From positions 1 to 64,000 of IMG/VR virus record IMGVR_UViG_3300021511_000003: 64,000 nucleotides of DNA. One strand, written 5' to 3'. The position numbers were made by a program, and so were the translations under genes. The notes beneath the pieces were generated by a model. That model was given only the letters and a program-made list of their open reading frames with translations. It did no database searches and was not told where the DNA came from. Below are positions 1-64,000 of the stretch, piece after piece (within the stretch, counting starts at the first letter, position 1; each line of letters starts with the position of its first letter).

Positions 1-55
1 CATTTCTAGGGCCACCAGATTGATTCGGAGGTCCTTGTCCATTTTGTTTTGGCAT
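1..55 (-). CDS. 5' part of a gene running off the window; Gly/Pro-rich start MPKQNGQGPPNQSGGPRN (resembles DUF5320-type N-termini)
   Basis: Manual translation; ATG at 55-53 preceded by AAAGGA; the frame stays open to the window edge. Confidence 0.4.
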   Translation of the reverse strand, partial: MPKQNGQGPPNQSGGPRN

Positions 56-87
56 AATACATTCCTTTTTGTTATGGGTTAATATAA

Positions 88-280
88 TATCACGAAGATT
101 CGTGACTTAAATTTATATGTGGGCGATACTGTTGCACCATTGTCGCCAGTATTCTAATTCGGGGAAGCTTTATCCCAATCCGGACTCACTAAATAATTTT
201 GGGGTGAGTCATCACTTTCTTGGAACAGGCTCCAGATGACTCGATCCAGAAATCCCCCAAGCATAGCACCCCCAAAACCT
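88..280. ncRNA. Candidate structured intergenic RNA or cis-regulatory leader, family not recognised
   Basis: 77/160 G+C over 121-280 in an AT-rich genome. Complementary pairs: 90-95/100-105, 122-126/143-147, 126-131/147-152, 183-189/204-210, 206-213/235-242, 197-204/270-277. Confidence 0.35.
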
Positions 281-540
281 TAATTACTCATGTAATAAAA
301 CATTGTTATAACGACCGTAATTACAAATATGAATATAAACCAGATTCCGTAGTTATAAGGTACTTGTTGAGTACGTTCACCGTAGACATACTTTACGGCG
401 TTATCAATTGCAATATTTCTGATGTTTTGTTCTCCTAACCTCTGTATTGATACAGGTTTATCTTCTGATGTTAATTTTCCGATAATTATTTCAAGGTTAG
501 GATAATTTTGTCGATGTGTTAATGTCTTTTCTAATTTCAT
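280..540 (-). CDS. Small hypothetical protein with C-terminal transmembrane helix
   Basis: ORF track; GGAG RBS; hydrophobic run IWFIFIFVITVVITMFYY. Confidence 0.7.
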   Translation of the reverse strand: MKLEKTLTHRQNYPNLEIIIGKLTSEDKPVSIQRLGEQNIRNIAIDNAVKYVYGERTQQVPYNYGIWFIFIFVITVVITMFYYMSN

Positions 541-575
541 TAATATATCTCCTTTAAAATAATAAGTATTTGATA

Positions 576-597
576 TTCACTTATTTATATATATAGT
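576..597 (-). promoter_or_regulatory. Motif A (ACTATATATATAAATAAGTGAA), candidate phage promoter
   Basis: Near-identical 22-mers at 7457-7478 (-) and 25071-25092 (+); all three are intergenic. Confidence 0.55.
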
Positions 598-628
598 AAA
601 ATATATATAAATGATATTGTAAATTTTT

Positions 629-642
629 TAGAACAAATTATA
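629..642 (+). promoter_or_regulatory. Motif B (TAGAACAAATTATA), candidate late promoter
   Basis: An AGAACAAA-type core recurs upstream of genes at 1609, 7515, 25037-25050 (-) and 26544-26558 (-). Confidence 0.5.
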
Positions 643-725
643 TGAAACGTCTGCACGATAAATCACCCAACAGACTTTAAATACAAAACGAGGTTTTAGT
701 CTGTAACCTGATAAGGAGAAATATC

Positions 726-1517
726 ATGACTTATAAAGAAAATTTTGTAGTAGAATTAAAATGCAATGGTAAAATTATGCGTGTTAAAGATGGAGTTGTT
801 TATTTACCTTATGGATCTGAATATACGCTTCTTCTCAAAAATCTTAACTCAAGAAAAGCATCAGTCAAGATTCACATTGATGGTCAGGATGTTCTTGATT
901 ATAGCAGTTTAATTCTTGAAGCAAATTCCAGTACTGAACTTAAAGGATTCCTTAATGGTTCCGTTGCTAAAAATCATTTCAAGTTTATTCATAAAACAAG
1001 AAAAATTCAAGAACATAGAGGCGATAAAATTGATGATGGATTAATAAGAGTTGAATTTGCTTTCGAAAAAGTACAACCTAAGATTCTTAAAAGATCTGTT
1101 ATATATGATAATAATAGTTGGTTTGATGCAGATACAACTGTATATAAAACAATTGCTCAACCAATGGTTTCAAATAATGCCAGTAATTTTGTAAAGGGTT
1201 CAATAGATGGAAAAATTAGAGGTATTTCTAATGATTTTCACGTTGATTATTTGGGAATTGAATCTATTGGTCAACCTCTTGATGATGAAGGTATTACTGT
1301 TAAGGGATCTGAATGTAATCAATCATTTAGGTATGGAATGATCGGTGAAACCGAACAATCGAATGTAATAACCATACAATTAAAAGGTATGACCGGATCA
1401 GGTACTCAAGTAAAACAACCCATAACGGTAAATAAAAAACTTGAATGTTATATATGTGGAACAAAATCAAAATCATCATTTAAATATTGTCCTGTTTGTG
1501 GAACATTTTTAGAATAA
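726..1517 (+). CDS. Hypothetical protein with C-terminal zinc ribbon
   Basis: ORF track; AAGGAG RBS; C-terminal CYICG...CPVCG. Confidence 0.75.
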   Translation: MTYKENFVVELKCNGKIMRVKDGVVYLPYGSEYTLLLKNLNSRKASVKIHIDGQDVLDYSSLILEANSSTELKGFLNGSVAKNHFKFIHKTRKIQEHRGDKIDDGLIRVEFAFEKVQPKILKRSVIYDNNSWFDADTTVYKTIAQPMVSNNASNFVKGSIDGKIRGISNDFHVDYLGIESIGQPLDDEGITVKGSECNQSFRYGMIGETEQSNVITIQLKGMTGSGTQVKQPITVNKKLECYICGTKSKSSFKYCPVCGTFLE

Positions 1518-1541
1518 AAATAAATCATGCAGATTTAAAAA

Positions 1542-1576
1542 AAACGATGGTTAATTAATTTTTGTTACCATCGTTT
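1542..1576 (+). terminator. Hairpin AAACGATGGT/ACCATCGTTT after the 726-1517 gene
   Basis: 10-bp perfect inverted repeat; only a short T run follows. Confidence 0.4.
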
Positions 1577-1608
1577 ATATTATTTTAGTTCTAAACCTTC
1601 CATCAACT

Positions 1609-1622
1609 AAGAACAAAATATA
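1609..1622 (+). promoter_or_regulatory. Motif B copy (AAGAACAAAATATA)
   Basis: Matches the other motif B copies; lies ~40 nt upstream of ATG 1660. Confidence 0.5.
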
Positions 1623-1659
1623 AAGTGTGTCCACCATCGTTTTAAAGGAAACTTAAAAT

Positions 1660-2349
1660 ATGGAAAAGAAATTAGAATCAAAAGAAATTCTCATCAAAGA
1701 TATATACGGTGATCATTGTTTAAACGATTCCTTAGGGGGTCCGTCTAGATCTAAAAAAGGAAATCCATCTGGATATGTTGAAATTTATGAGGTGAATGAA
1801 AATAATAATAAAAAATTACTTGGGCGATATAATCTAGTTCTTTATATTGGTCGAGAATGGTTAGCCCAAAGAATATTTAATGTAAATAATATAAATATTA
1901 CATCAACCAGAGAAGAGTTTATCAGTTGGTTTGGATTAGGAAATGGTGGTGTCATTCCAGGTGACCCATTAAATCCATCCCCTCCAACATTAGATGATGA
2001 AGGTCTATCTTCTGAAGTTATGATATCCCCTTCTGATTCATCAGCTGCGGACTATCATGTAGTGGATGTAGATCATCCAGAAGAAGGTTATTATAAAATA
2101 CCGTTTGATTCAGTTATATTTGAATCTGATGCTCTTAATAATGATAGATGGTTGGTAATAAATGTTACTACTACTGTCGGTGCTAGTTATGCAAACGACA
2201 AACAGTTAAGTGAAGCAGGTTTATTTTCTGCAGCAAGTTCTGTCGGAGGATATACCGGAAATTTTACAATTTTTTCAAGAGTTACATTCCCATCAATTGT
2301 TAAAACAACTGATAGAAGATTAATATTTTCATGGTTCATATATGTATAA
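1660..2349 (+). CDS. Putative virion/baseplate structural protein
   Basis: Directly upstream of the tail sheath gene; beta-rich, with LSEAGLF and FSRVTFP segments typical of phage tail-associated proteins. Confidence 0.5.
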   Translation: MEKKLESKEILIKDIYGDHCLNDSLGGPSRSKKGNPSGYVEIYEVNENNNKKLLGRYNLVLYIGREWLAQRIFNVNNINITSTREEFISWFGLGNGGVIPGDPLNPSPPTLDDEGLSSEVMISPSDSSAADYHVVDVDHPEEGYYKIPFDSVIFESDALNNDRWLVINVTTTVGASYANDKQLSEAGLFSAASSVGGYTGNFTIFSRVTFPSIVKTTDRRLIFSWFIYV

Positions 2350-2437
2350 AAATTATAGACCTGGAGAGAAAGGAAGATAAAAAAATAGAAAAATAAATAA
2401 ACATTAGAGAAATTAATTTATTTAGGAGGAAACTAAC

Positions 2438-4390
2438 ATGGCTGCTAATGTTTCGCCAGGAGTTTTTAGTAAAATTATAGACCTTTCTCAATTCGTTCAA
2501 GCAGTACCATCAACAATTGGATTTATTGCTGCCCTTACTGAAAAAGGTGAGGATAATGTATTAAAATTTATCGGTTCAAGATCTGATTATATCAGCGAGT
2601 TTGGTGAACCAAATATTTCTACTTATGGAAAACAATATGGGCAAGGACCATATTGTGCATATAATTATTTGGGAGAATCAGGTGCTTTATATTTCATGAG
2701 ATGCCTGCCTGATAATGCAACATTTTCAAATATTAGAATTGATACAACAGTTGGAGCAGGTGACTCAACCGCTGGGTATCAAATTACATTTGTGGAAGGA
2801 ATGAATTCACAATCTGAACTTAAAAGCAATTTACAGCAAGATGGAACTACATATCCAATTTGTTTCTTATATCCAATTGGAAGAGGTCAGTGGTATAATA
2901 AATTAGGTGTAAGAATCACAGAGGTATCTAATCCAACTATTTGGGAGCAATATATCTTAGATATCTATGAAAAACAATCTGATGGGCAAGATGCAATTAT
3001 TGAATCATTTGGTATTTCATTTGAACAAAATGCTAAAGACACAGGTGGAGAATCTATTTGGATTGTTGATGTTTTGAACACATATTCATCTGTATTAAGA
3101 GCTGAAATGTATGTCGATGAAAATCTAGATATTAAATCAGCTGGTTATAATGAAAATATCAAATTTTATGATAAAGATATTGATACAAATGTTAGAGTTA
3201 CCTTAACACCTGGCTCAGCAGATATCACAGATATTAAACAAGATTTTTCAGATTGGGAAGGTTCCGCATCAGGTAATTTTGTTATTATTGCTAAAGATGG
3301 TAAAGGTAATGAAATTTGGGGTTGGTTAGGAACTGCCGGTGGCGTTGATGATGAAGTTATTACAGTATTTTCAGAAGTGTCACTATCAACACAATCATGG
3401 AATGGTTCTATATCAGAATTTGATGATGGAAGTACCATTGAATATCGTATTAAGAAATCATATGGTTCCGTAGTAGGTGCATTTGCATCAGCCAACCCTG
3501 TTCCATTAAGAAAGGGTGGAGATGGTGATTTGTTACAAGCTGATGGTTCATTAGATACAGTAGAAGCTACAACTTTATTGAACCAAGCCTATAATGGTAT
3601 TATTGATGATAATGTTCTCGATAATGAAAATATTTATTTTTCAATGGTATTTGATTGTGGTTATCCAGCGGATGTAAAATCAGCTATCAGTACATTATGT
3701 CAAACAAGACGTGACTGTGTTGGTATTTTAGATAATGGTGATAATTCATCTGCTAATTTAGCACTTACTGCAAGAAATAATGTTAATACTTTTAATAATT
3801 ATTTTGTTGCTCTTTATGAATCATATAATAAAGTATTTGATCCATTCACAGGTCAAGACGTTTGGTTTTCACCTATTTATCATATGTCTTATATTTTGCC
3901 AAGAAATGATACTGTTGCTGAACTTTGGTATGCAGCAGCAGGTTTCAATAGAGCAGCAATTGATACTATTAAAGAACAACGTTATAATCCAAGACTTGGT
4001 CAAAGAGATCAACTGTACTTAAAACAATTAAATCCAATTGTAAAATTTAATCCGGGTTATGTTGTTTGGGGCCAGTTAACCTCTCAAGCTAAAGCTAGTG
4101 CTCTTCAAGATCTTAATATTGTTCGACTTGTTTTATATATCAAGAGAGCGTTTGAAGACTTCTGTAGATTTTTCATCTTTGAGCAAAATGATGCAATCAC
4201 TTGGTCATTAGTATCAGGTAAATTGGTTGACTTTCTCGAAGTAATCAGAAAGAAACGTGGTCTTGTAAATTATACAATAGATGTTGGAGCTACAGAGTAC
4301 GAACAACGTACTAAGAGATTCCATGTCAATGTAACATTAGAACCTACAAGAACTGTTGAACAAATTGAATTGAACTTCTTTATAATATAA
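2438..4390 (+). CDS. Contractile tail sheath protein (T4 gp18-like)
   Basis: N-terminal SPGVFSKIIDLS; C-terminal WYAAAGFNRA, LNIVRLVLYIKR, FIFEQND, LEPTRTVEQI. Confidence 0.93.
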   Translation: MAANVSPGVFSKIIDLSQFVQAVPSTIGFIAALTEKGEDNVLKFIGSRSDYISEFGEPNISTYGKQYGQGPYCAYNYLGESGALYFMRCLPDNATFSNIRIDTTVGAGDSTAGYQITFVEGMNSQSELKSNLQQDGTTYPICFLYPIGRGQWYNKLGVRITEVSNPTIWEQYILDIYEKQSDGQDAIIESFGISFEQNAKDTGGESIWIVDVLNTYSSVLRAEMYVDENLDIKSAGYNENIKFYDKDIDTNVRVTLTPGSADITDIKQDFSDWEGSASGNFVIIAKDGKGNEIWGWLGTAGGVDDEVITVFSEVSLSTQSWNGSISEFDDGSTIEYRIKKSYGSVVGAFASANPVPLRKGGDGDLLQADGSLDTVEATTLLNQAYNGIIDDNVLDNENIYFSMVFDCGYPADVKSAISTLCQTRRDCVGILDNGDNSSANLALTARNNVNTFNNYFVALYESYNKVFDPFTGQDVWFSPIYHMSYILPRNDTVAELWYAAAGFNRAAIDTIKEQRYNPRLGQRDQLYLKQLNPIVKFNPGYVVWGQLTSQAKASALQDLNIVRLVLYIKRAFEDFCRFFIFEQNDAITWSLVSGKLVDFLEVIRKKRGLVNYTIDVGATEYEQRTKRFHVNVTLEPTRTVEQIELNFFII

Positions 4391-4397
4391 GTAGAAT

Positions 4398-4435
4398 AAG
4401 GAGCCGCACACATTAAGTGAGTGGCTCCTTTTTTT
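4398..4435 (+). terminator. Intrinsic terminator after the sheath gene (between convergent genes)
   Basis: AAGGAGCC...GGCTCCTT stem followed by a T tract. Confidence 0.8.
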
Positions 4436-4447
4436 CGTTGGAATATT

Positions 4448-4942
4448 TTATGGAGATAGTGGTTTACCCAATGGTACAACTGATAACGAATGTTTTAATG
4501 ATCCATCTAAAATTTTAGTTGTGTAAACCAAATATACTAACATATTCATTTTTTTATCATAGAATCTAGCAATTTTCATTACCTTTGATCCAATGGATTT
4601 ACTGATGTGAGTAATGTTTGTTCTTGTTGTTTTATCAACTACCATTTTTCCATTTTTAATGGGGATTTCCCCTGTAAGTCTTGCTGCAATTGCTGTGTTA
4701 CTGGGGTCTGCTATTGCGAACATTCGACCAGATTTGATTGTTGTGAAAACAATTGAAATGAATGGATTATCAGGATCTTGAACCCTAATTATTTTTATTT
4801 TATCCCCACCTTGAATTAATCGTTTAACACATTCAACTTCACCAATTTGAACAATTGCATCATTTCCTGCAAACGATTTATTTACACCAATCATACCAAT
4901 CATAACAAGCACTATACATGTGAGTTTTACATTTTTACTCAT
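4448..4942 (-). CDS. creA: CreA family protein (exported)
   Basis: Signal-peptide-like N-terminus; DKIKIIRVQDPD, ADPSNTAIA, ARFYDKKMNMLVYLVY, DGSLKHSLSVVP parallel CreA as I recall it. Confidence 0.7.
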   Translation of the reverse strand: MSKNVKLTCIVLVMIGMIGVNKSFAGNDAIVQIGEVECVKRLIQGGDKIKIIRVQDPDNPFISIVFTTIKSGRMFAIADPSNTAIAARLTGEIPIKNGKMVVDKTTRTNITHISKSIGSKVMKIARFYDKKMNMLVYLVYTTKILDGSLKHSLSVVPLGKPLSP

Positions 4943-4950
4943 AATTTTCC

Positions 4951-5502
4951 CTAATCAATTTTAAATTCATTTTTATTAACTTCTATTTGAAATTTATATA
5001 TATCATTCATAGCATCCCATGATTCATCAATAATTTTATTATTTAATAGTGGTACTATATTAATGATGAGAAAACTAATTGCATGTTGCTCTTGTATATA
5101 TCCGGATTTATCATTCTCGTATCTTTTTGAAAGTTGTTTATATTCAATGTTGGACCTTCTTAGAGGATTATAAATATTTTTTATAATAAGATTCAATTCA
5201 CTTATTAATTGAAGAAAGAATAAACATGTATTTGAATTTATATTTGGATTGTTCATAGAACTAAATAATGCTGAGTTGGCAACTCCATCTGAAATAATTG
5301 ATAGCTGCTTTAAATTAATGTCTTTCAATTCAAATAATCCAATATGTTCTCTCATAGATAAATGACTTTGAATATCAAAATCTGGAGGGATAGCTACAAA
5401 TTCTGCTAAAACATAATTATCTATAGTACTTTGATCGATCATCTCATGAGAATTATCGATAGGTAGACTATCACGGTTTTTACTGGTCGGTTTTATAATC
5501 AT
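4951..5502 (-). CDS. Hypothetical protein
   Basis: Start moved from 5628 to the ATG at 5502 to avoid a 113-nt overlap with the upstream gene. Confidence 0.5.
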   Translation of the reverse strand: MIIKPTSKNRDSLPIDNSHEMIDQSTIDNYVLAEFVAIPPDFDIQSHLSMREHIGLFELKDINLKQLSIISDGVANSALFSSMNNPNINSNTCLFFLQLISELNLIIKNIYNPLRRSNIEYKQLSKRYENDKSGYIQEQHAISFLIINIVPLLNNKIIDESWDAMNDIYKFQIEVNKNEFKID

Positions 5503-5515
5503 TTCATCTTTATAA

Positions 5516-6016
5516 TTAATGTTGACTGACTTTGATATATGGGAGTCCACCCCAGTCGTTGTCGTGTTCGAGGTCAGAAAAGAATTCACCATCTTCATCA
5601 CCGTATTGAAAAAAGTATATATATCCATTATTCTCCTCTAGTAATTTTTTGCCTTTATTTAAAGCATCATTTTTTTGTATCATATCTATTTCATCATCAC
5701 ATTGTTTTTGCCATGCTTGATTATGCCATAAGTCCCTTTCTGTTATTCCTTCTCGCTTACAAAAAGTTTTAGAGTGGTCCCATGATGAAATAATTCCATC
5801 AACCCAACCTGAACACAGAACTTCAATAATTTGTGGCAAAGCTTCTGGTCCAGCTTTTAATGGTTTTTGTTTGATGCCATCGGTAAATATTTGTTTTTGA
5901 AAATCAGGTCTACTTATATAACGAGATACATTTTTTTCATTTTCAATCTTACATGGCCAAATAACAATGAATGAAGAAGAACTTGAGTTAGTTACAAAAT
6001 CACTTTTTATTTTCAT
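5516..6016 (-). CDS. TNSSS-motif protein 1 (N-terminus MKIKSDFVTNSSSSSF)
   Basis: ORF track; motif shared with 47769-48149 and 51663-51944; 1 nt downstream of a radical SAM gene. Confidence 0.8.
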   Translation of the reverse strand: MKIKSDFVTNSSSSSFIVIWPCKIENEKNVSRYISRPDFQKQIFTDGIKQKPLKAGPEALPQIIEVLCSGWVDGIISSWDHSKTFCKREGITERDLWHNQAWQKQCDDEIDMIQKNDALNKGKKLLEENNGYIYFFQYGDEDGEFFSDLEHDNDWGGLPYIKVSQH

Positions 6017-6017
6017 T

Positions 6018-7016
6018 TTATAATCCTAGTGGGCATGAGTATCTATTATTGTTTAATGATTCTCTAAATAGTTGAAATGGGGATGTATTATTCCAGATAT
6101 ATTCAATGTCGTGATCGTTTGTTATGGGAACTGACCACAAATTCTTATCTGCAAAACTACATGGCATAAGTCGCATATCTGGAGTTATATATGCTGACAT
6201 TCGTGCCGCTTCACAGGAATCAATTGACATTTGTTGTAGTTTATTTGGAGTAACATATTTTAAAACATGATTTACTAAACAGCTATCCATTCCAATTTTA
6301 AATTTACTTTGTGGTTTGAAAACAACTTCTGAAAATTTTTTCAATTGGTGGGGTTCGGGTACCCAATCAAGGTTTACACCTGCACCTGCTGGTTTGAATA
6401 ATAGAAATATAACAGCATTTAATTTATCAATATCAACCAAACTCGATTCACCTTCTTGCCAAGGGTTTTCTCCAGATAATATTTGTACTGCCATATTATA
6501 TGATTCTTTTGAAAAAATTGTATGGATGTTAGTTTTAACTCCAGCATTCAATAATTTTTCAATGGCATTATATGTATACTCTTTACAATAATTACTAATT
6601 GCAACCGCTCCACACACTTTTGATATTTCAATATGTTTATCTGTTAACCCAATACCACTTGTTGTATAGTTTGGTGTAACCCCATTATCTTTGGCATATG
6701 TCACAATTTTCTCAAATTCTTCATGCTGATTAGGATCACCTCTACCACCCAAAGCAACTTGGTTTGTGTGATGTTTAGTTTGATCTATTATTATTTTGAA
6801 ATTATCAAATGACATGTTTGGTTCATTGATATGACCTTGATAACAAAATTTACATTTGTTTTTACAATGACCCATAATTCCAACGTCAATTAATGAGGGA
6901 AGATATAATGAAAAAGGATCTTCTTTTCCAGTTGTTCCTCTTAGTACTTCAACACCGGTTGCAGTGCTAAAAAATAATTCATAGTCATTATTTTTAAAAA
7001 ATTTATTGAATATCAT
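6018..7016 (-). CDS. Radical SAM enzyme with SPASM/twitch-like C-terminus
   Basis: CKNKCKFC (CxxxCxxC); GGRGDP; C-terminal SCEAA...ITPDMRLMPCSF. Confidence 0.9.
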   Translation of the reverse strand: MIFNKFFKNNDYELFFSTATGVEVLRGTTGKEDPFSLYLPSLIDVGIMGHCKNKCKFCYQGHINEPNMSFDNFKIIIDQTKHHTNQVALGGRGDPNQHEEFEKIVTYAKDNGVTPNYTTSGIGLTDKHIEISKVCGAVAISNYCKEYTYNAIEKLLNAGVKTNIHTIFSKESYNMAVQILSGENPWQEGESSLVDIDKLNAVIFLLFKPAGAGVNLDWVPEPHQLKKFSEVVFKPQSKFKIGMDSCLVNHVLKYVTPNKLQQMSIDSCEAARMSAYITPDMRLMPCSFADKNLWSVPITNDHDIEYIWNNTSPFQLFRESLNNNRYSCPLGL

Positions 7017-7420
7017 AATTTTTTCATGCCGATTTCGTTGTTTGGCTTTTCTTTCTCAATGGGTTTAATTTTTTCCACCACTTCGTCTTCAATGGTTTCT
7101 TTTTCAATAGGTTTTTTTTCTTCTTTGATATCTTGTGTCTTGTCATTTCTCTCCTCGCCCTTTATTTTAATTTCATGTACAACAATGTCTACACCATCTT
7201 TTATAATATTAATACCATCCTTCATAATTACTTTTGTTTTTTTACCAAGTTCTTTAAATTTTATTTCTAAAGATGACCTCCCTGTTGTAACCTTTTGGTT
7301 AACTTCTGTTTTAACTTGGTTGATTTTTTTTTCATCGTCATGGTCATTTATTACAATGTAGCTTATGATAACAACAATAATAATTGGCCAACTAACAATA
7401 AATCTAATTATTTTACTCAT
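7013..7420 (-). CDS. Membrane-anchored hypothetical protein, Lys/Glu-rich
   Basis: N-terminal hydrophobic helix; charged tail ending GMKKL. Confidence 0.7.
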   Translation of the reverse strand: MSKIIRFIVSWPIIIVVIISYIVINDHDDEKKINQVKTEVNQKVTTGRSSLEIKFKELGKKTKVIMKDGINIIKDGVDIVVHEIKIKGEERNDKTQDIKEEKKPIEKETIEDEVVEKIKPIEKEKPNNEIGMKKL

Positions 7421-7456
7421 ATTTTCTCCTTTTAAAAAATTAAAGTTAATTATTGT

Positions 7457-7478
7457 TTCATTTATTAATATATATAGT
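7457..7478 (-). promoter_or_regulatory. Motif A copy (ACTATATATATTAATAAATGAA)
   Basis: 20/22 identical to 576-597; upstream of the leftward accessory operon. Confidence 0.55.
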
Positions 7479-7514
7479 TATTGATTTAATTTATGAACAA
7501 TGTCCCACACAGTT

Positions 7515-7528
7515 TAGAACAAAATATA
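7515..7528 (+). promoter_or_regulatory. Motif B copy (TAGAACAAAATATA)
   Basis: Upstream of the HAD/tail tube operon. Confidence 0.5.
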
Positions 7529-7570
7529 AAATTGTTCGCCGGTACTATATAAAAATTATGGAAACTAATT

Positions 7571-8065
7571 ATGAAAAAAGTCAAAGATAATGAGGCGGTT
7601 GGAGGGTTTGCTATCGACTCGTTTCCACGAAAAAAGAAACAGAAAGATAATAGAGTTGTATACCCAGAAATTAAATCTGAACCGATATTTAAAAGAGCTA
7701 TGATTGATCTTGATGGTACTATTCATAGATATTCTCAGGGTTATAAAAATGGTGAAATCTATGATGATGCGTTTGATGGAGCTAAAGAGGTCATAGAATG
7801 GTTAAAACAAAATGGGTACGAGATAGTCATATTCACTACTCGAGCATCAAAACAAAATGCTAAAGAATTTGGTGGTAATGATCAAGAACAAATTAAAAAT
7901 GTGGGTAAATGGTTAACTGATAAAGGTATTTATTTTGATAAAATTACTGCTGAAAAACTTGCAGCGGATTTTTATATCGACGACAAAGCCATCAGTATTT
8001 CGAATGGTAATTGGAAAGCAGTTTTAAATGTAATAAAAAAACGTATAAAGTACAAAGTTGTATAA
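7571..8065 (+). CDS. HAD-superfamily phosphatase (capless, nucleotidase/PNK-phosphatase-like)
   Basis: DLDGT motif I, FTTR motif II, KLAADFYIDDK motifs III/IV. Confidence 0.8.
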   Translation: MKKVKDNEAVGGFAIDSFPRKKKQKDNRVVYPEIKSEPIFKRAMIDLDGTIHRYSQGYKNGEIYDDAFDGAKEVIEWLKQNGYEIVIFTTRASKQNAKEFGGNDQEQIKNVGKWLTDKGIYFDKITAEKLAADFYIDDKAISISNGNWKAVLNVIKKRIKYKVV

Positions 8066-8084
8066 CAACTAGGAGGATACTAAA

Positions 8085-8813
8085 ATGGGTATGAAATACT
8101 CTTTTGCCGAACTCGGAAATAATATATTAACAAGAAAGTTTGGTGGAACAACAGCTGGTGTTGCTGATCCTTATGTAACTGGTTATCATTTCATATGGTT
8201 TGATAAATTACCTGGTGCATTGGAAACTTATGTTAAAGAAGGTAATTCAGGGATACAATCAAATGCAGAAATTAGAAATGTGCTTGCGGCATCTTGTTTG
8301 TCAGTTACTCCACCAGGTGGAACTCTCAATAAAATTGAGTACACTGGTCTTGGTGGTGTAAAATGGGCTGTTCCTGGAAATATTGATTATGGAAATACTG
8401 TATCAGTAAAATTCTTAGAATTTAATAAAACTCCAATTCTTGATATTATGCATTCTTGGGTTAAACTTATTCGCGATTACAGAACAGGTATTACTGATCT
8501 TGATGATGGTGATAATGGTGAAGGATATACCAAGAAAACATATGCTGGATTGATGTATTACTGGACAACAGCACCGGATGCAAAAACAATAGAATACTAT
8601 GCAGCATATGATGGTGTTTTTCCAGCAAAAGATCCACAAGACTTATTTACAAGTGATGTTGAAACAGTTGGTAGATTAGATTTAGAAATGGAATTCAATG
8701 TTGATTATGCATGGCATGAACCTTGGGTACTTAATAAATGTCAAACACTATCTGCACCATTTACTAAATCAGCTGATAATATTAAAAAATATGGACCAAC
8801 ACAGGCTGCTTAA
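8085..8813 (+). CDS. Tail tube protein (T4 gp19-like)
   Basis: PGGTL...PGNIDYGNTVSVKFLE, W-x-K, YDGVFP pattern; located in the tail cluster. Confidence 0.75.
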   Translation: MGMKYSFAELGNNILTRKFGGTTAGVADPYVTGYHFIWFDKLPGALETYVKEGNSGIQSNAEIRNVLAASCLSVTPPGGTLNKIEYTGLGGVKWAVPGNIDYGNTVSVKFLEFNKTPILDIMHSWVKLIRDYRTGITDLDDGDNGEGYTKKTYAGLMYYWTTAPDAKTIEYYAAYDGVFPAKDPQDLFTSDVETVGRLDLEMEFNVDYAWHEPWVLNKCQTLSAPFTKSADNIKKYGPTQAA

Positions 8814-8825
8814 TGAGGCAAATAT

Positions 8826-9308
8826 ATGTTACCAAAATCTTATCTTAGAGTTATTGCTGCCTATATGGTTTACGAATCTGCACTTTCAAAGATTGCTAAA
8901 ATTCAGGCGTTTCGTTTTATTGAACTCGAAGCGTCTGATATACAACTAAAAGTATTTATTAATGAAGGGAAGATTCGTCAAGTATATGAAGGTGAGATGA
9001 TTCAGGATGCAGTTTTTATTCCTGCATTGATAATTGGAGCAGCTCTTGGGGCAGCAAAAATGGCATATTCTCAATTTTTATCAAAAGCTGCAATAAAATG
9101 TAAAGGGAAAGAACATTCAGAAAAACAAAAATGTATGCGGGATTATAGAATAAAAGCTAATTATATAAAAGTTGCAGCATTGAAAAGGGAAATAAGTAAA
9201 TGTAATCAAACAAACAATGTCAAAAAATGTCGAGATTTATTTCTCAAGCACATAAAGAAGATTGAAAGTCAAATTCAAAAAGATAAGATCAAAAATATTA
9301 GGAGGTAG
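8826..9308 (+). CDS. Putative virion protein with Cys-paired helical module
   Basis: C...KC...LKREISKC-x7-KC module shared with 11250-12398. Confidence 0.55.
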   Translation: MLPKSYLRVIAAYMVYESALSKIAKIQAFRFIELEASDIQLKVFINEGKIRQVYEGEMIQDAVFIPALIIGAALGAAKMAYSQFLSKAAIKCKGKEHSEKQKCMRDYRIKANYIKVAALKREISKCNQTNNVKKCRDLFLKHIKKIESQIQKDKIKNIRR

Positions 9309-9314
9309 TTACAA

Positions 9315-9794
9315 ATGGATACTAATAGAATGAGGTTAGGTCTTGTATATATTTTCGATGAAAATAAAAATATTCCATCAAAAGCCAAACTTCACTTGAT
9401 TAACTTTATCGAAAATGCTAATAAATATCAATTAAAAGTTTTAGCGATGGATGGTGAGCTTATACCAAAAGAATCAATTGATGAAAATACCAAATCTATC
9501 ATAGAGGATAGATTTGAAACAAGAAATGATATAAATGAAGTATTAAATAAAGCATCGTTAAAAGGGATTAAAGAAAGTATTTTTAAAAAGAGTAATAGGA
9601 CTTCAGCAAGACTTGAAAAATCTCTTAACTATTACAAACACAAACTTGCACAATGCCAAAAGAAATATGTTGGGAAACCAGATAAAATTAAGTTATGTCA
9701 AATAAAAATGAAAGAAGCTGTCAAAGAGTTTCAAGCTGCACTACAACATGTTAAACAAAATATAGCAGCTCAAAAAAATAACAAAACTAAATAA
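9315..9794 (+). CDS. Putative virion protein, paralog of 8826-9308
   Basis: Shared N-terminal FIE-x-A-x3-QLKV pattern; C-terminal paired Cys in a basic helix. Confidence 0.55.
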   Translation: MDTNRMRLGLVYIFDENKNIPSKAKLHLINFIENANKYQLKVLAMDGELIPKESIDENTKSIIEDRFETRNDINEVLNKASLKGIKESIFKKSNRTSARLEKSLNYYKHKLAQCQKKYVGKPDKIKLCQIKMKEAVKEFQAALQHVKQNIAAQKNNKTK

Positions 9795-9834
9795 AGAAAA
9801 AACTAATTCGATACGAAAGAAAGGAGATAAACAA

Positions 9835-10626
9835 ATGACATTCAAAGGATTTGCAGTACAGTATCCGGAATATGAAGTATTAACGCCACAAACCAAACAA
9901 TCATATACTTTAAGATCTCTTAGTGTTCAAGAGGAAGAGAGATTAAAAGGTAGTATGATTACACCAACTAAAATTGCGGAACATCTGAATAGTTGTATTT
10001 TTGATTCTTTAGTTAACAAACCAGAAGATGTTACAGATCTAGATTCATTTTTAAGGACTACAACATTAAAAGATAGAGACGCTTTATTATATGGTCTTTA
10101 TCACATAACATATGAAGAAATTAGAAACTATCAGGTCAAATGCACATCATGTGCTACTGAATATGCTGTAACAATTGCAGCATCTAGTACATTCAATTTT
10201 AATACTTATCAAGGTACAAATGTTTTAACTGATAAACATAAATTTGAGTTACCTGTTTCAAAGGGTGTTTTTGTTACAGTTAAACAACCAACATTATTTG
10301 ATGAAATTACTGCAATAAAACAACTGGGGAACAGACCTGGAAGTACAATTGAATTAATTACCGAAATTCTTATCATTGATAAATTCGAACAGGATGTTAA
10401 GGAAAGTAAAAAACAAATTCTTTATAATGATAGAATCGATATTCTTGATGCTTATCTTTCGCTTCCTGCTAAAGATAAAAGAGAAATTTATAAAGTATAT
10501 AATGAATCTTTCGGAAAATATGGTGTTGATCTTAAAATGCAAAGTAATTGTACAAGTTGTGGTAATCAAGATAATTATGATATTGATTTAGTGGAAAGCT
10601 TTTTTCGCTCATTGTTCTCAGCATAA
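9835..10626 (+). CDS. Baseplate hub assembly protein (T4 gp26-like)
   Basis: LRSLSVQEE, DRDALLYGL, CTSC and CTSCG Zn pairs, C-terminal SFF. Confidence 0.75.
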   Translation: MTFKGFAVQYPEYEVLTPQTKQSYTLRSLSVQEEERLKGSMITPTKIAEHLNSCIFDSLVNKPEDVTDLDSFLRTTTLKDRDALLYGLYHITYEEIRNYQVKCTSCATEYAVTIAASSTFNFNTYQGTNVLTDKHKFELPVSKGVFVTVKQPTLFDEITAIKQLGNRPGSTIELITEILIIDKFEQDVKESKKQILYNDRIDILDAYLSLPAKDKREIYKVYNESFGKYGVDLKMQSNCTSCGNQDNYDIDLVESFFRSLFSA

Positions 10627-10813
10627 TCAAATAGGTGAATTTAAAGATAACTTGTCTGAGAACATATTTTCGTGTATGGAATTAAGCAAACAATCATATA
10701 ATGATGTTATACTTATGCCCGTCAAAAGATTTACAGACTATCTCAAATGGAAAAGCAGTTTAGAGGAAGAAAAACAAAAGAGATACGAAGAGGAAACAAA
10801 AAAATATGGCTAA
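10592..10813 (+). CDS. T4 gp51-like short frame, absent from the ORF track; reached from the ATG at 10676 or by frameshift from the gp26-like gene
   Basis: Open frame 10592-10813: ...FKDNLSENIFSCMELSKQSYNDVILMPVKRFTDYLKWKSSLEEEKQKRYEEETKKYG; stop overlaps the gp25-like start. Confidence 0.6.
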   Translation, partial: WKAFFAHCSQHNQIGEFKDNLSENIFSCMELSKQSYNDVILMPVKRFTDYLKWKSSLEEEKQKRYEEETKKYG

Positions 10814-11249
10814 TTTATTAGATAGATTTAATGAAACAGTTGCTGGTTCAAATTCTAAATTAGCTGATTATATTTCAAAGATTTCTGTAAGAAGTGATTT
10901 TAAAAGAATTACAGATATTAAAGTTTTAATTAATTCTTGGAACAATATTTTGATAACTCCAAGAAGAACTTATATGTATGACCCTGAATATGGTAGCGAA
11001 TTATATAAAATGATTTTTGAACCTGCTGATGAATCAACAGTTAATAAAGTTATTGAAGAAGTAACATCTAATTTATTGAGATATGATGATCGAGCAACTA
11101 TTGAAGATGTGAATGTTACGTTTTTTCCTAATAGAAAAGGGTTTTCTGTTGCAGTTGATATAAATTATGAGGGGGAGACCGGTCAATTAGAAGTTATAGT
11201 TGATGAGGATGTTTACTTTAAATTTTTTGAATCTACTGAGGCGAATTAA
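10806..11249 (+). CDS. Baseplate wedge protein (T4 gp25-like)
   Basis: NILITPRRTYMYDPEYGSEL...IFEP...RYDDRA pattern. Confidence 0.85.
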   Translation: MANLLDRFNETVAGSNSKLADYISKISVRSDFKRITDIKVLINSWNNILITPRRTYMYDPEYGSELYKMIFEPADESTVNKVIEEVTSNLLRYDDRATIEDVNVTFFPNRKGFSVAVDINYEGETGQLEVIVDEDVYFKFFESTEAN

Positions 11250-12398
11250 ATGCTTACTCAATATAATAGACATATTTTAAAAGAGGCTGGACAAAAATAT
11301 TTATTCGATATTGCTATAGATAGTCAAGTCTTAAAGAAAAAATTAACATTTATAGAACATGTTGAATTGTGTAATTCAATTTATTCTCTAACATATGAGG
11401 AAATTATTGGCTTAACAATTACAGAAGATATAAAAGAATTTGAAAGTAAATTTAAAAAGTTTTTAAAATATAGTCTTGCCACAATTGCAAGCGCAATCAC
11501 ACTTGGTCCTCTAGCTCCACCGATTGCAATGTTTATTTTATATTTATTTAGAAAGATGACTGATACATGTTCAAGAAGATGCATTAGAATGATGCCAACA
11601 TCAATTAAAAGAAAAATATGTCGTTATGAGTGTCAAGTTAATGCATGTCGTCAAATTGTAAATAAATTGAGATCTGAAATATCAAGATGTAGTACATTTT
11701 CTAATAGTGACAAGTGTGAAAAAAAATTAAAAAAAGAATTTATTAAATGGTCAAAAAGACTTCAACAACAAATAATTAAATTACAACAGGCCAAATTAGG
11801 TGTTGAAGAAAAAAAGAGAAAATTAAAATCAAAAGAACTTTCAAAAAAGATAAGAACAATTACTAATAATTATAATTTACCAAAGAGCCAATTAATGAAA
11901 ATAGTTGTTGAAAGTAAAAGGTTAAGACAGTCAATTCCATTTAGAAATCATTTAAAAATGTATCAAAGAGTTACAGCTTTAAAAGAAAATGAATATACAA
12001 TTAACCCTCCAAAAATTGATCCTGCAAAAGAAAAATATGCAAGACAAGCTCTTTACCTTGGTTTGTGGATTATACCAATACCATTTTTTAATGATGTTGT
12101 TAATTATATAATAAAAAAATATAATTTTGCATGTGTTGGAAAATGTTTAGGGCAGAAAAAATATTCTAAAATATTATGTATTCACCAATGTTCTTATCTT
12201 TCTGCACAATATGGTGTGCAGTTGTTAAAAAAACAGCTTTCTAAATGTAATAAATCTAACAATCCAGTTAAGTGTAAGAAAAAAATTTATAGTCTTCTTG
12301 AAGATTGGAAACAAAGAGAGATTGAAGCAAAAATTAAATTTCAATCATCACTAAGAAATGAAATGAGGAAAGCTAAAGAAAGAGAAGGAAAACAATAA
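11250..12398 (+). CDS. Putative virion protein with two copies of the Cys-rich module
   Basis: Internal repeat: hydrophobic segment, then C-x3-C...C-x3-C...SxC-x7-KC, twice. Confidence 0.55.
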   Translation: MLTQYNRHILKEAGQKYLFDIAIDSQVLKKKLTFIEHVELCNSIYSLTYEEIIGLTITEDIKEFESKFKKFLKYSLATIASAITLGPLAPPIAMFILYLFRKMTDTCSRRCIRMMPTSIKRKICRYECQVNACRQIVNKLRSEISRCSTFSNSDKCEKKLKKEFIKWSKRLQQQIIKLQQAKLGVEEKKRKLKSKELSKKIRTITNNYNLPKSQLMKIVVESKRLRQSIPFRNHLKMYQRVTALKENEYTINPPKIDPAKEKYARQALYLGLWIIPIPFFNDVVNYIIKKYNFACVGKCLGQKKYSKILCIHQCSYLSAQYGVQLLKKQLSKCNKSNNPVKCKKKIYSLLEDWKQREIEAKIKFQSSLRNEMRKAKEREGKQ

Positions 12399-13075
12399 TG
12401 TCGGATATTCAAAACTACGAAAGAATATACCAGTATGTGCATGAATATCAAAATTTGTTATATAAATATTATAGCAAACATGTCGTTAGATATTTAGTAA
12501 CATATTACAATTTAAATATTGATAACACTATATGGGAAGATGAAGATGTGTTTGGTGGTGCTTATGAACAAACCGGTAATCTTACAGGTATAAGAAGAAA
12601 TAAAATTTTATTACTGCCTGTATATTTTCCGGAAGAAATAAATACAGCATTTGATGGTGAGGATGTTGGTTATAACAAAACTACAGAAACAACTATTGTA
12701 ATACCAAGCACATATGGATTTAAACCATACCCACATGATATTATTAAACTAGAACAGGAATTTTTAAGAACCAATGATGATACATATCCATTATATCAAG
12801 TAACTGGTGTTGAAGTTCATCCCAATACAGATAAAAGATATTGGAAACTAAAATGTCAAGTATTTCAAAGTGAATCATTAAATGTAGTAGATGAACAAGT
12901 TGAAAATATATATTCTTTTGTTGAATATGATAAACAAATTCATACTCTTGATAATAGTCGATTCATTTCAAGAATGTTATATAAAGATTCATTGTTAAAA
13001 CCAGTTTTAAAAGATGTATTATTTGATAATAGAGTTGGTTTTTATTTTACACCAAGAACACCACCTGGATGTTAA
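12398..13075 (+). CDS. Putative virion structural protein (neck/head-closure-like)
   Basis: Position in the structural operon with coupled start; beta-rich; family not firmly recognised. Confidence 0.4.
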   Translation: MSDIQNYERIYQYVHEYQNLLYKYYSKHVVRYLVTYYNLNIDNTIWEDEDVFGGAYEQTGNLTGIRRNKILLLPVYFPEEINTAFDGEDVGYNKTTETTIVIPSTYGFKPYPHDIIKLEQEFLRTNDDTYPLYQVTGVEVHPNTDKRYWKLKCQVFQSESLNVVDEQVENIYSFVEYDKQIHTLDNSRFISRMLYKDSLLKPVLKDVLFDNRVGFYFTPRTPPGC

Positions 13076-13086
13076 GGAGATAACGA

Positions 13087-15573
13087 ATGGCTGATACATT
13101 ATTATCAGAACAAATATATTTATCTAGAGATTCGTTCCGTGAATTGATTTCTGCTGAGGCGAAAAAATATTTAGAACTAGAAAATGTGGATTTAACGAAA
13201 TCGTCATTTCTCAGTTTCCTCATTGATACAATTTCTACAGTATCTGGTAATCTTTTGTTTTATCAATTATCATCATACCGTGAATTTTTTCTCACAAAGG
13301 CTCAATTACCCGAATCAATTCTAAATCTTTCTTCATTTCTTGGATATAATACAGTTGAAGCAACACCAGCTACTGTTAATGTTTTAATGACATTCCCGTT
13401 TGGTTTTGAAGATCCAATAAGTCAATTTGTTATATCAGAAGGGTTTGTATTTACTGCTGATAATGATGTTGATTTTGTAACATACTATTCAACAACAGTG
13501 GAAGTAATAAATAATGCAAATGTAAATGTTCAAATTACTGAAGGTAATAAACGGTATAATTTACCAGTTGAAATAACAACTGATTCATTTAGTTTTGTTT
13601 TACCATTAAAACAAATCAAAACATCTGAACAGGAATTTCAAATTGATTCTGATACAAGAGAGTATCAATTTGTTTCGTTGAATGTTCCTATTACAGGTGA
13701 AGTTGCCGACTTACAAATTGAAATACAAGATCCTGGAAGTTCTGGTACAACAATATGGGATGAATTTACAAGTTTGTTTCTTATGTCGTCTTCTGATAAG
13801 GGTTATATATCAAGGAGAACAGATTATGGAAGAGTTGTGACATTTGGTAATGGTTTAATTGGTGTTCAACCAACTCCTGGTTCTTCTGTTTTTATGAATA
13901 TATTAACAACATTAGGAGCTGACGGAAATGTAATTGCTGGATCAATAAGAGAAGGTGAAAGAATTTATTTAACAACTTTAGGTGGTACAACACAAATTGT
14001 TGATTACGAAGTTATTAACAATTCTTCAGCGTTTGGTGGTAAAGATGAGGAGTCACTTGAAGAAATAAGACGAAATTCAATTGAGTCGATTAGGTCATTA
14101 GAGCGTCTTGTTTCATCTGATGATTATAAAAGTATCAATATAGTTGTTCCTGATATTCCATTTGCTCAAAATGCATTACCTGTTTTAAAGAGATCTGATT
14201 TACAAGTTAATGAAATTGAATTGTTTACTGCTTTACTCTTTGGTTCTAACGAAGTAGGTGAATTTTCAAATCTTGTACCAACACGAAATGCAGTTTTTAC
14301 AGTTCCAATAACAACATCGAGATTGTATAGAAATGATATAATAACGATTGGAAGTTCAGAATATTATAATATTTTTGAAATAGAAATTGATACACAAAAT
14401 ACTGTTGGTATTTATGAGTATATTATTTTAGCAATCGAAGTGATACCAGCATTAGAAACAAGTTATACATCTACATATAACATATATGCAGATCTTTTAG
14501 AAATCGAAAGAAACGGAACAGAGGGTATATTTAAGTTACATTATAAATCACTTGAAGTCGACCCAGACTTAACAACATGTGAAATGGTAATACAATCAAG
14601 TGGTTCAACGAAGACAATGATTAATGATGCAACCAATGGCTATTTTATTTATACATTTGATCCTTACACAGGTATACCAATTGGTGAGCAAACATATGAA
14701 TTTACAATTAGTGACCCATATGGTTCTGAGGTTGCTTTATATTCGAACAAGGTTACATTTAGAGCAGACTTGAGCTCATTTATGAGATCAAATGTTCAAT
14801 TTGATTCAACAAATGTTATTATTTATGATGTGCCGGTAATTGAAAAAGAATACTATGATTCAATTGATCAAAAGGGATTTGAACTTCAAGTATTACAAAC
14901 ATTGATTAGCAGTGCTGATTTATCAAATGCAAGAATGTTAACTGATTTTTCAAATGTTAAATTTACAAATACACACGGTATTCTTAATACTATGCTTCTC
15001 AATCAACCTACGATTACTTCAGTTATTGATATAGTAGAAACCATTCCTGTCACACCTGCGATAGGTGATAGATATATATTTTCACCAACATCTAGAAATG
15101 ATGAATATCAAGATAATATCATGAGATGTACTAGTCTTGGTCCTGTTGAATTTGTATATGAAAAACCTGTTGCTGATTCTATTGTGTATATTACAAATAT
15201 TGGTGAGAATTATATTCATTCAGAATCAGGATGGATTCCATTACCAATTTATAACGTACCAGTTGAAGTTGAAATAGAAGTATTTAGAGATAACACATTC
15301 ACCGGGAATTTATCATCTCTTCAAGATACTGTTAGAACAACTATCATTGAAGCTTTTGAGGATAGATTTGGTACTGCTGCAGAGATATATAGATCAGAAA
15401 TTATTGATACTGTTCAAGAAATTGCTGGTATTAGTCATTGTAGATTACGAAAACCAATAACTAGTATTTTCTTTAACTTTGATTTGAAGGACTTAACCGA
15501 GGATGAACTATTAAGATATGGACCAGAGTATGTTTATTTTACAAAAGACACTATTTCAGTTAGGGTGGTATAA
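13087..15573 (+). CDS. Baseplate wedge protein (T4 gp6-like)
   Basis: REFFLTKAQLPESILNL, VTFGNGLIG, GGKDEESLEEIR, RLVSSDDY. Confidence 0.85.
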   Translation: MADTLLSEQIYLSRDSFRELISAEAKKYLELENVDLTKSSFLSFLIDTISTVSGNLLFYQLSSYREFFLTKAQLPESILNLSSFLGYNTVEATPATVNVLMTFPFGFEDPISQFVISEGFVFTADNDVDFVTYYSTTVEVINNANVNVQITEGNKRYNLPVEITTDSFSFVLPLKQIKTSEQEFQIDSDTREYQFVSLNVPITGEVADLQIEIQDPGSSGTTIWDEFTSLFLMSSSDKGYISRRTDYGRVVTFGNGLIGVQPTPGSSVFMNILTTLGADGNVIAGSIREGERIYLTTLGGTTQIVDYEVINNSSAFGGKDEESLEEIRRNSIESIRSLERLVSSDDYKSINIVVPDIPFAQNALPVLKRSDLQVNEIELFTALLFGSNEVGEFSNLVPTRNAVFTVPITTSRLYRNDIITIGSSEYYNIFEIEIDTQNTVGIYEYIILAIEVIPALETSYTSTYNIYADLLEIERNGTEGIFKLHYKSLEVDPDLTTCEMVIQSSGSTKTMINDATNGYFIYTFDPYTGIPIGEQTYEFTISDPYGSEVALYSNKVTFRADLSSFMRSNVQFDSTNVIIYDVPVIEKEYYDSIDQKGFELQVLQTLISSADLSNARMLTDFSNVKFTNTHGILNTMLLNQPTITSVIDIVETIPVTPAIGDRYIFSPTSRNDEYQDNIMRCTSLGPVEFVYEKPVADSIVYITNIGENYIHSESGWIPLPIYNVPVEVEIEVFRDNTFTGNLSSLQDTVRTTIIEAFEDRFGTAAEIYRSEIIDTVQEIAGISHCRLRKPITSIFFNFDLKDLTEDELLRYGPEYVYFTKDTISVRVV

Positions 15574-15576
15574 TAT

Positions 15577-16695
15577 ATGGATCAATTACTTGCAAAGGCA
15601 AAAATTAATGATGCACAATTAAAAAGACATATAGTGAGAGTTGTGGCTAAAAATTTGGGTGCATTAACCGAACCTTGTTATTTTCCGCAAATTAAAAAAA
15701 ATTTTTATGAATTTTTAAAGTTAACTAATTTAACAGAACAAGATATTAGAGATTTTGCTAAGCGAAGATGGAAAGGAAGAAAGGAAGCAAAATTCGGTAC
15801 TCAAAGTAGTCATGTTGCAAATTTTTATGTTTTTCTTATGCAATATTTTTTGAATAAAAGAGATAAAACAACATATAAATACCTAATGGTTTTTTATATG
15901 ATTAGAATTTATGCTGGTTTTATGCATAAGGCTTTTAAAAAATATTGTAATGATGATGTTTTTAAATATGCATTAGATACTTTAACAAAAACACATTTAT
16001 TTTCAAGAGAAAAAACAATACCGAATGCTTTGTTTTATATTGCAGGTGAAATGGTTAGACGATGGACTAAAGGAATAAGAACAGGTGATCTTGATAATAT
16101 TTCCAAATTTATGCAGGATAGTAGAACAAGAGTAACTCAGAGTATGAAAAGTTTTGCAAATACATATTACAAAGCATCTGATGCTGGGGTAGGTATTAAA
16201 AGTGAAGAAGAACCATCAGATGATGAAAATAATTATCAAATAAAAGTTGCTGATAAAGGTATAAAACTTGCTGATACTATTACAAAAAAAATAACAGTTT
16301 ATAGATTTACAGATCGTAAAAGTCAAGAAAATGCAAGACGACTTGCAAAAATTAATTCATCGCTTGCAACCCAAATTGTTTCTAAACTTAATAATATTAA
16401 ATTAGCAGATAAGTTAAGACTTATTTTCAGATTATATATGAAGGATTTACCCGACGCTGAATCTATATGTGGAGATAAATATGAATCTTACATTAGACAA
16501 TTAATGTCTATTAAAAGAACAAAAATAAAAATTTACTTTAAACAACAAGTTAATTTATTACTTATAAATATATTAGATGATATTAACTATAAAGATAAAT
16601 ATGATGAACTTACCTCACAAACTCAATTTCTTATTAATTTATTTCTTGCCTACTATTTAACTATGGTATTAAAAAATACTGTTTGTGTTAATTAA
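15577..16695 (+). CDS. Hypothetical helical protein, last gene of the rightward operon
   Basis: ORF track, 372 aa; no motif recognised. Confidence 0.65.
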   Translation: MDQLLAKAKINDAQLKRHIVRVVAKNLGALTEPCYFPQIKKNFYEFLKLTNLTEQDIRDFAKRRWKGRKEAKFGTQSSHVANFYVFLMQYFLNKRDKTTYKYLMVFYMIRIYAGFMHKAFKKYCNDDVFKYALDTLTKTHLFSREKTIPNALFYIAGEMVRRWTKGIRTGDLDNISKFMQDSRTRVTQSMKSFANTYYKASDAGVGIKSEEEPSDDENNYQIKVADKGIKLADTITKKITVYRFTDRKSQENARRLAKINSSLATQIVSKLNNIKLADKLRLIFRLYMKDLPDAESICGDKYESYIRQLMSIKRTKIKIYFKQQVNLLLINILDDINYKDKYDELTSQTQFLINLFLAYYLTMVLKNTVCVN

Positions 16696-17942
16696 GTAGT
16701 ATAAATTGGCCCGCCCTTAGCAACTAAGTCATCTTCTGTTTTTTTACTTTCATGTGGCGCTCTATTACTAGTAATAACTTGACTAACTTCTGCATTTTGT
16801 CTTTTTGCTACAGCGTTATTTCTTGCAATTAAATCCATTTCTTCTGTAATATTACTTCTTGAAGCTGATACATAACCTTTAGATGCTCCATTTGTTGAAC
16901 CAGCTAAATTTGAAGCAATAGAATTTACACGACCTCTCTTTGTTGATAATGACCTATCATCAGCTGATAAAGATTTAAGATAACTTCTTAGTGTTGGTCT
17001 ATTTGAGAATTTTTTATTTTCTTCTATTAAAATACTTCCATATAAACTTGTAAACTCTATTCTTACATCAACCATAGCAAGCTTTTGATTATATGATATT
17101 TGTTGTTGATCACCACCTTTAATGACAGTAACGTTTGTTATAACAGAAGGGTCCAGATTATAAATACCAGGAGCATTTATTTTATGAAAAAATGGCCAAT
17201 TATATGTTTCACCATCTTTTGATCTTGGAAGAGCAAGAGCTAATATTACAGCGAGAGGTCCAATGATATGTTGTTTAGTAGAATTTTCATTGCCAGGATT
17301 TGGATTGTATAATCTAACGGTTGCTGTATATGAAGGTTGAAAACCACTATTTCTCCATACTTGAGGAAAATCAACTCTATGACCAGCAAGCATACTATTA
17401 ATCACCCCTGCTCCACCACCTACCATTTTTGAAAATTCCGAACCTTCTTGATTCGCTTTTCCAGCAATTTTGTTTATTCCACTGGCCATCTTAGTCATAC
17501 CACCACCGCCGCTTTTAAGAATACTTCCAATAACTCCCTCCATACTACCGCCAAGATCAGTCATGGCCCCACCCATCTTTTTTACACCCTCACTTGCGGT
17601 TTCTGAACCTGTCATTTGCATTAGTTGAGACATACCTTGTGACGCAACATCTGTAAACTTTTGTAAGAAGGTTTCTCCGTATTCATTTGTAAAGGTATCT
17701 GTTGGAAAACTATCTGCTAAAAAAGCTAAATGAATAGGTACTTCTGTTGTAAAACCATGACTTTTCAAAATCCTTAAATAAGATTTTTTATCTTCTTCAA
17801 TGGTAAACAAATTTAAACCAGTTGAAAAATGTGGCTTACATGGTTTGATTTCAAATACTGGCATGGTATTAACAATCATTTCATCGCTAACCCATGTACT
17901 TGGAGGTAACCCAAAGGCTCCATTAATAGGTTCTAGACGCAT
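16692..17942 (-). CDS. Putative baseplate/tail-tube initiator (T4 gp48/gp54-like)
   Basis: Immediately after the tape measure gene; FPQVW, YNWPF, ITNVTV, VDVRIEF pattern. Confidence 0.5.
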   Translation of the reverse strand: MRLEPINGAFGLPPSTWVSDEMIVNTMPVFEIKPCKPHFSTGLNLFTIEEDKKSYLRILKSHGFTTEVPIHLAFLADSFPTDTFTNEYGETFLQKFTDVASQGMSQLMQMTGSETASEGVKKMGGAMTDLGGSMEGVIGSILKSGGGGMTKMASGINKIAGKANQEGSEFSKMVGGGAGVINSMLAGHRVDFPQVWRNSGFQPSYTATVRLYNPNPGNENSTKQHIIGPLAVILALALPRSKDGETYNWPFFHKINAPGIYNLDPSVITNVTVIKGGDQQQISYNQKLAMVDVRIEFTSLYGSILIEENKKFSNRPTLRSYLKSLSADDRSLSTKRGRVNSIASNLAGSTNGASKGYVSASRSNITEEMDLIARNNAVAKRQNAEVSQVITSNRAPHESKKTEDDLVAKGGPIYTT

Positions 17943-17952
17943 TTTTATCTCC

Positions 17953-20900
17953 TTACTTGATATTACACATAGTTACATCTCTTGCTGCATTAAGACCAGA
18001 AGAAAATTGAATACCTCGACGTCCTGGCCCACCATGATTAACAACTTGATTTGCAGATTTATTAGTTGAAGTTAAAACATTTGTATTTTGTACAATTGCA
18101 GCTGTTGTTTGTGTTTGACCTTTTTCGTAACTTGTGGCCATTCGTTCAGCAAGAGTTTTATATCCAGCTGTTTTTGCTTGAGCTTCTGTCGCCATTTTTG
18201 CTCCACTCATATTAACAATATCTTTTCTTCTTGTTCCATCTGAATAATTATCAATACCAATAATATCATTATATAATTCTTTTTCAATATTATTTAATTG
18301 AGCTTTTTTATCTATTGGTATTTTAGTTGCTTGTATTGTTTTTCTTGTATTGCTACTTTCTTCCAATGCCTGCTCTAATTTATTAGCTAAATTTCCTTCT
18401 TTGATATCTTTGATAGTTCCAATCAATTTCTTAAATATAGTTCCGATTACAGGAAGACTACTAATTTTATTAACAAATTGATCTTTTAAATAAGTATAAG
18501 CTTTTTTCAATCCCACAAGTGGAAACATAGCAGTGAATATAATTTCTTTTACAAGATTGCCATATCGTTTTAATAAATTATCACCGAATATACCTCTTAG
18601 TTTTTTACCAAGCCATTTAAATGGTGTCATAATCCAGTTAACAATTTTTGATACCCACTCTGAAACAAAACTTACTGAGTCTTGTAAAATACCTGGTTTT
18701 GCCATCCAATCATTTATCCATTTTTTGACGTTTCCTAAACCAAATTTTGCAAGTACCCAAACACTTTTTATACCTTCTTTAAATGCTCTAAATGGAAACA
18801 TTGCAATATTCCACATTCCTTTTGCGAGATCTCCAATTGTTGATAATGATTTACTGATACCTTCAGATATTTTCTTACCACCAACGAATCCTAAAACACC
18901 ACCAGCTACTGCACCGATTGCACCACCAATTAATGTACCAATACCAGGCACAACACTACCAATAGCTGCACCCATTGCAGCACCTTTCAATGCACCATGT
19001 GTAGAACCTGCAAGACCAGTTTCTTTTCCGCCAACAAACCCAGCCAACCCACGAATTAAGAAATTACCCATAAATGCTTCTGGGTCTCTGATTGCTTGTA
19101 TGGCATCCCATAACCCCATTCCACCAGCAACAAGACCTCCACCAACAAGACCAGCTGCCGAACCGGCCATTTTTAATCCACCACGGGCCATATAACTAAC
19201 AACCCCTCGTGCTCCACCACCAGCTGCTGCACCTGAAAAACCACCCATATATTTTCCTACTGCACCAAACGGAGATGTGAGGAGTCCTTTTATACCTTTA
19301 CTACCAAGTCCTTTAAATAATGTTCCAAGAGGACCGAGTACTGTTTTAAATACTCTAAAGAATGGTCCTAATAAAAATATTGACATTCCTGCAAGTTTAT
19401 TAAAAATACCAGTGGTAGTTCTTATCAATGTTGAAGCAAAACCAATTAGAATACCAGTCCAACCTTTTCTATCTTTTCTATTTTGTGACAATATCCAAGA
19501 CATCTTCTCTCTAATCCATGAAGATTTCTTGTTTTGTTTGTTTAGTTCATCTAATTTTTTTGAAGATTGTCTACCTTGTTTTCTCATTTCTGCTAAATGT
19601 TTTTGTGTCTTATATTCATTAGAGTAACTCTTTTTATATCTATCTTTTGCTGCTTTTTTAAATGAAATGATACTCTTCTTTATTGATGAAATTGTTTTGA
19701 AAATTGATTTTAAAAATTTATTATTTTTGAGTCTAGATTTTATACCCTCTACTGTTGTTTCATATAAACCTGAAATTTTTTCTTTTGTATCATTTACAAG
19801 CTTATTATTTAATATAGCTTCTTTTGCAGATGTCGCTATATTCTGAGCCATACTTGGAGAATGAGGACCTTCTCTTTCTTCTTGCGCTTCTTTCATTTTA
19901 TTTAGATTTGAAATTTTTTCTGCAATTTTAATCCATAACTTATAAATTGAAGACTCTTCAGCTGCTTTTCCATACCCCTCAAATATTGAACCACCAATAT
20001 TTTGTTTTGATACACCCATATTTCGAAGTATTTTTATTGGATTGAGAAGATTCATAGGGGTATTTATGCCCGCTTCTCTCATAGCATCTCTATCAAGATT
20101 ATACTTTTCAGCGAGGTTATCCATAAATCCTGGTCGTTCACCAATTTTTCTTGAAGTTAAAACTTCTTTAATTTTTCCAAATATTGTATAAGTATATTGT
20201 TTAGGACCTTTTATTTCTTCTCCAACAACAGCTTCTGCTGACGTTTTTGTATAAAGAACTAGTTTATCAAGTTTTGGCATCATATTACTATATATAAGAC
20301 CAAGAAGATTTGATATTCTTAAAAATGCATTGCTAGTACTTGTTGCTTTTCTTACATCACCTGCATACCCACCTCTAACTCCAAAAAGGAATTGCATAGG
20401 CGCAAGAAGACCTGATTTCATTAAATCAGTAAACATAAGCATATTTCTAAATGTAGGATGTTGTAATAAAGTTCTCTGCCATGCAATTGTCAATCGAGAA
20501 GTCATACCAACCATAGCAACTTTTAATTCAAGTATACCTCTTAACAATCTCTTTTGAAATGTTTCCTCATTATCCCCCCGTGCACGTTTATATTCATCCA
20601 CGAATGTTTCTAATATATTATTTGACCTTTTATCTCTTTCAACAACAACTGTTTCTAATCGTATGAGATTTTCAGACATCATTGATAGAGTACTATTTAA
20701 TTTTTTTGAGATATCAGCAGATTTTGCTTCATCAATCTGTTTTAAGATTTTATCAATTGGGGCAACAATTTCAGCTGAATGAACTTCAACAACACCACCT
20801 TCTTTAATATAACCACCATCTTGTAGTTTTGGTGGATTTGCTTCAATTGTTTGTTGAAGTTTTTCTAAATCAGCTATTGATGCATGCTTTTTATCTTGTT

Positions 20901-21495
20901 CTTCACCTTCGATTTTTTTACCTTTTTTGAAAATATTTGCAATACCGCTACCTGCTTTTGACAAGCCTTCGGTCATTGCATTACCAACTTTATCTTTTAT
21001 TTTACGAGCTGCACCTTGAAAAACATCTGTTTCCATGAATTTTGCTGCAAAGAAACCAAAAAGAGGAGTGGCTTTTGCTAAAGACATTGCAACTGTATTA
21101 GTTTTATTTATACTAATATCATCTCCAATTGCTTTACCATATTGTGAAACAGCATCTGCAGTTGCTTTACTTGTATCAATAGTTATATTTTTAACGCCAC
21201 TTGCCAAAGAATTGATTGTTCTTCCTAATCCTTTTAAAACAGTATTATATCCTTGGGCTGTTTCAGCTGTCATATCAGTACGTTCTTGGTCAAGTTGCGT
21301 CATCATTTTTTGTTGTTGTTTAGTAATCGAACTGATCTCAGTTGATATTTGTAACCTTTTCCTATTTTGCTCTTGAACTAAATCGTCAACACTACGATGC
21401 AAACTATTAATACGACGAGCTCTATCACTTGCTATATTTTGACTATTTTCATCAAGTAAGTTTGTTCCTGGTGGTAAATTTTCATTAGCAGCCAT
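17953..21495 (-). CDS. Tail tape measure protein
   Basis: 1180 aa helical protein with a Gly/Ala-rich hydrophobic block (GAAMGAAIGSVVPGIGTLIGGAIG) and W-spaced repeats. Confidence 0.8.
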   Translation of the reverse strand: MAANENLPPGTNLLDENSQNIASDRARRINSLHRSVDDLVQEQNRKRLQISTEISSITKQQQKMMTQLDQERTDMTAETAQGYNTVLKGLGRTINSLASGVKNITIDTSKATADAVSQYGKAIGDDISINKTNTVAMSLAKATPLFGFFAAKFMETDVFQGAARKIKDKVGNAMTEGLSKAGSGIANIFKKGKKIEGEEQDKKHASIADLEKLQQTIEANPPKLQDGGYIKEGGVVEVHSAEIVAPIDKILKQIDEAKSADISKKLNSTLSMMSENLIRLETVVVERDKRSNNILETFVDEYKRARGDNEETFQKRLLRGILELKVAMVGMTSRLTIAWQRTLLQHPTFRNMLMFTDLMKSGLLAPMQFLFGVRGGYAGDVRKATSTSNAFLRISNLLGLIYSNMMPKLDKLVLYTKTSAEAVVGEEIKGPKQYTYTIFGKIKEVLTSRKIGERPGFMDNLAEKYNLDRDAMREAGINTPMNLLNPIKILRNMGVSKQNIGGSIFEGYGKAAEESSIYKLWIKIAEKISNLNKMKEAQEEREGPHSPSMAQNIATSAKEAILNNKLVNDTKEKISGLYETTVEGIKSRLKNNKFLKSIFKTISSIKKSIISFKKAAKDRYKKSYSNEYKTQKHLAEMRKQGRQSSKKLDELNKQNKKSSWIREKMSWILSQNRKDRKGWTGILIGFASTLIRTTTGIFNKLAGMSIFLLGPFFRVFKTVLGPLGTLFKGLGSKGIKGLLTSPFGAVGKYMGGFSGAAAGGGARGVVSYMARGGLKMAGSAAGLVGGGLVAGGMGLWDAIQAIRDPEAFMGNFLIRGLAGFVGGKETGLAGSTHGALKGAAMGAAIGSVVPGIGTLIGGAIGAVAGGVLGFVGGKKISEGISKSLSTIGDLAKGMWNIAMFPFRAFKEGIKSVWVLAKFGLGNVKKWINDWMAKPGILQDSVSFVSEWVSKIVNWIMTPFKWLGKKLRGIFGDNLLKRYGNLVKEIIFTAMFPLVGLKKAYTYLKDQFVNKISSLPVIGTIFKKLIGTIKDIKEGNLANKLEQALEESSNTRKTIQATKIPIDKKAQLNNIEKELYNDIIGIDNYSDGTRRKDIVNMSGAKMATEAQAKTAGYKTLAERMATSYEKGQTQTTAAIVQNTNVLTSTNKSANQVVNHGGPGRRGIQFSSGLNAARDVTMCNIK

Positions 21496-21506
21496 TAAAT
21501 ATCTCC

Positions 21507-22445
21507 TTACAATTTGTTAATCAGCTTATAAACTTTTTGACTTGGACGTTTAACTAATGCAGGCAATGAGATTACCTCTGATGGAGCATATAATTCTTGG
21601 TAACATAATTCTTTTATATGTTTTACATTAATTCCAAATACAGTTTTATATGCTGTATAAAGAGGAGTAATAAATTTTCTATTTACAAATACTACCTTTT
21701 CAATAAGTTGTGGTGAATTTGAAGATATTCCTTTCCAGATAATTTTTATCATTACAATATAGTCTGTAATAAGTTTTTCTATTTCTTCTTTGTTCAATGT
21801 TGTTATATCAGTAAAAGTTTCCAATAGTAGTTTATGATACTGACTTAACATTTTATTTGTTCTTTCTTTTATTTCAATATTTAAATAAATAAACGATATT
21901 AATTTTTGTGTCTGTTTAATATCTAATTTTCCAGACTGTACTGAAAATATTTTTGACCAATAAAAATGATAAAACATTGTCAATTCAGATTTGAATGTTT
22001 GATAAAATTGATTCGGAAATTTATTGGATGATTTATGTATAAGTTCATGTAAAGTTGTTATTGATAATTCATTATTTGATGCAAAACCAAATATATTTAC
22101 ATCATTATCAACAAATACTAAAATATATTTACCCATTGTAAAACCAGCGTACCCTTTAAATTCCGGAGGTTGTCTTTTTAACAATACCTTATATATTTTA
22201 TCTGTCAAATAACAAGGGAAAAATTCTCCTTTTTTCATCAATTTAACCAGTGTTTTAACAATAGGAGCAACTCGTGAAGTCTTACCCATAGCTTTAATGA
22301 AGTTTTGTTTTAATAAAACAGAACTATATATGTTTACACCACCCATATTTAAAACGAGACGAAGATCTCCTTTTGGTGCAGCAAACATTTCATTAATATG
22401 TGTAATTTGATCTCCCATATTTAACATCTCCTTAATTTTTTTCAT
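21507..22445 (-). CDS. Putative zincin metallopeptidase
   Basis: TLHELIH (HExxH) with a downstream SEV glutamate candidate. Confidence 0.55.
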   Translation of the reverse strand: MKKIKEMLNMGDQITHINEMFAAPKGDLRLVLNMGGVNIYSSVLLKQNFIKAMGKTSRVAPIVKTLVKLMKKGEFFPCYLTDKIYKVLLKRQPPEFKGYAGFTMGKYILVFVDNDVNIFGFASNNELSITTLHELIHKSSNKFPNQFYQTFKSELTMFYHFYWSKIFSVQSGKLDIKQTQKLISFIYLNIEIKERTNKMLSQYHKLLLETFTDITTLNKEEIEKLITDYIVMIKIIWKGISSNSPQLIEKVVFVNRKFITPLYTAYKTVFGINVKHIKELCYQELYAPSEVISLPALVKRPSQKVYKLINKL

Positions 22446-24084
22446 ATAAACTTAATATATCTATAAATCCACCCATTTCTTCTATATGTTTTTGTACATG
22501 CCCCATAACGCCTTCATTTGTAAAATTATTTGGCACATCACTATTACTAGAAATAATACTTGCCATTTCATTTGTAATCGCTGAGAATTCTTGTGTATCT
22601 ATCATCAATGGAGGATCATATTTTCTTACATAATGTACACATGATGTGGCTAGCGCCAAGTCATCGTGACATCCTGTATCTGCTTCAACTCTACCATTTG
22701 TTTTAGTAACAAGCCCAATTAATTCTAGTACTAATCTTTCAGATTTAATACATTCAGGATATTGTGTTGTGTATGAATATAATGAATCAATCATTAATGG
22801 TCTTGTTTTTGAATTTGTTGAAAGGCCCGGAAGTACAGTTTGCTTCCCACGTTTTTCTTTATAAATCATAAAGGAAAATTCACTGTTATTTAATTGCTCA
22901 ACAACTTGATTACCATATGAATTTGATTCAACAACAATCATTCCACTATATTGTTGTGCTAGAACTTTAATAACTTTGACATAATCCAGTACCTTACATT
23001 TTCCTTGATATTCAGCTACCTGTTCGAGAGTCTCATAATCCCACACTGTAGCTGCCGATTTATCTTCACCATGTTCAGGAGCTGTATCGACGCCCATTAT
23101 ATAGTATCTACCGGGTATTGGATTTTTAAATTTCCACAATTCTCCGTTAAATAGTTTCAATCTTTCAATTGGTTCTGTTACTGAATTTTGTAGCGCCTCA
23201 ACTGTATCAGTTTCAAAGAATGAACCTTCTGTTGGTAGGAATTTTAATTCCAATTCCTGTGCAATTTTGCGTTGGTCACCATCAAATAATCTACATTGAG
23301 TCTTATACCAATCCGGATCATCAGCTAATTCAGGAATCATTTTCCAATGAATCACAAATGGTTCAAAAATATCATCTCTTGATACTGCTTTCATATATCG
23401 TTGAAAATACCATTCCCCAATACCATTGGTTTTATTTGGAGTAGATAAAACAACTGTTCCATATGGTACTTGTGCTTTCTTAGCTTGCATCTGGTTTGTA
23501 GAAAGTGCTGGCACAAGTGAAGTCCAAGCTGTATCAATGTGATGAACGAATGCTGCCTCATCAATTACAAGAAAAGTGATAGCTTTACCACGAAGAGTTT
23601 TATCTGGAGCATTTGGATTAACAGGTGATGCAAATACTTTACTTCCATTTGTAAGAATGAATGATTGCTCTGTTCTTTTTGAGAAACCTCTTCCTAAAGG
23701 TCCTTTTGGTGGTTTCATCCAATTGGGTAACTTTTCAACCATACCTCTAATTGCACGAGCAAAATCAGTGGCTTCTTTTCCATCCTTTGAAATAATACCG
23801 ATAACAGCATTATCAAAAAATACAGTTAACCATGCAGAATATGCCTGGATAATTGTTGATATTCCTATCTGACGACTCTTTAGAACGAGTACGTAATGTT
23901 TTTTTTCAATGAGGTTGACAAGTTCAACCTGTTTTCGATATGGTTTTAAGTTTACATCTCGTCCCGGTATTTCGATTAAAACATAATTGCGACAAAAGTG
24001 GTCAAAATCAGCCTTACATTTTAGGTATTCCGAAAGATACTCATCAGCTTTTCCCTTAACTTCAGAGGCTTGTAATCTTGGCAT
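22432..24084 (-). CDS. terL: Terminase large subunit (T4 gp17-like)
   Basis: KSRQIGIST (Walker A), LRG...VIDEAAF (Walker B), STPN, MGVDTA and HDDL nuclease motifs. Confidence 0.93.
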   Translation of the reverse strand: MPRLQASEVKGKADEYLSEYLKCKADFDHFCRNYVLIEIPGRDVNLKPYRKQVELVNLIEKKHYVLVLKSRQIGISTIIQAYSAWLTVFFDNAVIGIISKDGKEATDFARAIRGMVEKLPNWMKPPKGPLGRGFSKRTEQSFILTNGSKVFASPVNPNAPDKTLRGKAITFLVIDEAAFVHHIDTAWTSLVPALSTNQMQAKKAQVPYGTVVLSTPNKTNGIGEWYFQRYMKAVSRDDIFEPFVIHWKMIPELADDPDWYKTQCRLFDGDQRKIAQELELKFLPTEGSFFETDTVEALQNSVTEPIERLKLFNGELWKFKNPIPGRYYIMGVDTAPEHGEDKSAATVWDYETLEQVAEYQGKCKVLDYVKVIKVLAQQYSGMIVVESNSYGNQVVEQLNNSEFSFMIYKEKRGKQTVLPGLSTNSKTRPLMIDSLYSYTTQYPECIKSERLVLELIGLVTKTNGRVEADTGCHDDLALATSCVHYVRKYDPPLMIDTQEFSAITNEMASIISSNSDVPNNFTNEGVMGHVQKHIEEMGGFIDILSLYEKN

Positions 24085-24085
24085 A

Positions 24086-25024
24086 TTATTCCTTTTTACA
24101 TTTTATAATAGATAATTTTTGAGTGTTGCATTCTGTTTCTTTTTTATGACCATATTTATAATGACACTTCTTACAAACAGCTATTGTATAATCAGGATCA
24201 AGTGCAAAAAATGGTTCTAATTTTTTTGGTTTTATATGATGAACTTCTGTTGCTTTTTTACCACAATATTGACAAGTATAATTATATCTTGTCATTACAA
24301 ATTGATTAAGAGTATGGAGTTCACTTGAACTATATGTGAATTTATCATCTTCTTCTGTTTTATATGGATCATTTCTTAGTCTATATAATGGACATTCATT
24401 TTTACATTCTTCACAACAATAAAAATAACTTCCACCGTTACCTTTTTCTAATTGTCTTATTCTTTCATAAAGTTGAATATAAGTTGGTGTAAACCAACCA
24501 CCTTGTTCTTTAGAATTCGAGCAATTGTGATTTTTACATCTAACTTGAATTTCTTTTACATCAATATTAATAGGGTTATAACGCATTTCTTCAATTTTAG
24601 AAAAAAACGGATATCTTTTATTAATAACTTTTATTGTCATCCTTCTATTTTCATATACACTTTGTTTATATTTTTTTCCTTTGGCATTCACATTTCCTTT
24701 TAAAGCTTTTTGTAGTTTTTCTTTTGTCTCTTTATTAATTATTTTTCCTTTGTGGGAATCACTAATTTTTTGTTTGTGTATTTCTGTTAATTTTTGATGA
24801 TGCCAATAATTTTTTATTCCTGAATGTGACTCTTTCATTTTTTTTAAAGTTTCTTCTGAGTATATATTAGTCTTTCCTTTATTCCATGGAATATACTTTT
24901 TCATCTTTACGCTTATTTTACGTTTTACTTCGGGGCAATGATTATAATTTTTACTACAACACCATTTTCCATTTTTAAATTGGTAGTTTACTTCTTGACC
25001 ACATCCATAGTCACACTTTGGCAT
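24086..25024 (-). CDS. HNH homing endonuclease with NUMOD3-like repeats
   Basis: PWNKGK...YSEETLKKMKESH, KISDSHKGK; C-terminal CQYCG...VHHIKP...CKKCH. Confidence 0.85.
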   Translation of the reverse strand: MPKCDYGCGQEVNYQFKNGKWCCSKNYNHCPEVKRKISVKMKKYIPWNKGKTNIYSEETLKKMKESHSGIKNYWHHQKLTEIHKQKISDSHKGKIINKETKEKLQKALKGNVNAKGKKYKQSVYENRRMTIKVINKRYPFFSKIEEMRYNPINIDVKEIQVRCKNHNCSNSKEQGGWFTPTYIQLYERIRQLEKGNGGSYFYCCEECKNECPLYRLRNDPYKTEEDDKFTYSSSELHTLNQFVMTRYNYTCQYCGKKATEVHHIKPKKLEPFFALDPDYTIAVCKKCHYKYGHKKETECNTQKLSIIKCKKE

Positions 25025-25036
25025 ACTACACTCCTT

Positions 25037-25050
25037 TATTTTTTGTTCTA
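25037..25050 (-). promoter_or_regulatory. Motif B copy (TAGAACAAAAAATA)
   Basis: Upstream of the HNH-terminase-tape measure operon. Confidence 0.5.
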
Positions 25051-25070
25051 AATTAGTATATATATCTCAA

Positions 25071-25092
25071 GTTATATATATTAATAAATGAA
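25071..25092 (+). promoter_or_regulatory. Motif A copy (GTTATATATATTAATAAATGAA)
   Basis: 20/22 identical to 7457-7478. Confidence 0.55.
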
Positions 25093-25112
25093 TATAAAGA
25101 ATGGTTTTTAAC

Positions 25113-25147
25113 ATCGGGAAAGGAGAATCGGGAAAGGAGAATCGGGA
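25113..25147 (+). repeat. 14-bp tandem repeat ATCGGGAAAGGAGA x2.5
   Basis: Read directly: 25113-25126, 25127-25140, partial 25141-25147. Confidence 0.9.
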
Positions 25148-25239
25148 TATGCAAAATGTAAAGACTAGGAAATGTTACACACAACGAAAATTAAACATTT
25201 ATTTTTTTAAACTTTGCTGACGTGATAATAATAGTGAAT

Positions 25240-25256
25240 ATAGGGCGTTGCCCTAT
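25240..25256. terminator. Hairpin ATAGGGC-GTT-GCCCTAT at the stop of the 25253-26530 gene
   Basis: 7-bp stem with AT-rich flanks. Confidence 0.5.
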
Positions 25257-26530
25257 TTCTTTTTGTTTGTTCTAATTAAGTTTACTACCGCGGTTGTTTC
25301 CCAATCTTTTTTTCTTTCGAATGAAACCTCTGAACTCCACAAGATATATTTTCCTTCAAAATCTTGATATTCTATTGTCATTGGTTTAAATTTTACACAT
25401 TCACCAACATCAATTAAATTCAATACTGGTAAATTTCTTTCTATATTTATTGAAATGCTTGATAAATCACCAACTGTTCTTGCATATCTCGAATTAAATA
25501 TTATCTCATTTTCATCAAACCCTGTATCTTCATTATAATATCTTACTCGATCTGCTGATGAATCTATATTTAATTGTGGGGGTAATCCTTGTGATGAATA
25601 AATTAATGAATAATCTTTTGCAACATCTTTCAATTCTTGTGTTATTGTTTTTGTAAGTTTGTTTTTTGGTCTTATTAAATGTTTTAATGTAGTTCCTAAC
25701 TTCGCAAATTTTGCATTACCTGAATAGTCTGTCTCAATTGCATCATATGTGTAAAATGTTTTTCCTTTCATAGCTTCTTGTAATATTTTATTTGACTCTT
25801 GTTTTTCTTGATAATTTGCTATTTGATATATTGTAAAAGTTTGATCTTTTTTAAACTTGTCGGTTAAATTTTTTATATAAACTGTATTATCATGTTGACA
25901 AAACACTCCTGGTACTCCATCAAATAAACCAAATCGTTGATCTAAATATCCATCAAATACATCCGGATCATTTCTTGTATGCTCTTTAATGATTTTATAA
26001 AATGTTGTTGGTGGAATACAAACTTGACTAATTACTTTTTTATTTTGATTTTTCTTATCATATTCTAAAGTTGCTCCAACATCACCTGCTAATTCATCTA
26101 GAATCTCGGGTATTTTTTTTCCAATAAAAACTTTATTAACAAGAGTGTTCATTGTTTTATAGGCTTCTCTTGCTACAGTGACAATTGTAAGTACAGTTCT
26201 ATCTTTATCAGGAATCTTTGACATTTTTTCTTTTTGTATAAGTTGAAAAGATGATGTGATATACATTAATTCAATATCAATTGATGGTCCTGAAACTGTA
26301 TATTCTCTATTCAAAGTAATTTGTAGTTTAATTGGTTCACCACCAAAAATATCTTCAATGATTACATCAGTCGGATCAATAAGCATAGATAAAGTTATTA
26401 CCTGATATGCACTTGATAATGACGATCCGATTACAACATTTATCATTTCATTTGAGTAATCCAGATCTTTAATTTTTACCTGGATTTCATATAGTTGTCT
26501 TGGGACAAACACTTTTTTAGTTTCTGGCAT
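25253..26530 (-). CDS. Putative baseplate hub / tail protein (gp27/gpD-like)
   Basis: Size and layout of hub proteins; C-terminal IDVGECVKF...EGKYILWSSEV; preceded by motif B. Confidence 0.5.
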   Translation of the reverse strand: MPETKKVFVPRQLYEIQVKIKDLDYSNEMINVVIGSSLSSAYQVITLSMLIDPTDVIIEDIFGGEPIKLQITLNREYTVSGPSIDIELMYITSSFQLIQKEKMSKIPDKDRTVLTIVTVAREAYKTMNTLVNKVFIGKKIPEILDELAGDVGATLEYDKKNQNKKVISQVCIPPTTFYKIIKEHTRNDPDVFDGYLDQRFGLFDGVPGVFCQHDNTVYIKNLTDKFKKDQTFTIYQIANYQEKQESNKILQEAMKGKTFYTYDAIETDYSGNAKFAKLGTTLKHLIRPKNKLTKTITQELKDVAKDYSLIYSSQGLPPQLNIDSSADRVRYYNEDTGFDENEIIFNSRYARTVGDLSSISINIERNLPVLNLIDVGECVKFKPMTIEYQDFEGKYILWSSEVSFERKKDWETTAVVNLIRTNKKK

Positions 26531-26543
26531 TACACATATCCTT

Positions 26544-26558
26544 TATTTTTTTGTTCCA
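26544..26558 (-). promoter_or_regulatory. Motif B variant (TGGAACAAAAAAATA)
   Basis: Immediately upstream of the RBS of the hub-like gene. Confidence 0.4.
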
Positions 26559-26669
26559 AAAAAAAATATATAAAAATATGAAGAATGGGATAATAATCTT
26601 AACCAGGTGACCGAACCCAATTAAGTTCCCATCCTTCACTTAACAAAAGGAGTAATCCACAATGTGGAT

Positions 26670-27593
26670 TTATGATGACTGAAGTTGGTCTAATACTTCA
26701 TACATCCGAGGTGGAATAACAAGTACAGCTTCCGCAGCATTTTCCAATAGTCTTTTAATATTCAAATTGGCTTCAAAACTACTATACCGTACAATTGCTA
26801 AAAAGATGTTCCATACTGATGGCATACCACCTGTTGGAGTCATCTCTGATAGAAGAGTAGATACAGCTTCTCTTCTTTTTTTACCGAACCCTTCAATAAC
26901 ATCAAGGGTGGACATCATATCATCTTCGGTTAATGTGGTATTAAAACTTTGAGTAATCATGTCAAAGATATTATCTGTAAATACCGCCATATATGAATTG
27001 ACAGCAGAAGTCATACTTGTTGTTGAACTTTCAACATGAACCTGACGAATTTCACCTAAACTAAAACCAAATGTACATCTTTGACTGTTATAATCCATAG
27101 TAATACCAAAAGAAATAGATGCCGCTTTTGTTCCGTTGTAACTATTGTTCACAATCATAACAGGAAGAATATCACCAACATTTACTACATTTTGTGAACT
27201 CTGAATGATAATTTCATTCCTTAGTTGTGTAAGAAAATAATCAGAAACAGCATTCTCTGTCATAATCGGCATACCAACTTCTGTAATTGCATCCCTGATT
27301 TTTTGATTGAGTACATCATTTCCCATAAATTTGTATAATTGTGAAACGTACCCTGCATGTTTATATTCTTCCCATTCAGGAGATTTTGTATAAATAGCTA
27401 TTTTGGGAACTTCAAGCCCATCTGTTGGGTGAATATTTGGATCTTCAAGATTTAATAATTGAGTTGCAAGTTGTCTATATACAACTTCGCCATATCTATC
27501 ACTGTATGAAAATAGACCTTTTTCAGCAAGAGAAGTATCAAGCCCCATTGCTTCAGCTCTTTCACTAAATGGTGTCATATTTTCCCCTTTCAA
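26670..27593 (-). CDS. DUF932-like protein
   Basis: IVNNSYNGTKAASISFG resembles the DUF932 NS(H/Y)DG motif; C-terminal SVWNIF. Confidence 0.45.
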   Translation of the reverse strand: MKGENMTPFSERAEAMGLDTSLAEKGLFSYSDRYGEVVYRQLATQLLNLEDPNIHPTDGLEVPKIAIYTKSPEWEEYKHAGYVSQLYKFMGNDVLNQKIRDAITEVGMPIMTENAVSDYFLTQLRNEIIIQSSQNVVNVGDILPVMIVNNSYNGTKAASISFGITMDYNSQRCTFGFSLGEIRQVHVESSTTSMTSAVNSYMAVFTDNIFDMITQSFNTTLTEDDMMSTLDVIEGFGKKRREAVSTLLSEMTPTGGMPSVWNIFLAIVRYSSFEANLNIKRLLENAAEAVLVIPPRMYEVLDQLQSS

Positions 27594-27852
27594 TTACTTT
27601 GTTAATTGCTGTTTTTATTTTTGTTTGCATCCCTGCCTGAAATAGTTTTAAACGACCGTTAAATAAATGTTCAGTTAAAATAAGTGATAAAATTTCAACC
27701 AATTCTTCAGTTGTATTCTTACCATGCTGACCATATCTATTTTTATAAATATCAATACCATGTATATGATCTAAAAATATTATGATGTCTGCACTATACA
27801 CTTTTTCATTTAATGTTGGTCGTTTAATTTTATAAGAACGTTCTGAACTCAT
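27565..27852 (-). CDS. Small hypothetical protein resembling a DnaB helicase C-terminal fragment
   Basis: KRPTL...ADIIIFL...IYKNRYGQHG echoes DnaB KRP...DADLIMFI...KQRNGP. Confidence 0.35.
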   Translation of the reverse strand: MSSERSYKIKRPTLNEKVYSADIIIFLDHIHGIDIYKNRYGQHGKNTTEELVEILSLILTEHLFNGRLKLFQAGMQTKIKTAINKVIERGKYDTI

Positions 27853-28448
27853 TAGATTCTTTTCGCCTTGAATCTGAGATATATATTACGTCCATCGAAT
27901 GAATAATTTTGATCAATTTCTTTTATTACAAATCGTCCTTCCATTTGAAAGAAATGAATTGCTCTGTCGGCAGTCCATATTGAAGCATGTGGGCATCCCG
28001 GTTCATTAACAAGTTCGGTTGTAAGAAGAATATTATTCTTTTCAAAATCAGGATGGTTAACTTTTTCATCAAGTAGCATTTGAGCAAGAATTCTATAATT
28101 CGGAACAATTATATCAATCAATCCTCCCTTCCGAATAACAGTTGATAATAAATATATAAAATACATTATTCTATCGAATGGAATATGTTCAAGAAATCTG
28201 TATAAGCATATCCTATCGAATTGTATGGTTGTTCGTTCCATAAATTCAAATGCATCTTTATTACAATAATATTTAACATTACACCGATCACCATCACTAT
28301 ACCACTTAGAAAGATCTGTCTCAATTAATTCAGGTGCAGTAGATCTATAATATGACGTATCCAAATTGACCAATGCGTATGATGCTAATTCTTCAACATC
28401 CTTCAATATCGGTTTGAGTTTCCCTGCTGCTATGTTTAATATAAGCAT
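27852..28448 (-). CDS. Class I SAM-dependent methyltransferase-like protein
   Basis: LNIAAG motif I, VNLD, FLEHI, IRKGG...VPN. Confidence 0.7.
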   Translation of the reverse strand: MLILNIAAGKLKPILKDVEELASYALVNLDTSYYRSTAPELIETDLSKWYSDGDRCNVKYYCNKDAFEFMERTTIQFDRICLYRFLEHIPFDRIMYFIYLLSTVIRKGGLIDIIVPNYRILAQMLLDEKVNHPDFEKNNILLTTELVNEPGCPHASIWTADRAIHFFQMEGRFVIKEIDQNYSFDGRNIYLRFKAKRI

Positions 28449-28460
28449 ATTTTATCCTTA

Positions 28461-29195
28461 TCATCTAACAAATTCTATGACAATACTTTTAGTAAACGGT
28501 TCAATATAATGTTTAAAATATCTTTGTTTATCAATATCGTCTGTGTCGATGATTTTTAATGTTTGTGATGAAATTACTATTTCACCATATCCTTTAAGAA
28601 AGATACTCACTTTTCCATTTTTTAATGGTATACCAAATAGTCTAGCATTTTTACTTGCTATAAATTTATCTTTTATTTTTTGAAGATTTCTGAATATTGA
28701 ATCCTTATTAGCAAAATTAATTCTACAAATCTGTTCAAATATTTTATCAATTTCTGGATATCTATACGGGACACCTTTAATAGATATTTGATGTTTGCTA
28801 TCAAATGAGATATATTTTTTTCGGTCTATAGATGAAATGAATATTTGATAATGCTTTCTTACGTGTAAAGGAACATGATTTAAAAAAGATGTCTCGTTTA
28901 AAGTTTTTGTTATAATAATGCCATCATATTGTCTAAGAATTATATCATCTTCTGTAATTTTATTTCTCAAAATATATTCATCTATAATTGATCGTGTTGT
29001 ACTTCGTAACATTGATGTTAATTTAGGATTTTTTTTCATCATTTTACCGATCTGAGTATTTCTTTGTAACTTATTATTCTTATCAATACCAGGCATATCA
29101 ATTCCGAGTTTTGTTAATATTGTATAATGACATGCTTCAATGTCATATAAATAAACATCTCTTAAAACTAGTTTTGCATTTTTATTAATATTCAT
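28461..29195 (-). CDS. Minimal family-B-like DNA polymerase catalytic domain (probable split polymerase subunit)
   Basis: YDIEACHY (motif A-like), RQYDGII (motif C-like), RKKY, IKGV, DIDKQRYFKHYIEP. Confidence 0.6.
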   Translation of the reverse strand: MNINKNAKLVLRDVYLYDIEACHYTILTKLGIDMPGIDKNNKLQRNTQIGKMMKKNPKLTSMLRSTTRSIIDEYILRNKITEDDIILRQYDGIIITKTLNETSFLNHVPLHVRKHYQIFISSIDRKKYISFDSKHQISIKGVPYRYPEIDKIFEQICRINFANKDSIFRNLQKIKDKFIASKNARLFGIPLKNGKVSIFLKGYGEIVISSQTLKIIDTDDIDKQRYFKHYIEPFTKSIVIEFVR

Positions 29196-29241
29196 AGTAA
29201 GTAAAGGACGGGACTACTAAGTAGTTACCCGCCCAACATCC

Positions 29242-29985
29242 TTATGTTAAAATATTAATTAGAACACCATCAATTTGAAGATGATGGTTAATATCTGTAA
29301 CTGATGCCTGACGTTCAATAAGCCAATTCACAACATCCTGAATTGTTGTAAGATCTTTAACTGCTTTTGCACTTTGTTTATATAGAAGTTGTAATGATTC
29401 TAGATCAGCATTCAAAGGAAGTTTTTCAATGACTGATGCTGGATCGTTTGTAACAACTTCAAGCTCAGTATCTTTCTTTTTGGGTTTGATAATTGTATAT
29501 GGGATCAAATTTCCATCAATGTTATTACAGAAAACAGCAATCATTCCTGTTCTGACCCCATAACATTTGATGAATATGTTATTTTGATATTCATAAACAA
29601 TCCTGAAACCATTGTTATATACATCCATCGTTTCACCAGGCATATTCAATACTGGGTGAGTATCGGCATTTTCATAAACACGAAGGCTTCGTTTATCGTT
29701 ACCTTCCGAATCTTGTTCACCGGATAAATTTTTCACAGCCATGATAAGAGTCTTTTCTGAATTGACTCCACGAATAGCTACTTTTACTTGATTGATGTTT
29801 TCAAAATTGTTACAGTTTGATTCAAACCAACTTGCTAAAGATGTAATACCGATTACATCTGTAGTTTCACCTGCCTCTTCTTCAACGGGAACGGCATTTT
29901 CTGGGATATCCAGGTCTGTTTCTGGGAATACAACTGGTTCATCTGCCGGTGCGTCTTTAACCATTTGGGATAAATTCTCGTTCAT
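29242..29985 (-). CDS. Hypothetical acidic protein
   Basis: ORF track; AAGGAG RBS. Confidence 0.7.
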   Translation of the reverse strand: MNENLSQMVKDAPADEPVVFPETDLDIPENAVPVEEEAGETTDVIGITSLASWFESNCNNFENINQVKVAIRGVNSEKTLIMAVKNLSGEQDSEGNDKRSLRVYENADTHPVLNMPGETMDVYNNGFRIVYEYQNNIFIKCYGVRTGMIAVFCNNIDGNLIPYTIIKPKKKDTELEVVTNDPASVIEKLPLNADLESLQLLYKQSAKAVKDLTTIQDVVNWLIERQASVTDINHHLQIDGVLINILT

Positions 29986-30012
29986 AATACTCCTTTATAT
30001 TAAAATGTCTTT

Positions 30013-30366
30013 TTATTCGTTGAGTTCTTTTTTAAGTTCAGGTCTCCAATTTTCGGCATCTACATCTGTATATGTTTCTAGTGCAGCTCCTGCTAAACCC
30101 ATAATTTTTATAACTTCTTCATATGCCTTAATAGGTGCTACTCCATGATTTTGTAATTCTCTACAATCCTTTAACCATGTAGGTTTTTCTCTTTGCCACT
30201 TTCCTGTATATGCTGTAATTGCTTTGTCAACATACGTTTTCAAAAATAATAGAAAACTTGGAAAACTTAAAGATTTATCATCGATATATTCGCCGAATAT
30301 ATGAGTTTCATAATCACGTTCTTTGATATATAATTTTATAACTTCTAATTCTTTTGTTTTACTCAT
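30013..30366 (-). CDS. Hypothetical protein
   Basis: ORF track; GGAG RBS. Confidence 0.65.
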   Translation of the reverse strand: MSKTKELEVIKLYIKERDYETHIFGEYIDDKSLSFPSFLLFLKTYVDKAITAYTGKWQREKPTWLKDCRELQNHGVAPIKAYEEVIKIMGLAGAALETYTDVDAENWRPELKKELNE

Positions 30367-30965
30367 ATATTATTCTCCAATAATTCTTTTATTTGCTTGA
30401 GAAACATGTTTCGAGAAAATTCATTATTTCCATAATTTTTTATTAATTCTGTTATAAATTTTGAAAGGTTAAAGTTATAGATAGACCATATTTTATTTGT
30501 AATATGAAATGGTTTTTTCATTTTTACATGAATACCACCTCCTTGTTTAATATGTGGAAATTTTGATATTATTTTATATGGGTATGTTGTATAATATTTC
30601 CTTATATGACCTGGTTTAGAACCAGTTAACATCATAATAATTACACCATAATCTGCAAAGGTACGATATTTATATTTAACAACTCTATATCTATTAATAA
30701 CAATTCCATATTCATTCATTGCATAAAAAGGTATTTTTTTATTTCGTCTATAAAACTTTTTTTTATCTTCTTGGTTAACAAACCACTCACGCCAGTCATA
30801 AAAATTATTTTTATGATAACCGCTATTGAATTTTATTATATCTCCTTTTCTACTTGAAAGTTTTTTACTATCAAGTACTGCTTCAAATGTTCGCTGAAAT
30901 ATTGAATGACGATAACCCATTCCATGATAATAATCACTATGTTTTTGATAATCCCATACTTCCAT
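30363..30965 (-). CDS. Hypothetical basic/aromatic protein
   Basis: ORF track; stop overlaps the next start. Confidence 0.6.
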   Translation of the reverse strand: MEVWDYQKHSDYYHGMGYRHSIFQRTFEAVLDSKKLSSRKGDIIKFNSGYHKNNFYDWREWFVNQEDKKKFYRRNKKIPFYAMNEYGIVINRYRVVKYKYRTFADYGVIIMMLTGSKPGHIRKYYTTYPYKIISKFPHIKQGGGIHVKMKKPFHITNKIWSIYNFNLSKFITELIKNYGNNEFSRNMFLKQIKELLENNI

Positions 30966-31006
30966 TATTTGGTATCCTTTGTTAGGTCGGTTTACAATTG
31001 TATCTT

Positions 31007-31894
31007 TTATAAATAACGTCTACCATCAAATCCGTTAATGTGACCGCCTTTCCAATTAACTGCAATTGCTTCGGAAGTGTGTATTGATTCCTCATGACTA
31101 CATTTGATAATCCAATCTATAATACCATCCAGTGAATTAATCGAAGTTGAAATTGATCGTATAGCATCTTCAACAAACATTGGATTTTCGCCAGCAATTC
31201 GAGCAATTTCTTGTTCATCAACTCTTTTAATTATAGGGTATGGTAGAGTTGGAATAACATTTTCAACAGCTTCAATAACATCTTCCAGCCAGACATATTT
31301 ATCGCTGGATGTATCAGTTTCAACTAATACATCTGCATATGATCTTTGATTATGAGGGTATCCTTTTGTTTCAAGAACGCTACATAATTCAGCAGAACAC
31401 GGACAGTATGATGCATATTGTATTGTTGCTCCCTGAAAGAATCTATAATACCAATTTTGTTGATCTATGATTACATCATCATATAATTGACCTTCAAATC
31501 TACATTTATAATAAAGCGGAAATTGATTATCAGATATGACCGACTTTCTAATTATTGGTATTCTGAAATCAAATGTCATGTATGCAGCATTGGTTCCAGG
31601 TGTTTCATTCAGTCCAATATTTTCAAGTAATTTTTCAAGTATTTCTTTTATCAATTTGCTTTTTAAAGGCAAATCCAAATATGGTTTTAATGTAAGTAGT
31701 AATCTTGACATTGAAATACCTTTAATATTAGAATCAAGTCTTGTTCTTAAAGACACATTGGCAATTGCTTCATTAAACCCGCCGTACTTAGATTCTAACT
31801 TAAATGGTACCTCCACATTTTCAACCCCAACTTGCATAATGGGCATTTTAATGTTTGGTATTGTGCATTGAATATCTGGTAAATCTTTGGACAT
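31007..31894 (-). CDS. folE2: GTP cyclohydrolase I, FolE2/MptA type
   Basis: LPDIQ, GISMSRL, YCPCS, PHNQRS, ENPMFVEDAIR, ESIH. Confidence 0.92.
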   Translation of the reverse strand: MSKDLPDIQCTIPNIKMPIMQVGVENVEVPFKLESKYGGFNEAIANVSLRTRLDSNIKGISMSRLLLTLKPYLDLPLKSKLIKEILEKLLENIGLNETPGTNAAYMTFDFRIPIIRKSVISDNQFPLYYKCRFEGQLYDDVIIDQQNWYYRFFQGATIQYASYCPCSAELCSVLETKGYPHNQRSYADVLVETDTSSDKYVWLEDVIEAVENVIPTLPYPIIKRVDEQEIARIAGENPMFVEDAIRSISTSINSLDGIIDWIIKCSHEESIHTSEAIAVNWKGGHINGFDGRRYL

Positions 31895-31963
31895 AAATAG
31901 TTCTCCTGTTGTTTATAATTATCCAAATTATCTGAGTCAAAAACTGGCAAATATCTATATTAT

Positions 31964-34900
31964 TCAGTTATGGTCCACTCCTATGACAGTAAGATAGGAA
32001 TTAAGTAATTTAACTGATTCTGGTGTTGTATCTATTGATTGTTTCTCATCTGTTAAAGTTGAATTGATGAAAGTACGGATGTAAGAATTTTTTAAATCAA
32101 TACAGTCAGATTTAGTAGTAAGAAACTCATGTAAATTACATGGTGCATCATGCCCAATTAAACATGCAGTTTCCATCTCACCACATCTTTGACCGCCTTT
32201 ATTTTTTCTACCACCCAATGGTTGAAGTGTTCTCCTTGCATACGCTCCAATACCTCTTGCAGCTAATTTTTCTTCTGCAATATGAACCATTCTAAAAAAG
32301 TAAATAAACCCAACTGCAACAGGATTTACTAAAGATGCTTTTGATAATGGATCATATATTGGAAATTTAAAATCGCTTTCAACGTATTCTATTGCTTTTT
32401 CAACATGTTGTAATTTACATGATTGAAAGGGTGCTTGTATGATTGTAAAATTTTTCAAAAATTCTGCATTGATTTCTTCTGGTAATTGTTCATTAAATTG
32501 GTTATAATACCAATTGTTATCTGTACAATCTATTACCTCAATAAATCCCAGTAAATATTTCTTTATTTCTTCTTGGTTAATCCCATCTTCAGACATTTTT
32601 ATAATATTTTGTTTGAGTTTATCAACAGCCATAGCCATATGTAATTCATACAACTGGCCAATATTCATTCTCGATATAATACCAAGTGGATTAATGCAAA
32701 TATCAAGATGTCTCCCATCTGGCAACTGTGGCATTTTTTCATGATCAACAATTCTGGAAATTACTCCTTTATTTCCATGTCTATTAGCCATTTTATCACC
32801 AACTTGGACTCTCCTGAAATGAACACCAAACATTTCAACATGTATCCCATTGATTCGTTCACGTTTCTTTTTATATTTCCCAACGAACGAAAATTTATCA
32901 AGACTTTTTTCTCTAATAACTTTTAAAGCATCTTCTTTCGACATAACATCCCGTAGAATTTTATGAAGAAATTTTTCTTTATCTTGTTGATCTGCAAGTT
33001 TATTTTCAACCCACTCTTTGTATTCAGGTACTTCTTCATTCCATGTATTTCCGTATATATTAACTTCGGAAATAATATAATTTTTTCGGGCTTCTAATGG
33101 TACAGTTTCAGAAAATACTGAATATTGTTCATCGGAATTTAATTTTTTCAAGATGGCATAAGGATCGCCAGATTTAATTGTTTCAAGTTCTTCAGGTAAT
33201 GGTTTATACTCACCATTTTGTAATGACAAAAGAACCTTATCTGGTGTTATTGTAAATGATAAATCTTTATAATGAACTGATGTTAAAACGTCTTCCTTTA
33301 CAAGTCTATCTGATATAACAATTCCATCCTCATAATTATTACCGTAATAAACCATAACACCAGTTAATAAATTTTTTCCAATATTAATATTACCATTATT
33401 ACAGAAATTACTTTCTGCAATAATATCCCCTGCTTTAAATTTATCTCCGCTTTTTACATATATATTCATAAAGTCCATATGTTCAACATAGATTTTTCTA
33501 TAACGGATATCAAATATATCGGTATCTTTATCATTATAAATAACAATTATATATTCTTTATCAATATGAACGACTTCCCCATCTTTCTTTGCAATTTTAA
33601 CGAATTGCGTATATGATGTGTATAACCCTTCTGACCCTGAACTGATTAGCGGAGTATCAAATTTTCTAAGCATAATTGACTGTCTCATTTGTGATGCAGC
33701 CATTTGTAGTCGAGTTTGATCATTATGCTTTAAAAATGGAGTCATTGATACCGGTATTGATATTGGATGTTTGTCACAAATTTCATCTGTGAATTTCATC
33801 TTTTCATTGATATGTACATTTGGAAGAATGTTTTGTAATACTCCACAGTTGTCTCTATCTGGTGTATCAACAGGACATAATCTACCGAACATACTTGGGC
33901 AAATATCTCTTAAATGCTTGGGAATGTTCTCCCGTTTGAAGCCTCCGGGTCCAAGAAGACTAATTCTCGATAACTTTGTTAATTCTTCAATTGGATTAAT
34001 TGAGAAATCAAATTGAACAATATCTGAAACGTTACACTCTGAAAGTATTTGAGTTGAATTAATATTAAATTTGGGTTGCCTTGCAGTTCGATTTGCAAAA
34101 CATAGATCGAATATGATTTTTGAAATTTTTGCAATGACAATATATTCAAAGCATCTGATTCTTTTATTCGTAAATAGTGTATCATCAACCGAACCAGTTT
34201 TTAATATTTCAGATATTTCTTCAAGGATTGTTGGGTATGTCATAAATTGTGCTGTAATTAAATCAACTTTTGGTATTAAATCAATTGCGTAAAGAATATC
34301 CTCACCTTTTGATTTTGCATTATACCTAGAATAAAGTCTTCCAAGTTCTAATATAAAATCGTCTATTGTGTAACCAATTGATTCATCAATGTATAATTTT
34401 AGATCTTGTCTTAATATATCAAAGAGGTTATCTCTTTCTTGTTCAATATCTATATCTAAATCATATTTTTCTGTGATACCTTCAATTCCATAATATGCAA
34501 GTAATATTAATGATAAAGGAACTTTTTTACCCATGAAGCTAATTTTAATACGTGGTCCTTCTTTGTCTTTAAATGCCATTATGGTTGCTACATTCGTACG
34601 TAGCTTTATATTTTCTCCCCTTGTTACTATGGGTATATCAAAAAGTTGTAATAAGGGAATTTTTCTTCTTCCATTGATATAAATATAATTTTTATCAACC
34701 AATTTTGGAATGAAAATACTTATATCAATTTCAGAAGATCCTTTTTGTAATTTAATAGCCAATGTTTCTTTGAGTGTTTTGGCCAATTCACCAGATGAAA
34801 ATCGTGAATCTTTTAAACTAATATCATTTATTTGAAATCCGATTTCTTCAACCGGTTTTACTATATTTTGTACAATAGGTAAAATATTTTCATAATCCAA

Positions 34901-34966
34901 TTGTCTTAAAGTGAATATATTATTTTCACTATTTTGTATTACAGCATTCGGGTTGATTATTTTCAA
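31964..34966 (-). CDS. rpoB: Multisubunit RNA polymerase beta subunit (TTG start)
   Basis: GRLCPVDTPD, RLQMAASQMRQ, YGNNYEDG, GDKMANRHGNKGVIS, NPLGIISRMNIGQ, GGQRCGEME; GGAGG RBS. Confidence 0.95.
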   Translation of the reverse strand: MKIINPNAVIQNSENNIFTLRQLDYENILPIVQNIVKPVEEIGFQINDISLKDSRFSSGELAKTLKETLAIKLQKGSSEIDISIFIPKLVDKNYIYINGRRKIPLLQLFDIPIVTRGENIKLRTNVATIMAFKDKEGPRIKISFMGKKVPLSLILLAYYGIEGITEKYDLDIDIEQERDNLFDILRQDLKLYIDESIGYTIDDFILELGRLYSRYNAKSKGEDILYAIDLIPKVDLITAQFMTYPTILEEISEILKTGSVDDTLFTNKRIRCFEYIVIAKISKIIFDLCFANRTARQPKFNINSTQILSECNVSDIVQFDFSINPIEELTKLSRISLLGPGGFKRENIPKHLRDICPSMFGRLCPVDTPDRDNCGVLQNILPNVHINEKMKFTDEICDKHPISIPVSMTPFLKHNDQTRLQMAASQMRQSIMLRKFDTPLISSGSEGLYTSYTQFVKIAKKDGEVVHIDKEYIIVIYNDKDTDIFDIRYRKIYVEHMDFMNIYVKSGDKFKAGDIIAESNFCNNGNINIGKNLLTGVMVYYGNNYEDGIVISDRLVKEDVLTSVHYKDLSFTITPDKVLLSLQNGEYKPLPEELETIKSGDPYAILKKLNSDEQYSVFSETVPLEARKNYIISEVNIYGNTWNEEVPEYKEWVENKLADQQDKEKFLHKILRDVMSKEDALKVIREKSLDKFSFVGKYKKKRERINGIHVEMFGVHFRRVQVGDKMANRHGNKGVISRIVDHEKMPQLPDGRHLDICINPLGIISRMNIGQLYELHMAMAVDKLKQNIIKMSEDGINQEEIKKYLLGFIEVIDCTDNNWYYNQFNEQLPEEINAEFLKNFTIIQAPFQSCKLQHVEKAIEYVESDFKFPIYDPLSKASLVNPVAVGFIYFFRMVHIAEEKLAARGIGAYARRTLQPLGGRKNKGGQRCGEMETACLIGHDAPCNLHEFLTTKSDCIDLKNSYIRTFINSTLTDEKQSIDTTPESVKLLNSYLTVIGVDHN

Positions 34967-35153
34967 ACTGAATCCTCCTATCTTTACAGTATACTTTCAA
35001 GTTTTCCTCCAATTTGTCATCGTCAATATAATAAGGATCCCCATGTACTAATAAAACATTCATAATAAGTTGAGTTAAACGAAGATCTGGGTTATTGTAC
35101 CAAACCTTTTTAATTAATACAAGAATTCTATCAATTCTTTTTATGTCTCTCAT
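34929..35153 (-). CDS. Small conserved phage protein (MRDIKRID...PDLRLTQL)
   Basis: Start moved to the ATG at 35153, which overlaps the upstream TGA. Confidence 0.65.
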   Translation of the reverse strand: MRDIKRIDRILVLIKKVWYNNPDLRLTQLIMNVLLVHGDPYYIDDDKLEENLKVYCKDRRIQFENNQPECCNTK

Positions 35154-35636
35154 AAAATGTATCTCCTTAGAACTATAGCTTGATACCATGCTTTATGCCA
35201 CGTTCTATTATAATTTGCTGTTGTATTACAACTATTACAAATAGTTATAAGATTTAATGGGTTACAATCTTTTTTATTATAATTGATATGATGAACAACT
35301 AAATTTGAAGGATTTATTAAATAATTACATACAGGATTTAAACATCTATAACCATCGCGATATTTTATATATTCTTTGTAGATGATTTTTATATGTTCCT
35401 GAAATGAATTTGTAACCATACATGTTTAATGTTTTTTTAATATTATGAATACTTTTCTTTTTTTTTACCTGAGCATTTTAAACATCTTCGACCATTTCTA
35501 AAATTATTTTAAATGAATGATTATTATCACATACCCAGATTAAAGGATCATATCTTGTTTTGTATTCTTTTGATATACAAACATAAGAAAATTGCTTAGC
35601 ATATTCTTTTATGAATTGTATGGTTACTTTTTTCAT
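35150..35636 (-). pseudogene. Frameshifted HNH homing endonuclease remnant between rpoC and rpoB
   Basis: Successive frames give MKKVT...WVCDNNHSF, then NFRNGRRCLKCSGK, then GYKFISGTYKN, then YRDGYRC...VHHINYNKKDC...ICNSC; first stop at 35478-35480. Confidence 0.75.
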
Positions 35637-38348
35637 CTATATAATTTTTTCTCCCTTTAGTATTTTATCCATAACACCAGAATATCTTCCTTCATATAGA
35701 ATTCCTTGTAGAATTGCTCTTTTGGGATTTGAGAACGCCATTGCCAAAATCCAACTTTCTTGGTTGGGTACAGTTTGAATACTATAATACTTTGGAGATA
35801 CTTTTTCACGATTTTCTATCAATCTCCATTTTTTATTATCTCTCCACATTAACTGAGCAACTACAGATTCAAAATGAACATTATGAATATCTTTACCATA
35901 TGCATCAAATAATTCATCAACTATCATGGTATATGTTTTATTTTCGAATTTATGTAATAATTTAGAAACAGATGCAAGATCTCCAATAATATCCTTTTGC
36001 TTCATAGATGTATCATCATCCCCTATTTCTTCACCTTTGATGACTGCTGATCCAGAAGTATGAAATGTACGAAGAACTAATTGAGTTCCTCTCTCACCCA
36101 ATGTTTGAGCTGCTATAATTCCAATAAATCGACTATTAAGAATTTTATATAAATCACCATAACACTTTTTACATATTTTAGGTGATTTACATAATATTGG
36201 GCTTCGTATAAAAATAATTTTTCCGATTATATTTTTATAATTATCTTCTGTGATTTTATATAGGGTTTTATCTTCTTCATTAAGAGCCCATCTGTTAATT
36301 AACATTCGAGCTTTTCTATTATTTTTTACATCAACTTCCAATAAATCTGTTGTACCACAATCGTCAAGATCTTTATCAATCTGTAAATTGGCACATGTAA
36401 AAATAAGTTTTCTTGAAAGATAACCTGATGTTCCTGTATTTAATGCAACGTCCAACAAACCTTTTCTACAACCATATGTTGAATAGAAAAATTCTTTTTG
36501 TGTAAGCCCATCAACTAGAGAATTTTTGATTGGATGGGGTAAAATTTCTCCATCGAAGTTTGAAATAAACCCTCTGGATAAAATTAATTGTTTAACTTGT
36601 CCCCAACTTCCTCTTGCACCTGATTCTATCATATATGAATATTTGAATTTTTCTTTTAACTCATCAATCAAACTTGGATCCGAAAATGCAGTTAATTGAT
36701 TTCTTATACTGCTATGTGAAAAAATATCATGTCTTATTTTCTTTGCTCCTACAATAGGAAAATCTTTTAGTGACATCGTTGTACCATAAAGAGTTGCAAA
36801 TTTAAACCCGGTCTTTTTAATATTATCAAGAATTACAATTGTTTCTTCTTGTGGGTATTTATTTTTAATATCATTCAGGATTCGAAGTAAACCTTTTTCT
36901 GAAATCTTTTTATCGACAACTGGATAATCTTTTGGTAATTGTCTATTAAATTCAGCTCGACCGATTAATAATTTATGTTCTTTATATGTAATTATTTTTT
37001 TTGAAAATTCCTCAGATGTTAAATAATATATTCCCAGAATAATATCTTGACTCGGTGTTGTTGTTAAGTACTCATTAGATGGACTACTTAGATTCGATGT
37101 TATTACAATCTTTTCTTTAATTTCATTTTTGGCGTCATCTGAAATGGGTATATATACAGCCATTTGATCCCCATCAAAATCTGCATTAAATGGAGGACAT
37201 GCGAGCGGATGTATTTTAATAACTGAATCTAATGTAATCTTAATTTTAAAACCTAACATTCCAAGTTTGTGAAGCGAAGGTTGTCTATTTAATATACAGT
37301 ATTCATTTTTTGTTACGTCTTTACAAATTTTTAATAAGACAGGTGTTTTATTTTCAATACATTCGTTTACATAATCAATTGATTTATTGAGTAATTTGAA
37401 TTTACCAAGTTGGATGATTCTTTTTGCTATAGGAAGTTTAAATATTTCAAGTACCATTATATATGGTAACTTACACTCATCCAATGAAAGAGTTGGATCA
37501 GGGGAAATAACTGCACGACCGGAGAAGTCAATTCTTTTTCCAAGAATATTCCCTCGTATCAACCCCTCTTTTTTAGCCATCTTTTCAAGAATTCTTGTAT
37601 AAAGTTCGCTAACGTCTTTTTGTAATTGTTTAAAATATGTATAATAGAGAGCCTTATCACGTTGAATATCAATAATTGTGTCTCTCATAATTTCTTTTTT
37701 AGTTAGTATTTGAACATAATAACGATTGATTTTATCCATTAACTGTTTTGTTTCGCCTGAACTTTTTGATGTTGGTCGTAACTCAGGTGGTAATACAATA
37801 ATCTGATTTATCAATAAATTACTTAGATTATCTTTAATAATTTGCCATTCTGGTGGGTTATCTGGGTTTTCAGCAACAGCTCTGACCAACTCTTCAATTG
37901 CTTCCACTCGTTCCCACTTTTCTGCACCTACTGGTATTTGATCTTCACTTATTGTAACTACATATTCATCTAAAGCTGAGTCTAAATAAAGAATACTTTT
38001 ATCATTTTTCATAAGATCATCGATTGCTTTTTTTAAGCCTTTACCGCCCAAATTAACAATTAGATCATAAAATAATGGATTAACCACAGATATCGGTATT
38101 ACAATTTTTGCGAATGTTTTTCTTCTGGAATCACTATTTATAATAGGAACACCACAAATATCACACACACTACCGGATTTCGATACACCATGATAAATGC
38201 CACATTGGCATGTATAATTTCTCACTGGCCCAAATATTTGTTCAGAGAATAAGCCTTCTGGGTTAAACTTTTTCTTTCCGAATGTTTTTAGAGACGTTAC
38301 TTCGTCTAAGTTTTCACAGAAATCACTATAATTTAAAATCTTAGGCAT
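35637..38348 (-). CDS. rpoC: Multisubunit RNA polymerase beta-prime subunit
   Basis: GLFSEQIFGP...CQCG...CDICG, ILGKRIDFSGRAVI, NRQPSLH, FNADFDGDQM, SGARGS, TSGYLSRKL, QTLGERGTQLVLRTFH. Confidence 0.97.
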   Translation of the reverse strand: MPKILNYSDFCENLDEVTSLKTFGKKKFNPEGLFSEQIFGPVRNYTCQCGIYHGVSKSGSVCDICGVPIINSDSRRKTFAKIVIPISVVNPLFYDLIVNLGGKGLKKAIDDLMKNDKSILYLDSALDEYVVTISEDQIPVGAEKWERVEAIEELVRAVAENPDNPPEWQIIKDNLSNLLINQIIVLPPELRPTSKSSGETKQLMDKINRYYVQILTKKEIMRDTIIDIQRDKALYYTYFKQLQKDVSELYTRILEKMAKKEGLIRGNILGKRIDFSGRAVISPDPTLSLDECKLPYIMVLEIFKLPIAKRIIQLGKFKLLNKSIDYVNECIENKTPVLLKICKDVTKNEYCILNRQPSLHKLGMLGFKIKITLDSVIKIHPLACPPFNADFDGDQMAVYIPISDDAKNEIKEKIVITSNLSSPSNEYLTTTPSQDIILGIYYLTSEEFSKKIITYKEHKLLIGRAEFNRQLPKDYPVVDKKISEKGLLRILNDIKNKYPQEETIVILDNIKKTGFKFATLYGTTMSLKDFPIVGAKKIRHDIFSHSSIRNQLTAFSDPSLIDELKEKFKYSYMIESGARGSWGQVKQLILSRGFISNFDGEILPHPIKNSLVDGLTQKEFFYSTYGCRKGLLDVALNTGTSGYLSRKLIFTCANLQIDKDLDDCGTTDLLEVDVKNNRKARMLINRWALNEEDKTLYKITEDNYKNIIGKIIFIRSPILCKSPKICKKCYGDLYKILNSRFIGIIAAQTLGERGTQLVLRTFHTSGSAVIKGEEIGDDDTSMKQKDIIGDLASVSKLLHKFENKTYTMIVDELFDAYGKDIHNVHFESVVAQLMWRDNKKWRLIENREKVSPKYYSIQTVPNQESWILAMAFSNPKRAILQGILYEGRYSGVMDKILKGEKII

Positions 38349-38350
38349 AT

Positions 38351-38575
38351 TTATTCTCCTATATTTATATTTTCAATTATGAATTGCCCTATTGCAAGAA
38401 AATGACTTTTTATTTTTTGAGCAATTATTCGATCTAAATCAGGCATAATTTCATGAGCTATAATTTTTATATCATCTACTGACAATTCAATCTTTGAATC
38501 TTTTATAGCTTTGTCAACTATGCGGGTGATTTCCTTTTCTAATAGTGATGGTTGTTCGATATTAATCTTTTTCAT
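38351..38575 (-). CDS. Small hypothetical protein abutting the rpoC start
   Basis: ORF track; overlapped by the upstream gene. Confidence 0.6.
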   Translation of the reverse strand: MKKINIEQPSLLEKEITRIVDKAIKDSKIELSVDDIKIIAHEIMPDLDRIIAQKIKSHFLAIGQFIIENINIGE

Positions 38576-38780
38576 TTTTTTTAGATTCCTTTTTATCGAT
38601 CTTGATTTTTATCTTATCAACTCCTTTGTCAACTATTTCATCTGCTGTATCAGCAGTACGTTCAACCATCAGTTTAATTAATGATCTTATTGATTTTTTA
38701 CCTGTTGTTGCAATATCATCAATAATAATTTTAATCTGTTTTTTCACTTCTTTATTAGTTAATTTTTTTTTATTTTCCAT
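38562..38780 (-). CDS. Small basic hypothetical protein
   Basis: ORF track; GGAG RBS inside the upstream gene. Confidence 0.55.
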   Translation of the reverse strand: MENKKKLTNKEVKKQIKIIIDDIATTGKKSIRSLIKLMVERTADTADEIVDKGVDKIKIKIDKKESKKNEKD

Positions 38781-39127
38781 GCTCCTAACACCTCTTGTTT
38801 TTTATATTGTATTTCATCCCAAGGTGTAAAGTAACAGTCATCTAAATTAAAGCATAATAACATATTAGTAATCATATTTTTAGACTTGTTCGTTAAATTA
38901 TATTTTCGTAAACTATGTGGTATACAAAACTCTCCACTTTTTGGTATTGCATTTGGGTGTGGATTATCTAATATAACCATATCAATTTTACCATTAACAG
39001 TTTTAACAATAAAACCATCAACTTCAAATTTATTTGCTAGTTTCGTAATTGTATATATTTCATTTTTATATATTAATTTCCTTGGTTTGATAAATTCGGT
39101 TATTTCATGATTTTTTATTATCATCAT
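38759..39127 (-). CDS. Small putative E2/UBC-like protein
   Basis: HPNAIPKSGEFCIP resembles the E2 signature HPN-x(7)-C with one extra residue; coupled to the upstream ThiF gene by ATGA overlap. Confidence 0.5.
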   Translation of the reverse strand: MMIIKNHEITEFIKPRKLIYKNEIYTITKLANKFEVDGFIVKTVNGKIDMVILDNPHPNAIPKSGEFCIPHSLRKYNLTNKSKNMITNMLLCFNLDDCYFTPWDEIQYKKQEVLGAWKIKKN

Positions 39128-39984
39128 GCAGCTCCGGTTTCAGGAATTAACTCGACATAAACATTACTGTTTTCATTGTATAGTGATATTACAAAATTAT
39201 TAAAATCTGTCTGACAAGATACTAAAGACATAAATAATGTAATTAAATCTTTACCATTTTTCAAAGAGTTCATTGGAATCACTTTTTCAGAAACAGGAAA
39301 CATTCTACTTCCAAGAAATACAGTAACATCTTTATCTTTGTTTATATCCATTATTGGGACAATTTTATCTGGCAAATTTAAAAATTTTTCATTCCCCAGA
39401 ATGTTTTCATATACTATATCATAATTTTTATTATCAATATGCTTGACATAATCGAGTTCATATTTTTGAATAGATTTACTTTTTATAAGAGTTGTAATTA
39501 TATCACAATGAATCAACATAGAAATAATTGAAGCAGCATACCTCAAATCATTTCTTGATAATTCTAAAATATATTTTCCAGCCTGTAAGCAAGAGTATGT
39601 AACATTTTTTCTAAAGTCACCCATTAAATATCTTGATGATATGTAAAATCTTGCATCAATCTCTTTTTGTCGATCATAGGTATAATCTCTACAATCAATT
39701 ACTAAATCCTCTTTTATAAGTTTTGTTTTACCTTCCTTATATTTACTTTGAAATGCACATATTTCAAGATCAGGATTTTGATCATGTAGAATATCTTTTA
39801 GAGCTTCGACTTTTGGGGCACCTATATCGACTTGTCGGTAAATCGAATTCTTCAAATTCTTTTTCTCAACTATATCGTGGTCTAATATAACTATCTTCTC
39901 AATTCCTTCCAAATTAGCTATAGCTTCTGCTACAAATCCACCGAGTGTTCCTAACCCAATTATTACTATATTTTTATACACCAC
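39124..39984 (-). CDS. Divergent ThiF/E1-like protein with C-terminal extension
   Basis: IIGLGTLGG, DHDIVEKKNL, GAPKVEAL, IDCRD; lacks the canonical NxxRQ arginine; ends VELIPETGAA. Confidence 0.8.
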   Translation of the reverse strand: MVYKNIVIIGLGTLGGFVAEAIANLEGIEKIVILDHDIVEKKNLKNSIYRQVDIGAPKVEALKDILHDQNPDLEICAFQSKYKEGKTKLIKEDLVIDCRDYTYDRQKEIDARFYISSRYLMGDFRKNVTYSCLQAGKYILELSRNDLRYAASIISMLIHCDIITTLIKSKSIQKYELDYVKHIDNKNYDIVYENILGNEKFLNLPDKIVPIMDINKDKDVTVFLGSRMFPVSEKVIPMNSLKNGKDLITLFMSLVSCQTDFNNFVISLYNENSNVYVELIPETGAA

Positions 39985-40013
39985 GGGTCATAGTCTCCTT
40001 TACTGATATTGTG

Positions 40014-40032
40014 GGGGGATACAATATCCCCC
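40014..40032 (-). terminator. GC hairpin GGGGGATA-CAA-TATCCCCC (plus-strand sequence)
   Basis: 8-bp stem between 40052-40618 and the second ThiF gene; U tract weak. Confidence 0.5.
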
Positions 40033-40051
40033 TCATTATAAAAACTGATAT

Positions 40052-40618
40052 TTATAGTTGAGCTTCCTCCATCGGTTCAGTGAAAATATCTAGTTCTTTA
40101 AGCATTTGTTGTTCTTCAGTACCAACCGGAACTGGTCGATAATGTGATTTATACTTAAAGAAATTATTTGCCAATTTAATGGGATAGCTTAAGGGGATAT
40201 TATATGAATATTTCTTTATTTTACCACTTTTCAAAATATTAACTGGTAATGTCGGATCTATTCGTGATAATTCTCCAGCAATTTCACTCCTGAAATGAAG
40301 GTCACCTTTTGCATCTTTTACTTTAAAAGATCGGTTAATAACTTTATCATCTCGGGATGAACCGTTGATTTTCATTTTATTTTCTTTTCTGATCAATGCT
40401 TTCATAGCGCGACCAAATGCTATATTTTTTCCTTTTACTTTTGAAAATGTATCGCGTAGAGAGCATATTGCAACTCCTCTTGATTCAATACGTTTTAACT
40501 TTGAATTGATAAAAACACAAGCTGTGAAAACATTATTCGCAATAGCACTTCCTGCAACATAAAATGCTACTTTATCAACTCTATTGTTGTTCAATATCTT
40601 TTGTGTTTCAGGATTCAT
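40052..40618 (-). CDS. Conserved phage hypothetical protein
   Basis: GVAICSLRDTFSKVKGKNIAFGRA, a CSxxDxF-x-KxxG-xx-IA pattern I recognise from other phage proteins. Confidence 0.7.
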   Translation of the reverse strand: MNPETQKILNNNRVDKVAFYVAGSAIANNVFTACVFINSKLKRIESRGVAICSLRDTFSKVKGKNIAFGRAMKALIRKENKMKINGSSRDDKVINRSFKVKDAKGDLHFRSEIAGELSRIDPTLPVNILKSGKIKKYSYNIPLSYPIKLANNFFKYKSHYRPVPVGTEEQQMLKELDIFTEPMEEAQL

Positions 40619-40642
40619 ATCATATTCCTTTGTTATTGGTTA

Positions 40643-40660
40643 GGGGGCCCGAAGACCCCC
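40643..40660 (-). other. Stable RNA hairpin GGGGGUC-UUCG-GGCCCCC downstream of the Ubl gene
   Basis: C(UUCG)G tetraloop on the mRNA strand; no U tract follows. Confidence 0.7.
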
Positions 40661-40674
40661 ATTTCTAATGATAT

Positions 40675-41145
40675 TTAACCTTTCTTCCCTGCTGGTTTCA
40701 GGAATTCCAGATTGTCGCCGGAGTTTAGAACATACTCCGCATCGACTTCTTTGCCATTAACCAGTCCTGTAGAAAGACGATCAACATTCAGAACTTCACG
40801 AAGGAAGTCACCAACTTCTTTTACGCTCTTACCGGCAACTGGGAAATTACCAGAAGATGCTCCACAAGATACATGAATGGTTGTGGTGGCACGGGAACCG
40901 AAAGGGGCATCGGGTTTAGTAATTGTACTTTGACCGGTAAACTGAATACCGGTAAGTTTTTCCATTGCCTTTTCGGGAGCTTTGCTAATTGTTGAACCAC
41001 CGCCATAACGAGCGAGAATTGCATTGATAACGGTATTTTTATTTTTTTTGGAAACCCCCGGGATATTCAATTCATCAATACACATTCTTTTAAGGGCTTT
41101 GGATGTTTTGGCTTCAAGTTCTTCTCTTTTGAAAATTCTTCCCAT
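40675..41145 (-). CDS. Ubiquitin-like (beta-grasp) modifier with N-terminal HeH/Rho-N-like domain
   Basis: C-terminal ~70 aa IHVSCG...VAGKSVKEV...LVNGKEV...VLNSGDNLEFLKPAGKKG-COOH; N-terminal LEAKTSKALKRMC...IPGVSKKNKNTVINAIL. Confidence 0.8.
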   Translation of the reverse strand: MGRIFKREELEAKTSKALKRMCIDELNIPGVSKKNKNTVINAILARYGGGSTISKAPEKAMEKLTGIQFTGQSTITKPDAPFGSRATTTIHVSCGASSGNFPVAGKSVKEVGDFLREVLNVDRLSTGLVNGKEVDAEYVLNSGDNLEFLKPAGKKG

Positions 41146-41161
41146 TGTAAAATCTCCTTTG

Positions 41162-41848
41162 TTAATGTTTCACGATTCGAATTTTTGCATCTGCAGTCAT
41201 TTTTGTTAAATCAAAATAAACTTCAGATCGTTCATACTCGTCTTTGACTACAACGTTGTAGAAAGACCAACACATCAAAGTTGCAACCCCCAGATTTGCA
41301 AAGTATAGTTGGGGGTCAGAATGAGCAAGCTCATCACAACTCATTTCTTCTGGTAATTTATCATCTGGCTCTGCTATTTCTGGATGATATGCACATAGAT
41401 CAGGAGTTAAGTCTTTTCCATCTCTTCTAATATAAATCTGCACATTACCATCTGTATAGTCATTGCCACCAGAAATTAAAATAACATTTTGTAAATTTTT
41501 ACAGTAATTGGATACAATCATTCTGGTTTTGTGATTATCAACACATAGAAATACAATATAGTCTTCTTTAATAACTTCTTCTACAGTTTTTTCATTTACA
41601 AAAGCTTCGAATGCATTAAACTCTAGTCCATCAAATTTCATTTCAAGTTCGGTAGCTTTTATATCAGCTTTATTTCCGATACGAAAAAACTCTTGTCGTT
41701 CATAATTTTTTTGTTCATACTCGTCTCCATCCACCAATAGTAATTCTGCATCAAGATCTTTTGAATAGTTTAAAAATCTACATAATCTCTCAACTAATAT
41801 AGAACCAACTCCACCAAGTCCAATAACTGATATAAACATGTCAGACAT
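41162..41848 (-). CDS. ThiF/E1 family activating enzyme
   Basis: VIGLGGVG, DGDEYEQKNYERQ, LCVDNHKTR, SGGND...GNVQ, MSC (candidate catalytic Cys), QLYFAN. Confidence 0.92.
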   Translation of the reverse strand: MSDMFISVIGLGGVGSILVERLCRFLNYSKDLDAELLLVDGDEYEQKNYERQEFFRIGNKADIKATELEMKFDGLEFNAFEAFVNEKTVEEVIKEDYIVFLCVDNHKTRMIVSNYCKNLQNVILISGGNDYTDGNVQIYIRRDGKDLTPDLCAYHPEIAEPDDKLPEEMSCDELAHSDPQLYFANLGVATLMCWSFYNVVVKDEYERSEVYFDLTKMTADAKIRIVKH

Positions 41849-43386
41849 TATAAAACCTCTCTTTTAAATACTTTTTTAAACATAGCCATGAGACCATTTG
41901 GTTGTTCTGATATTGGTATTATGGTTGATCCTGGTTCCGGTATTCTTTGAATAGGTTCATCCTCCTTTTTAGCAGCTTGAGTTATCTCATCTACTTCTCG
42001 TGTTAAAAGCACTCCTTTATTTGTATATGGTTGTTCAGGTTTTTCTATACTATTAATTGGAGTGTAACAGAAAGGACAAGTTTCATCACTATTGTTTAAG
42101 TGAAAGCCATTACCACATTCTTTACATTTAATATATGAAGATTCTTCAATTTCTTTTGTAGAATCTTTTTTAAACATGTGGTCATATTCATCGCCTGGTA
42201 TATATTGATCTGACAGAACTTCCTCTTTATCTAATAGAATAAGATGTTCATTTGTATTACATGTGGAACATTGGAGTTCGAATCCTTCTTCCTCTTTAAC
42301 AATCTCGCCACAATTTTTACAAAAATACATCTCTTCAAAATCATCTTCCTCAATCTCAGAAGTAAGTTTGCAAAGTCTATGAGTGCATGTGGCACATGGT
42401 ACAAAGTCACCATCCTGAGTATGTGGAGGGAACTTTAAAGGTGTTGGTATCACTGGTTTAATACCTGGCTTGGAAGCACGTGAATTAATATTTTTTCCAT
42501 TTTGCTTCCAAATAGAACGATCATAATTAAAACCCCAACCATCATTATATGCATGAGCAGCATATCCATACCATCCAGCGTATCCATTACGATAACTTGG
42601 GAAGGTGTAAACACCCTTTTCTACCATACTCATCCAGTTTTTATTGAAAATACGATCCTCATCTGAGCATACTATATCATATCTACGATCAAATTTTTTA
42701 CGCTCGAATGGATATTTGGGCTTGACATCTACATCTTCAATAAGTTTTCCATTTTTCCATTTATAAACTGTTTTAACTGATTTATTATCAATGGAATTAG
42801 TTTCAGACATACACACTATATTATCAATATATTTTTCAGGTTCTATCATTTGTCGAAACCCGTTTGATACAATTGATGAAGAAAGGCTGGGATATTTATC
42901 ACCTAAATCTCCAAATGTCAGATGAAGTCCATCAAAATGTTCTTCATCACTATCATCAACTCCTGAATGAAACGCTGACATGTTTCCATGACTATGAATA
43001 GTTCCAATCATTGTATATCCATCAATAGTCAAACCTTTATCATAATCACAGCTAGCACCTGCGACTTTTTGATGTGGCGGAACAATTTTATGTTCTCCCG
43101 TTTGTTCATTATAGAACAATAGAACGATTGCTTCTGATCTGTTATATGTATCATATACTTCTCGAAAAAAGCTTATAACTTTTGCAATATATTTTCCAGG
43201 AATCTTTGTAATATGCATTCGTGCACTTGATGCCACACTTTCAAGAATTGAGATATTTTTAACCGGTGCAATACTTTCCATTACACCAAGTTTCTTTTTA
43301 AGAAATACTCCCTCCTTACCAATAATATAATAAATATCATCTTTAGGCATTTCATTTTGCCCATCATTCAGGACTACTTTAAACAT
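41848..43386 (-). CDS. JAB/MPN metalloprotease with C-terminal zinc ribbons
   Basis: SEAIVLL, GTIHSHGNMSAFHSGVDDSDE; CATC, CKNC...CSTC, CKEC...CPFC. Confidence 0.9.
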   Translation of the reverse strand: MFKVVLNDGQNEMPKDDIYYIIGKEGVFLKKKLGVMESIAPVKNISILESVASSARMHITKIPGKYIAKVISFFREVYDTYNRSEAIVLLFYNEQTGEHKIVPPHQKVAGASCDYDKGLTIDGYTMIGTIHSHGNMSAFHSGVDDSDEEHFDGLHLTFGDLGDKYPSLSSSIVSNGFRQMIEPEKYIDNIVCMSETNSIDNKSVKTVYKWKNGKLIEDVDVKPKYPFERKKFDRRYDIVCSDEDRIFNKNWMSMVEKGVYTFPSYRNGYAGWYGYAAHAYNDGWGFNYDRSIWKQNGKNINSRASKPGIKPVIPTPLKFPPHTQDGDFVPCATCTHRLCKLTSEIEEDDFEEMYFCKNCGEIVKEEEGFELQCSTCNTNEHLILLDKEEVLSDQYIPGDEYDHMFKKDSTKEIEESSYIKCKECGNGFHLNNSDETCPFCYTPINSIEKPEQPYTNKGVLLTREVDEITQAAKKEDEPIQRIPEPGSTIIPISEQPNGLMAMFKKVFKREVL

Positions 43387-45958
43387 TAATCATACTCCTT
43401 TCATCATTTATGAATTCAAATATTGAAGAATTACAGGTATAAGTATGTCCGTGGCAATTTGTCCAACCTCTTTTAGTACCAATTTCATTCTGTATTCTTT
43501 GTGAAATTCTTGGATTTAATATATAATCGAATTTGTAGTTTACAGCAGTATATTTATCCAGTAAAGTATACCTTGGAATTCGTGTATAATATTTCAAGTC
43601 TAATATATTTAACTTATGATTACCGTTTATCTTAAACACAATGCAACCGGCATCGGTTTGATATTCATTCTCACCAACAATAATATCACCAGGTTGAAAT
43701 TTAATTTTTGCAATATCAATGGGGGCATGTGAAATAGTTGCCCATTTTTTATTCGTCATTGAAATTTTCTTGAACTTATTGATTACATCACTGTACCATA
43801 AAGTACAACAATTTGAACATAGTACTAATGGATCAGACCCACCTGTATCTGTTATAAAACCAATGATAATATGTGTATCTTTTTTAAGGAAATGTAAAAT
43901 ACCAGTCTCTTGAGCTTGAATTTTCATCCCTGCTGTAAGGTTGCCATATACATTTGTAATATGCCTGATTTTTCCTGTAAATATTGATCCGGTTGGTCCA
44001 TCAACATACTTTATTTGGTGTAGTATACCTTCCTTATCAGCTAATATAAAATGTATATCTCCTCTCTCTTCATTAAATTTAAATCCTTGAATTATTTTTA
44101 TCGAAAGCATATTTATTGGATTTTCCCAATCAGAAGTAACAACTTTGTCTCCTATAGCAAAGTCAATGTTCATATCATAACTTTCAACTCTGAATTTATC
44201 ATCGTTCAAAATATATTTTTTTATTTCCAATGGTGATGGAATTGCGGCAGATTGATATCTATTATCAATTGCGACACCATTTGGAGTACCAAATGTTGTA
44301 CCTTCCATGGGATCATGTGTATTTCGTCTCGACATTATTAATGTACGACCGACTCTAACAAGTGGCGGTAATGGTTTGATAGTTTCTGTATCAAATATCA
44401 ATGAATTGTGTATTGTTGAATCTATGTTTATTCTAAAATAGTCATTATTTAAGTTATCATCTATACTTCGAAATTGTAGTTTTAATCTATCTGTATGATC
44501 AACATTAAAATCATCATATTTTACCAAATAACCACTGAGTAGGGGGGTTTCATTTGTTGCACCATTTATAAATAAATAAGTTTTATCCTTTGTTAGTTTA
44601 AGACCATTATATACTGGGTTTGATAAATTATAAACTTTCGCTTCTAAATGTTCAAGAATATAGAAACCATCACCAAAACATGCTTCGTGATATCCTTCTT
44701 GATTAAGACGAATATAACCAACCTTCTTATATACAGTATTACCGATACCATTTTTCATTTGAACAATGTCATCCTTTTTAACAATATCACCATTTTTCAA
44801 CGTACCTTCTTTTTCGTATCGAAGTTCTATAGTTTTTTCTTTCAGAAATTTTGAAAATGCTTTTGTGTTTTTATAAATAATCAAACGACCATCTTCTCTT
44901 TCAACTCTGAAATATTTGATACCTCCACTATTTTCAAAACTAATAAGCGAATTGATATAACACATACGTTTATTATTTTTAATAAGGAATGGATCTCCTA
45001 CATGAATATAAAATTTGTTATCCAGAAATACACCCTCTGCAACATCATAGTATAACTTATATTTCTTTTTGGCTCGCTTTGTTGGTTTGGCAACTTTACC
45101 TGTATCCATTTTTGTTGAAAACATTTGAGTGAGGGATTTATATTCAACTTGTTTTGTGGTTTTATTATTATGTCGTTTTATTTCATCAATGGCTTGACCA
45201 AAATTCATTGGAATTTTAATCCAGTCAACATTATAAATAAACATAGGATTTAATTTAGATAAACCCTGCCATTCCATATATGTACTAACACCAGCAACTT
45301 TTTCATATGCATGATAGTTATACATGTAGTCATTATTAAACTCAGCACCCCAGAATACATTAATTGCTTTTTCAACTGCTGCATTCAATGACTCAGATAT
45401 TCCACTTGATTTAGTACCAAAACAAATATACTGACTTTCTGAAATATTTGGTAATGGTATTTTAAGAAGATAATCTGATAATCCTGTTAATCTTGCAACT
45501 CTCAAAAATGCCTGACCACATCGTATATCATAAAAATCATCGATATATAAAATAAAGATAACATATGGGAATGCCAAATTAAATGACGGTACTTCATCAA
45601 TGTTGGTTGTAAAATTTTCACTATAATCATATTTTTCAAGTCTACCACTACGTTTTAGTATATTAGTTTCACGTTGAAAATTTAAATCGATTTTAATTGT
45701 TCTAAACGCTGGTGGTTCTTCAATAGCAATGATATACCCACCTTGTACTCTTTCCATAAATCTACAATTTGGTGGTAAAACATTCATTGATTGATCGTTT
45801 ATAGTAAGTGCAATACGTTTAAGATAATCTATAGTAAGAAGGGATTTCTTATGAATAACTGGTAATGAATCATTATTTAATATTGAATCCTTGTATTCAG
45901 ATCTATATAAATTCGTATACTTTGAGTTTATTCTTATTTCATTTTTTAAATTCATCAT
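43379..45958 (-). CDS. Prokaryotic E2-like conjugating enzyme (PRTRC-B/Prok-E2 type) with ~600-aa C-terminal extension
   Basis: LAFPYVIF...LLKIPLPNISESQYICFG...VFWGAEFNND within the first ~230 aa; adjacent to JAB, E1 and Ubl genes. Confidence 0.75.
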   Translation of the reverse strand: MMNLKNEIRINSKYTNLYRSEYKDSILNNDSLPVIHKKSLLTIDYLKRIALTINDQSMNVLPPNCRFMERVQGGYIIAIEEPPAFRTIKIDLNFQRETNILKRSGRLEKYDYSENFTTNIDEVPSFNLAFPYVIFILYIDDFYDIRCGQAFLRVARLTGLSDYLLKIPLPNISESQYICFGTKSSGISESLNAAVEKAINVFWGAEFNNDYMYNYHAYEKVAGVSTYMEWQGLSKLNPMFIYNVDWIKIPMNFGQAIDEIKRHNNKTTKQVEYKSLTQMFSTKMDTGKVAKPTKRAKKKYKLYYDVAEGVFLDNKFYIHVGDPFLIKNNKRMCYINSLISFENSGGIKYFRVEREDGRLIIYKNTKAFSKFLKEKTIELRYEKEGTLKNGDIVKKDDIVQMKNGIGNTVYKKVGYIRLNQEGYHEACFGDGFYILEHLEAKVYNLSNPVYNGLKLTKDKTYLFINGATNETPLLSGYLVKYDDFNVDHTDRLKLQFRSIDDNLNNDYFRINIDSTIHNSLIFDTETIKPLPPLVRVGRTLIMSRRNTHDPMEGTTFGTPNGVAIDNRYQSAAIPSPLEIKKYILNDDKFRVESYDMNIDFAIGDKVVTSDWENPINMLSIKIIQGFKFNEERGDIHFILADKEGILHQIKYVDGPTGSIFTGKIRHITNVYGNLTAGMKIQAQETGILHFLKKDTHIIIGFITDTGGSDPLVLCSNCCTLWYSDVINKFKKISMTNKKWATISHAPIDIAKIKFQPGDIIVGENEYQTDAGCIVFKINGNHKLNILDLKYYTRIPRYTLLDKYTAVNYKFDYILNPRISQRIQNEIGTKRGWTNCHGHTYTCNSSIFEFINDERSMINV

Positions 45959-45963
45959 AACAT

Positions 45964-46344
45964 TTATTCACCTCGTAGAAATTTATATCGTTTGGCATAT
46001 TCAGTTAATATCATTTCAGGTCTATTATCATTGATTGACCATACTCTTTGCCTCTTTATTGAGAGAGTTTTTGATTCTCTAAAAATATATTCTTTTCTAG
46101 ATGTTACAAATAATACAGCTAACCAAACATCTTCACTTTCACGTTCTAATGAAAGAAAAGCAATTTCATTTGTTATTCTTCCAGGAACTTCCAGTGTAAG
46201 AAATAGATTTGGTCCCTTTGGAATTATTTCAGTATGTATAATATTTTCTTCTTCTTCTTCAGAAATCATATCACATAATTGTCTTATTTCATCAATATTA
46301 TTATCACCTTTGATTTCTGAAAGTAATTTATTTAAAATTCCCAT
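45964..46344 (-). CDS. Hypothetical protein
   Basis: ORF track; AGGAG RBS. Confidence 0.65.
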   Translation of the reverse strand: MGILNKLLSEIKGDNNIDEIRQLCDMISEEEEENIIHTEIIPKGPNLFLTLEVPGRITNEIAFLSLERESEDVWLAVLFVTSRKEYIFRESKTLSIKRQRVWSINDNRPEMILTEYAKRYKFLRGE

Positions 46345-46366
46345 TTAGTATCTCCTTTATTAAGAT

Positions 46367-46717
46367 TTACTTGTAAGGTGTTCTTGGCGGTTTGGATTTT
46401 TTTGTGTAGTATCTCATTGTTTTAGTATCCATCCATTCAACTCCATCAAACGGAACAGAACGCCACGCTTTTTTATCTAGATCATAAACATGCATTATTT
46501 TATTTTTTTGAATCAAACTAAGTATATTTTGAATATTAACACCTTTTGGGTGATCCTTCTTTGGAATTTTTGTAAAATCCAATGTACATCTCATAATACG
46601 ATTAGTTTTATCTTTTTTTTCAAACTTGATAACAACTTCTTTTTCATCATAAACTTTTTTCCAAAATGTGATCGCACTCATAATTACATTGCTATCTAAA
46701 GGTTTTTGATCTACCAT
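46367..46717 (-). CDS. WYL_2/DUF2693-like SH3-fold protein
   Basis: VIKFEKKDKTNRIMRCTL...VYDLDKKAWRSV. Confidence 0.7.
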   Translation of the reverse strand: MVDQKPLDSNVIMSAITFWKKVYDEKEVVIKFEKKDKTNRIMRCTLDFTKIPKKDHPKGVNIQNILSLIQKNKIMHVYDLDKKAWRSVPFDGVEWMDTKTMRYYTKKSKPPRTPYK

Positions 46718-46720
46718 AAT

Positions 46721-47767
46721 TTATTCTCCCCGTTTATCAGAGTGTACTAACGTATTTACTCCTTCTTCTGTTTCATCAAGATATTGACTCATCATCAAGC
46801 ATGAATGATTACAGGATTTACAATAATATTGCTTGTCTGACACTATTGCATTGAATACATACGCAGATATAAGATGTGGATCTGTTTTATCAAACAACTG
46901 TGTTACATTCAATTCTGGACTCGAAACACCCTTGATTCTCAAACATAATCTAATTGTTCCATCTGCATCAATTGAAATATTATGCAAACCTTGTTCCAAT
47001 TTGCAATCATAATTTGTTGGTAATGTATTAAACATTTTTGGGATTAAAATGTCTTTCATATGAACATATAAAGATAGATTGTTTACAATATTAACCAACT
47101 CCTCTGCTAATCTGAATGTTGGTTGAACTAATGTTTTTATATCCCAAACATTTGAAAAGTCGTAAAATGGACTTTTTGCAATATCAACAAATGTAATATC
47201 GCTATATATGTTATTCATACTCAACTGTTCTACGAGTTTATACAATAGATGTTGATTATGATTCATAACTGTTATTTCAGCCACAACATCCTTAACTTTA
47301 CCTGCTTCCTGAATCTCCTTCAATCTTTTGAGACCTTCAATGCTTTTCATTACTCGATCTTCATCTGCACCGATTTCATTAAAGATTGGATCCACTGAAC
47401 TCGTAAAACCTTCTATATGATCAACCTTATCAAATAACTTTTTGATTAATGGTTGAATTGTTGGGGTGTTGTTCGTAATAATGGTATAGTAGATTTCATT
47501 GTCATTACAATAATTTATAATATCAGGTAGATCAGGTCTTAATAATGGTTCACCACCATAAAATATATGAAACACATCTGGATTGTGAACCTTAAATGCT
47601 GCAAGGGTTTTAATAACAACTTCTGTTGGCATTTCATTTTTGATATAATGTTTCATATCAGGATATAGATATGGTTTTCCATTATAGTTTCTCACAATAG
47701 CACAATATTCACATTCAAGATTACATTTTCTTGTGAGAAGCCAATTTACAATTCTTACTTGACTCAT
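46721..47767 (-). CDS. Radical SAM enzyme with SPASM/twitch-like C-terminus
   Basis: CNLECEYC, YGGEPLLR, C...ISIDADGTIRLC, CKSCNHSC. Confidence 0.92.
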   Translation of the reverse strand: MSQVRIVNWLLTRKCNLECEYCAIVRNYNGKPYLYPDMKHYIKNEMPTEVVIKTLAAFKVHNPDVFHIFYGGEPLLRPDLPDIINYCNDNEIYYTIITNNTPTIQPLIKKLFDKVDHIEGFTSSVDPIFNEIGADEDRVMKSIEGLKRLKEIQEAGKVKDVVAEITVMNHNQHLLYKLVEQLSMNNIYSDITFVDIAKSPFYDFSNVWDIKTLVQPTFRLAEELVNIVNNLSLYVHMKDILIPKMFNTLPTNYDCKLEQGLHNISIDADGTIRLCLRIKGVSSPELNVTQLFDKTDPHLISAYVFNAIVSDKQYYCKSCNHSCLMMSQYLDETEEGVNTLVHSDKRGE

Positions 47768-47768
47768 A

Positions 47769-48149
47769 TTATTCTCCAGTTATACTTAATGTTTGACCAC
47801 CACGTTCTTCAATTAAATCAAGGAGTTTTTCATGCCTTTCATGATTGTGTCTATTCATGACCACATAGATAGCATATAATCCTCTATCCAATGCTATACA
47901 TGAAATATCATAACAATGTTTATCCATCTGACTAAATACAGAAGGAGTATTCCTTGCTTTTGATATCCAATCGTTTTTGCCTTTTTCTGTAAAATGAATA
48001 AGACTTTTTTTATTTTTGAAACATCTAAATGTTTCACCCCAATATAACTTGAGATGTTTTTCAATATATTTTCTCAAAATTTTATTGGGGGCCTCAAAAA
48101 CATACATAGTAGATGAACTGTTTGTGTTAAAGTCTTGTTTGATTTTCAT
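47769..48149 (-). CDS. TNSSS-motif protein 2 (MKIKQDFNTNSSSTMY)
   Basis: Shared motif; 1 nt upstream of the radical SAM gene. Confidence 0.75.
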   Translation of the reverse strand: MKIKQDFNTNSSSTMYVFEAPNKILRKYIEKHLKLYWGETFRCFKNKKSLIHFTEKGKNDWISKARNTPSVFSQMDKHCYDISCIALDRGLYAIYVVMNRHNHERHEKLLDLIEERGGQTLSITGE

Positions 48150-48156
48150 AATATGC

Positions 48157-50367
48157 CTAATGAAGTGTTAATGTTTCATCAGCTTCCAATTGATCTTCAT
48201 GACGATGAGAAATCAATACTATTGATTTACCAAACTTCAAGTTTGATAACACTTTAGATACATAACCAATATTTTCTTCATCAAGACTATCAAAAATTTC
48301 ATCAAATAGTAATATATTTATTGATACATCTTGAATAGTCTCTTGTAAATTACCAAGAGTTAAAATAGTAGCAATATCAATAATTCGTGTTTGACCGCCT
48401 GATAATTGAATTCTTGAATTTGCTCGAGTATGTGTATCAACAACATTCACTGATATTTTATCTCTGAACTCGCCAGCTTTGGTTGATGCTAGTGTATCAA
48501 ATGACACAATATATCGCCCGTTTGTAAACTTATCTAAATAATAAGCTACCTTTTCATTCATAAATGGTATTGCTTCATCAATTAACATTGATGGGATACC
48601 CGAAGATGAGAAAGCTGTTTTCCAAAATTCAAGTATTTCACATTTTCTAATCAGTTTTAATTGTTTACTTTTAAAGTTTGTCGACTCTTTTTCAAGATCA
48701 ACTACTCGTTTATGATATAATATAAGTTGTGTTTTATCATATTTAACTTTTTCTTTTTCCGTTATTTGCATTTTTTCTTGACTTATATTATTTTTCAGAG
48801 TTTCGATTTTTGTATGTATATCATTCATTTCTTTAATTACTGCTTCTTGATCTTTTTTCTTTTTTTGCAATAATATTTTGGTTGATTCAAGCTCATGTGT
48901 TGATTTTTGTATTGCAGTTTCTTTTTGTTCTTTCTCATTTGATACTAACTTATTAACTTTATTAATTGTATTAGTTAATCTAAGATCCAATTGTTGTAAT
49001 TCAATTTTTTCTTTTGATATTAATTCATTATTTTCGTTTATAAGTCTATCAACACACAAGTTTAAGTCATCTGTCTCTTTAATTATTTTACTATTTAAAT
49101 CATTCATTTTTTCTTTTAATGTAATTATTAATTTATTTGCTACATCAATATTTATATTGAACTTATTAACTTTTTGTTGAAGTATATCAATTGTTTGATC
49201 AGATACTTTTTGTTCACATAAAGGGCATTCAGCAACACCAGCTTCAATTACATTTGTTTGAATTTCATTTATTCTTTCTTTCCAATTATTAATATCAGAA
49301 TAATTATTGTTAATTTTTAATTCAAGTTTATGCTTTCGAGCCTGACTTGTTGTAATAAGATCATTTCTTATTTCTTTTAATTCTGCTTTTTCTTTTATTA
49401 TACGATCATATTCGACTCTGAATTTAGATTTGATTTTTGTCTTTGCATCATCTACAGCACTTTTTAACTCAAGCATTTTACTTATTTTTCGTTGATCAAT
49501 TAATTTGAGCTCATTATAAAGTTCTGTTTGAAATGTTTTTATATGTGAATCAATATCTGCAAGTTCTGACACAGTATTTTCAATATCAGTATCTTCTTTT
49601 TCAAAATTTTTAAATGTTTCTTGCCATTTTTCTAACAGATGTTGATTTACTTCAATTGATTTTTTAAGTTCTGCTATAGCAGTTTCTTTTTCTGTTTTAT
49701 ATTTTTTCTCTACTGCTAATAGGATCTTAATTTGTTGGTTTGCATCTTTATTAAGTTCATCATTAATCGCCAGTTGCTTCTCAATCGCAGAGAGTTTCTC
49801 ATTAACTATTTTTAAGCGTTTGTCAACTTCTTTGTAATAAATTTGATATAATTCTAATGCTAATAGTTCTCTAAAGATTAATTTCTTATCAGAGTCAATT
49901 AAATCTGTAAAGAAGTCTTTCACCTTTTGTCCAAACATTAATGTGTTCACAAATGCTCGTTTTGAACAAATTAACCGTACAATTTCAGGGAGTACTTCTC
50001 TATGACCTTGTTTAATATCAACATTGTTTTTATTCAGAATAACTGTATTACCGAGTCTGGTATATTTTTGATATCGAGTTATTAAATAATTATCTGAGTC
50101 AATTTTAAACTTAACCCATGTCTTACAATCTTTACCTGTAATATTATTTACAACATCATCACCTTTTGCTCCACGACTTGTAACTCCATATAATGTATAT
50201 GGTATTGCATCAAGACACATTGTTTTACCAACCCCATTTGGGCCAGTCATCAAAACCATAGTGTTATTTTTAAATTGTAATATCATCGGGTCAAGATATG
50301 GACCAAAATTTTCCATTCCTACTTCTTCAAAATCAATATGTCTCATATCACACCTCACAATTTTCAA
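48157..50367 (-). CDS. sbcC: SbcC/Rad50 (gp46-like) ATPase
   Basis: GPNGVGKT, coiled coil with CPLC zinc hook, LSGGQ, LLFDEIFDSLD, ISH. Confidence 0.93.
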   Translation of the reverse strand: MKIVRCDMRHIDFEEVGMENFGPYLDPMILQFKNNTMVLMTGPNGVGKTMCLDAIPYTLYGVTSRGAKGDDVVNNITGKDCKTWVKFKIDSDNYLITRYQKYTRLGNTVILNKNNVDIKQGHREVLPEIVRLICSKRAFVNTLMFGQKVKDFFTDLIDSDKKLIFRELLALELYQIYYKEVDKRLKIVNEKLSAIEKQLAINDELNKDANQQIKILLAVEKKYKTEKETAIAELKKSIEVNQHLLEKWQETFKNFEKEDTDIENTVSELADIDSHIKTFQTELYNELKLIDQRKISKMLELKSAVDDAKTKIKSKFRVEYDRIIKEKAELKEIRNDLITTSQARKHKLELKINNNYSDINNWKERINEIQTNVIEAGVAECPLCEQKVSDQTIDILQQKVNKFNINIDVANKLIITLKEKMNDLNSKIIKETDDLNLCVDRLINENNELISKEKIELQQLDLRLTNTINKVNKLVSNEKEQKETAIQKSTHELESTKILLQKKKKDQEAVIKEMNDIHTKIETLKNNISQEKMQITEKEKVKYDKTQLILYHKRVVDLEKESTNFKSKQLKLIRKCEILEFWKTAFSSSGIPSMLIDEAIPFMNEKVAYYLDKFTNGRYIVSFDTLASTKAGEFRDKISVNVVDTHTRANSRIQLSGGQTRIIDIATILTLGNLQETIQDVSINILLFDEIFDSLDEENIGYVSKVLSNLKFGKSIVLISHRHEDQLEADETLTLH

Positions 50368-51376
50368 TTATATCAAATACTTCTTGTTCATATTCAATTT
50401 TAAAATTATCCGGGATTTCTTTGATTTCAAGATAACGTTTTATTCTATCTTGTTGAGACATTGTACTTGTTATGCCTCTATCGGTTATATCAGTTTCTGT
50501 TTTATCAATAATATTAAATTTTCCTTTGAATGGAGTTGTATCAACACGATCATCCAAAATAACTTTTACATGATGCCCATTTTCTTTTGCTTCTTGAGCA
50601 GATTTTAATGCATCATTTGTATTGTCGCTTCTTACATGAATTTCAATATGTTTTTTATACTGTGTTAATGGGATTGATTCAACATCAAGAGTATCTGAAT
50701 CAACAATCAAAAATCTTTTTTCTTCACCTTTTTCGCCCCAATCTAATTGAATTAATGAACCAACATAATAAAGAGCAAAACCTTCTTTTATAATTTCTTG
50801 AGGTTTATGATAATGTCCCAGTAATACTAATTTATAGTTTTTTACCAAATCTGCCACGCTAATATCAGATATAATACTCATACCTGAGTTCAAAACTCCT
50901 TCACTTAAACCAAAATGTGAAACAAGAATTTTAGCTTTGTTTTCTTTCACAACTTGTGGTACATTATATGAGTAAGGAACAAATAATATATCTTCATCAT
51001 CCATTCTATATGTTGTATTATGAGGAATCCAGTTAACACCTGGTATTGAATTAATAGATTTTAATGCTGAAACAACAGTTTGACCCTTACCAGATAAATC
51101 ATGATTTCCATCAATTACATAAAAGTTAATAAATTTACCATAGTGAGTAAGATACTCAATTATAAGATCTTGGGCAATTGCATAAATTATCGACTTTCCA
51201 TGAAGTATATCACCACCAATAATAATAGTTGAAATATCATGACTAATAGAATAGTCTACAACTTCGTGTAAAGCTAATTTAATACTATGCAATCGTTCAG
51301 GAAGATTTGATGCATATTCAATTTTATCTTGAGCATATCTCGAAAGATGTATATCTGCAATATATGCAAATTTCAT
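50348..51376 (-). CDS. sbcD: SbcD/Mre11 (gp47-like) nuclease
   Basis: ADIHL, GGDILH, DGNHD, SHF, LGHYH, YVGSL. Confidence 0.92.
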   Translation of the reverse strand: MKFAYIADIHLSRYAQDKIEYASNLPERLHSIKLALHEVVDYSISHDISTIIIGGDILHGKSIIYAIAQDLIIEYLTHYGKFINFYVIDGNHDLSGKGQTVVSALKSINSIPGVNWIPHNTTYRMDDEDILFVPYSYNVPQVVKENKAKILVSHFGLSEGVLNSGMSIISDISVADLVKNYKLVLLGHYHKPQEIIKEGFALYYVGSLIQLDWGEKGEEKRFLIVDSDTLDVESIPLTQYKKHIEIHVRSDNTNDALKSAQEAKENGHHVKVILDDRVDTTPFKGKFNIIDKTETDITDRGITSTMSQQDRIKRYLEIKEIPDNFKIEYEQEVFDIIENCEV

Positions 51377-51636
51377 AATTTCTTATTTACTCCTTTTGTT
51401 TTAAGATTACCTTTATAATTTTTGTCAGTGGGTTGAGTCTGTTCATTTGTATTATTCAATTGTTCTTCTTGTTCTTGAGTTATAACATTTTTCAATAGTG
51501 AACCATCGTTACTCGTAGGCCAAATATTTAAAAGACCTGGAAGTATCAGTGCTGCAAATATAGTAATTAATACGATAACAACTAATACTTCAACCAATGT
51601 AAATCCTTTACAACTTTTCACTTTTTGTATTAACAT
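51373..51636 (-). CDS. Type IV prepilin-like protein
   Basis: KGFTLVEVLVVIVLITIFAALILP: G|F cleavage site with E at +5. Confidence 0.8.
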   Translation of the reverse strand: MLIQKVKSCKGFTLVEVLVVIVLITIFAALILPGLLNIWPTSNDGSLLKNVITQEQEEQLNNTNEQTQPTDKNYKGNLKTKGVNKKL

Positions 51637-51662
51637 ATTTATTTTACCTTTTATTGTGTTAA

Positions 51663-51944
51663 TTAATAACTTTCATATTTTATATTGTCTCTATCAACAC
51701 CGATTTCTGATAAAATCCATAACATATCAAAGTTATCCATACTTGTTGAACCTTCAATTGTATCTTTGGTTTCTGTTATCACCCATCCACTATTGGTAGA
51801 TGATCCAATATTATATCGATGATACATTTTAGCATATTCATAATGATGTTTAATTAAAAGTATTTGTAGTTCTGTAATATTAATCTTTTGAATTATAAAA
51901 CTAGCTGATGAACTGTTGGTTACGAAATCTGATTTTATTTTCAT
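51663..51944 (-). CDS. TNSSS-motif protein 3 (MKIKSDFVTNSSSASF)
   Basis: Shared motif; ATGA overlap with the upstream gene. Confidence 0.75.
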   Translation of the reverse strand: MKIKSDFVTNSSSASFIIQKINITELQILLIKHHYEYAKMYHRYNIGSSTNSGWVITETKDTIEGSTSMDNFDMLWILSEIGVDRDNIKYESY

Positions 51945-52111
51945 TTTTCTACCTCAAAACAATTTATTATACTCATTTCATTATCAGTAGCACATTTAGA
52001 ACATATTGGTGGTCCATTATAAACTGCTTCGTAAATATCACATTTTTCTATATTTTTACACTCAACACACTCAAATTCAATTTGAATAGTTGATGGATTT
52101 ATCATTAACAT
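51941..52111 (-). CDS. 56-aa zinc-ribbon protein (not in ORF track)
   Basis: Manual translation MLMINPSTIQIEFECVECKN...PPICSKC...; coupled to both neighbours. Confidence 0.65.
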   Translation of the reverse strand: MLMINPSTIQIEFECVECKNIEKCDIYEAVYNGPPICSKCATDNEMSIINCFEVEK

Positions 52112-53508
52112 TATTCACCTCTAATTATTTTATATGTCGTTTCTCGGTCTATTTTATTTAATTTATTTTTTGAGTATATTAAATATTCAATAGGCCAGTT
52201 TTCTTCATTATAATAATGTTCACGTTTATAAAATGTATTCGCCATATATTTACAACCATAATCAACCATATCAACAACTATTGGTGTTAATTTTCCTTCT
52301 TTATTTCTAATAACTCTTCCTGTTAATTGTTTAATGTTTGATATAGGGGATGTCATAATAACTGAATCTTTCCATGGTGCATCAATACCATCTCGACATT
52401 TTCCGGGAGTTGCGAATGTTATTTGTGAATTAAGAGTTTCAAGTCCACCCGTCCCACAAAATTTGGCTTTGTCTTTATTAGGCATTAGTTCATAAAGATC
52501 ATCAATCAACTTAATTCTTTCAGCTATACATATCAGTTGTCTTGATTTAAAACGTCCCAATAAACCCCTCATTACCTCTATAAACGGTTTTGATTTTTTT
52601 ATTAGATTAAGATATCTAGATCGTTGAAAATCACCACCCCAACGAATATAACGTGACCTCCTTGGTGTATCTATTTGATAATCTAATAAAATTACAATAA
52701 CTTTCGCTGTCATTGTACCTTCTGAATCATCATCTGCATATATCGGTCCAAGATGAAATTCAATAATATCTCCATTCCCATCATGCCTATATGGAGTTGC
52801 ACTCAAACCATACACACATCTTGATGGAATATGTATTGAACATTCTGAAAATGTTGGTGCCCCAACTGTTGTATGTACTTCATCTGCTACACACACGCCC
52901 ACATTTGCGTCATTTAATTTAACTAAGAAATCTTTACGTTTTCTTTTTAATAATGATATAAATGTTTGAACTGTAGTAATAATTATTGGTTTATCAAGAT
53001 CCTTTTCAAATGTTGCTGAACTTAGAGTCGCAATATTATCATCTTTCAAATTTGTAAACTCTTTGAATCTATTACGCCATTGTTTTGCAAGAGGATCTCT
53101 ATGAACTAAAATTATTGCTTTCTTTTTTCTTTCAGCTATCATGTAAATTGAAATTATAGTTTTACCAACCCCCGGGGCTAGTTGTAATGTTGCATTTTCA
53201 TTTTCCATGATATGTTGTATTGCTTTTACTTGTGCTTCACTCCTTGGGGTAATATTATGCTCAATATTTATGTCTTGCCCATCATGCCTAATATCCTGGA
53301 TTTCACAGTCAGATATGTATTTTTGAATCGGAAAATCCCGTGGTATTAAGAGAAATTTCTCCGATTCAATATAGAAAGTTTGGATAGTATAATTGGATGT
53401 ATTATATGCTTTTATCCTTCTTTCCAAAAATTCTTTTATTCTAATGTACCATTCTTCATATTGATGATCCTTAGAAATTAGTAATCCAGAACGTTTTATA
53501 ATTTTCAT
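52111..53508 (-). CDS. SF2 DExH helicase (UvsW-like)
   Basis: APGVGKT, DEVH, LSATP, DGID, QLTGRVIR. Confidence 0.9.
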   Translation of the reverse strand: MKIIKRSGLLISKDHQYEEWYIRIKEFLERRIKAYNTSNYTIQTFYIESEKFLLIPRDFPIQKYISDCEIQDIRHDGQDINIEHNITPRSEAQVKAIQHIMENENATLQLAPGVGKTIISIYMIAERKKKAIILVHRDPLAKQWRNRFKEFTNLKDDNIATLSSATFEKDLDKPIIITTVQTFISLLKRKRKDFLVKLNDANVGVCVADEVHTTVGAPTFSECSIHIPSRCVYGLSATPYRHDGNGDIIEFHLGPIYADDDSEGTMTAKVIVILLDYQIDTPRRSRYIRWGGDFQRSRYLNLIKKSKPFIEVMRGLLGRFKSRQLICIAERIKLIDDLYELMPNKDKAKFCGTGGLETLNSQITFATPGKCRDGIDAPWKDSVIMTSPISNIKQLTGRVIRNKEGKLTPIVVDMVDYGCKYMANTFYKREHYYNEENWPIEYLIYSKNKLNKIDRETTYKIIRGE

Positions 53509-53939
53509 TCTCTACTATATACCGCCTTTGAATTTTCATTTTCATAAACTGTTACATACTCAAGTTTAAATTTAATCTTCATATCTGAAAAGATTTTATC
53601 TAATTTGAAAAACAGTTGTTGTGAAAGTCTTTCTGCTGTTGGATCATGATCTTCATTATCAAAAATCATTGATCTTAAGCACATTTTATCTGCAAGTGGT
53701 TTCAACCATTGTTCATCTATCTTATTAACTAACAATGTATGATCATATTGATCAAGCAAAGAACCAACGATTGATTTTAAATCTGAAAAGTCAATGATCA
53801 TATCATCTTTATTTAATTTCTCACTTTTCAAACCAACAAGAATTGTAAAATTGTGACCATGAATAGAAAAACAACGCCCTTTGTTTTTACTCAATCTATG
53901 ACCAATTGGTACTGTGAATCTTTTTTCAATTCTATACAT
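53505..53939 (-). CDS. queD: 6-carboxy-5,6,7,8-tetrahydropterin synthase
   Basis: GHRL...GRCFSIHGHN, IIDFSDLK, DHTLL, PTAE, VYENENS. Confidence 0.9.
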   Translation of the reverse strand: MYRIEKRFTVPIGHRLSKNKGRCFSIHGHNFTILVGLKSEKLNKDDMIIDFSDLKSIVGSLLDQYDHTLLVNKIDEQWLKPLADKMCLRSMIFDNEDHDPTAERLSQQLFFKLDKIFSDMKIKFKLEYVTVYENENSKAVYSRE

Positions 53940-53969
53940 AAACTTCTCCTTTTATGGAAGGTGATGATC

Positions 53970-54284
53970 TTAAATAATTTTATCTTTTAAAGTCGTGTTC
54001 ATTTTGAAATTTGAAATTTGAAATTCAATCTTCACATCAACTATTATTCCAAGATTCATTCCTTGGTTTCTTATTTCATGCACAAGTATATCAATATTAT
54101 TCATTGTCATTCTATATACCAAATTATGCTCAGGTGAATATGATGGGGGGGTACCTACTACATTAGATACCCAATCAACATTTCCTTCACCATTACATTT
54201 AGTACAAATTTTTTTAATACCTTCAATTGCTTGTGGAATAGCTCCATAACCACCACATTTTCTACAAGTATATTCAGAGATCAT
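53970..54284 (-). CDS. Small protein with DnaJ-type zinc finger
   Basis: CRKCGGYG...CTKCNGEG; start moved to the ATG at 54284. Confidence 0.65.
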   Translation of the reverse strand: MISEYTCRKCGGYGAIPQAIEGIKKICTKCNGEGNVDWVSNVVGTPPSYSPEHNLVYRMTMNNIDILVHEIRNQGMNLGIIVDVKIEFQISNFKMNTTLKDKII

Positions 54285-55572
54285 TATATTGCTCCAATAC
54301 AAATTTATCAATATTTTTTAAATTAGTTGTAAGTTCTTTTATTTTATCATCTATTTCAGTTGTATCTGTATTTAATGTAAACATTTTATGTATTCTATAT
54401 TTATTAATAAGAATTTTTGTTTTTTCAATAGATACACCTGTTAATTTCTCTATTTCACTAAGAGCAAAATCAATATCATTATTCTTACTAATATAATCTC
54501 CAAGTGGTTTACGAATAAGATCGAGAATTTTATATTCTTCAATAAGTTCCGTCAATTTCATAATTTCACAATCCAACATGCTTTTATTCATTGCTGAAAA
54601 CATTTTATATGTTTGTAATAACATATCATCAATAGATCTAACAACTACTTTTTGATTTGCATCTGTAAGATTAATCTCAAAAGATATAACCCCTACTACA
54701 ACAGATTTTAACTTTTTAACAAATTCTTTGTATATCTTATCTCTATTTCTTTCACGCAAAACTTGAAATTTAATTTCTGTTTCAGATGCTGACATATCTG
54801 TAAAACCAATCATCCCATCACCAAGCTCTTTTGAAAATTTATTCAATAGAGATTCAAACTTTTTTCCTGGTGGCCATGATTTCAATATAACTGTGTTTGT
54901 TCTAGCATTTTCTAAAATAATACCTTCAACTGCAATTTTTGCTTTACCTGTAGTTAATAACAATTCAAGTTTTTCTGGTTTAGCAGTAATATTACAATTT
55001 GATTTTGGTGCAATTGTTGGCTTTCTTTTTCTTATTCCCAGCAACCATAACAATCGTTGTTGAAGATCTCTTTGATCATAACATGGTATAACTGTTTTAA
55101 AACCAAACCCAATACCTTGTGTATAATCACTCCCCAATAAACATGCAGGATACATTATTGGAAGAAAAGTTGGTTCCTTATCTCCCAATTCACTAGCAAT
55201 CCATGGTACATGATCAATATATTTAAATGCTAGATCTAATGTTTTTGGGTTCATCTTACATTCAGTATATCTTGGAGCAGCAGGCCCAACTGGTTCAACA
55301 CCAACATTTGTACCAAAATTTCCCTGACCAATTAAAAATCCTTGACGAACCAATTGAACAATTGTACCATAACATTCACCATGAGGATGATAATGACCAA
55401 TTGTATACGCATCAACCTGCCGCGATTTTACAAACTTATGTCTCGCAATTTTAGATGTTGATAATAATACTCTTCGTTCAACTGGTTTTAGTCCATCAAT
55501 GTCAAGTGGAAAGTTTCTATAGTTAGAATACTCACCATAATCTTTATACAGCCTTGGCAGATTGTAATCCAT
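54274..55572 (-). CDS. gyrA: Type IIA topoisomerase subunit A (GyrA/ParC/gp52-like), no beta-pinwheel CTD
   Basis: DGLKPVERR, YHPHG, GQGNFG, APRYTE (catalytic Tyr); only 432 aa. Confidence 0.9.
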   Translation of the reverse strand: MDYNLPRLYKDYGEYSNYRNFPLDIDGLKPVERRVLLSTSKIARHKFVKSRQVDAYTIGHYHPHGECYGTIVQLVRQGFLIGQGNFGTNVGVEPVGPAAPRYTECKMNPKTLDLAFKYIDHVPWIASELGDKEPTFLPIMYPACLLGSDYTQGIGFGFKTVIPCYDQRDLQQRLLWLLGIRKRKPTIAPKSNCNITAKPEKLELLLTTGKAKIAVEGIILENARTNTVILKSWPPGKKFESLLNKFSKELGDGMIGFTDMSASETEIKFQVLRERNRDKIYKEFVKKLKSVVVGVISFEINLTDANQKVVVRSIDDMLLQTYKMFSAMNKSMLDCEIMKLTELIEEYKILDLIRKPLGDYISKNNDIDFALSEIEKLTGVSIEKTKILINKYRIHKMFTLNTDTTEIDDKIKELTTNLKNIDKFVLEQYNDL

Positions 55573-56005
55573 GTTTGTAATTTTTCTCCTGTGTTATATC
55601 TGTTACTATTGAAGGATTATTTTGCATCGTTGGAAATTTTATACTATATGGAACAAATGAATTTTCAATACTCTCTCCTTGGATGAATTTTAAAGGATCG
55701 AATAAATTTCCAATACTTGGTGAATATGCAAATACTCTTTCCTTTGTAAAAATATATGAATAATCAGTTAGATAACTATCTGACCATATCCATGGCCATT
55801 TATCGCCATCTTCTCTAATGAAGGAATCATCTCTAGACATATGTAAAAAATCCAAGATCATTTCTTCAAACATAATAGGATTTACTTGAATTAAAATATT
55901 CACTGGAATTTTTAAAGGATTACCATTATGTTTTTTACTTCCGATCCATACTATTTTATCATAATTTTCCATGTAAAAATCAGCTTTTGTTCCCATATTT
56001 TTCAT
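55544..56005 (-). CDS. Hypothetical protein
   Basis: ORF track; GGAG RBS. Confidence 0.65.
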   Translation of the reverse strand: MKNMGTKADFYMENYDKIVWIGSKKHNGNPLKIPVNILIQVNPIMFEEMILDFLHMSRDDSFIREDGDKWPWIWSDSYLTDYSYIFTKERVFAYSPSIGNLFDPLKFIQGESIENSFVPYSIKFPTMQNNPSIVTDITQEKNYKHGLQSAKAV

Positions 56006-56010
56006 CTCCG

Positions 56011-56277
56011 TTATTTGAGGATGTCTATATCACCATTTTCCTCAACTTTTTGATGCTCATAAGGTGCAACAACTCGTCGATAAAATTCCATCTTTGCAGA
56101 ATCTAAAACACCAATACATTCATTCATAGTTGTATATGATTTACCATTATCTTTTACATATCTTTGAATTAAACATGTAATACAATAATTCAATTCACCT
56201 GGTGACATGATTCCAATTGAAATTAATTCTAAATGATGATCTAATGATTGACGTATATCTTTTTTAATATATGGCAT
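56011..56277 (-). CDS. Conserved phage hypothetical protein (MPYIK...GELNYCIT...YEHQK)
   Basis: Pattern I recognise from other phage proteins. Confidence 0.7.
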   Translation of the reverse strand: MPYIKKDIRQSLDHHLELISIGIMSPGELNYCITCLIQRYVKDNGKSYTTMNECIGVLDSAKMEFYRRVVAPYEHQKVEENGDIDILK

Positions 56278-56279
56278 TT

Positions 56280-56432
56280 TTATCTCTTTAATTTACATAT
56301 CAAGGGTTTCTTGCCTTTTTGGGGTTCAAGGATTTTTTCTTGTTTACCCCAATGACATATCATTTGACTTCGCTTATTTATCTTCATGAGTTTACATGCA
56401 CTACAATCACTCGTTACTGATTTTTTTCTCAT
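56280..56432 (-). CDS. 50-aa Cys-containing protein (not in ORF track)
   Basis: Manual translation MRKKSVTSDCSACK...ICHW...IC; AAGGA RBS. Confidence 0.55.
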   Translation of the reverse strand: MRKKSVTSDCSACKLMKINKRSQMICHWGKQEKILEPQKGKKPLICKLKR

Positions 56433-56478
56433 AAGCAGTTTTCCTTATTTTTAAAAATCAAATTTATTAATTCTTTTC

Positions 56479-56952
56479 TCATAATGTAAGAATATCATGA
56501 GGCTTTTTAAATGTTTTATTTTGATCTACCAATTCTTCAACTGTAAGAATTTGTATCTTATCAACATCACCTAATTGTCCGTATGATTTAGCTTCTTGTA
56601 TCATACCCGATGTAACTTTATCTTTAAATGTTATATATACTCCAAGTTCTCCTGTTCCTTTACCAATTTCAGAACAGAATGCTTTAAGATGGTTTTTATC
56701 GACGCCTGTTGTTACCTGAACTAGTCCATTACGCATCTTGTCTTGATATTTAAACATAAAACGTCCATCAATAGATTTATCATTACCTTGCTTTTTATTG
56801 CCAATAACATTGTTTAAATAGTATCTTATAATAACATCTTCAAAAGCAAATTTACTATTTTTCTGTTTACCTAATAGGTTATTATCAACTAAATGTTTTA
56901 ATTCACTACTAATTTTCGTTTCTCTTGTGCACTTGAAAATAATTTTATAAGA
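56479..56952 (-). pseudogene. 5'-truncated Mrr-like restriction endonuclease domain of the type fused to DNA methyltransferases
   Basis: Frame open 65 codons upstream of the ATG at 56757: KFAFED...KKQGNDKSIDGRF...VQVTTG...GVYIT...MIQEA...KIQILTVEEL. Confidence 0.55.
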
Positions 56953-58688
56953 TCATTTATTTTTTTACTATATGTTATCGGAGTATGATTTCTTGTTGCT
57001 TCATCTAATAAACATATTTTTAGTTGAGCAGGATTCATTTCCCCAAGACCTTTATATCTTTGAATATTTCTTCCTTTGTTTCTTGCAGCTTGTAACATTT
57101 TATCATTCCATAAAGGAATGAATACGTTTTTCTCTTTAATTGCAAAGAGTGGAGTTTGAGCAATAAAATATTTCCCTGACCTTATCATTTCAGGTAACAA
57201 GACAGCAATAACCATTGTAACAAGACATGCAATATGATTTCCATCATGATCAGCATCTGTTGCACATACTATTTTGTCATATCTCAATTTTGATATATCA
57301 AATTGAGGATCAATACCTGTACCAATGGCTCTGACTAATTCTCCTACTTCTTTATTATCAAGAATACCTTTCTTTGTTGTAACATTTGGAATTGATTTTC
57401 CTCTTAATGGTAAAACTGCATGTATTCTTGGATCTCGTGATTGTATAATAGAACCACCTGCTGAATCACCTTCCACAATATATAATTCACCTTTTCTACT
57501 GGTACAATCTCTTAATTTGGTGAATGTTGTAGATGCTCTTCTTCCACCAGTTCTATTTGTTTTCATTTTATTTGCATCTAATTTTTTTCTATATTCCTGA
57601 AATCTTTCCAAATATTCAACGAGTATTTGTTCTTGGTTTCTTGCAAAAGTTTCTAATTGTTTTCGAAATTCAGCTTCGAATCTTTTAAAATCTGATTTTG
57701 GATTAATCAATCTATCTTTTGTCTGACCTGCAAATTTTGGTTCAATCATACTTAATACAAGATAAATTCTTAATCGAAAGAATATATCATTTGGTTGAAA
57801 TTTAAATCCATATTTTTTTGCTTTTAACATAAAAAAGTCTCGTAACATATCACAAAACCAACCTACATGATTTCCTCCATTATCAACTGGTAATAGATTT
57901 ACCGAAGAAAGTGCTTTATAACCAACTGCACCAGTAGGTTCATATGTAAACAACACTTCAAATTTTTCTGGTTTCTTTTCTGAAATTAATCTTATTATAT
58001 TAATATTTTCTATTGGACTATTAATAGTTGATTGTGTAAAATGAGTTTTTACATCTAATTTGAATACTTCTTTTACTCCATCAATAATTAAGACAAAACT
58101 TAAATCTTCCGGTAACTCTGCTGATGCGGTTGTTAGTCTTCTTCTTAACCTTTTTAAATCTGGTTTCAAAGTTTCAAAATATTTCTTATTCGGTTTGAAT
58201 TCGATTTTAGTTGAGAATGGGTGGTCTCCATTGGGTTTATCAATCTTTTTTGATTTCAATTTACCATCTTTAAAAGTAAATAATGCATGTTTCGTGTTTC
58301 TAAATATTTCAACAGAATAAACACTACTGAGTGCATTAATGGCAATTAAACCCACACCATGCAATCCTGAACTAATCTCATATGCTGTTTTTTTATCTTG
58401 AAATTTTGCACCTGAAAATAATTTTGATGATATGATAATAGGTGTATCATCTTCAAGAGGTATTCCTCTTCCATTATCAAGAACAGAAAAATTATTTAAT
58501 TTTGTATCAATAATAACAGCAACAATTGTGGCATGCCCAGCAAGAGCCTCATCGAGTGCATTATCTAAAGCTTCTTCAATAAGATGAACAGGATTTGATG
58601 TCTCACCTATATACATTCCAGGATTTAATCTAACATGCTCAATTTCTTCTAAAACCCTGATATCTTTTGATGTGTAATTAAGAGACAT
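56898..58688 (-). CDS. gyrB: Type IIA topoisomerase subunit B (GyrB/ParE-like)
   Basis: EHVRLNPGMYIG, EALDNALDE, DNGRGIP, SGLHGVG, VEGDSAGG, PLRGK, TDADHDG, RYKGLGEM. Confidence 0.95.
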   Translation of the reverse strand: MSLNYTSKDIRVLEEIEHVRLNPGMYIGETSNPVHLIEEALDNALDEALAGHATIVAVIIDTKLNNFSVLDNGRGIPLEDDTPIIISSKLFSGAKFQDKKTAYEISSGLHGVGLIAINALSSVYSVEIFRNTKHALFTFKDGKLKSKKIDKPNGDHPFSTKIEFKPNKKYFETLKPDLKRLRRRLTTASAELPEDLSFVLIIDGVKEVFKLDVKTHFTQSTINSPIENINIIRLISEKKPEKFEVLFTYEPTGAVGYKALSSVNLLPVDNGGNHVGWFCDMLRDFFMLKAKKYGFKFQPNDIFFRLRIYLVLSMIEPKFAGQTKDRLINPKSDFKRFEAEFRKQLETFARNQEQILVEYLERFQEYRKKLDANKMKTNRTGGRRASTTFTKLRDCTSRKGELYIVEGDSAGGSIIQSRDPRIHAVLPLRGKSIPNVTTKKGILDNKEVGELVRAIGTGIDPQFDISKLRYDKIVCATDADHDGNHIACLVTMVIAVLLPEMIRSGKYFIAQTPLFAIKEKNVFIPLWNDKMLQAARNKGRNIQRYKGLGEMNPAQLKICLLDEATRNHTPITYSKKINDLIKLFSSAQEKRKLVVN

Positions 58689-58836
58689 TATTTTTTTCCT
58701 TTTTTCGTGGTTTAATACATTTTTTAATAATTTTAGGGTTTCTCATTGGATTATCATCTCCAAATATTAATTTATTATTTGTATTGCCTAACATAGAAGG
58801 TCTTGGTTTACCTGTTAATGATTTACTTATTTTTCT
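58678..58836 (-). pseudogene. NUMOD3-like homing endonuclease remnant upstream of gyrB
   Basis: Manual translation RKISKSLTGKPRPSMLG...GDDNPMRNPKIIKKC; no start or nuclease domain. Confidence 0.4.
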
Positions 58837-58840
58837 TTAA

Positions 58841-58886
58841 AAAACACCAATGAATAAATATTCTAATATTTATTCATTGGCGTTTT
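58841..58886 (-). terminator. Long AT-rich hairpin terminator
   Basis: AAAACACCAATGAATAAATA / TATTTATTCATTGGCGTTTT, 20 bp with one mismatch; T6 follows on the minus strand. Confidence 0.7.
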
Positions 58887-58888
58887 AA

Positions 58889-59050
58889 TTAATCCTCCGT
58901 TATATATAATGGAAATATTAATACTATACCATTAAACATTCCCATAATTGAAAATAATAACATCCCATCGCTTCCCTTATTAATAGCAGAAATGAATTTG
59001 CTTAATATATAAGTATAATAAAACATTGATAATATTAAATGATGTTTCAT
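58889..59050 (-). CDS. 53-aa membrane protein (not in ORF track)
   Basis: Manual translation MKHHLILSMFYY...LLFSIMGMFNGIVLIFPLYITED; ATGA overlap with the vWA gene. Confidence 0.55.
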   Translation of the reverse strand: MKHHLILSMFYYTYILSKFISAINKGSDGMLLFSIMGMFNGIVLIFPLYITED

Positions 59051-60306
59051 ATTTGTACCACATACCCTGTTCGATTAACATTTTTTGCTGTACCATTTTT
59101 GTTAATCACCCAAATAATTTTCTTTGGTAGTCGTTTTCTTGAAATAGAGTTTATATCTTCAACATAGCCATCCGTAAAAACTAAACAAACATCAACATTC
59201 AATTGTTTTAATCTTTCAAGACCAGGTAGTAATTTTGTTCCACCACGACCTTTTACATTAAATTGAATATCTCTAACCCTTTTTACTCTATATTCTTTTT
59301 CAATAATAGTATCAACTTCGAGTACAGTTGTATAACAATAACGATCTTTTTCAATTATACTCTTGATGCCTGATAAACCCTCCTTAATTTCATCTATAGA
59401 CATACTAGCGGAAACATCAAGAAGAACACCAATATCGAATGTTGTATCTCTTATTTTGCCTGGAAAAGGCGATATTTGTGGGATACATTTATCATCCTTT
59501 AATGTAAAAACATATGTACGTTTACGGTTTATCTTTGTAGGACTTCTTCGAAATTTACTGAATCTCGACCCCCGTACTAACTTTCTGATAATTTGATAGT
59601 ATGGTGCTTTTGGTGGGGCAAGAGCTCCTTCAATTAAAGTCGAAATATGACCTGGTATTGTTCCACGATGTTTATTAAAACTTTTAACTGACTCTTTAAT
59701 AATACCTTGAACATGATGATCTATTTTTCTTGATAATGAACTTAAATCAGCTACTCCATCAACTCCGTTATTCCATTGTTCATGCCCATTAAATGCTTTA
59801 TTCGATGGGAATTTAATTGTCTTTGCATTCTTTAATAATTTATAAAAATAATATTCGGTTAATTTACCTTCTTGTAACTTAAAGTTTTCTGGAAGACATG
59901 GTTTCCAAGATTCACCATTTACTATAAGAGGAGTCCTAATATTTGCTTGAACATTAACACAACAGTCTGCTGCAATATTCCATATATTAAACTTATCTTT
60001 CTTTTTTTCCTCAGATGTTTCATTTGCTAAAATTCTGATATATCGTGATACATGTTTATTTAAAACATGCATACCTTCATGTTCAATTATTCTCAATATT
60101 TCCTTATCAGTAGTTCCAGCTAACAACTCTGGTTCATAATAAAGAGATAAGGTCCCATCTTTCTCAGAAGCTATTCCCATTACCGATTGAAGTTTTGCAA
60201 ATGTAATAGGTTTTCTTCGAATCCTTGAGAACAAGTAACCCCAATAATTATATTTCAATACAAATCTTGCAATTAATTCTTTGAGTCGTTCTCCTTGATT
60301 TTTCAT
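59047..60306 (-). CDS. Metallopeptidase-like plus vWA domain protein (DUF2201 type)
   Basis: IEHEGMH (HExxH), WNIAADC, LLDVSASM (MIDAS), GRGGT, FTDGY. Confidence 0.85.
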   Translation of the reverse strand: MKNQGERLKELIARFVLKYNYWGYLFSRIRRKPITFAKLQSVMGIASEKDGTLSLYYEPELLAGTTDKEILRIIEHEGMHVLNKHVSRYIRILANETSEEKKKDKFNIWNIAADCCVNVQANIRTPLIVNGESWKPCLPENFKLQEGKLTEYYFYKLLKNAKTIKFPSNKAFNGHEQWNNGVDGVADLSSLSRKIDHHVQGIIKESVKSFNKHRGTIPGHISTLIEGALAPPKAPYYQIIRKLVRGSRFSKFRRSPTKINRKRTYVFTLKDDKCIPQISPFPGKIRDTTFDIGVLLDVSASMSIDEIKEGLSGIKSIIEKDRYCYTTVLEVDTIIEKEYRVKRVRDIQFNVKGRGGTKLLPGLERLKQLNVDVCLVFTDGYVEDINSISRKRLPKKIIWVINKNGTAKNVNRTGYVVQI

Positions 60307-61550
60307 TAAAAATTTCCTTCACCAGCTTTTACAATCGGATCGTAAAAATTTTCTTTGTATGAAGATGAGCTTTTTAAAAGAGATAAATGAATCTTTGTCA
60401 TGTATTTAAATGATTTACTATTTCGTTCAAATGAATCAACCTGTGATATAAATAATGCCGCTGTATCAATGGGCATCATTAATAGAAAATCAAGTACATT
60501 ATTCAACTGCGAAAGATTATATTTAGGCATTGAAGTTGTCATAAATGTACAAAACCCGACCATCAATTCACCCAATTTCGCATTATCATTTTCTTTCAAT
60601 AGTTTTTGGATCTGAGGTTTTATATGACTAAAATCATAGAATACATCCTTTGGATTGATATCTTTCTTATCTCGAGCAAATTCAATAAACATTCGTGTCA
60701 TGTTTGTATTAAGAAGACCAGCTGCTTTATGTTCTATTTCATCAAAATCAATTTTACCTCTACCAATTTCCATTTTCCATAAATGATCTGATAGTTTTTC
60801 ATAACTTGCTGGATTTGCATACACAGATCCAATTTTTTGTGCTTGAAAATCATATAGATATTCTGGATGAGTTTGAATAAACTCAATTACATATGGATGA
60901 AAATTACATTCAATTGCATATTTTAAGAAATCTGTTGCAAGCACTTCTGTATAAATATGCAATTGTCTTCTAAGTCCAGCTGCATCTTCAAGATTATCCA
61001 TTGAATATTCCGAGTCATCCGGATTATCAATTGATACAACAAACCAACCTTTTGGAAACTGATGTCTGTGAACAGAGTATTCATTTTGAATTTGCCATAG
61101 TAGTTGCTGTAATTGATGGTCACCACGTGAAAATTCATCAATAACAAACAAACCATAAGAGTTTTTCTCTTTCGGTACAAAATCTGAATACAACATCCTA
61201 AATGATGGATCTCCAATTTCTGCAGCAACCGGGAATGGAATAATAAAGTCATCTCTTGATAGAACAGGAGATTTAACCATAAGACATTGAAACTTCATAT
61301 CTTTTTGATCGGCAAATAAATCTTGTGTTAATTCATTTGCAATTTGATAACATATTTGTGTTTTACCGACGCCCGCTGGTCCAATAATATGATAACATTG
61401 TTTGTCAACATTACGACCTTTTTGCCAAGTACTGATCGTATCTTTGATATCATTTTTCAGTAATGTCTTAATCTTCGCAATTGAGAGGACTGAAATATTC
61501 AGTCTCTCGTAATATTTCAATTCTTCTTCTTTAGTATTTTCGTCAGGCAT
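60306..61550 (-). CDS. MoxR-like AAA+ ATPase
   Basis: GPAGVGKT, FVIDEFSR, DN, LRRQ; adjacent to the vWA gene. Confidence 0.85.
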   Translation of the reverse strand: MPDENTKEEELKYYERLNISVLSIAKIKTLLKNDIKDTISTWQKGRNVDKQCYHIIGPAGVGKTQICYQIANELTQDLFADQKDMKFQCLMVKSPVLSRDDFIIPFPVAAEIGDPSFRMLYSDFVPKEKNSYGLFVIDEFSRGDHQLQQLLWQIQNEYSVHRHQFPKGWFVVSIDNPDDSEYSMDNLEDAAGLRRQLHIYTEVLATDFLKYAIECNFHPYVIEFIQTHPEYLYDFQAQKIGSVYANPASYEKLSDHLWKMEIGRGKIDFDEIEHKAAGLLNTNMTRMFIEFARDKKDINPKDVFYDFSHIKPQIQKLLKENDNAKLGELMVGFCTFMTTSMPKYNLSQLNNVLDFLLMMPIDTAALFISQVDSFERNSKSFKYMTKIHLSLLKSSSSYKENFYDPIVKAGEGNF

Positions 61551-61574
61551 TATTAACTCCTTTTATTATTTTAA

Positions 61575-62531
61575 CTAAAATTGTATATCATCAAAACTAA
61601 ATGTTTTTTCATCTTCCGGTGTTACTTCCTGTTGTTTCGCAGGAGTTTCTGGTAAGGGTGTTTCTGTTTCTGGTGAGGGTGTTTCTGTTGTTAATATACC
61701 ATCTGTTTTTGCTCCATACCCAGTGGTTTGTGCTTGTTTGCTTTTTGACCAATCGAATTTTTCATTAAACTTCCCAACTGTATCTTTAGATAATTTTAAT
61801 ATTTTCAATACAGCATCCTTTGGTAATTCGGCACCCTTTTTCATTGCAAAGATATTTACCTCATTATTATATGACGAAGTTGCTGTAGTTCTCGTAATAT
61901 TTGTCACATATCTTTTTTGATTCACAACTGATTTCTCGAACATTTTACTTTGTTCAGTAACCGGTTCAAAGATGGGGGGCAAATCTTCATTATACAGATT
62001 ATTAAGATATTCGGAAATATTTGAATATTTCATCCCTTTCCCTCTGATAAATATAAAAATTGGTTTCTTATCATCAGTCAAAATGGGACTGCCGTTTTTA
62101 TTACAATAAATACCTGCAACTAACAACTGTGATCGACATGCATTACAAAAATCAACCGTGGCTCTTTCCGCTGAGGTCATTGGGCATGTTCTTATTTCAC
62201 CATTTGCCAATTTACTTGAGCCTTTCCATGGCGGAGTTCCTTCTTTGAAAGAAAAACATATAATTGTATCACGTCCACGTTCATTTTCAATTTTCGCCAA
62301 AATCTCTTTGGTGTGCGTAATAATCATATTTACTTCACTCAAATTATATTCAACACCTCTTATCTGAAAGTGCTCAATCTTTTCTTCAATATTCAAATGG
62401 TTTTTTCTTGTTTTACCGGAAATATAAACACTGTGAAAAAACTCATCCTCTGGAGCAATTTTTTCGCCACTACCACCTTGAAAACCAGTTCCCTGTAGAT
62501 CTTGATATTCCTCAAAACTCATAATGTACAT
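61575..62531 (-). CDS. Putative single-stranded DNA-binding protein
   Basis: Pro/Thr/Glu linker and acidic-aromatic tail FSFDDIQF; beta-rich core. Confidence 0.5.
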   Translation of the reverse strand: MYIMSFEEYQDLQGTGFQGGSGEKIAPEDEFFHSVYISGKTRKNHLNIEEKIEHFQIRGVEYNLSEVNMIITHTKEILAKIENERGRDTIICFSFKEGTPPWKGSSKLANGEIRTCPMTSAERATVDFCNACRSQLLVAGIYCNKNGSPILTDDKKPIFIFIRGKGMKYSNISEYLNNLYNEDLPPIFEPVTEQSKMFEKSVVNQKRYVTNITRTTATSSYNNEVNIFAMKKGAELPKDAVLKILKLSKDTVGKFNEKFDWSKSKQAQTTGYGAKTDGILTTETPSPETETPLPETPAKQQEVTPEDEKTFSFDDIQF

Positions 62532-62543
62532 CCTCCTTTAAAG

Positions 62544-63119
62544 TTACTTATTTGGTATCAAACACCAATTTTGGCCATTTCTGTCATCTGGTATTGTAAC
62601 AAGAGAAAACTCGTTGTTAAACCAGCATCTTATATATTGATCTAATAAATCACTTGAAATAAAATCACATAATTTATCATATTCAGGTAACGCAACTAAA
62701 TTTGAATCTTCAATTGTAATTGGGGTGATTTTTCTTACCTTTGAATCTGTTATATCACCTGTGATTAATTTAGGGTGTGGGCAATAAACTATTACTAATC
62801 TTTTTCCCACCATTCTAAAGATTTCATTTTTATACAAGTACGTATTTGTATCTAAATCATATGCAACATTCCTGGCGGTTAATACTCGATCAATTGATGT
62901 ATGTTGTCTGCATAAAATACCATCTTTAGCTTTCATTTTACAAACTTCACAATTTGAATGATCAACCGTATATTTAACTCTTAGTTCAAAATTATCGTTT
63001 GCAGCTTTAGAAAAATATGATATTATCCGCCGTTTATTTAATAAAAATTTTACAATAGTTATTGGGTATACATCTGCACCCATTTTTTCAATGAACTTTT
63101 CAACTGAAACTTGTTTCAT
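62544..63119 (-). CDS. Hypothetical protein with possible zinc finger
   Basis: CEVC...LCRQH. Confidence 0.65.
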   Translation of the reverse strand: MKQVSVEKFIEKMGADVYPITIVKFLLNKRRIISYFSKAANDNFELRVKYTVDHSNCEVCKMKAKDGILCRQHTSIDRVLTARNVAYDLDTNTYLYKNEIFRMVGKRLVIVYCPHPKLITGDITDSKVRKITPITIEDSNLVALPEYDKLCDFISSDLLDQYIRCWFNNEFSLVTIPDDRNGQNWCLIPNK

Positions 63120-63316
63120 TTATTAACTCCTTTGCTTTTTTTCTTTAATTTTTTCAGAACAAAAAACCAGCTATTTTGGCATATCTCCCACTTAGTAAAA
63201 TTTAATATAACTTTATTACCTAAATTAAAAGGATATAAAAGCTATATCAAACCACTAAGTGGAGAGACGATGCTAGTATTCGCATTGAAAAGTTCATATA
63301 TATCAGTAGATAATGT

Positions 63317-63478
63317 TTAATTACTATTATCCTTAGATATATACCGATTTCTGATATTATCAGAAACATTTATTTTACATATATCTGCGACCTTGATTAA
63401 CATCTCAGGAGTCGTATTTCTTAAAAATTCCTCTATACGTCTTCGCAGTTTTCGAAGCTGGTTATCAATCTGTTTCAT
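63317..63478 (-). CDS. 53-aa hypothetical protein (not in ORF track)
   Basis: Manual translation MKQIDNQLRKLRRRIEEFLRN...; AGGGG RBS. Confidence 0.55.
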   Translation of the reverse strand: MKQIDNQLRKLRRRIEEFLRNTTPEMLIKVADICKINVSDNIRNRYISKDNSN

Positions 63479-63487
63479 TTATTCCCC

Positions 63488-64000
63488 TTAAAGTACGAGT
63501 GACAAATATACAGGTTTATTTTTTTGGTAAATTATATCACCACCACCAGATGATGTTTGGATCAATGTTGTTTGAAGTGAGCCAATTTGATCTATAGTTT
63601 TACTGGATTTAATTTTAATATTTTCCATAAGAGGTAATATTTCCTCTCTAAGATGTTGAGAGAATTTTTCTAAAATATATTTAACATCAGATGGTGTTGC
63701 ATCGTTTGGAAATTCTGGCAATAATAATACTTTATTATTCAATTTACCCAATAGTTTTAACCTAACCATTTCTGCTCCATAACATCCACGGATTAAAAGT
63801 TTCCAGTATTCTTCCCAATGCTCACTTGATGGCATGATTTCGATACCAACTGGAACACCTGAAAACATAATGATGGCACCAATTTGATTTTCAACTGGTT
63901 CAAACTCTGCCGCAAAAATTTCGAGTTCTTCTTTAATAGTCGGATTATCATAAAAATATCTCAAATGCGCTGAACCAATATTAACACTTGGAATTCCCCT
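63488..64000 (-). CDS. 3' part of an ARPP-1/DUF6569-like protein (continues beyond the window)
   Basis: FEPVENQIGAIIMFSGVPVGIEIMPS...YW; frame open to 64000. Confidence 0.5.
   Translation of the reverse strand, partial: RGIPSVNIGSAHLRYFYDNPTIKEELEIFAAEFEPVENQIGAIIMFSGVPVGIEIMPSSEHWEEYWKLLIRGCYGAEMVRLKLLGKLNNKVLLLPEFPNDATPSDVKYILEKFSQHLREEILPLMENIKIKSSKTIDQIGSLQTTLIQTSSGGGDIIYQKNKPVYLSLVL

Follow-up and report, generated by a model that had tools for sequence, protein, structure and literature searches.

Radical SAM enzymes that mature peptides or proteins are well known, and several of the systems already described bear on the locus examined here. SuiB/StrB-type SPASM enzymes (PDB 5v1q) install the Lys–Trp cross-link of streptide in a ribosomal polypeptide that is encoded next door, whereas the anaerobic sulfatase-maturating enzymes (anSME/AtsB), likewise SPASM-type radical SAM enzymes, act on a short motif of full-length proteins, with many different clients per enzyme. 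In multi-precursor RiPP systems (e.g. NHLP/Nif11-type) one enzyme serves several paralogous substrates in tandem that share a conserved recognition segment and are otherwise divergent. In addition, about 5% of Avs2 homologues are encoded with the accessory proteins Avap1, a radical SAM protein, and Avap2. In the KpAvs2 operon Avap1 was found to be needed against T2, makes no viperin-type nucleotides and could not be given a role, and a small accessory protein binds the STAND protein (Béchon et al. 2024, PMC11564622). We have here analysed a 64,000-nt stretch (the window), positions 1 to 64,000 of the 223,015-bp record IMGVR_UViG_3300021511_000003 of a T4-like phage, in which otherwise unrelated small proteins sharing a conserved N-terminal tail are associated with radical SAM genes (Table).

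Table. Genes and coding stretch of the window that are discussed in the text.
Feature	Coordinates	Strand	Length (aa)	Description
Upstream small protein	7013..7420	-	135	First gene of the rs1 operon; N-terminal membrane helix and Lys/Glu-rich tail
rs1	6018..7016	-	332	Radical SAM enzyme, SPASM/twitch-like; proposed maturase of the tail-bearing proteins
Client A	5516..6016	-	166	Tail-bearing protein of family phrog_7397
Tail of client A	5969..6016	-	16	Coding stretch for M-K-I-K-S-D-F-V-T-N-S-S-S-S-S-F
Client B	47769..48149	-	126	Tail-bearing protein directly upstream of rs2
rs2	46721..47767	-	348	Second radical SAM enzyme, only remotely related to rs1
Client C	51663..51944	-	93	Tail-bearing protein not adjacent to a radical SAM gene

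The three tail-bearing proteins, here termed clients, start with MKIKSDFVTNSSSSSF (client A), MKIKQDFNTNSSSTMY (client B) and MKIKSDFVTNSSSASF (client C), sharing M-K-I-K-x-D-F-x-T-N-S-S-S. A six-frame scan of the whole record found TNSS[ST] at an ORF start only at these three places, and for a 13-residue string the chance expectation is effectively zero. The first 48 nt of the three genes agree at only 27–34 positions, with Ser codons switching between the AGT and TCA/TCT classes, Phe codons between TTT and TTC, and Thr codons between ACT, ACC and ACA, so that conservation is at the protein level. Across 220 distinct tails the consensus is M-K-[ILV]-K-x-D-F-[VI]-T-N-S-S-S-x-x-[FY]. Beyond about residue 17 the proteins are unrelated: BLAST clustering and hhalign on N-terminally trimmed subfamily alignments found nothing convincing, the best being a 54% probability for one pair around a shared ‘GDE’ loop, and we treat the bodies as unrelated. 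The observation made in a sequence-only reading, namely three small proteins with a shared N-terminal motif conserved at the protein level, the first starting 1 nt after the stop of a radical SAM gene, was thus confirmed. Not mentioned in that reading, the client B gene ends 1 nt before the start of rs2, and two of the three copies are therefore translationally coupled to a radical SAM gene. The record has four radical SAM genes in all, and by a rough estimate, assuming about 330 genes and hence about 8 radical SAM-adjacent slots, chance adjacency of two of three would be on the order of 0.002. Client C lies about 4 kb upstream of rs2, beyond the gp46/gp47-like genes.

Both enzymes belong to the radical SAM superfamily, with rs1 scoring 34 bits against PF04055 (cut-off 29.5) and rs2 54 bits. 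rs1 also matches phrog_7293 at 6e-28, and in an alignment of 49 sequences C51, C55 and C58 of the CxxxCxxC cluster motif and the C-terminal C246, C268, C286 and C328 are invariant. Its SPASM score (PF13186) falls just short of the cut-off (21.0 against 21.5 bits), although bacterial and archaeal family members reach 29.5 and 27.5 bits and TIGR04085 gives 32.4 against 27. Having only four invariant C-terminal Cys fits one auxiliary cluster (twitch-like) better than the full seven-Cys SPASM pattern. The best solved relative of rs1 by sequence is SuiB (E 1.6e-9, rs1 profile positions 50–325 against SuiB 134–426), with which it shares the CxxxCxxC cluster and C-terminal auxiliary-cluster cysteines; its nearest solved relatives, SuiB and SkfB, are RiPP maturases. 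Since the alignment starts at SuiB residue 134, after the RRE, and only about 45 residues precede the cluster, rs1 has no N-terminal PqqD-like RRE domain; moreover, there is no KGDGW motif, all NCBIfam scores are far below family cut-offs, and the presumed substrate is the extreme N-terminus of 90–200-aa proteins of many unrelated families, predicted to be folded, rather than a short leader-core peptide. In rs2, C15, C19 and C22 as well as C255, C275, C316, C319 and C323 are invariant, but there is no PF13186 hit, only about 14 residues precede the cluster, and the best solved relative is MoaA. hhalign of rs2 against the rs1 family gives 63% probability over the N-terminal half only.

Among the clients, only client A has a named family in the libraries searched: it matches phrog_7397, annotated as of unknown function, at E 5e-8 on profile positions 1–30, with both profile ends (1–30 and 127–170) matching in the genome search, whereas clients B and C do not match, and Pfam, NCBIfam and PADLOC give no family for any client. 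In family A (the family of client A), K4, D6, F7, V8, T9, N10, S11–13 and F16 are invariant, as are several C-terminal residues (Y134, Y138, E150, P159 and the final H166) within a conserved YGDEDG...EH stretch, and 2,569 cluster representatives match at E<=1e-3. AlphaFold predicts client A at pLDDT 89.8 but leaves residues 1–10 below 50, and similarly predicts client B at 86.8 with residues 1–11 below 50, such that the tail is predicted to lie outside two different client folds. The client A model had no significant match in PDB (Foldseek), in AlphaFold DB clusters or in the VIA wide search, which returned only helical-hairpin matches at Z<6; a profile search of solved structures with family A found nothing, and the ESM Atlas returned only unnamed, mostly viral clusters. 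The body of client B looks weakly ferredoxin-like, with matches at TM 0.4–0.5 only.

The association between tail and enzyme extends far beyond the window. Of 80 family A phage loci, 78 carry an rs1 orthologue, and the other two are cut off on the upstream side, where rs1 lies. Many of these loci hold tandem arrays of 2–6 tail-bearing genes from at least 10 subfamilies with no similarity beyond the tail. An orthologue of client B sits immediately upstream of the rs2 orthologue in 11 of 12 loci, the twelfth being truncated. Members of the client C subfamily hold the same position in rs2-containing relatives, but lie inside the rs1 cluster in three of the phage loci (L088, L091 and L094 of our survey). 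In cellular genomes, a scan for the tail found 29 loci in many bacterial and archaeal phyla, and in 20 of them a 107–138-aa (mostly 131–138) tail protein is immediately followed by a 343–402-aa ORF with CxxxCxxC, of which the ones scanned are radical SAM, some with a SPASM domain; two more are arrays with a radical SAM gene in the cluster. The co-occurrence proposed as a test in the sequence-only reading was also approached from the enzyme side: in 400 evenly sampled Bacillota genomes all 7 canonical rs1-family enzymes have an adjacent tail gene, while four divergent paralogues with altered Cys spacing have none. Nevertheless, eleven tail-bearing viral contigs, all of them fragments (1–53% complete), show no radical SAM gene, and a few cellular loci (L224, L241 and L248 of the survey) have tail genes with no radical SAM gene within the flanks retrieved.

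Co-occurrence without adjacency was seen among 50,697 cultured phage records, where rs1-like enzymes (171 records) and family A clients (175 records) show the same genus distribution (Klebsiella 108/115, Enterobacter 20/20, Cronobacter 14/14, Citrobacter 11/11, Escherichia 9/9, Raoultella 2/2, Pseudotevenvirus 2/2, Buttiauxella 1/1). Cultured E. coli and Klebsiella T4-like phages (RB16, KP15, Matisse) carry both genes 20 kb apart. In Matisse, a six-frame PF04055 search found only a 163-aa hit, which would have made this phage a counter-example, but the rs1-family profile detects the enzyme at 91440–92426 with E 1e-53; PF04055 alone under-detects this family. No rs2 homologue was found in cultured phages. 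Much of the phage co-occurrence comes from related T4-like lineages and is therefore not independent. Both unrelated clients of RB16 and of Matisse carry the same rare tail variant (R4, G6, S9), and in the Slopekvirus enzyme checked (Klebsiella phage Miro, same genus as Matisse) the otherwise invariant predicted contacts K161 and K240 are Q and G, although this covariation argument rests on one lineage.

Co-folding of rs1 with client A gave a score of 0.42, against 0.00 for the best of 3 controls, which amounts to weak support only. The mark was reached by 58 of 80 solved complexes and 2 of 110 mismatched pairs, but at 0.60 or under by only 7 of those 80 solved complexes and by both mismatches that passed, and the three runs share only 32–50% of contacts. 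The predicted interface places client residues 1–8 in the enzyme barrel against rs1 residues 20–27, 33, 42, 86, 88, 114, 116, 136–137, 161, 163, 200–201, 240, 263 and 266, many of which are invariant from phage to bacteria.

In bacteria, the rs1-family enzyme and a tail protein lie directly behind a STAND NTPase with variable N-terminal effectors, the arrangement described for the Avs2–Avap1–Avap2 operon. The radical SAM proteins of these operons are 31–37% identical to rs1 over its full length, and eight of eight STAND proteins upstream of the pair hit PADLOC Avs2 models at E 1e-17 to 1e-32, whereas no such gene flanks either pair among the ORFs listed for the phage window. The bacterial loci seen here have four genes (STAND, small protein, tail protein, radical SAM), while three are described for the published operon. 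Avap2 has been reported, using HHpred, to be similar to DUF6375 (PF19902); with HMMER, neither the tail protein nor the other small protein of the bacterial loci matched PF19902. The tail protein encoded directly before such enzymes is an obvious candidate substrate for the unexplained Avs2-associated radical SAM, on the presumption that Avap1 is a member of the rs1 family.

We favor, with moderate confidence, the explanation that the tail is a portable tag delivering otherwise unrelated small folded proteins to a dedicated radical SAM/SPASM-type enzyme, which would bind the free N-terminal ~10 residues in its barrel and modify them after translation. In this view, rs1 would serve client A and probably client C, and rs2 would serve at least client B, or add a second modification. 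What the analysis establishes is the motif, its conservation at the protein level, its tight and phylogenetically broad linkage with the rs1-family enzyme, and a predicted position outside the client fold; that the tail physically docks, and that catalysis takes place on it, are inferred from sequence and structure prediction alone. Since the nearest solved relative of rs1 by sequence is SuiB, a radical cross-link or dehydrogenation involving K4, D6, F7 or T9 is the most plausible guess as to the chemistry. Two very different enzymes recognizing one tail would be unusual, and the conserved C-terminal residues of family A, which suggest that it has its own activity, are not explained by this hypothesis. 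Because the same pair sits in bacterial Avs2-like STAND immune operons, the phage copies probably act in the phage–host conflict, in one direction or the other. The interpretation put forward in the sequence-only reading, a phage post-translational modification system in which the Ser-rich motif is a modification site or recognition leader for several clients, was partly supported. Its core, the tail as a recognition or modification element linking several unrelated clients to a radical SAM enzyme, holds in three independent gene arrangements and across phages, bacteria and archaea, but modification itself remains an inference, the serines are not singled out as the site because the predicted contact lies upstream of the Ser run, and the system is not phage-specific. 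The analogy drawn there with Ser/Cys-to-formylglycine conversion by anSME/AtsB does not hold, as the tail has no C/S-x-P/A-x-R motif, the closest solved relative of rs1 by sequence is the Lys–Trp cross-linking enzyme SuiB, and no anSME model appears among the NCBIfam matches listed for rs1 or rs2. Compared with the multi-precursor RiPP systems, the shared segment is here only 16 residues at the very N-terminus, and the divergent parts are domains of 80–180 residues, predicted to be folded and with their own conservation, instead of short cores.

Other explanations can be considered, though all appear less likely. The tail might dock onto the enzyme without being its substrate, the clients being interchangeable adaptor or regulatory subunits that bring a protein, nucleic acid or metabolite bound by the variable body to the enzyme, or that gate its activity. 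This unlikely but not negligible possibility rests on the same co-occurrence and docking evidence, and would fit the variable bodies, which look like binding modules, the conserved C-terminus of family A and the small accessory protein of the KpAvs2 operon, which binds the STAND protein rather than being an obvious peptide substrate. However, the co-fold puts the tail beside the SAM-binding strands (Q86, A88, G136, A137, N163, N200), where substrates sit, and not on an outer surface, and the extreme conservation of nearly every tail residue is more typical of a substrate than of a docking strand. It could also be that the system is RiPP-like in reverse, with the conserved N-terminal ~10 residues as the core peptide and the body as a follower or carrier, the modified tail being cut off near the Ser run as a small bioactive or signaling peptide. 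The tail is predicted to be flexible and ends in a Ser-rich stretch before the first strand, SuiB and SkfB are RiPP maturases, and some Avs2-like operons carry trypsin-like domains, but no protease is consistently linked, there is no reason for 2–6 different well-folded carriers to deliver one identical peptide, and the conserved bodies imply that the body itself is the functional product, making this reading improbable.

Still less likely is that the tail has a function unrelated to radical SAM enzymes, such as a degron, a translation or export signal, or a capsid-targeting sequence like MKTYQEFIAE of T4, the adjacency then reflecting conserved synteny in one phage lineage. The phage is T4-like, client C is not next to a radical SAM gene, and the tail superficially resembles the T4 internal-protein targeting sequence (M-K-x-x-x-[DE]-F-[IV]). 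Capsid targeting was rejected because the same tail occurs in chromosomal and plasmid Avs2-like operons of bacteria, which have no capsid; in addition, the tail has no Glu and hence no L/I-x-E prohead-protease site, and it is linked to the enzyme in three different gene orders, in genomes where the genes are 20 kb apart, and in all 7 canonical rs1-family cases in the sampled Bacillota. Self-cleavage at the Asn-Ser-Ser-Ser stretch in pyruvoyl or N-terminal-nucleophile fashion, which the sequence-only reading had offered as an alternative, is very unlikely. Although N10 and S11–S13 are invariant and lie just before the first strand of each client, a position geometrically reminiscent of self-processing enzymes, the client bodies are unrelated, the two predicted folds differ and neither matches a known self-processing fold, so that no common self-processing machinery exists; nor would this explain the invariance of residues 1–9, which would be discarded, or the link to radical SAM enzymes.

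A more far-reaching possibility, which we consider doubtful on present evidence but of great interest if true, is that the tail and the rs1-family enzyme form a previously unrecognized protein-maturation system acting on the extreme N-terminus of many unrelated folded proteins, used by bacteria inside Avs2-type immune operons and copied and expanded by T4-like phages into diversifying client arrays that interfere with, or mimic, that immune module. On this reading the tail protein would be the missing substrate of Avap1. If the phage arrays prove to act on host immunity, this would be a new class of conflict genes. A 16-residue N-terminal tag shared by dozens of unrelated folded proteins and tied to one enzyme family from T4-like phages to bacterial and archaeal genomes did not turn up in the Pfam, NCBIfam, PHROGs or PADLOC copies searched, and literature searches for the motif string and for phage radical SAM precursor systems found nothing relevant; an eLife 2020 paper on conflict systems describes a different radical SAM–peptide pair with a C-terminal FxSxx peptide.

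Scans for a T4 late-promoter motif and for sigma-70 promoters and terminators around the rs1 operon gave nothing above background. The first gene of this operon encodes the 135-aa protein, which has no Pfam or NCBIfam family and is unrelated to the small protein of the bacterial operons (hhalign probability 0.1). Its stop codon overlaps the rs1 start (ATGA). A small ORF ending at the rs1 start was found in 46 of 66 related phage loci, mostly of 120–140 aa, and those inspected have the same membrane helix and Lys/Glu-rich build.

The viral record, of which the window covers the first 64 kb, is 223,015 bp long with 30% G+C, and the window carries T4-like genes, among them a tail sheath gene, gp46/gp47-like genes and a UvsW-like helicase gene. 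The sequence-only reading had noted three small, otherwise unrelated proteins that begin with the same N-terminal motif, hereafter the tail, and this observation held up on re-examination: three minus-strand ORFs start in this way (clients A, B and C), and a six-frame scan of the whole record found no other ORF that does. The three tails use different synonymous codons, with only 27-34 of the first 48 nt identical, reflecting, as had been claimed, conservation at the protein level and not recent duplication. Client A begins 1 nt after the stop of a radical SAM gene, rs1, which in turn overlaps the stop of a gene for a 135-aa membrane-anchored protein, whereas client B ends 1 nt before the start of a second radical SAM gene, rs2. 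The genome has four radical SAM genes, and neither of the other two is near a tail gene. The positions of these and neighboring features are collected in the table.

Coordinates of the features in the window, elsewhere in the record and in related loci
Location	Strand	Feature	Length (aa)	Remarks
window 2438-4390		Tail sheath
window 4448-4942	-	CreA-like protein	 	NF008026, E 3e-15; hydrophobic N-terminal segment resembling a signal peptide; closes the rs1 operon
window 4951-5628	-	ORF of unknown function	225	As called, overlaps the end of client A by 113 nt
window 5516-6016	-	Client A	166	phrog_7397
window 6018-7016		rs1, radical SAM
window 7013-7420		Membrane-anchored protein	135
window 7571-8065	+	HAD-type phosphatase-like gene	 	Capsule biosynthesis phosphatase subfamily, weak match; transcribed divergently from the rs1 operon
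window 46721-47767		rs2, radical SAM
window 47769-48149	-	Client B	126
window 48157-51376		gp46/gp47-like genes
window 51373-51636	-	Protein with prepilin-type N-terminal cleavage/methylation domain	87	TIGR02532, 29 bits; between the gp47-like gene and client C
window 51663-51944	-	Client C	93
whole record (G000), about 143.6-146.1 kb and 184.1-184.8 kb		Third and fourth radical SAM genes	303 and 240	Third MoaA/W-maturase-like, directly after a KDO8P synthase gene; fourth QueE-like; outside the window (loci L008 and L010)
Matisse 91440-92426 (KT001918; locus L015)		rs1-family enzyme	 	E 1e-53 with the rs1-family profile
Matisse locus L015, 4844-7060		gp116, von Willebrand factor A protein	738	Between the two tail-bearing genes
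RB16 locus L262, 5862-8081		RB16p109, von Willebrand factor A protein	738	Between the two tail-bearing genes

Apart from the tail, the clients are unrelated. Client A belongs to a large family that matches phrog_7397 and for which 2,569 representatives were found at E<=1e-3, but no Pfam or NCBIfam model matches it; its N-terminus is invariant, and conserved residues lie near the C-terminus. When all tail-bearing ORFs were collected from related loci and their first 20 residues removed, the ORFs fell into at least ten BLAST clusters, which show no convincing profile-profile similarity to one another. AlphaFold models of family A (pLDDT 89.8) and of the client-B family (pLDDT 86.8) have different architectures, and neither matches a known fold convincingly. 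In both models the body is confident, but the invariant residues 1-10 or 1-11 score below 50, and the first strand starts at residue 13. The most conserved segment of these proteins is therefore predicted not to belong to their fold, which is what one would expect of a segment that works by binding something else.

The link between the tail and radical SAM enzymes is broad. In related phage contigs, 78 of 80 family-A loci carry an rs1 orthologue on the same strand, usually immediately upstream, and the two exceptions are cut off on the upstream side, where rs1 lies. Many of these loci hold arrays of two to six tail genes from different subfamilies around rs1, for example six in the phage locus L088 and five in L082. 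For rs2, 11 of 12 loci have a client-B orthologue ending at the rs2 start, and the twelfth is truncated. Members of the client-C subfamily lie near rs2 in some phages and inside the rs1 cluster in others. A scan of viral contigs for the tail alone returned at least 119 stretches; of the 77 new loci analyzed, about half show a 330-370-aa CxxxCxxC ORF within the stretch examined, a further 22 contigs carry such a gene elsewhere on the contig, and the 11 without one are fragments estimated to be 1-53% complete.

The tail is also found in cellular genomes, namely in Bacillota, Bacteroidota, Campylobacterota, Nitrospirota, Desulfobacterota-like, Spirochaetota and Ignavibacteria, and in archaeal MAG contigs. 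In 20 of 29 such loci a tail protein of 107-138 aa (mostly 131-138) is followed at once by a 343-402-aa CxxxCxxC ORF; those that were scanned are radical SAM, with a SPASM domain detected in some. Seven of these bacterial enzymes, aligned with rs1, are 31-37% identical to it over the full length. Three contigs binned as Thermoplasmatales and Promethearchaeota MAGs (L225, L235 and L248) hold arrays of three to six tail genes, two of them with rs1- or rs2-like enzymes 53-55% identical to the phage enzymes, and look like viral or proviral contigs binned with archaeal genomes. We also approached the association from the enzyme side. In 400 evenly sampled Bacillota genomes, 11 have an rs1-family gene at E<=1e-25; all seven with the canonical CxxxCxxC have a tail gene beside them, whereas the four with an expanded Cys spacing have a different neighbor. 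This sister subfamily of rs1 (Bacillota loci L266-L269) has a C-x7-C-x6-C cluster motif and is preceded by a 290-340-aa protein instead of a tail protein.

Among 50,697 cultured phage records, rs1-like enzymes (171 records) and family-A clients (175 records) have matching genus counts. Yet in Matisse the genes are 20 kb apart, and in Miro no tail gene lies within 3.5 kb of the enzyme. Since this co-occurrence comes largely from one T4-like lineage (Slopekvirus and Pseudotevenvirus were checked directly), it counts as one observation, but it does show that the pair persists without adjacency. The Matisse enzyme was found only with the rs1-family profile, a six-frame PF04055 search giving a false negative, so that surveys defining radical SAM neighbors by PF04055 alone will undercount this family. 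In these enterobacterial T4-like phages, Matisse and RB16, a von Willebrand factor A protein lies between the two tail-bearing genes; vWA proteins are common in conflict systems.

Docking of the tail on the enzyme was probed by co-folding rs1 and client A, each with its own alignment, and received only weak support: the score was 0.42, the best of three controls reached 0.00, and the three runs share only 32-50% of contacts. In the benchmark of the method the mark was reached by 58 of 80 solved complexes and by 2 of 110 mismatched pairs, but at a score of 0.60 or under by only 7 of those 80 solved complexes and by both mismatches that passed. The confident part of the predicted interface is client residues 1-8 against rs1 residues 20-27, 33, 42, 86, 88, 114, 116, 136-137, 161, 163, 200-201, 240, 263 and 266. 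Of these, G21, A88, G136, A137, N163, N200 and K240 are invariant across 49 aligned sequences, including the bacterial ones, and Q86, K161 and A201 are nearly invariant. These residues lie on the strands that carry the SAM-binding motifs, which is where substrates sit in this superfamily. One lineage supplies a natural experiment: in RB16 and Matisse, both unrelated clients carry the same rare tail (R4, G6, S9), G6 occurring in only 2 of 220 distinct tails, and in the enzyme of Klebsiella phage Miro, of the same genus as Matisse, K161 and K240 are replaced by Q and G in well-aligned blocks. Loss of the Asp of the tail together with loss of two pocket lysines would fit a salt bridge, although this is a single event.

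The rs1 enzyme has the radical SAM cluster cysteines and four invariant C-terminal cysteines. Its SPASM score is just under the Pfam cut-off, while relatives pass it. Its best solved relative by sequence is SuiB, the streptide Lys-Trp cross-linker, aligned without the recognition domain of SuiB, and SkfB comes next. Matches to NCBIfam models (W-cofactor maturase, PqqE, NirJ2, MftC, WgkB and the KxxxW maturase) are all far below their cut-offs. Thus, rs1 belongs to the peptide- and cofactor-modifying SPASM/twitch group, but to no named family. In contrast, rs2 is only remotely similar to rs1 (63% hhalign probability, over the N-terminal half only), has MoaA as its best solved relative, and has no homologue in the cultured phages searched. 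The presence of two different enzymes next to the same tail strengthens the tail-enzyme link, and they may or may not make different modifications.

In bacteria the pair forms the end of a four-gene operon encoding a 730-1074-aa STAND NTPase, a 121-142-aa protein, the tail protein and the radical SAM enzyme. The NTPases carry variable N-terminal effector domains (trypsin-like, lipase/DUF676, nucleoside deoxyribosyltransferase-like and SMEK), and all eight tested match the PADLOC Avs2 models. In two Tissierella-related contigs with identical downstream genes (L256 and L257), the trypsin-like effector is a separate 249-aa gene in one assembly and is fused to the STAND NTPase (979 aa) in the other. 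One locus sits beside genes provisionally read, from N-terminal sequence only, as type I restriction-modification. Béchon et al. (PMC11564622) described a Klebsiella Avs2 operon with a radical SAM protein (Avap1) and a small protein (Avap2, with an HHpred hit to DUF6375), and found such partners beside about 5% of Avs2 homologues. They showed that Avap1 is needed against T2 but not SECphi18 and that it makes no viperin-like nucleotides, and left the roles of both proteins open. The operons found here very probably belong to that class, although this is inferred without comparison to the KpAvs2 sequences themselves, and neither small protein of our operons matches PF19902 by HMMER. The 135-aa protein encoded upstream of rs1 in the phage is unrelated to the bacterial small protein. 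What phages and bacteria share is just the enzyme and tail-protein pair.

Taken together, the tail is most likely a portable recognition and modification tag. In this view, the radical SAM enzyme would take the free N-terminal ~10 residues of each client into its barrel and alter them by radical chemistry, and the Ser run would join the tag to the first strand of whatever domain follows. The motif, its distribution and its linkage to the enzymes are established by our analysis, whereas the unplaced tail and, weakly, the docking rest on prediction, and catalysis on the tail is an inference. Given the affinity to SuiB and the invariant K4, D6, F7 and T9, an intramolecular cross-link or a dehydrogenation is the leading guess for the product, but it remains no more than a guess. 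The interpretation offered by the sequence-only reading, that the tail is a modification site or recognition leader serving several client proteins, is thus supported only in part. Nothing supports its analogy with the conversion of Ser to formylglycine, and its alternative of a pyruvoyl-type role is unlikely, because the tail has no sulfatase-type motif, the predicted contacts lie upstream of the serines, and the clients share no fold that could self-process. It could also be that the tail protein is an adaptor and not a substrate, that the modified tail is released as a peptide, or that the tail has a function unrelated to the enzyme, but these possibilities appear less probable. The system is best placed among radical SAM maturase-substrate systems, in which its unusual features are an N-terminal tag, many folded clients, and presence on both sides of the phage-host conflict.

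The CreA-like gene that closes the rs1 operon is also present after the clients in the related loci L003 and L004 (PF05981), although a link to the pair is no more than a possibility. For the ORF overlapping client A, the equivalent gene in relatives is called at 174-196 aa, so the true start is probably a later ATG. Finally, as with the prepilin-type gene next to client C, a PF07963 N_methyl gene appears near the rs1 locus in the related locus L006.

What the first reader, a model, noticed from the sequence alone, without database searches (positions are those of the whole stretch)
31964..38348. Compact, unsplit two-subunit multisubunit RNA polymerase in a T4-like-tailed phage
Seen: beta (1000 aa, TTG start) and beta-prime (903 aa, intact NADFDGD) in the order rpoC then rpoB. 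Both are much shorter than bacterial subunits, and no alpha, omega or sigma is recognisable in the window. Established: phiKZ/AR9-type phage RNAPs have beta and beta-prime split into several genes, whereas a separate group of tailed phages with deep-branching unsplit subunits has been described. Inference: this phage belongs to the latter type, and its assembly and specificity factors may be among the unknown neighbours (38351-38780, 15577-16695).
Basis: partly seen in the sequence, partly recalled or inferred. Interest (0 to 1): 0.6.

Follow-up and report, generated by a model that had tools for sequence, protein, structure and literature searches.

The report
One of two unsplit phage RNA polymerases
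The two genes are a real, intact phage RNA polymerase core of an already described uncultured lineage, but the phage has a second such pair just outside the window, and the two pairs look like undivided versions of the virion and non-virion polymerases of phiKZ/AR9-type giant phages.

Summary
Window 35637-38348(-) encodes a 903-aa beta-prime with intact NADFDGD, and 31964-34966(-) a 1000-aa beta with a TTG start behind an AGGAGG site.

The window is the first 64 kb of a 223-kb jumbo myovirus contig from marine and vent sediments.

- A second unsplit pair (beta-prime 1006 aa, beta 1358 aa) lies at 67.6-74.8 kb. It is present in all five long relatives tested, including a complete 277-kb genome.
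- The window pair scores best on phiKZ/AR9 non-virion profiles and the second pair on virion profiles. A concatenated tree test favours this pairing (RELL 0.93; alternatives AU 0.10 and 0.06, not rejected).
- The genome carries two over-represented intergenic motifs that closely resemble AR9's early and late promoters. It shares about 40 genes with AR9. No alpha, omega or sigma was found.

The proposed neighbouring "factors" are not supported. The conserved upstream genes look like a ubiquitin-like conjugation module (E1, E2-like, JAB).

The enzyme is a new member of a known kind. The link to phiKZ/AR9 polymerases is the interesting part.

The parts
35637..38348 (-). beta-prime-like subunit of polymerase pair 1 (903 aa). 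It keeps NADFDGD, both zinc-site cysteine clusters, the bridge helix and the trigger loop.
   Evidence: Translation. Pfam Rpb1 domains 2, 3 and 5 above cut-off, weaker 1 and 4. PHROG profiles of the non-virion beta-prime C and N pieces score 140 and 112 bits, against 82 and 76 bits for the virion pieces. Found in 80 of 80 relatives.
31964..34966 (-). beta-like subunit of pair 1 (1000 aa, TTG start with AGGAGG 7 nt upstream). It has no N-terminal extension.
   Evidence: Translation. Pfam Rpb2 domains 3, 6, 7. PHROG non-virion beta-C profile 131 bits. Follows beta-prime in 80 of 80 relatives.
35150..35419 (-). Remnant of an HNH homing endonuclease inserted between the two subunit genes.
   Evidence: Pfam HNH_3 1.3e-4 and PHROG HNH families down to 1e-7. 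Present in 1 of 80 relatives. In G002 the gap is only about 225 nt.
34929..35189 (-). Small ORF (86 aa, DUF1040-like) between beta-prime and beta. Function unknown.
   Evidence: Pfam DUF1040 8.9e-4, below cut-off. Homologue in 35 of 80 relatives, usually shorter.
38351..38575 (-). 74-aa ORF directly upstream of beta-prime. Patchy among relatives, function unknown.
   Evidence: Present in 38 of 80 relatives, no family match.
7449..7480 (-). Motif A site (CTATATATATTAAT-N3-4-TGAA), a candidate early promoter like AR9's AAATATATATTAT-6N-G.
   Evidence: Position-matrix score 31.9 bits, intergenic. The extended pattern occurs 12 times in the genome against 1.2 in shuffles. AR9 consensus.
25069..25100 (+). 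Motif A site, pointing away from the annotated genes.
   Evidence: 29.2 bits, intergenic.
568..599 (-). Weaker motif A site.
   Evidence: 22.1 bits, intergenic.
1603..1632 (+). Motif B site (TTAGAACAAAAnATAAA; AACA-5N-TA), a candidate late promoter ahead of the tail-sheath genes. It resembles AR9's late consensus AACA-6N-TA/G.
   Evidence: 24.5 bits, 57 nt before the gene at 1660. The core pattern occurs 13 times against 0.9 in shuffles, and 11 against 0.9 in G002.
7509..7538 (+). Motif B site ahead of the tail/baseplate operon (7571-16695).
   Evidence: 29.9 bits. Baseplate wedge match.
25027..25056 (-). Motif B site ahead of gene 24086-25024 and the large terminase.
   Evidence: 28.9 bits. 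Terminase match.
26535..26564 (-). Motif B site ahead of gene 25253-26530. It is the last A or B site on this strand before 66.7 kb.
   Evidence: 22.2 bits. Relatives have a B site at the matching place 11-12 kb downstream of the beta-prime start (31 sites).

Best explanation
The two genes encode the catalytic core (beta-prime plus beta, each a single polypeptide) of one of two multisubunit RNA polymerases of an uncultured jumbo myovirus of the mReC lineage. The phage lives in marine and hydrothermal sediments.

Shown:
- Both genes are intact and conserved.
- A second unsplit pair lies at contig positions 67573-71649 (beta, 1358 aa, with a roughly 347-aa N-terminal extension) and 71818-74838 (beta-prime, 1006 aa).
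- All five long relatives tested keep both pairs.
- No alpha, omega or sigma is encoded.

Inferred:
- The window pair is the counterpart of the non-virion polymerase of phiKZ/AR9-type phages. The second pair is the counterpart of their virion polymerase.
- By analogy with AR9, the second enzyme would be packaged and injected, and would start early transcription at motif A sites.
- The window enzyme would be made in the cell and would transcribe late (virion) genes from motif B sites. It would need a specificity subunit that has not been identified.

Confidence by step: real phage polymerase core of the mReC kind, about 0.95. Two-polymerase system related to AR9/phiKZ, about 0.85. Window pair is the non-virion counterpart, about 0.65. 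Motif B is its promoter, about 0.45.
For: - Domains and motifs are intact.
- Second pair present; both pairs in G001-G005.
- 296 IMG/VR stretches (the best 80 kept as loci) encode relatives of the window beta-prime.
- Profile scores run in opposite directions. The window beta-prime scores 140 and 112 bits on the non-virion profiles against 82 and 76 on the virion ones. The second beta-prime scores 144 and 85 bits on the virion profiles against 79 on the non-virion N profile, with no listed hit on the non-virion C profile. The profiles were assigned using phiKZ and AR9 genes.
- phiKZ's only match to the second beta-prime is gp180, the virion subunit. The window beta-prime matches gp55 and gp74, the non-virion subunits.
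- FastTree on 873 columns gives window pair + non-virion 0.88 and second pair + virion 0.85.
- Concatenated beta-prime plus beta (1361 columns): this arrangement is best by 16.4 and 17.7 lnL units, RELL 0.93.
- A long N-terminal extension of beta occurs only in the second pair and in the virion enzymes.
- Motifs A and B match the AR9 early and late consensus with a spacer one base shorter. B lies ahead of the capsid, sheath, tail and terminase-side genes.
- About 40 AR9 ORFs have homologues, including the head protein, portal-like protein, sheath, protease and DNA polymerase.
- No alpha, omega or sigma.
Against: - The tree signal is weak. With beta-prime alone the three arrangements differ by 5-7 lnL units (AU 0.77, 0.32, 0.17).
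- The site-heterogeneous quick tree leaves the four clades unresolved (window pair + non-virion 71).
- In the concatenated test the alternatives are not rejected at 0.05 (AU 0.10 and 0.06). The sub-topologies there were fixed from the beta-prime trees.
- phiKZ and AR9 rows are very long branches.
- The N-terminal extensions share no detectable sequence.
- No gp68/gp226 homologue was found, but the profile used cannot find phiKZ's own gp68.
- The window pair has no A or B motif on its strand between 26.6 and 66.7 kb. Motif A is almost absent within 10 kb of it in 64 relatives, and motif B lies upstream in only about 5. Its time of expression is therefore unknown.
- The second pair is preceded only by a B-like variant with a different spacer.
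- There is no expression or virion protein data. No RNA run holds the sequence.
Confidence: 0.65

Rival explanations
1. The two pairs arose by a duplication inside the mReC lineage, independent of the virion/non-virion duplication in phiKZ/AR9 phages. The two-polymerase resemblance would then be convergent, and roles cannot be transferred.
For: Not rejected: AU 0.32 with beta-prime alone and 0.10 concatenated. The site-heterogeneous quick tree leaves the four clades unresolved.
Against: It is 16.4 lnL units worse in the concatenated test, RELL 0.05. Profile scores differ by 30-60 bits in opposite directions. The beta N-terminal extension is shared only by the second pair and the virion enzymes. 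AR9-like early and late motifs are present.
Confidence: 0.2
2. The roles are swapped: the window pair is the packaged enzyme and the second pair works inside the cell.
For: The arrangement window pair + virion is not formally rejected (AU 0.17 and 0.06). The window pair sits in a block that lacks the late-type motif.
Against: It is the worst of the three arrangements. Profile scores point the other way. The window pair lies among replication and nucleotide genes, whereas the second pair follows a terminator hairpin and a B-like motif.
Confidence: 0.08
3. The genes are a recent capture from a bacterium, or the contig joins phage and host DNA by misassembly.
For: By sequence alone, solved bacterial beta-primes are the strongest PDB matches (328 bits).
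Against: The best prokaryotic matches are 27-33% identical (best segment; one short-segment hit 36%) and spread over Actinomycetota, Planctomycetota, WOR-3, Aquificota and others. Bacteria and phage enzymes separate in trees (99 and 1.0). The same gene order occurs in 80 independent contigs and in a complete genome with terminal repeats. G+C is even, 0.265-0.35 across the window and close to 0.30 over most of it. The order is beta-prime then beta, and there is no alpha, omega or sigma.
Confidence: 0.02
4. One of the two pairs is a decaying, non-functional copy.
For: A homing-endonuclease remnant sits between the window genes. In relative G004 the second beta-prime is cut in two.
Against: All four proteins are full length with intact catalytic motifs. 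Both pairs are kept at 53-61% identity in distant relatives without stops.
Confidence: 0.03

Closest known systems
mReC polymerases (multimeric RNAP-encoding Caudovirales; Weinheimer & Aylward 2020, PMC7481178)
   Same: Unsplit beta and beta-prime above 800 aa with NADxDGD, branching apart from cellular enzymes. Gp23-family capsid. Relatives G002 and G005 of this phage are rows in that paper's tables, which list an 'a' set (about 1365/1002 aa) and a 'b' set (about 1000/900 aa) for some contigs.
   Different: The main text does not discuss two sets per genome. According to Sokolova et al. 2020, phiKZ-type enzymes were left out of its trees. The window pair is the 'b' type.
AR9 (PBS1-like) non-virion RNA polymerase: two beta-prime pieces, two beta pieces, plus gp226
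   Same: Best profile matches of the window pair. No alpha, omega or sigma. AR9's late promoter AACA-6N-TA/G resembles motif B. About 40 shared phage genes.
   Different: AR9's subunits are split into four polypeptides, with introns and homing endonucleases. Here there are two polypeptides. No gp226 homologue was found (inconclusive). Nothing here shows whether the DNA holds uracil, as AR9's does.
phiKZ non-virion and virion RNA polymerases (Chimalliviridae)
   Same: Two paralogous enzymes per genome. gp55 and gp74 match the window beta-prime, and gp180 matches the second one.
   Different: Only 8-9 phiKZ ORFs have blastp homologues. No nuclear-shell protein was detected, though the search also finds none in AR9. 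The subunits here are unsplit.
Bacterial RNA polymerase core (rpoB/rpoC)
   Same: All catalytic elements are present. Pairwise scores are higher than to phiKZ/AR9 pieces because those evolve fast.
   Different: 300-500 residues shorter. Gene order reversed. No alpha, omega or sigma. 27-33% identity with no phylum preferred.
Polymerase-like genes of cultured phages YerA41, Rhizobium RHph_TM30 and Vibrio Va2
   Same: Closest cultured-phage matches, at 24-28% identity. They join the same phage clade.
   Different: They branch outside the group formed by the two pairs plus the phiKZ/AR9 enzymes. YerA41's beta-prime is split in two. No beta was detected in TM30 or Va2 with these queries.

Membership tests
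mReC (Weinheimer & Aylward 2020) | Both beta and beta-prime on one contig, each at least 800 aa, complete, with NADxDGD in beta-prime | tested here: met
   1000 aa and 903 aa, NADFDGD present. Criteria read.
mReC (Weinheimer & Aylward 2020) | The polymerase branches apart from cellular homologues | tested here: met
   Phage clade against bacteria: 1.0 (FastTree) and 99 (IQ-TREE quick). Nearest bacterial proteins 27-33% identical (one short-segment hit 36%), from many phyla. No archaea or eukaryotes were included.
mReC (Weinheimer & Aylward 2020) | Tailed-phage hallmark genes; capsid protein of Pfam PF07068 | tested here: met
   Sheath, baseplate wedge and large terminase. Capsid protein at contig 199110-200561 hits PF07068 at 6.9e-34.
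mReC (Weinheimer & Aylward 2020) | Close kinship to contigs in the published set | tested here: met
   G002 and G005 are listed in the supplement. G002 shares 61% (pair 1) and 53-55% (pair 2) identity with this contig, and 131 ORFs at a mean of 46%.
phiKZ/AR9-type two-polymerase jumbo phages | Two paralogous multisubunit polymerases in one genome | tested here: met
phiKZ/AR9-type two-polymerase jumbo phages | beta and beta-prime each divided into two or more polypeptides | tested here: not met
   All four proteins are single open frames. The one exception is relative G004, whose second beta-prime is 780 + 239 aa.
phiKZ/AR9-type two-polymerase jumbo phages | No alpha, omega or sigma encoded | tested here: met
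   with positive controls.
phiKZ/AR9-type two-polymerase jumbo phages | Fifth non-virion subunit (phiKZ gp68 / AR9 gp226) | tested here: inconclusive
   phrog_25005 finds nothing here, and nothing in phiKZ either. No blastp hit.
phiKZ/AR9-type two-polymerase jumbo phages | AT-rich early promoter and a distinct late promoter | tested here: met
   Motif A (12 against 1.2 expected) and motif B (13 against 0.9) resemble the AR9 consensus sequences. This rests on sequence only; no transcript ends are known.
phiKZ/AR9-type two-polymerase jumbo phages | One enzyme packaged in the virion | not testable with these tools
   Needs virion proteomics.
Chimalliviridae (nucleus-forming phages) | Nuclear shell protein (chimallin) | tested here: inconclusive
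   phrog_4795 finds none in G000-G003, none in AR9 and none in the controls.
Bacterial RNA polymerase acquired from a host | Nests inside a bacterial phylum; rpoB-rpoC order; alpha, omega and sigma partners | tested here: not met

The most novel reading that the evidence does not exclude
The 'a' and 'b' polymerase sets of mReC phages are the undivided orthologues of the virion and non-virion polymerases of phiKZ/AR9-type jumbo phages. If so, the duplication came before the split of these lineages, the unsplit state is ancestral, and the fragmentation seen in phiKZ and AR9 is derived. Relative G004 would show a split in progress, caused by inserted genes. This bears on two published positions: that the origin of the two enzymes cannot be traced (Sokolova et al. 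2020), and that the split state is primordial (Iyer et al. 2021). It would also offer two-polypeptide versions of both enzymes for biochemistry.
Probability: 0.55. Interest if true: 0.65.

Novelty: new member of a known kind. Interest (0 to 1): 0.5.

Why it matters
The enzyme type is already published, so on its own the finding is a further member of mReC.

What adds value is the context. This lineage keeps both a virion-like and a non-virion-like polymerase as plain two-gene cores, alongside AR9-like promoter motifs.

That makes three open questions directly testable:
- whether the two jumbo-phage polymerases come from one old duplication;
- whether gene splitting is derived;
- how such cores assemble and find promoters without alpha, omega or sigma.

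As of the 2020 review, no virion polymerase of a jumbo phage had been purified. Two-polypeptide forms should be far easier to express than four- or five-piece enzymes.

Tried and rejected
- Megablast of the locus against cultured phages found no match.
- Chimallin profile phrog_4795 was blank here, in AR9 and in all controls, so it says nothing.
- AR9 gp226 profile phrog_25005 was blank, but it also misses phiKZ gp68.
- The N-terminal extension of the second beta, searched as a profile, found nothing in AR9 or phiKZ.
- The C-terminal parts of both beta-primes show no similarity to AR9 gp119, annotated 'RNA polymerase'.
- The 155-aa ORF upstream of the second beta-prime shows no similarity to AR9's sigma-like gp148, which sits in a similar position.
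- Full IQ-TREE runs with bootstraps, the 'careful' treekit search and treekit's AU test did not finish in the time allowed. The '-fast' constrained searches were not converged and were discarded.
- Motif scans around the window pair in 64 relatives found no consistent A or B site upstream, so its expression class stays open.
- Complex prediction was not used. The only candidates are neighbours with no other reason to bind. The beta subunit alone is 1000 residues, which fills the size limit. The conserved upstream neighbours turned out to be a ubiquitin-like module.
- Read laying was not used. No RNA run holds the sequence.
- The big protein searches were not used. Word, family and locus searches settled the identity.

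Full report
**The observation.**
- Window 31964-34966 gives a 1000-aa protein with Pfam Rpb2 domains 3, 6 and 7, and the beta signatures GDKMANRHGNKGV and GGQRCGEME.
- Window 35637-38348 gives a 903-aa protein with Rpb1 domains, NADFDGD, both cysteine clusters, the bridge helix and the trigger loop.
- The TTG start of beta is the first start codon in a frame that is open for only ten more codons. AGGAGG lies 7 nt upstream (sequence), and relatives align from residue 1.
- beta-prime precedes beta in all 80 related loci.
- The 670-nt gap between the genes holds an HNH-endonuclease remnant seen in only 1 of 80 relatives, and a small DUF1040-like ORF seen in 35 of 80.

**The genome.**
- The window is the first 64 kb of a 223,015-bp IMG/VR virus contig, estimated 71% complete.
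- The window carries a contractile sheath, a gp6-like baseplate wedge, a virion protein, the large terminase, SbcCD-like nuclease, both topoisomerase II subunits and a helicase.
- G+C runs from 0.265 to 0.35 and is close to 0.30 over most of the window.
- The capsid protein, further along the contig, belongs to Pfam Gp23.
- The sequence occurs in marine-sediment and hydrothermal-vent metagenomes from eight studies. No RNA run holds it.
- It is therefore a phage, not a host contig.

**A second polymerase.**
- Searching the whole contig with the two proteins found a second pair just beyond the window. Its beta-prime is 1006 aa (71818-74838, NADFDGD intact, 32% identical to the first). Its beta is 1358 aa (67573-71649). 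Both lie on the minus strand in the same order.
- All five long relatives tested carry both beta-primes. One of them, G002, is a complete 277,131-bp genome with terminal repeats.
- 296 IMG/VR stretches (the best 80 kept as loci) encode relatives of the window beta-prime.

**Is it known?**
- Weinheimer & Aylward 2020 described 97 metagenomic contigs of tailed phages with unsplit, deep-branching beta and beta-prime, and named them mReC.
- Their supplementary tables list G002 (3300001782 WOR52_10000459) and G005. For several contigs they list two sets: 'a' at about 1365/1002 aa and 'b' at about 1000/900 aa.
- The main text never discusses two sets per genome.
- The 2020 review by Sokolova et al. 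says those authors left phiKZ-type enzymes out of their trees, and that the origin of the virion and non-virion enzymes cannot be traced.
- Iyer et al. 2021 argue that the split state is primordial.
- A 2026 review of jumbo phages does not mention unsplit two-polymerase phages.
- The window's enzyme is therefore a member of a published lineage. Its relation to phiKZ/AR9 enzymes has not been worked out in the papers I could search.

**Relation to phiKZ and AR9.**
- I assigned PHROG profiles using phiKZ and AR9 genes. The virion profiles are 2986 (beta-prime N piece), 2962 (beta-prime C piece) and 3148 (beta N piece). The non-virion profiles are 2987, 3015, 2943 and 3295.
- The window beta-prime scores 112 and 140 bits on the non-virion profiles, against 76 and 82 on the virion ones. 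The second beta-prime scores 144 and 85 bits on the virion profiles, against 79 on 2987 and no listed hit on 3015.
- The betas follow the same direction more weakly.
- In phiKZ the second beta-prime matches only gp180 (virion). The window one matches gp55 and gp74 (non-virion).
- The second beta has a roughly 347-aa N-terminal extension. The virion beta-N subunits of AR9 (about 385 aa) and phiKZ (over 500 aa) also have one. The non-virion betas and the window beta have none. The extensions share no detectable sequence.

**Trees.**
- FastTree on 873 beta-prime columns puts the window clade with the non-virion enzymes (0.88) and the second clade with the virion enzymes (0.85). All phage enzymes separate from bacteria (1.0).
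- An IQ-TREE quick tree under a site-heterogeneous model keeps the four clades together (81) but does not resolve them (window + non-virion 71). YerA41 and TM30 + Va2 fall outside, and bacteria are separate (99).
- Constrained likelihoods on beta-prime alone differ by only 5-7 units (AU 0.77, 0.32, 0.17).
- On 1361 concatenated beta-prime and beta columns the orthology arrangement is best by 16.4 and 17.7 units (RELL 0.93). The alternatives stand at AU 0.10 and 0.06.
- The pairing is favoured but not proven. phiKZ and AR9 are very long branches, and the sub-topologies in the last test were fixed.

**Kinship of the phage.** About 40 AR9 ORFs have blastp homologues on this contig. They include the major head protein, a portal-like protein, the sheath, the head protease, primase, UvsX-like recombinase, the helicase next to AR9's polymerase genes, and the DNA polymerase. 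phiKZ shares only 8.

**Promoter-like motifs.**
- Two motifs are strongly over-represented between genes.
- Motif A is CTATATATATTAAT-N3-4-TGAA. It occurs 12 times against 1.2 in shuffles, and 14 intergenic sites score 20 bits or more.
- Motif B is TTAGAACAAAAnATAAA. It occurs 13 times against 0.9, and 11 against 0.9 in G002.
- AR9's mapped early consensus is AAATATATATTAT-6N-G and its late consensus is AACA-6N-TA/G (annotated sites extracted). Motifs A and B match these with a spacer one base shorter.
- Motif B lies 14-90 nt ahead of the capsid, sheath, tail-operon and terminase-side genes.
- The second pair's operon follows a strong hairpin with a T-run and a B-like variant.
- The window pair lies in a 40-kb minus-strand block (26.6-66.7 kb) with no A or B site. 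In 64 relatives motif A is nearly absent within 10 kb, and motif B lies upstream in only about five. When the window pair is expressed is therefore unresolved.

**Partners.**
- No alpha, omega or sigma-70 region 2 is encoded in this contig or in the complete relative. Controls were positive.
- The conserved 122-aa ORF at 38759-39127 folds with pLDDT 92.8. Its structural matches are almost all E2 ubiquitin-conjugating enzymes, and they are weak: Foldseek E 0.2-1, and VIA Z 4.2-5.0 over about 90 residues at 3.5-4.1 Å. It keeps an invariant HPN...C motif.
- Upstream of it lie two ThiF/E1-family genes, a protein whose C-terminus gives weak beta-grasp matches and ends in ...GKKG, and a JAB-domain protein.
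- This looks like a ubiquitin-like conjugation module, not a set of polymerase factors.
- 15577-16695 ends the baseplate operon. It matches only AR9 gp052, a hypothetical protein.

**Not a capture.** The nearest prokaryotic beta-primes are 27-33% identical (best segment; one short-segment hit 36%) and come from many phyla. Solved bacterial enzymes score higher than phiKZ/AR9 pieces only because the latter evolve fast.

**Verdict.** The lineage assignment is right and already published. The contrast with phiKZ/AR9 and the proposed factor genes are not supported. The most useful new point is that this lineage appears to hold undivided versions of both jumbo-phage polymerases, together with AR9-like promoter motifs.

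Noticed in passing
window 38759-43386 (minus strand): A conserved ubiquitin-like conjugation module lies directly upstream of the polymerase genes. It comprises a JAB-domain protein (41848-43386), ThiF/E1 (41162-41848 and 39124-39984), a 156-aa protein with a Rho_N-like N-terminus and a weak beta-grasp-like C-terminus ending ...GKKG (40675-41145), and a 122-aa E2-like protein with invariant HPN...C (38759-39127). These are present in 63-76 of 80 relatives. A phage-borne system of the Bil/Bub kind would be worth a study of its own.
   Followed up: partly
window 31007-31894 and 46721-47767: A GTP cyclohydrolase FolE2 gene follows beta directly (75 of 80 relatives), and a radical-SAM gene with a weak QueE-like match lies nearby. 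Together they hint at a 7-deazaguanine-type nucleotide or DNA modification pathway. No QueC, QueD or DpdA was identified.
   Followed up: partly
L095 (relative G004, contig 41938-47271), positions 84-3828: In this relative the second beta-prime is two separate ORFs (780 + 239 aa), with two small genes inserted between them: 128 aa Gly/Ala- and Lys-rich, and 90 aa zinc-finger-like. The break lies just after the trigger-loop helix, close to where AR9's virion beta-prime C piece ends. It is a natural example of a subunit being split by an insertion.
   Followed up: partly
contig 180653-183877 (outside the window; locus L273/L274): A single 1074-aa DNA polymerase ORF is the best match of both halves of AR9's split family-B polymerase (gp131 and gp151). 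Undivided genes in this lineage are therefore not limited to the RNA polymerases.
   Followed up: no
window 39985-40051 and 40619-40674: Two G+C-rich hairpins (GGGGGATATTGTATCCCCCC and GGGGGTCTTCGGGCCCCC), each preceded by ATATCA, lie between genes of the module upstream of the polymerase. They could be terminators, processing sites or part of a third promoter class.
   Followed up: no
contig 71650-71817 and 74839-74980 (locus L007 7650-7817, 10839-10980): The short gaps on either side of the second beta-prime gene read as cysteine-rich peptides that share ...ECSTG(K/N)L.... They may be small zinc-finger ORFs or remnants of mobile elements.
   Followed up: no
window 25025-25252: One intergenic region holds a motif B site facing left (towards the terminase side) and a strong motif A site facing right, where no gene is annotated on that strand. 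This could mean antisense or divergent early transcription.
   Followed up: no
L189 (CALHLF010000040.1, 'uncultured bacterium' bin): The best-scoring 'bacterial' hit has an unusually short beta (1077 aa) on a 24.9-kb contig. In the tree it groups with bacteria, but its binning was not checked.
   Followed up: no

Follow-up and report, generated by a model that had tools for sequence, protein, structure and literature searches.

[quoted passage not shown]

The question raised by the locus

Bacterial ubiquitin-like conjugation (type II CBASS, Bil, Bub) has so far been studied as anti-phage defence, and the presence of genes of this type in a phage, directly in front of the genes of its own RNA polymerase, raises the question of what such genes are and with which partners they work. 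The locus considered here lies in a window of 64,000 nucleotides (positions 1 to 64,000 of the IMG/VR virus record IMGVR_UViG_3300021511_000003). A sequence-only reading of this window had pointed out a second, divergent E1-like/E2-like pair chained to rpoC, and had proposed that the E1-like protein is either an E1 with a fused ubiquitin-fold domain or a self-contained Ubl precursor trimmed by a JAB peptidase to its Gly, that the pair might use the Ubl encoded nearby, and that RNA polymerase is a partner or substrate. Everything described in that reading was found to be present in the sequence, whereas what it inferred from these features is only partly supported by the analyses presented below.

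Organization of the operon

The first gene, ThiF2 (39124–39984, minus strand), encodes a 286-aa E1-like protein and starts at a GTG preceded by AAGGAG 10 nt upstream. Its stop codon TGA overlaps an ATG (ATGA) of the following ORF, E2L (38759–39127, minus strand), read as 122 aa; in most relatives, however, the junction is TAATG or TGATG, a 1-nt overlap, and the homologues begin one codon later, so that the homologous start is probably the second ATG at 39124, giving a protein of 121 aa. Two small ORFs follow on the same strand. The former, s72 (38562–38780), is charged and helical, overlaps E2L by 22 nt, is poorly conserved and is undetected in many relatives; its RBS and start codon explain the conserved KQEVxGxW end of E2L, while a programmed frameshift on the A-run at the E2L/s72 junction was ruled out because the run is not conserved. 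The latter, s74 (38351–38575), overlaps s72 by 14 nt, is detected at this position in most relatives, including the distant loci L046 and L056, and ends 2 nt before the ATG of a 903-aa β′-like RNA polymerase subunit (35637–38348, minus strand), in which Pfam Rpb1 domains 2, 3 and 5 score above the cut-offs (domain 2 at 1.6e-34) and domains 1 and 4 below them. A 1000-aa β-like subunit is encoded further downstream (31964–34966, minus strand), Pfam Rpb2 domains being found in its orthologues of loci L002 and L004. A scan for sigma-70 promoters was uninformative in this AT-rich DNA, and a resemblance to PC4/YdbC of an ~80-aa ORF present in some loci was not supported by Pfam.

ThiF2 and E2L are real genes rather than chance ORFs, having 107 and 317 homologues, respectively, with 313 clusters at 50% identity for the small protein. 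The absence of the pair next to rpoC in related phages had been named in advance as an observation that would have spoken against the proposal; instead, the pair lies directly upstream of this type of rpoC in 67 of 67 IMG/VR loci that reach far enough, and the synteny is seen in 44 further loci. On the other hand, megablast and tblastn searches of deposited phages returned no relative carrying the pair.

ThiF2, an E1-like protein without a conserved catalytic cysteine

ThiF2 matches Pfam ThiF at E 2.9e-19 over residues 5–116. The adenylation (Rossmann-like) domain, comprising residues 1 to about 195 (39400–39984), is the part aligned to solved E1 structures, the E1 fold ending at about residue 190. 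It contains the GxGxxG loop, DxD, Lys58 and DCRD; D35, D37, K58, D97 and R105 are invariant or at least 95% conserved and align with their counterparts in ThiF and MoeB. The canonical ATP-contacting Arg of the NLxRQ motif is lacking, as the sequence-only reading had stated, since the profile alignment to E. coli ThiF and MoeB places Asn46 in this position. An Arg-Gln pair lies four residues further on (Arg50) and is at least 90% conserved in the near clade but not in distant members, which have K, N or none, so that no single compensating Arg is conserved across the wider family. The only conserved Cys is C98 of DCRD; the crossover region has invariant Y130, G136 and Y138 but no conserved Cys. 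Neither ATP-dependent adenylation nor dimer formation was assayed, and no complex was modelled.

Beyond the adenylation fold ThiF2 carries an additional C-terminal domain, residues 204–286 (39127–39375), consisting in the AlphaFold2 model (pLDDT 85–93) of a helix, strand, strand, helix, strand, strand and tail; the elements E220–225, E230–236, H244–255, E264–271 and E274–281, followed by a tail of lower confidence, reproduce the strand-strand-helix-strand-strand pattern predicted from the sequence for the last ~75 residues. This order of elements is that expected of a β-grasp modifier or of an E1 ubiquitin-fold domain. Whether the region is indeed a β-grasp fold, a point singled out beforehand for structure prediction, is left undecided by the model, since the searches with the whole structure are dominated by the E1 domain and the domain was not searched alone; a mixed 2-1-4-3 sheet or a structural match to β-grasp proteins has accordingly been neither observed nor excluded. 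No sequence or profile similarity to ThiS, MoaD, Ub or the operon's own Ubl was found: hhalign against the latter gave a probability below 1%, and no relevant match was found in Pfam or the PDB. A feature search of the Atlas gave only leads to PqqD and MftB, which scored 0.66–0.74, below the trust level, and do not fit the order of secondary-structure elements.

The domain ends in the tail ETGAA-COOH (39127–39141). In 102 distinct homologues the last residue is Ala in 100, position −3 is Gly in 100 and position −2 is A, G, S or V in all 102. Since the GGAG of the downstream RBS lies inside the last codons, the conservation might be a side effect of this signal; this is rejected as the sole cause because all the tail codons vary synonymously, indicating strong selection at the protein level. 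The proposal that JAB trims the tail at G|AA is weakened and judged unlikely, because the two residues after the Gly are fixed in number and restricted to small residues in these 102 sequences, whereas the real Ubl next door has a variable one-residue extension, and because the pair with its GAA tail exists in a lineage with no JAB gene nearby.

E2L, a truncated UBC-like protein

The E2-like signature HPNAIPKSGEFC corresponds to residues 57–68 of E2L (38924–38959, minus strand), an HPN(x8)C active-site loop. H57, P58, N59 and C68 are invariant in 49 of 49 aligned homologues reaching down to 23% identity, and H and C are also invariant in 31 more distant family members. A simple HPN-(5–10 residues)-C pattern is present in 92 of 100 distinct sequences, the other eight having longer inserts or HxN/HPH variants but keeping a Cys in the corresponding loop; some distant homologues, however, lack the Cys in one copy of a tandem pair or carry Asp in its place. 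The second Cys, C98, is lost in three lineages (L038, L039 and L043), which excludes it as a second catalytic or metal-binding residue. The absence of a UBC fold would have counted against the original proposal; the model shows instead a UBC-type core (antiparallel β-meander, active-site flap and crossover helix), whose residues 1–108 align to E2 residues from about 28–30 to about 135–140 only. In addition, 86 of the 100 nearest named Atlas clusters carry E2 families. Thioester formation on the Cys and transfer to lysine were not measured. The window protein falls below every Pfam threshold, one of the 31 distant members hits UQ_con at E 0.0033, and no Pfam, PHROG or PADLOC family exists for this E2.

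The neighbouring ubiquitin-like module

Upstream of the pair lies a fuller system (40675–45958, minus strand) made of p859 (with an E2-like N-terminus), JAB, ThiF1 (a canonical E1 having every canonical residue and an invariant Cys171) and a Ubl ending in KG (40675–41145). NCBIfam PRTRC_ThiF and PRTRC_A are matched by ThiF1 and the JAB at 5.8e-11 and 8.6e-10, respectively, and a weak Prok-E2_D match is found for the N-terminus of p859, which carries a PN(x7)C motif without the His. A GC-rich hairpin just after the Ubl gene (40643–40660, minus strand) marks the boundary between the two modules, and a second one (40013–40032, minus strand) lies between the variable gene p188 and ThiF2; these are the only two G5…C5 hairpins in the window, compared to 0.01 expected by chance. 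A strong hairpin of differing sequence follows the Ubl stop in 31 of 35 loci (median −22 kcal/mol, median z −5.4).

Two loci of one lineage (L046 and L047), from two samples, carry ThiF2-E2L-rpoC, with the tail still ending GAA, but no Ubl, JAB or ThiF1 in the 7 kb upstream; both are fragments, so that the other module could lie elsewhere in those genomes. The analysis of rate covariation gave a partial r of 0.58 between E2L and the ThiF2 E1 domain and of 0.52 between E2L and the tail domain, values reached by 0 of 999 permutations. On the other hand, between the pair (E2L, ThiF2 E1 domain, tail domain) and the upstream module (ThiF1, Ubl, JAB, p859) the partial r lay between −0.08 and 0.01 in every pair tested by permutation and was not significant, whereas Ubl, ThiF1, JAB and p859 covary with each other. 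Covariation between adjacent genes can come from shared recombination history, and the p188 indel marks the junction as a likely recombination point. Covariation with rpoC and rpoB could not discriminate, because residual phylogenetic signal dominates, and is no stronger for the pair than for the other module.

An autonomous E1–E2 module?

Our best, albeit tentative, reading of these data is that ThiF2 and E2L form a self-sufficient two-protein E1–E2 acyl-transfer module, being the first part of the phage RNA-polymerase operon and functionally separate from the adjacent p859/JAB/ThiF1/Ubl system. What we regard as demonstrated is that ThiF2 has the E1 adenylation fold with nucleotide- and Mg-binding residues intact except for the canonical Arg, no conserved cysteine in the crossover region and an extra C-terminal domain whose flexible tail, [ED]-T-G-[AGS]-A-COOH, is strongly selected; that E2L has a truncated UBC core with invariant HPN and Cys68; and that the two genes are translationally coupled, co-evolve and occur without the neighbouring module in one lineage. 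The mechanism, by contrast, is only inferred, in the absence of biochemical data: ThiF2, presumably as a dimer, would adenylate a C-terminal carboxylate, and the acyl group would pass, either directly or through a crossover-loop tyrosine (Y130 or Y138, as in Bub E1s), to Cys68 of E2L, the HPN asparagine then supporting aminolysis onto a lysine of a target. The most likely donor is the C-terminal Ala of ThiF2 itself, activated in trans across the dimer, following the logic of type II CBASS, where the enzyme cGAS, ending in Gly or Ala, is itself the conjugated moiety. Alternatively, the add-on domain and tail could serve to recruit the E2, as do the UFD of canonical E1s or the C-terminal peptide of UBA5. 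Precedents are offered by the conjugation of an enzyme through a C-terminal Gly or Ala with no β-grasp fold (PMC10097602) and by a Cys-less E1 that uses a crossover-loop Tyr together with a truncated E2 having a comparable rmsd to UBE2D2 (PMC11601596).

The target is unknown. RNA polymerase as partner or substrate was not tested, the idea resting only on synteny and tight gene packing; the pair evolves 1.6–1.8 times faster than the polymerase while its catalytic motifs stay fixed, a behavior that fits a host-facing or conflict-related target at least as well as it fits the phage polymerase. In its most extreme form, which is not excluded but must be considered doubtful, ThiF2 would be an E1 serving as its own modifier: the add-on domain would present the …TG[AGS]A-COOH tail to the adenylation site of the partner protomer, the acyl group would move without an E1 cysteine onto Cys68, and the whole 33-kDa enzyme would become covalently attached to a lysine of the phage's own RNA polymerase or of a host protein, yielding a phage-encoded, two-gene, Ubl-free conjugation system that keeps the classical eukaryote-like HPN-Cys chemistry.

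Other explanations have been considered. That ThiF2 and E2L are the working E1 and E2 for the neighbouring Ubl, with the tail domain acting as a ubiquitin-fold domain that recruits E2L and with p859, JAB and ThiF1 supplying maturation, deconjugation or a second route, would account for the position of the Ubl gene immediately upstream of ThiF2 wherever p188 is absent, and for the co-occurrence of all six genes in 58 of 58 loci with enough flank; furthermore, the Ubl has a proper C-terminal Gly, sometimes with a one-residue extension that a JAB could remove, and the classical HPN…C site is found in E2L and not in the His-less p859. This possibility is nevertheless unlikely, because in the permutation test E2L, the ThiF2 E1 domain and the tail domain gave partial r between −0.06 and 0.00 with the Ubl, and E2L and the E1 domain gave −0.07 and 0.01 with ThiF1, and because of the hairpin between Ubl and ThiF2, of the arrangement in L046 and L047, and of the completeness of the upstream module by itself. 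The lack of covariation with ThiF1 and the occurrence without ThiF1 nearby, together with the invariance of its catalytic ligands, also led us to reject a ThiF1–ThiF2 heterodimer in which ThiF2 would be an inactive adenylation subunit like SAE1 or APPBP1.

Somewhat less likely still is that ThiF2 adenylates a non-protein or peptide carboxylate in the manner of MccB, PaaA or TcdA, with E2L as a carrier or accessory protein and no protein tagging involved; an invariant HPN-Cys loop on a UBC core is the hallmark of thioester transfer followed by aminolysis, ThiF2 starts at the first Rossmann strand and lacks the N-terminal peptide-clamp domain of MccB and PaaA, and the strictly conserved C-terminus would need an explanation. 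Finally, the invariant position before β′ and β, the translational coupling and the fact that no alpha-like gene was noticed in the operon could suggest that the two proteins are non-catalytic structural or assembly subunits of the polymerase, for example a dimeric platform replacing the alpha subunit, their E1 and E2 ancestry being a relic. We consider this very unlikely, since invariant nucleotide- and Mg-binding residues and HPN/Cys in proteins diverging faster than the polymerase are typical of enzymes, not of scaffolds.

The uncultured jumbo phages of this large clade, endowed with their own multisubunit RNA polymerase, carry two ubiquitin-like systems, one of which is this previously undescribed pair. 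Should it conjugate the E1 itself, the idea that any protein with the right tail can be a modifier would be extended from cGAS to the activating enzyme; should its target be the polymerase or a host factor, it would represent a new mode of phage control over transcription or counter-defence. The family is large and gives a compact two-protein system for studying minimal E1–E2 chemistry.

Comparison with known systems

In type II CBASS, Cap2 is an E2–E1 fusion with the E1 catalytic Cys that ThiF2 lacks, cGAS/CD-NTase is the conjugated moiety and Cap3 is a JAB. Here E1 and E2 are separate genes in E1-then-E2 order, no CD-NTase or effector lies in the block, the proposed donor is the E1 itself, the JAB next door belongs to the other module and the system is phage-encoded and linked to RNA polymerase genes; only the E1 fold similarity and the terminal Ala, which is accepted by Cap2, are shared. 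In the Bub (6E/DUF6527) pathway, a bacterial operon presumed to be for defence, the E2 uses an invariant Ser rather than Cys and lacks HPN, and the E1 is fused to a JAB peptidase and acts on a separate multi-domain Ubl, whereas E2L has an invariant Cys, ThiF2 has no JAB domain and no DUF6527 hit was found.

Compared to classical eukaryotic-type E2s (Pfam UQ_con) such as Pex4, UbcH5 or UBE2K, E2L keeps the HPN-Cys signature that most prokaryotic E2 families have lost, its loop aligning with the same spacing to the Pex4 motif PHPNVNFKTGEIC, and its β-meander plus crossover helix superposes on E2 residues from about 28 to about 135; however, it has neither the N-terminal helix 1 nor the C-terminal helices 3 and 4 and ends in a family-specific CYFTPW hairpin. 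MoeB/ThiF proteins, minimal E1s without a thioester relay that adenylate the sulfur carriers MoaD/ThiS, give the best sequence-level matches of the adenylation domain (7e-9), and fusions of an E1 to a Ub-like domain are known (N-terminal in C. jejuni ThiF; a ThiF plus ThiS-like cluster in the ESM Atlas). ThiF2, on the other hand, has no N-terminal Arg-finger helix and no Zn-binding CxxC motifs, its extra domain is C-terminal and ends in GAA rather than GG, and it is paired with an HPN-Cys E2. As to the PRTRC systems and operon type 6d of Iyer et al. 2006 (Ubl + JAB + E1 + His-less E2), it is the neighbouring module that resembles them: ThiF2 matches PRTRC_ThiF only at 2.3e-4, compared to 5.8e-11 for ThiF1, E2L keeps the classical His, and the pair is not part of that system by covariation.

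Genomic setting of the ThiF2-E2L pair

The window represents the first 64 kb of a 223-kb linear IMG/VR virus record, about 30% G+C and 71% complete by CheckV, and all the relevant genes lie on its minus strand. In the order of transcription, these are p859 (45958-43379), a 512-aa JAB protein with zinc ribbons (43386-41848), ThiF1 (41848-41162), a 156-aa Ubl (41145-40675), a hairpin (40643-40660), p188 (40618-40052), a second hairpin (40013-40032), ThiF2 (39984-39124), E2L (39127-38759), the small ORFs s72 (38780-38562) and s74 (38575-38351), two nucleotides of spacer, beta-prime (38348-35637), three small ORFs and beta (34966-31964). One of the three small ORFs found between rpoC and rpoB (34929-35636), that at 35150-35419, has a weak HNH_3 match (E 1.3e-4, below the Pfam cut-off) whereas related phages have only one ORF of about 60 aa at this place; this looks like a homing-endonuclease insertion specific to this genome.

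Everything that the sequence-only reading had described, namely a second, divergent E1-like/E2-like pair chained through two small overlapping ORFs to rpoC, is present in the sequence. ThiF2 matches Pfam ThiF at 2.9e-19 and its stop overlaps an ATG as ATGA; in most relatives, however, the junction is TAATG, so that the homologous start of E2L is probably the next ATG, giving a one-base overlap. The two small ORFs overlap their neighbours by 22 and 14 nt, and the second ends 2 nt before the beta-prime ATG. Both ThiF2 and E2L belong to large families known only from metagenomes (107 and 317 hits, respectively).

ThiF2 and its C-terminal tail

The profile alignment of ThiF2 to E. coli ThiF and MoeB shows that the G-loop, DxD, Lys58, DCRD and Arg105 are in place, whereas Asn46 occupies the position where the Arg of NLxRQ should be. 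In 38 sequences reaching down to 34% identity, K58, D97, C98, R99, R105, R112, D123, Y130, G136 and Y138 are invariant, while no cysteine other than that of DCRD is conserved; ThiF2 therefore looks like an active adenylating enzyme that cannot form the usual E1 thioester.

Structure prediction of the C-terminal region, which had been named beforehand as a means of recognizing a beta-grasp fold, indicates that residues 204-286 form an additional domain (helix, two strands, helix, two strands) followed by a tail of lower confidence. The order of these elements fits a beta-grasp core, but profile searches revealed no similarity to the Ubl of the operon, to Pfam or to PDB sequences. No fold search was carried out with the domain alone, and its fold is left unassigned.

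The tail is strictly conserved. In 102 distinct homologues the last residue is Ala in 100, the third from last is Gly in 100 and the one in between is A, G, S or V, whereas upstream T and E/D are each present in more than 90%. The GAA end is retained in the proteins of the distant loci L046, L050 and L052, and changes to GGA in L056 and to ISA in L054. Every one of these codons shows synonymous variation, so that selection acts on the peptide and not only on the embedded RBS of the next gene. Furthermore, the number of residues following the Gly never varies, unlike in the genuine Ubl next door, which ends in KG with or without one extra variable residue. This is taken to mean that the tail is used as it stands and is not trimmed.

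Structure and conservation of E2L

The predicted model of E2L is confident (pLDDT 92.3) and consists of a five-strand meander, the HPN loop, Cys68, a short helix, a longer helix and a small hairpin carrying CYFTPW. The presence of a UBC fold, set in advance as a condition for the E2 interpretation, is borne out by the searches. The nine best PDB matches obtained with Foldseek are all E2s, albeit weak (E 0.2-2), whereas an unbiased search of 48,161 representative PDB chains that does not depend on Foldseek placed E2s in the first 13 positions and members of the UBC superfamily (including BubB, the Cap2 E2 domain, RWD and UEV) in 25 of the first 28. Among the predicted structures, the ESM Atlas returns two viral clusters followed by UQ_con clusters at TM 0.51-0.55, and the AlphaFold DB clusters return two uncharacterised proteins followed by E2s. 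These two best AlphaFold DB matches, A0A497H311 (residues 248-364 of 365) and A0A1G2CY93 (residues 361-468 of 470), correspond to C-terminal domains of longer proteins (TM by query 0.58 and 0.42) and could be fusions of another domain, possibly an E1, with an E2L-like domain, although their sequences were not inspected.

At the sequence level, the family profile has a single PDB hit, a Pex4-type E2 aligned exactly at PHPNxNxKTGExC, one distant member hits Pfam UQ_con at 0.0033 and, of the 100 nearest named language-model clusters, 86 carry Prok-E2_D, E2-CBASS or UQ_con. H57, P58, N59 and C68 are invariant in 49 of 49 sequences, and H and C remain invariant in 31 much more distant sequences, whereas the second cysteine, C98, is dispensable. 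The conserved C-terminal KQEVxGxW of E2L (38759-38800) coincides with the AGAGGTG ribosome-binding site and the ATG of the next ORF, and many homologues simply stop after KQEV; the conservation is therefore at the nucleotide level, and the AF2 confidence there is low. The family spans 313 clusters at 50% identity. Some distant phages encode tandem duplications of E2L in which one copy has lost the Cys (proteins P0242, at L050:3546-4259, P0304, P0286 and P0355), and one homologue (P0297) has Asp in place of the Cys and carries an unrelated C-terminal domain of about 190 aa.

Distribution

In 40 IMG/VR loci found through ThiF2, and in four found through E2L homologues, the whole block from p859 to rpoB is syntenic down to 34% ThiF2 identity. 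When the search was anchored on rpoC instead, all 67 loci with more than 2.2 kb upstream were found to carry ThiF2 and E2L directly upstream, and all 58 with more than 6.5 kb to carry also ThiF1, Ubl, JAB and p859. Absence of the pair next to rpoC in related phages, which would have counted against the original reading, was thus not observed. No deposited phage genome has the pair, and the genome of the window has only these two ThiF genes and one E2L.

Homologous loci (P0017, P0104; locus L004) are deposited inside MAGs labelled Candidatus Pacearchaeota and Heimdallarchaeaceae, but these contigs have the full phage block, including rpoC and rpoB, and are therefore probably phage contigs binned with archaea. 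A preprint on Asgard viruses reports three ThiF/E1-like genes in the Nidhogg virus; whether this virus is related was not established. A radical SAM gene and a WYL_2 gene lie upstream of the block, and relatives also carry GTP cyclohydrolase I and a PTPS (QueD-like) gene near the polymerase genes. These genes (window 46367-47767; L002:16900-17808; L046:331-732) hint at a 7-deazaguanine-type nucleotide modification pathway in this phage clade.

One system or two?

Four observations indicate that ThiF2-E2L and the neighbouring genes constitute two systems. In L046 and L047, loci from two independent samples, the gene order is SbcD, SbcC, radical SAM, WYL_2, a 121-aa gene, ThiF2, E2L, an s74 homologue, rpoC and rpoB. 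In the genome of the window, p859, JAB, ThiF1 and Ubl lie between the 126-aa gene that follows WYL_2 and ThiF2; in L046 and L047 they are absent from that position, yet ThiF2 still ends in GAA.

The two modules are also separated by a structural boundary, insofar as the 60 nt after the Ubl stop fold into a strong hairpin in 31 of 35 loci (median -22 kcal/mol, z -5.4). The sequence of this hairpin differs among loci, so that it is the structure rather than the sequence that is conserved. In the window, this hairpin (40643-40660) and that after p188 (40013-40032) are the only two G5...C5 hairpins in 64 kb (0.01 expected by chance), and they bracket p188 (40052-40618), a gene present in some related loci and absent in others. 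The hairpin following the Ubl appears to mark a transcript boundary or processing site just before the ThiF2-to-rpoB run, and could be a terminator, a processing site or a cassette boundary. In several divergent loci, but not in the window, a conserved ORF of about 80-87 aa (pattern ...FSYDGG..KLQ..R......DG..GY...GRL...E..F...; L033:6591-6830, L042:9701-9961, L029:9749-9988), having no Pfam match, is inserted between the Ubl or p188 and ThiF2.

The upstream module is, moreover, complete. ThiF1 has NYERQ, the Lys, DNH..R and an invariant Cys171, the JAB has its HSH...S..D motif and the Ubl ends in Gly. The latter (40675-41145) has a Rho_N-like N-terminal helix-hairpin (Pfam E 0.0028) in front of a ThiS/MoaD-like C-terminal domain and, in the family, ends ...KPAG[KRN]KG, about a quarter of the sequences carrying one extra residue (C, R or F) after the Gly, which suggests maturation by the adjacent JAB. 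The N-terminus of p859 (43379-45958) is a His-less E2-like domain that carries an invariant PN(x7)C motif (N171, C179) and aligns weakly to the HPN...C loop of E2L (hhalign E 0.021) and to Pfam Prok-E2_D (E 0.012), whereas the remaining approximately 600 residues, which include a conserved SNCC motif near residue 715, are unassigned.

Finally, after regressing out the mean rpoC/rpoB distance in 48 non-redundant loci, the evolutionary rate of E2L was found to covary with that of the ThiF2 E1 domain (r 0.58) and of the tail domain (r 0.52), both values being reached by 0 of 999 permutations, whereas every tested pairing between the ThiF2/E2L pair and ThiF1, Ubl, JAB or p859 gave r between -0.08 and 0.01. 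Adjacent genes share recombination history, however, and the p188 indel sits at the junction. Within the other module, ThiF1, JAB, Ubl and p859 covary with each other (r 0.19-0.39, reached by 0 to 11 of 999 permutations).

Proposed mechanism and target

In the mechanism proposed here, ThiF2 would adenylate a C-terminal carboxylate, the acyl group would reach Cys68 of E2L either directly or through a crossover tyrosine, and the HPN asparagine would then assist its transfer to a lysine. The pair has no Ubl of its own and does not track the neighbouring one, whereas the C-terminus of ThiF2 is the most conserved short element of the protein outside the active site; for these reasons, the tail of ThiF2 is regarded as the most likely donor, the alternative being that the domain and its tail recruit E2L. 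Unlike the sequence features and the covariation, these steps are inferred and have not been demonstrated.

As to the target, it is not known. The position at the head of the polymerase operon argues only for co-expression, and the link to RNA polymerase, suggested by the sequence-only reading, is still a hypothesis based on gene order. The pair diverges faster than the polymerase (mean p-distance 0.59-0.68 against 0.37) while its catalytic motifs stay fixed, which would suit a host-facing role. Overall, the finding is real and more general than could be appreciated from a single sequence, but the interpretation originally attached to it is only partly supported: the E2 assignment is right, the idea of a Ubl fused to ThiF2 is plausible but unproven, and the ideas of trimming by the JAB and of a shared Ubl are disfavoured.

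With respect to the systems already described, the neighbouring module matches the PRTRC/6d operon type. E2L is a truncated UBC-fold protein that lacks helix 1 and helices 3-4, like other non-canonical bacterial E2s, yet keeps the classical active site, and its rmsd values are in the range published for BubB against UBE2D2. The invariant tyrosines in the crossover region of ThiF2 recall the Bub E1, in which a tyrosine takes the role of the catalytic cysteine, while the proposed use of ThiF2's own tail as donor parallels cGAS in type II CBASS, which is conjugated through a terminal Gly or Ala and has no beta-grasp fold.
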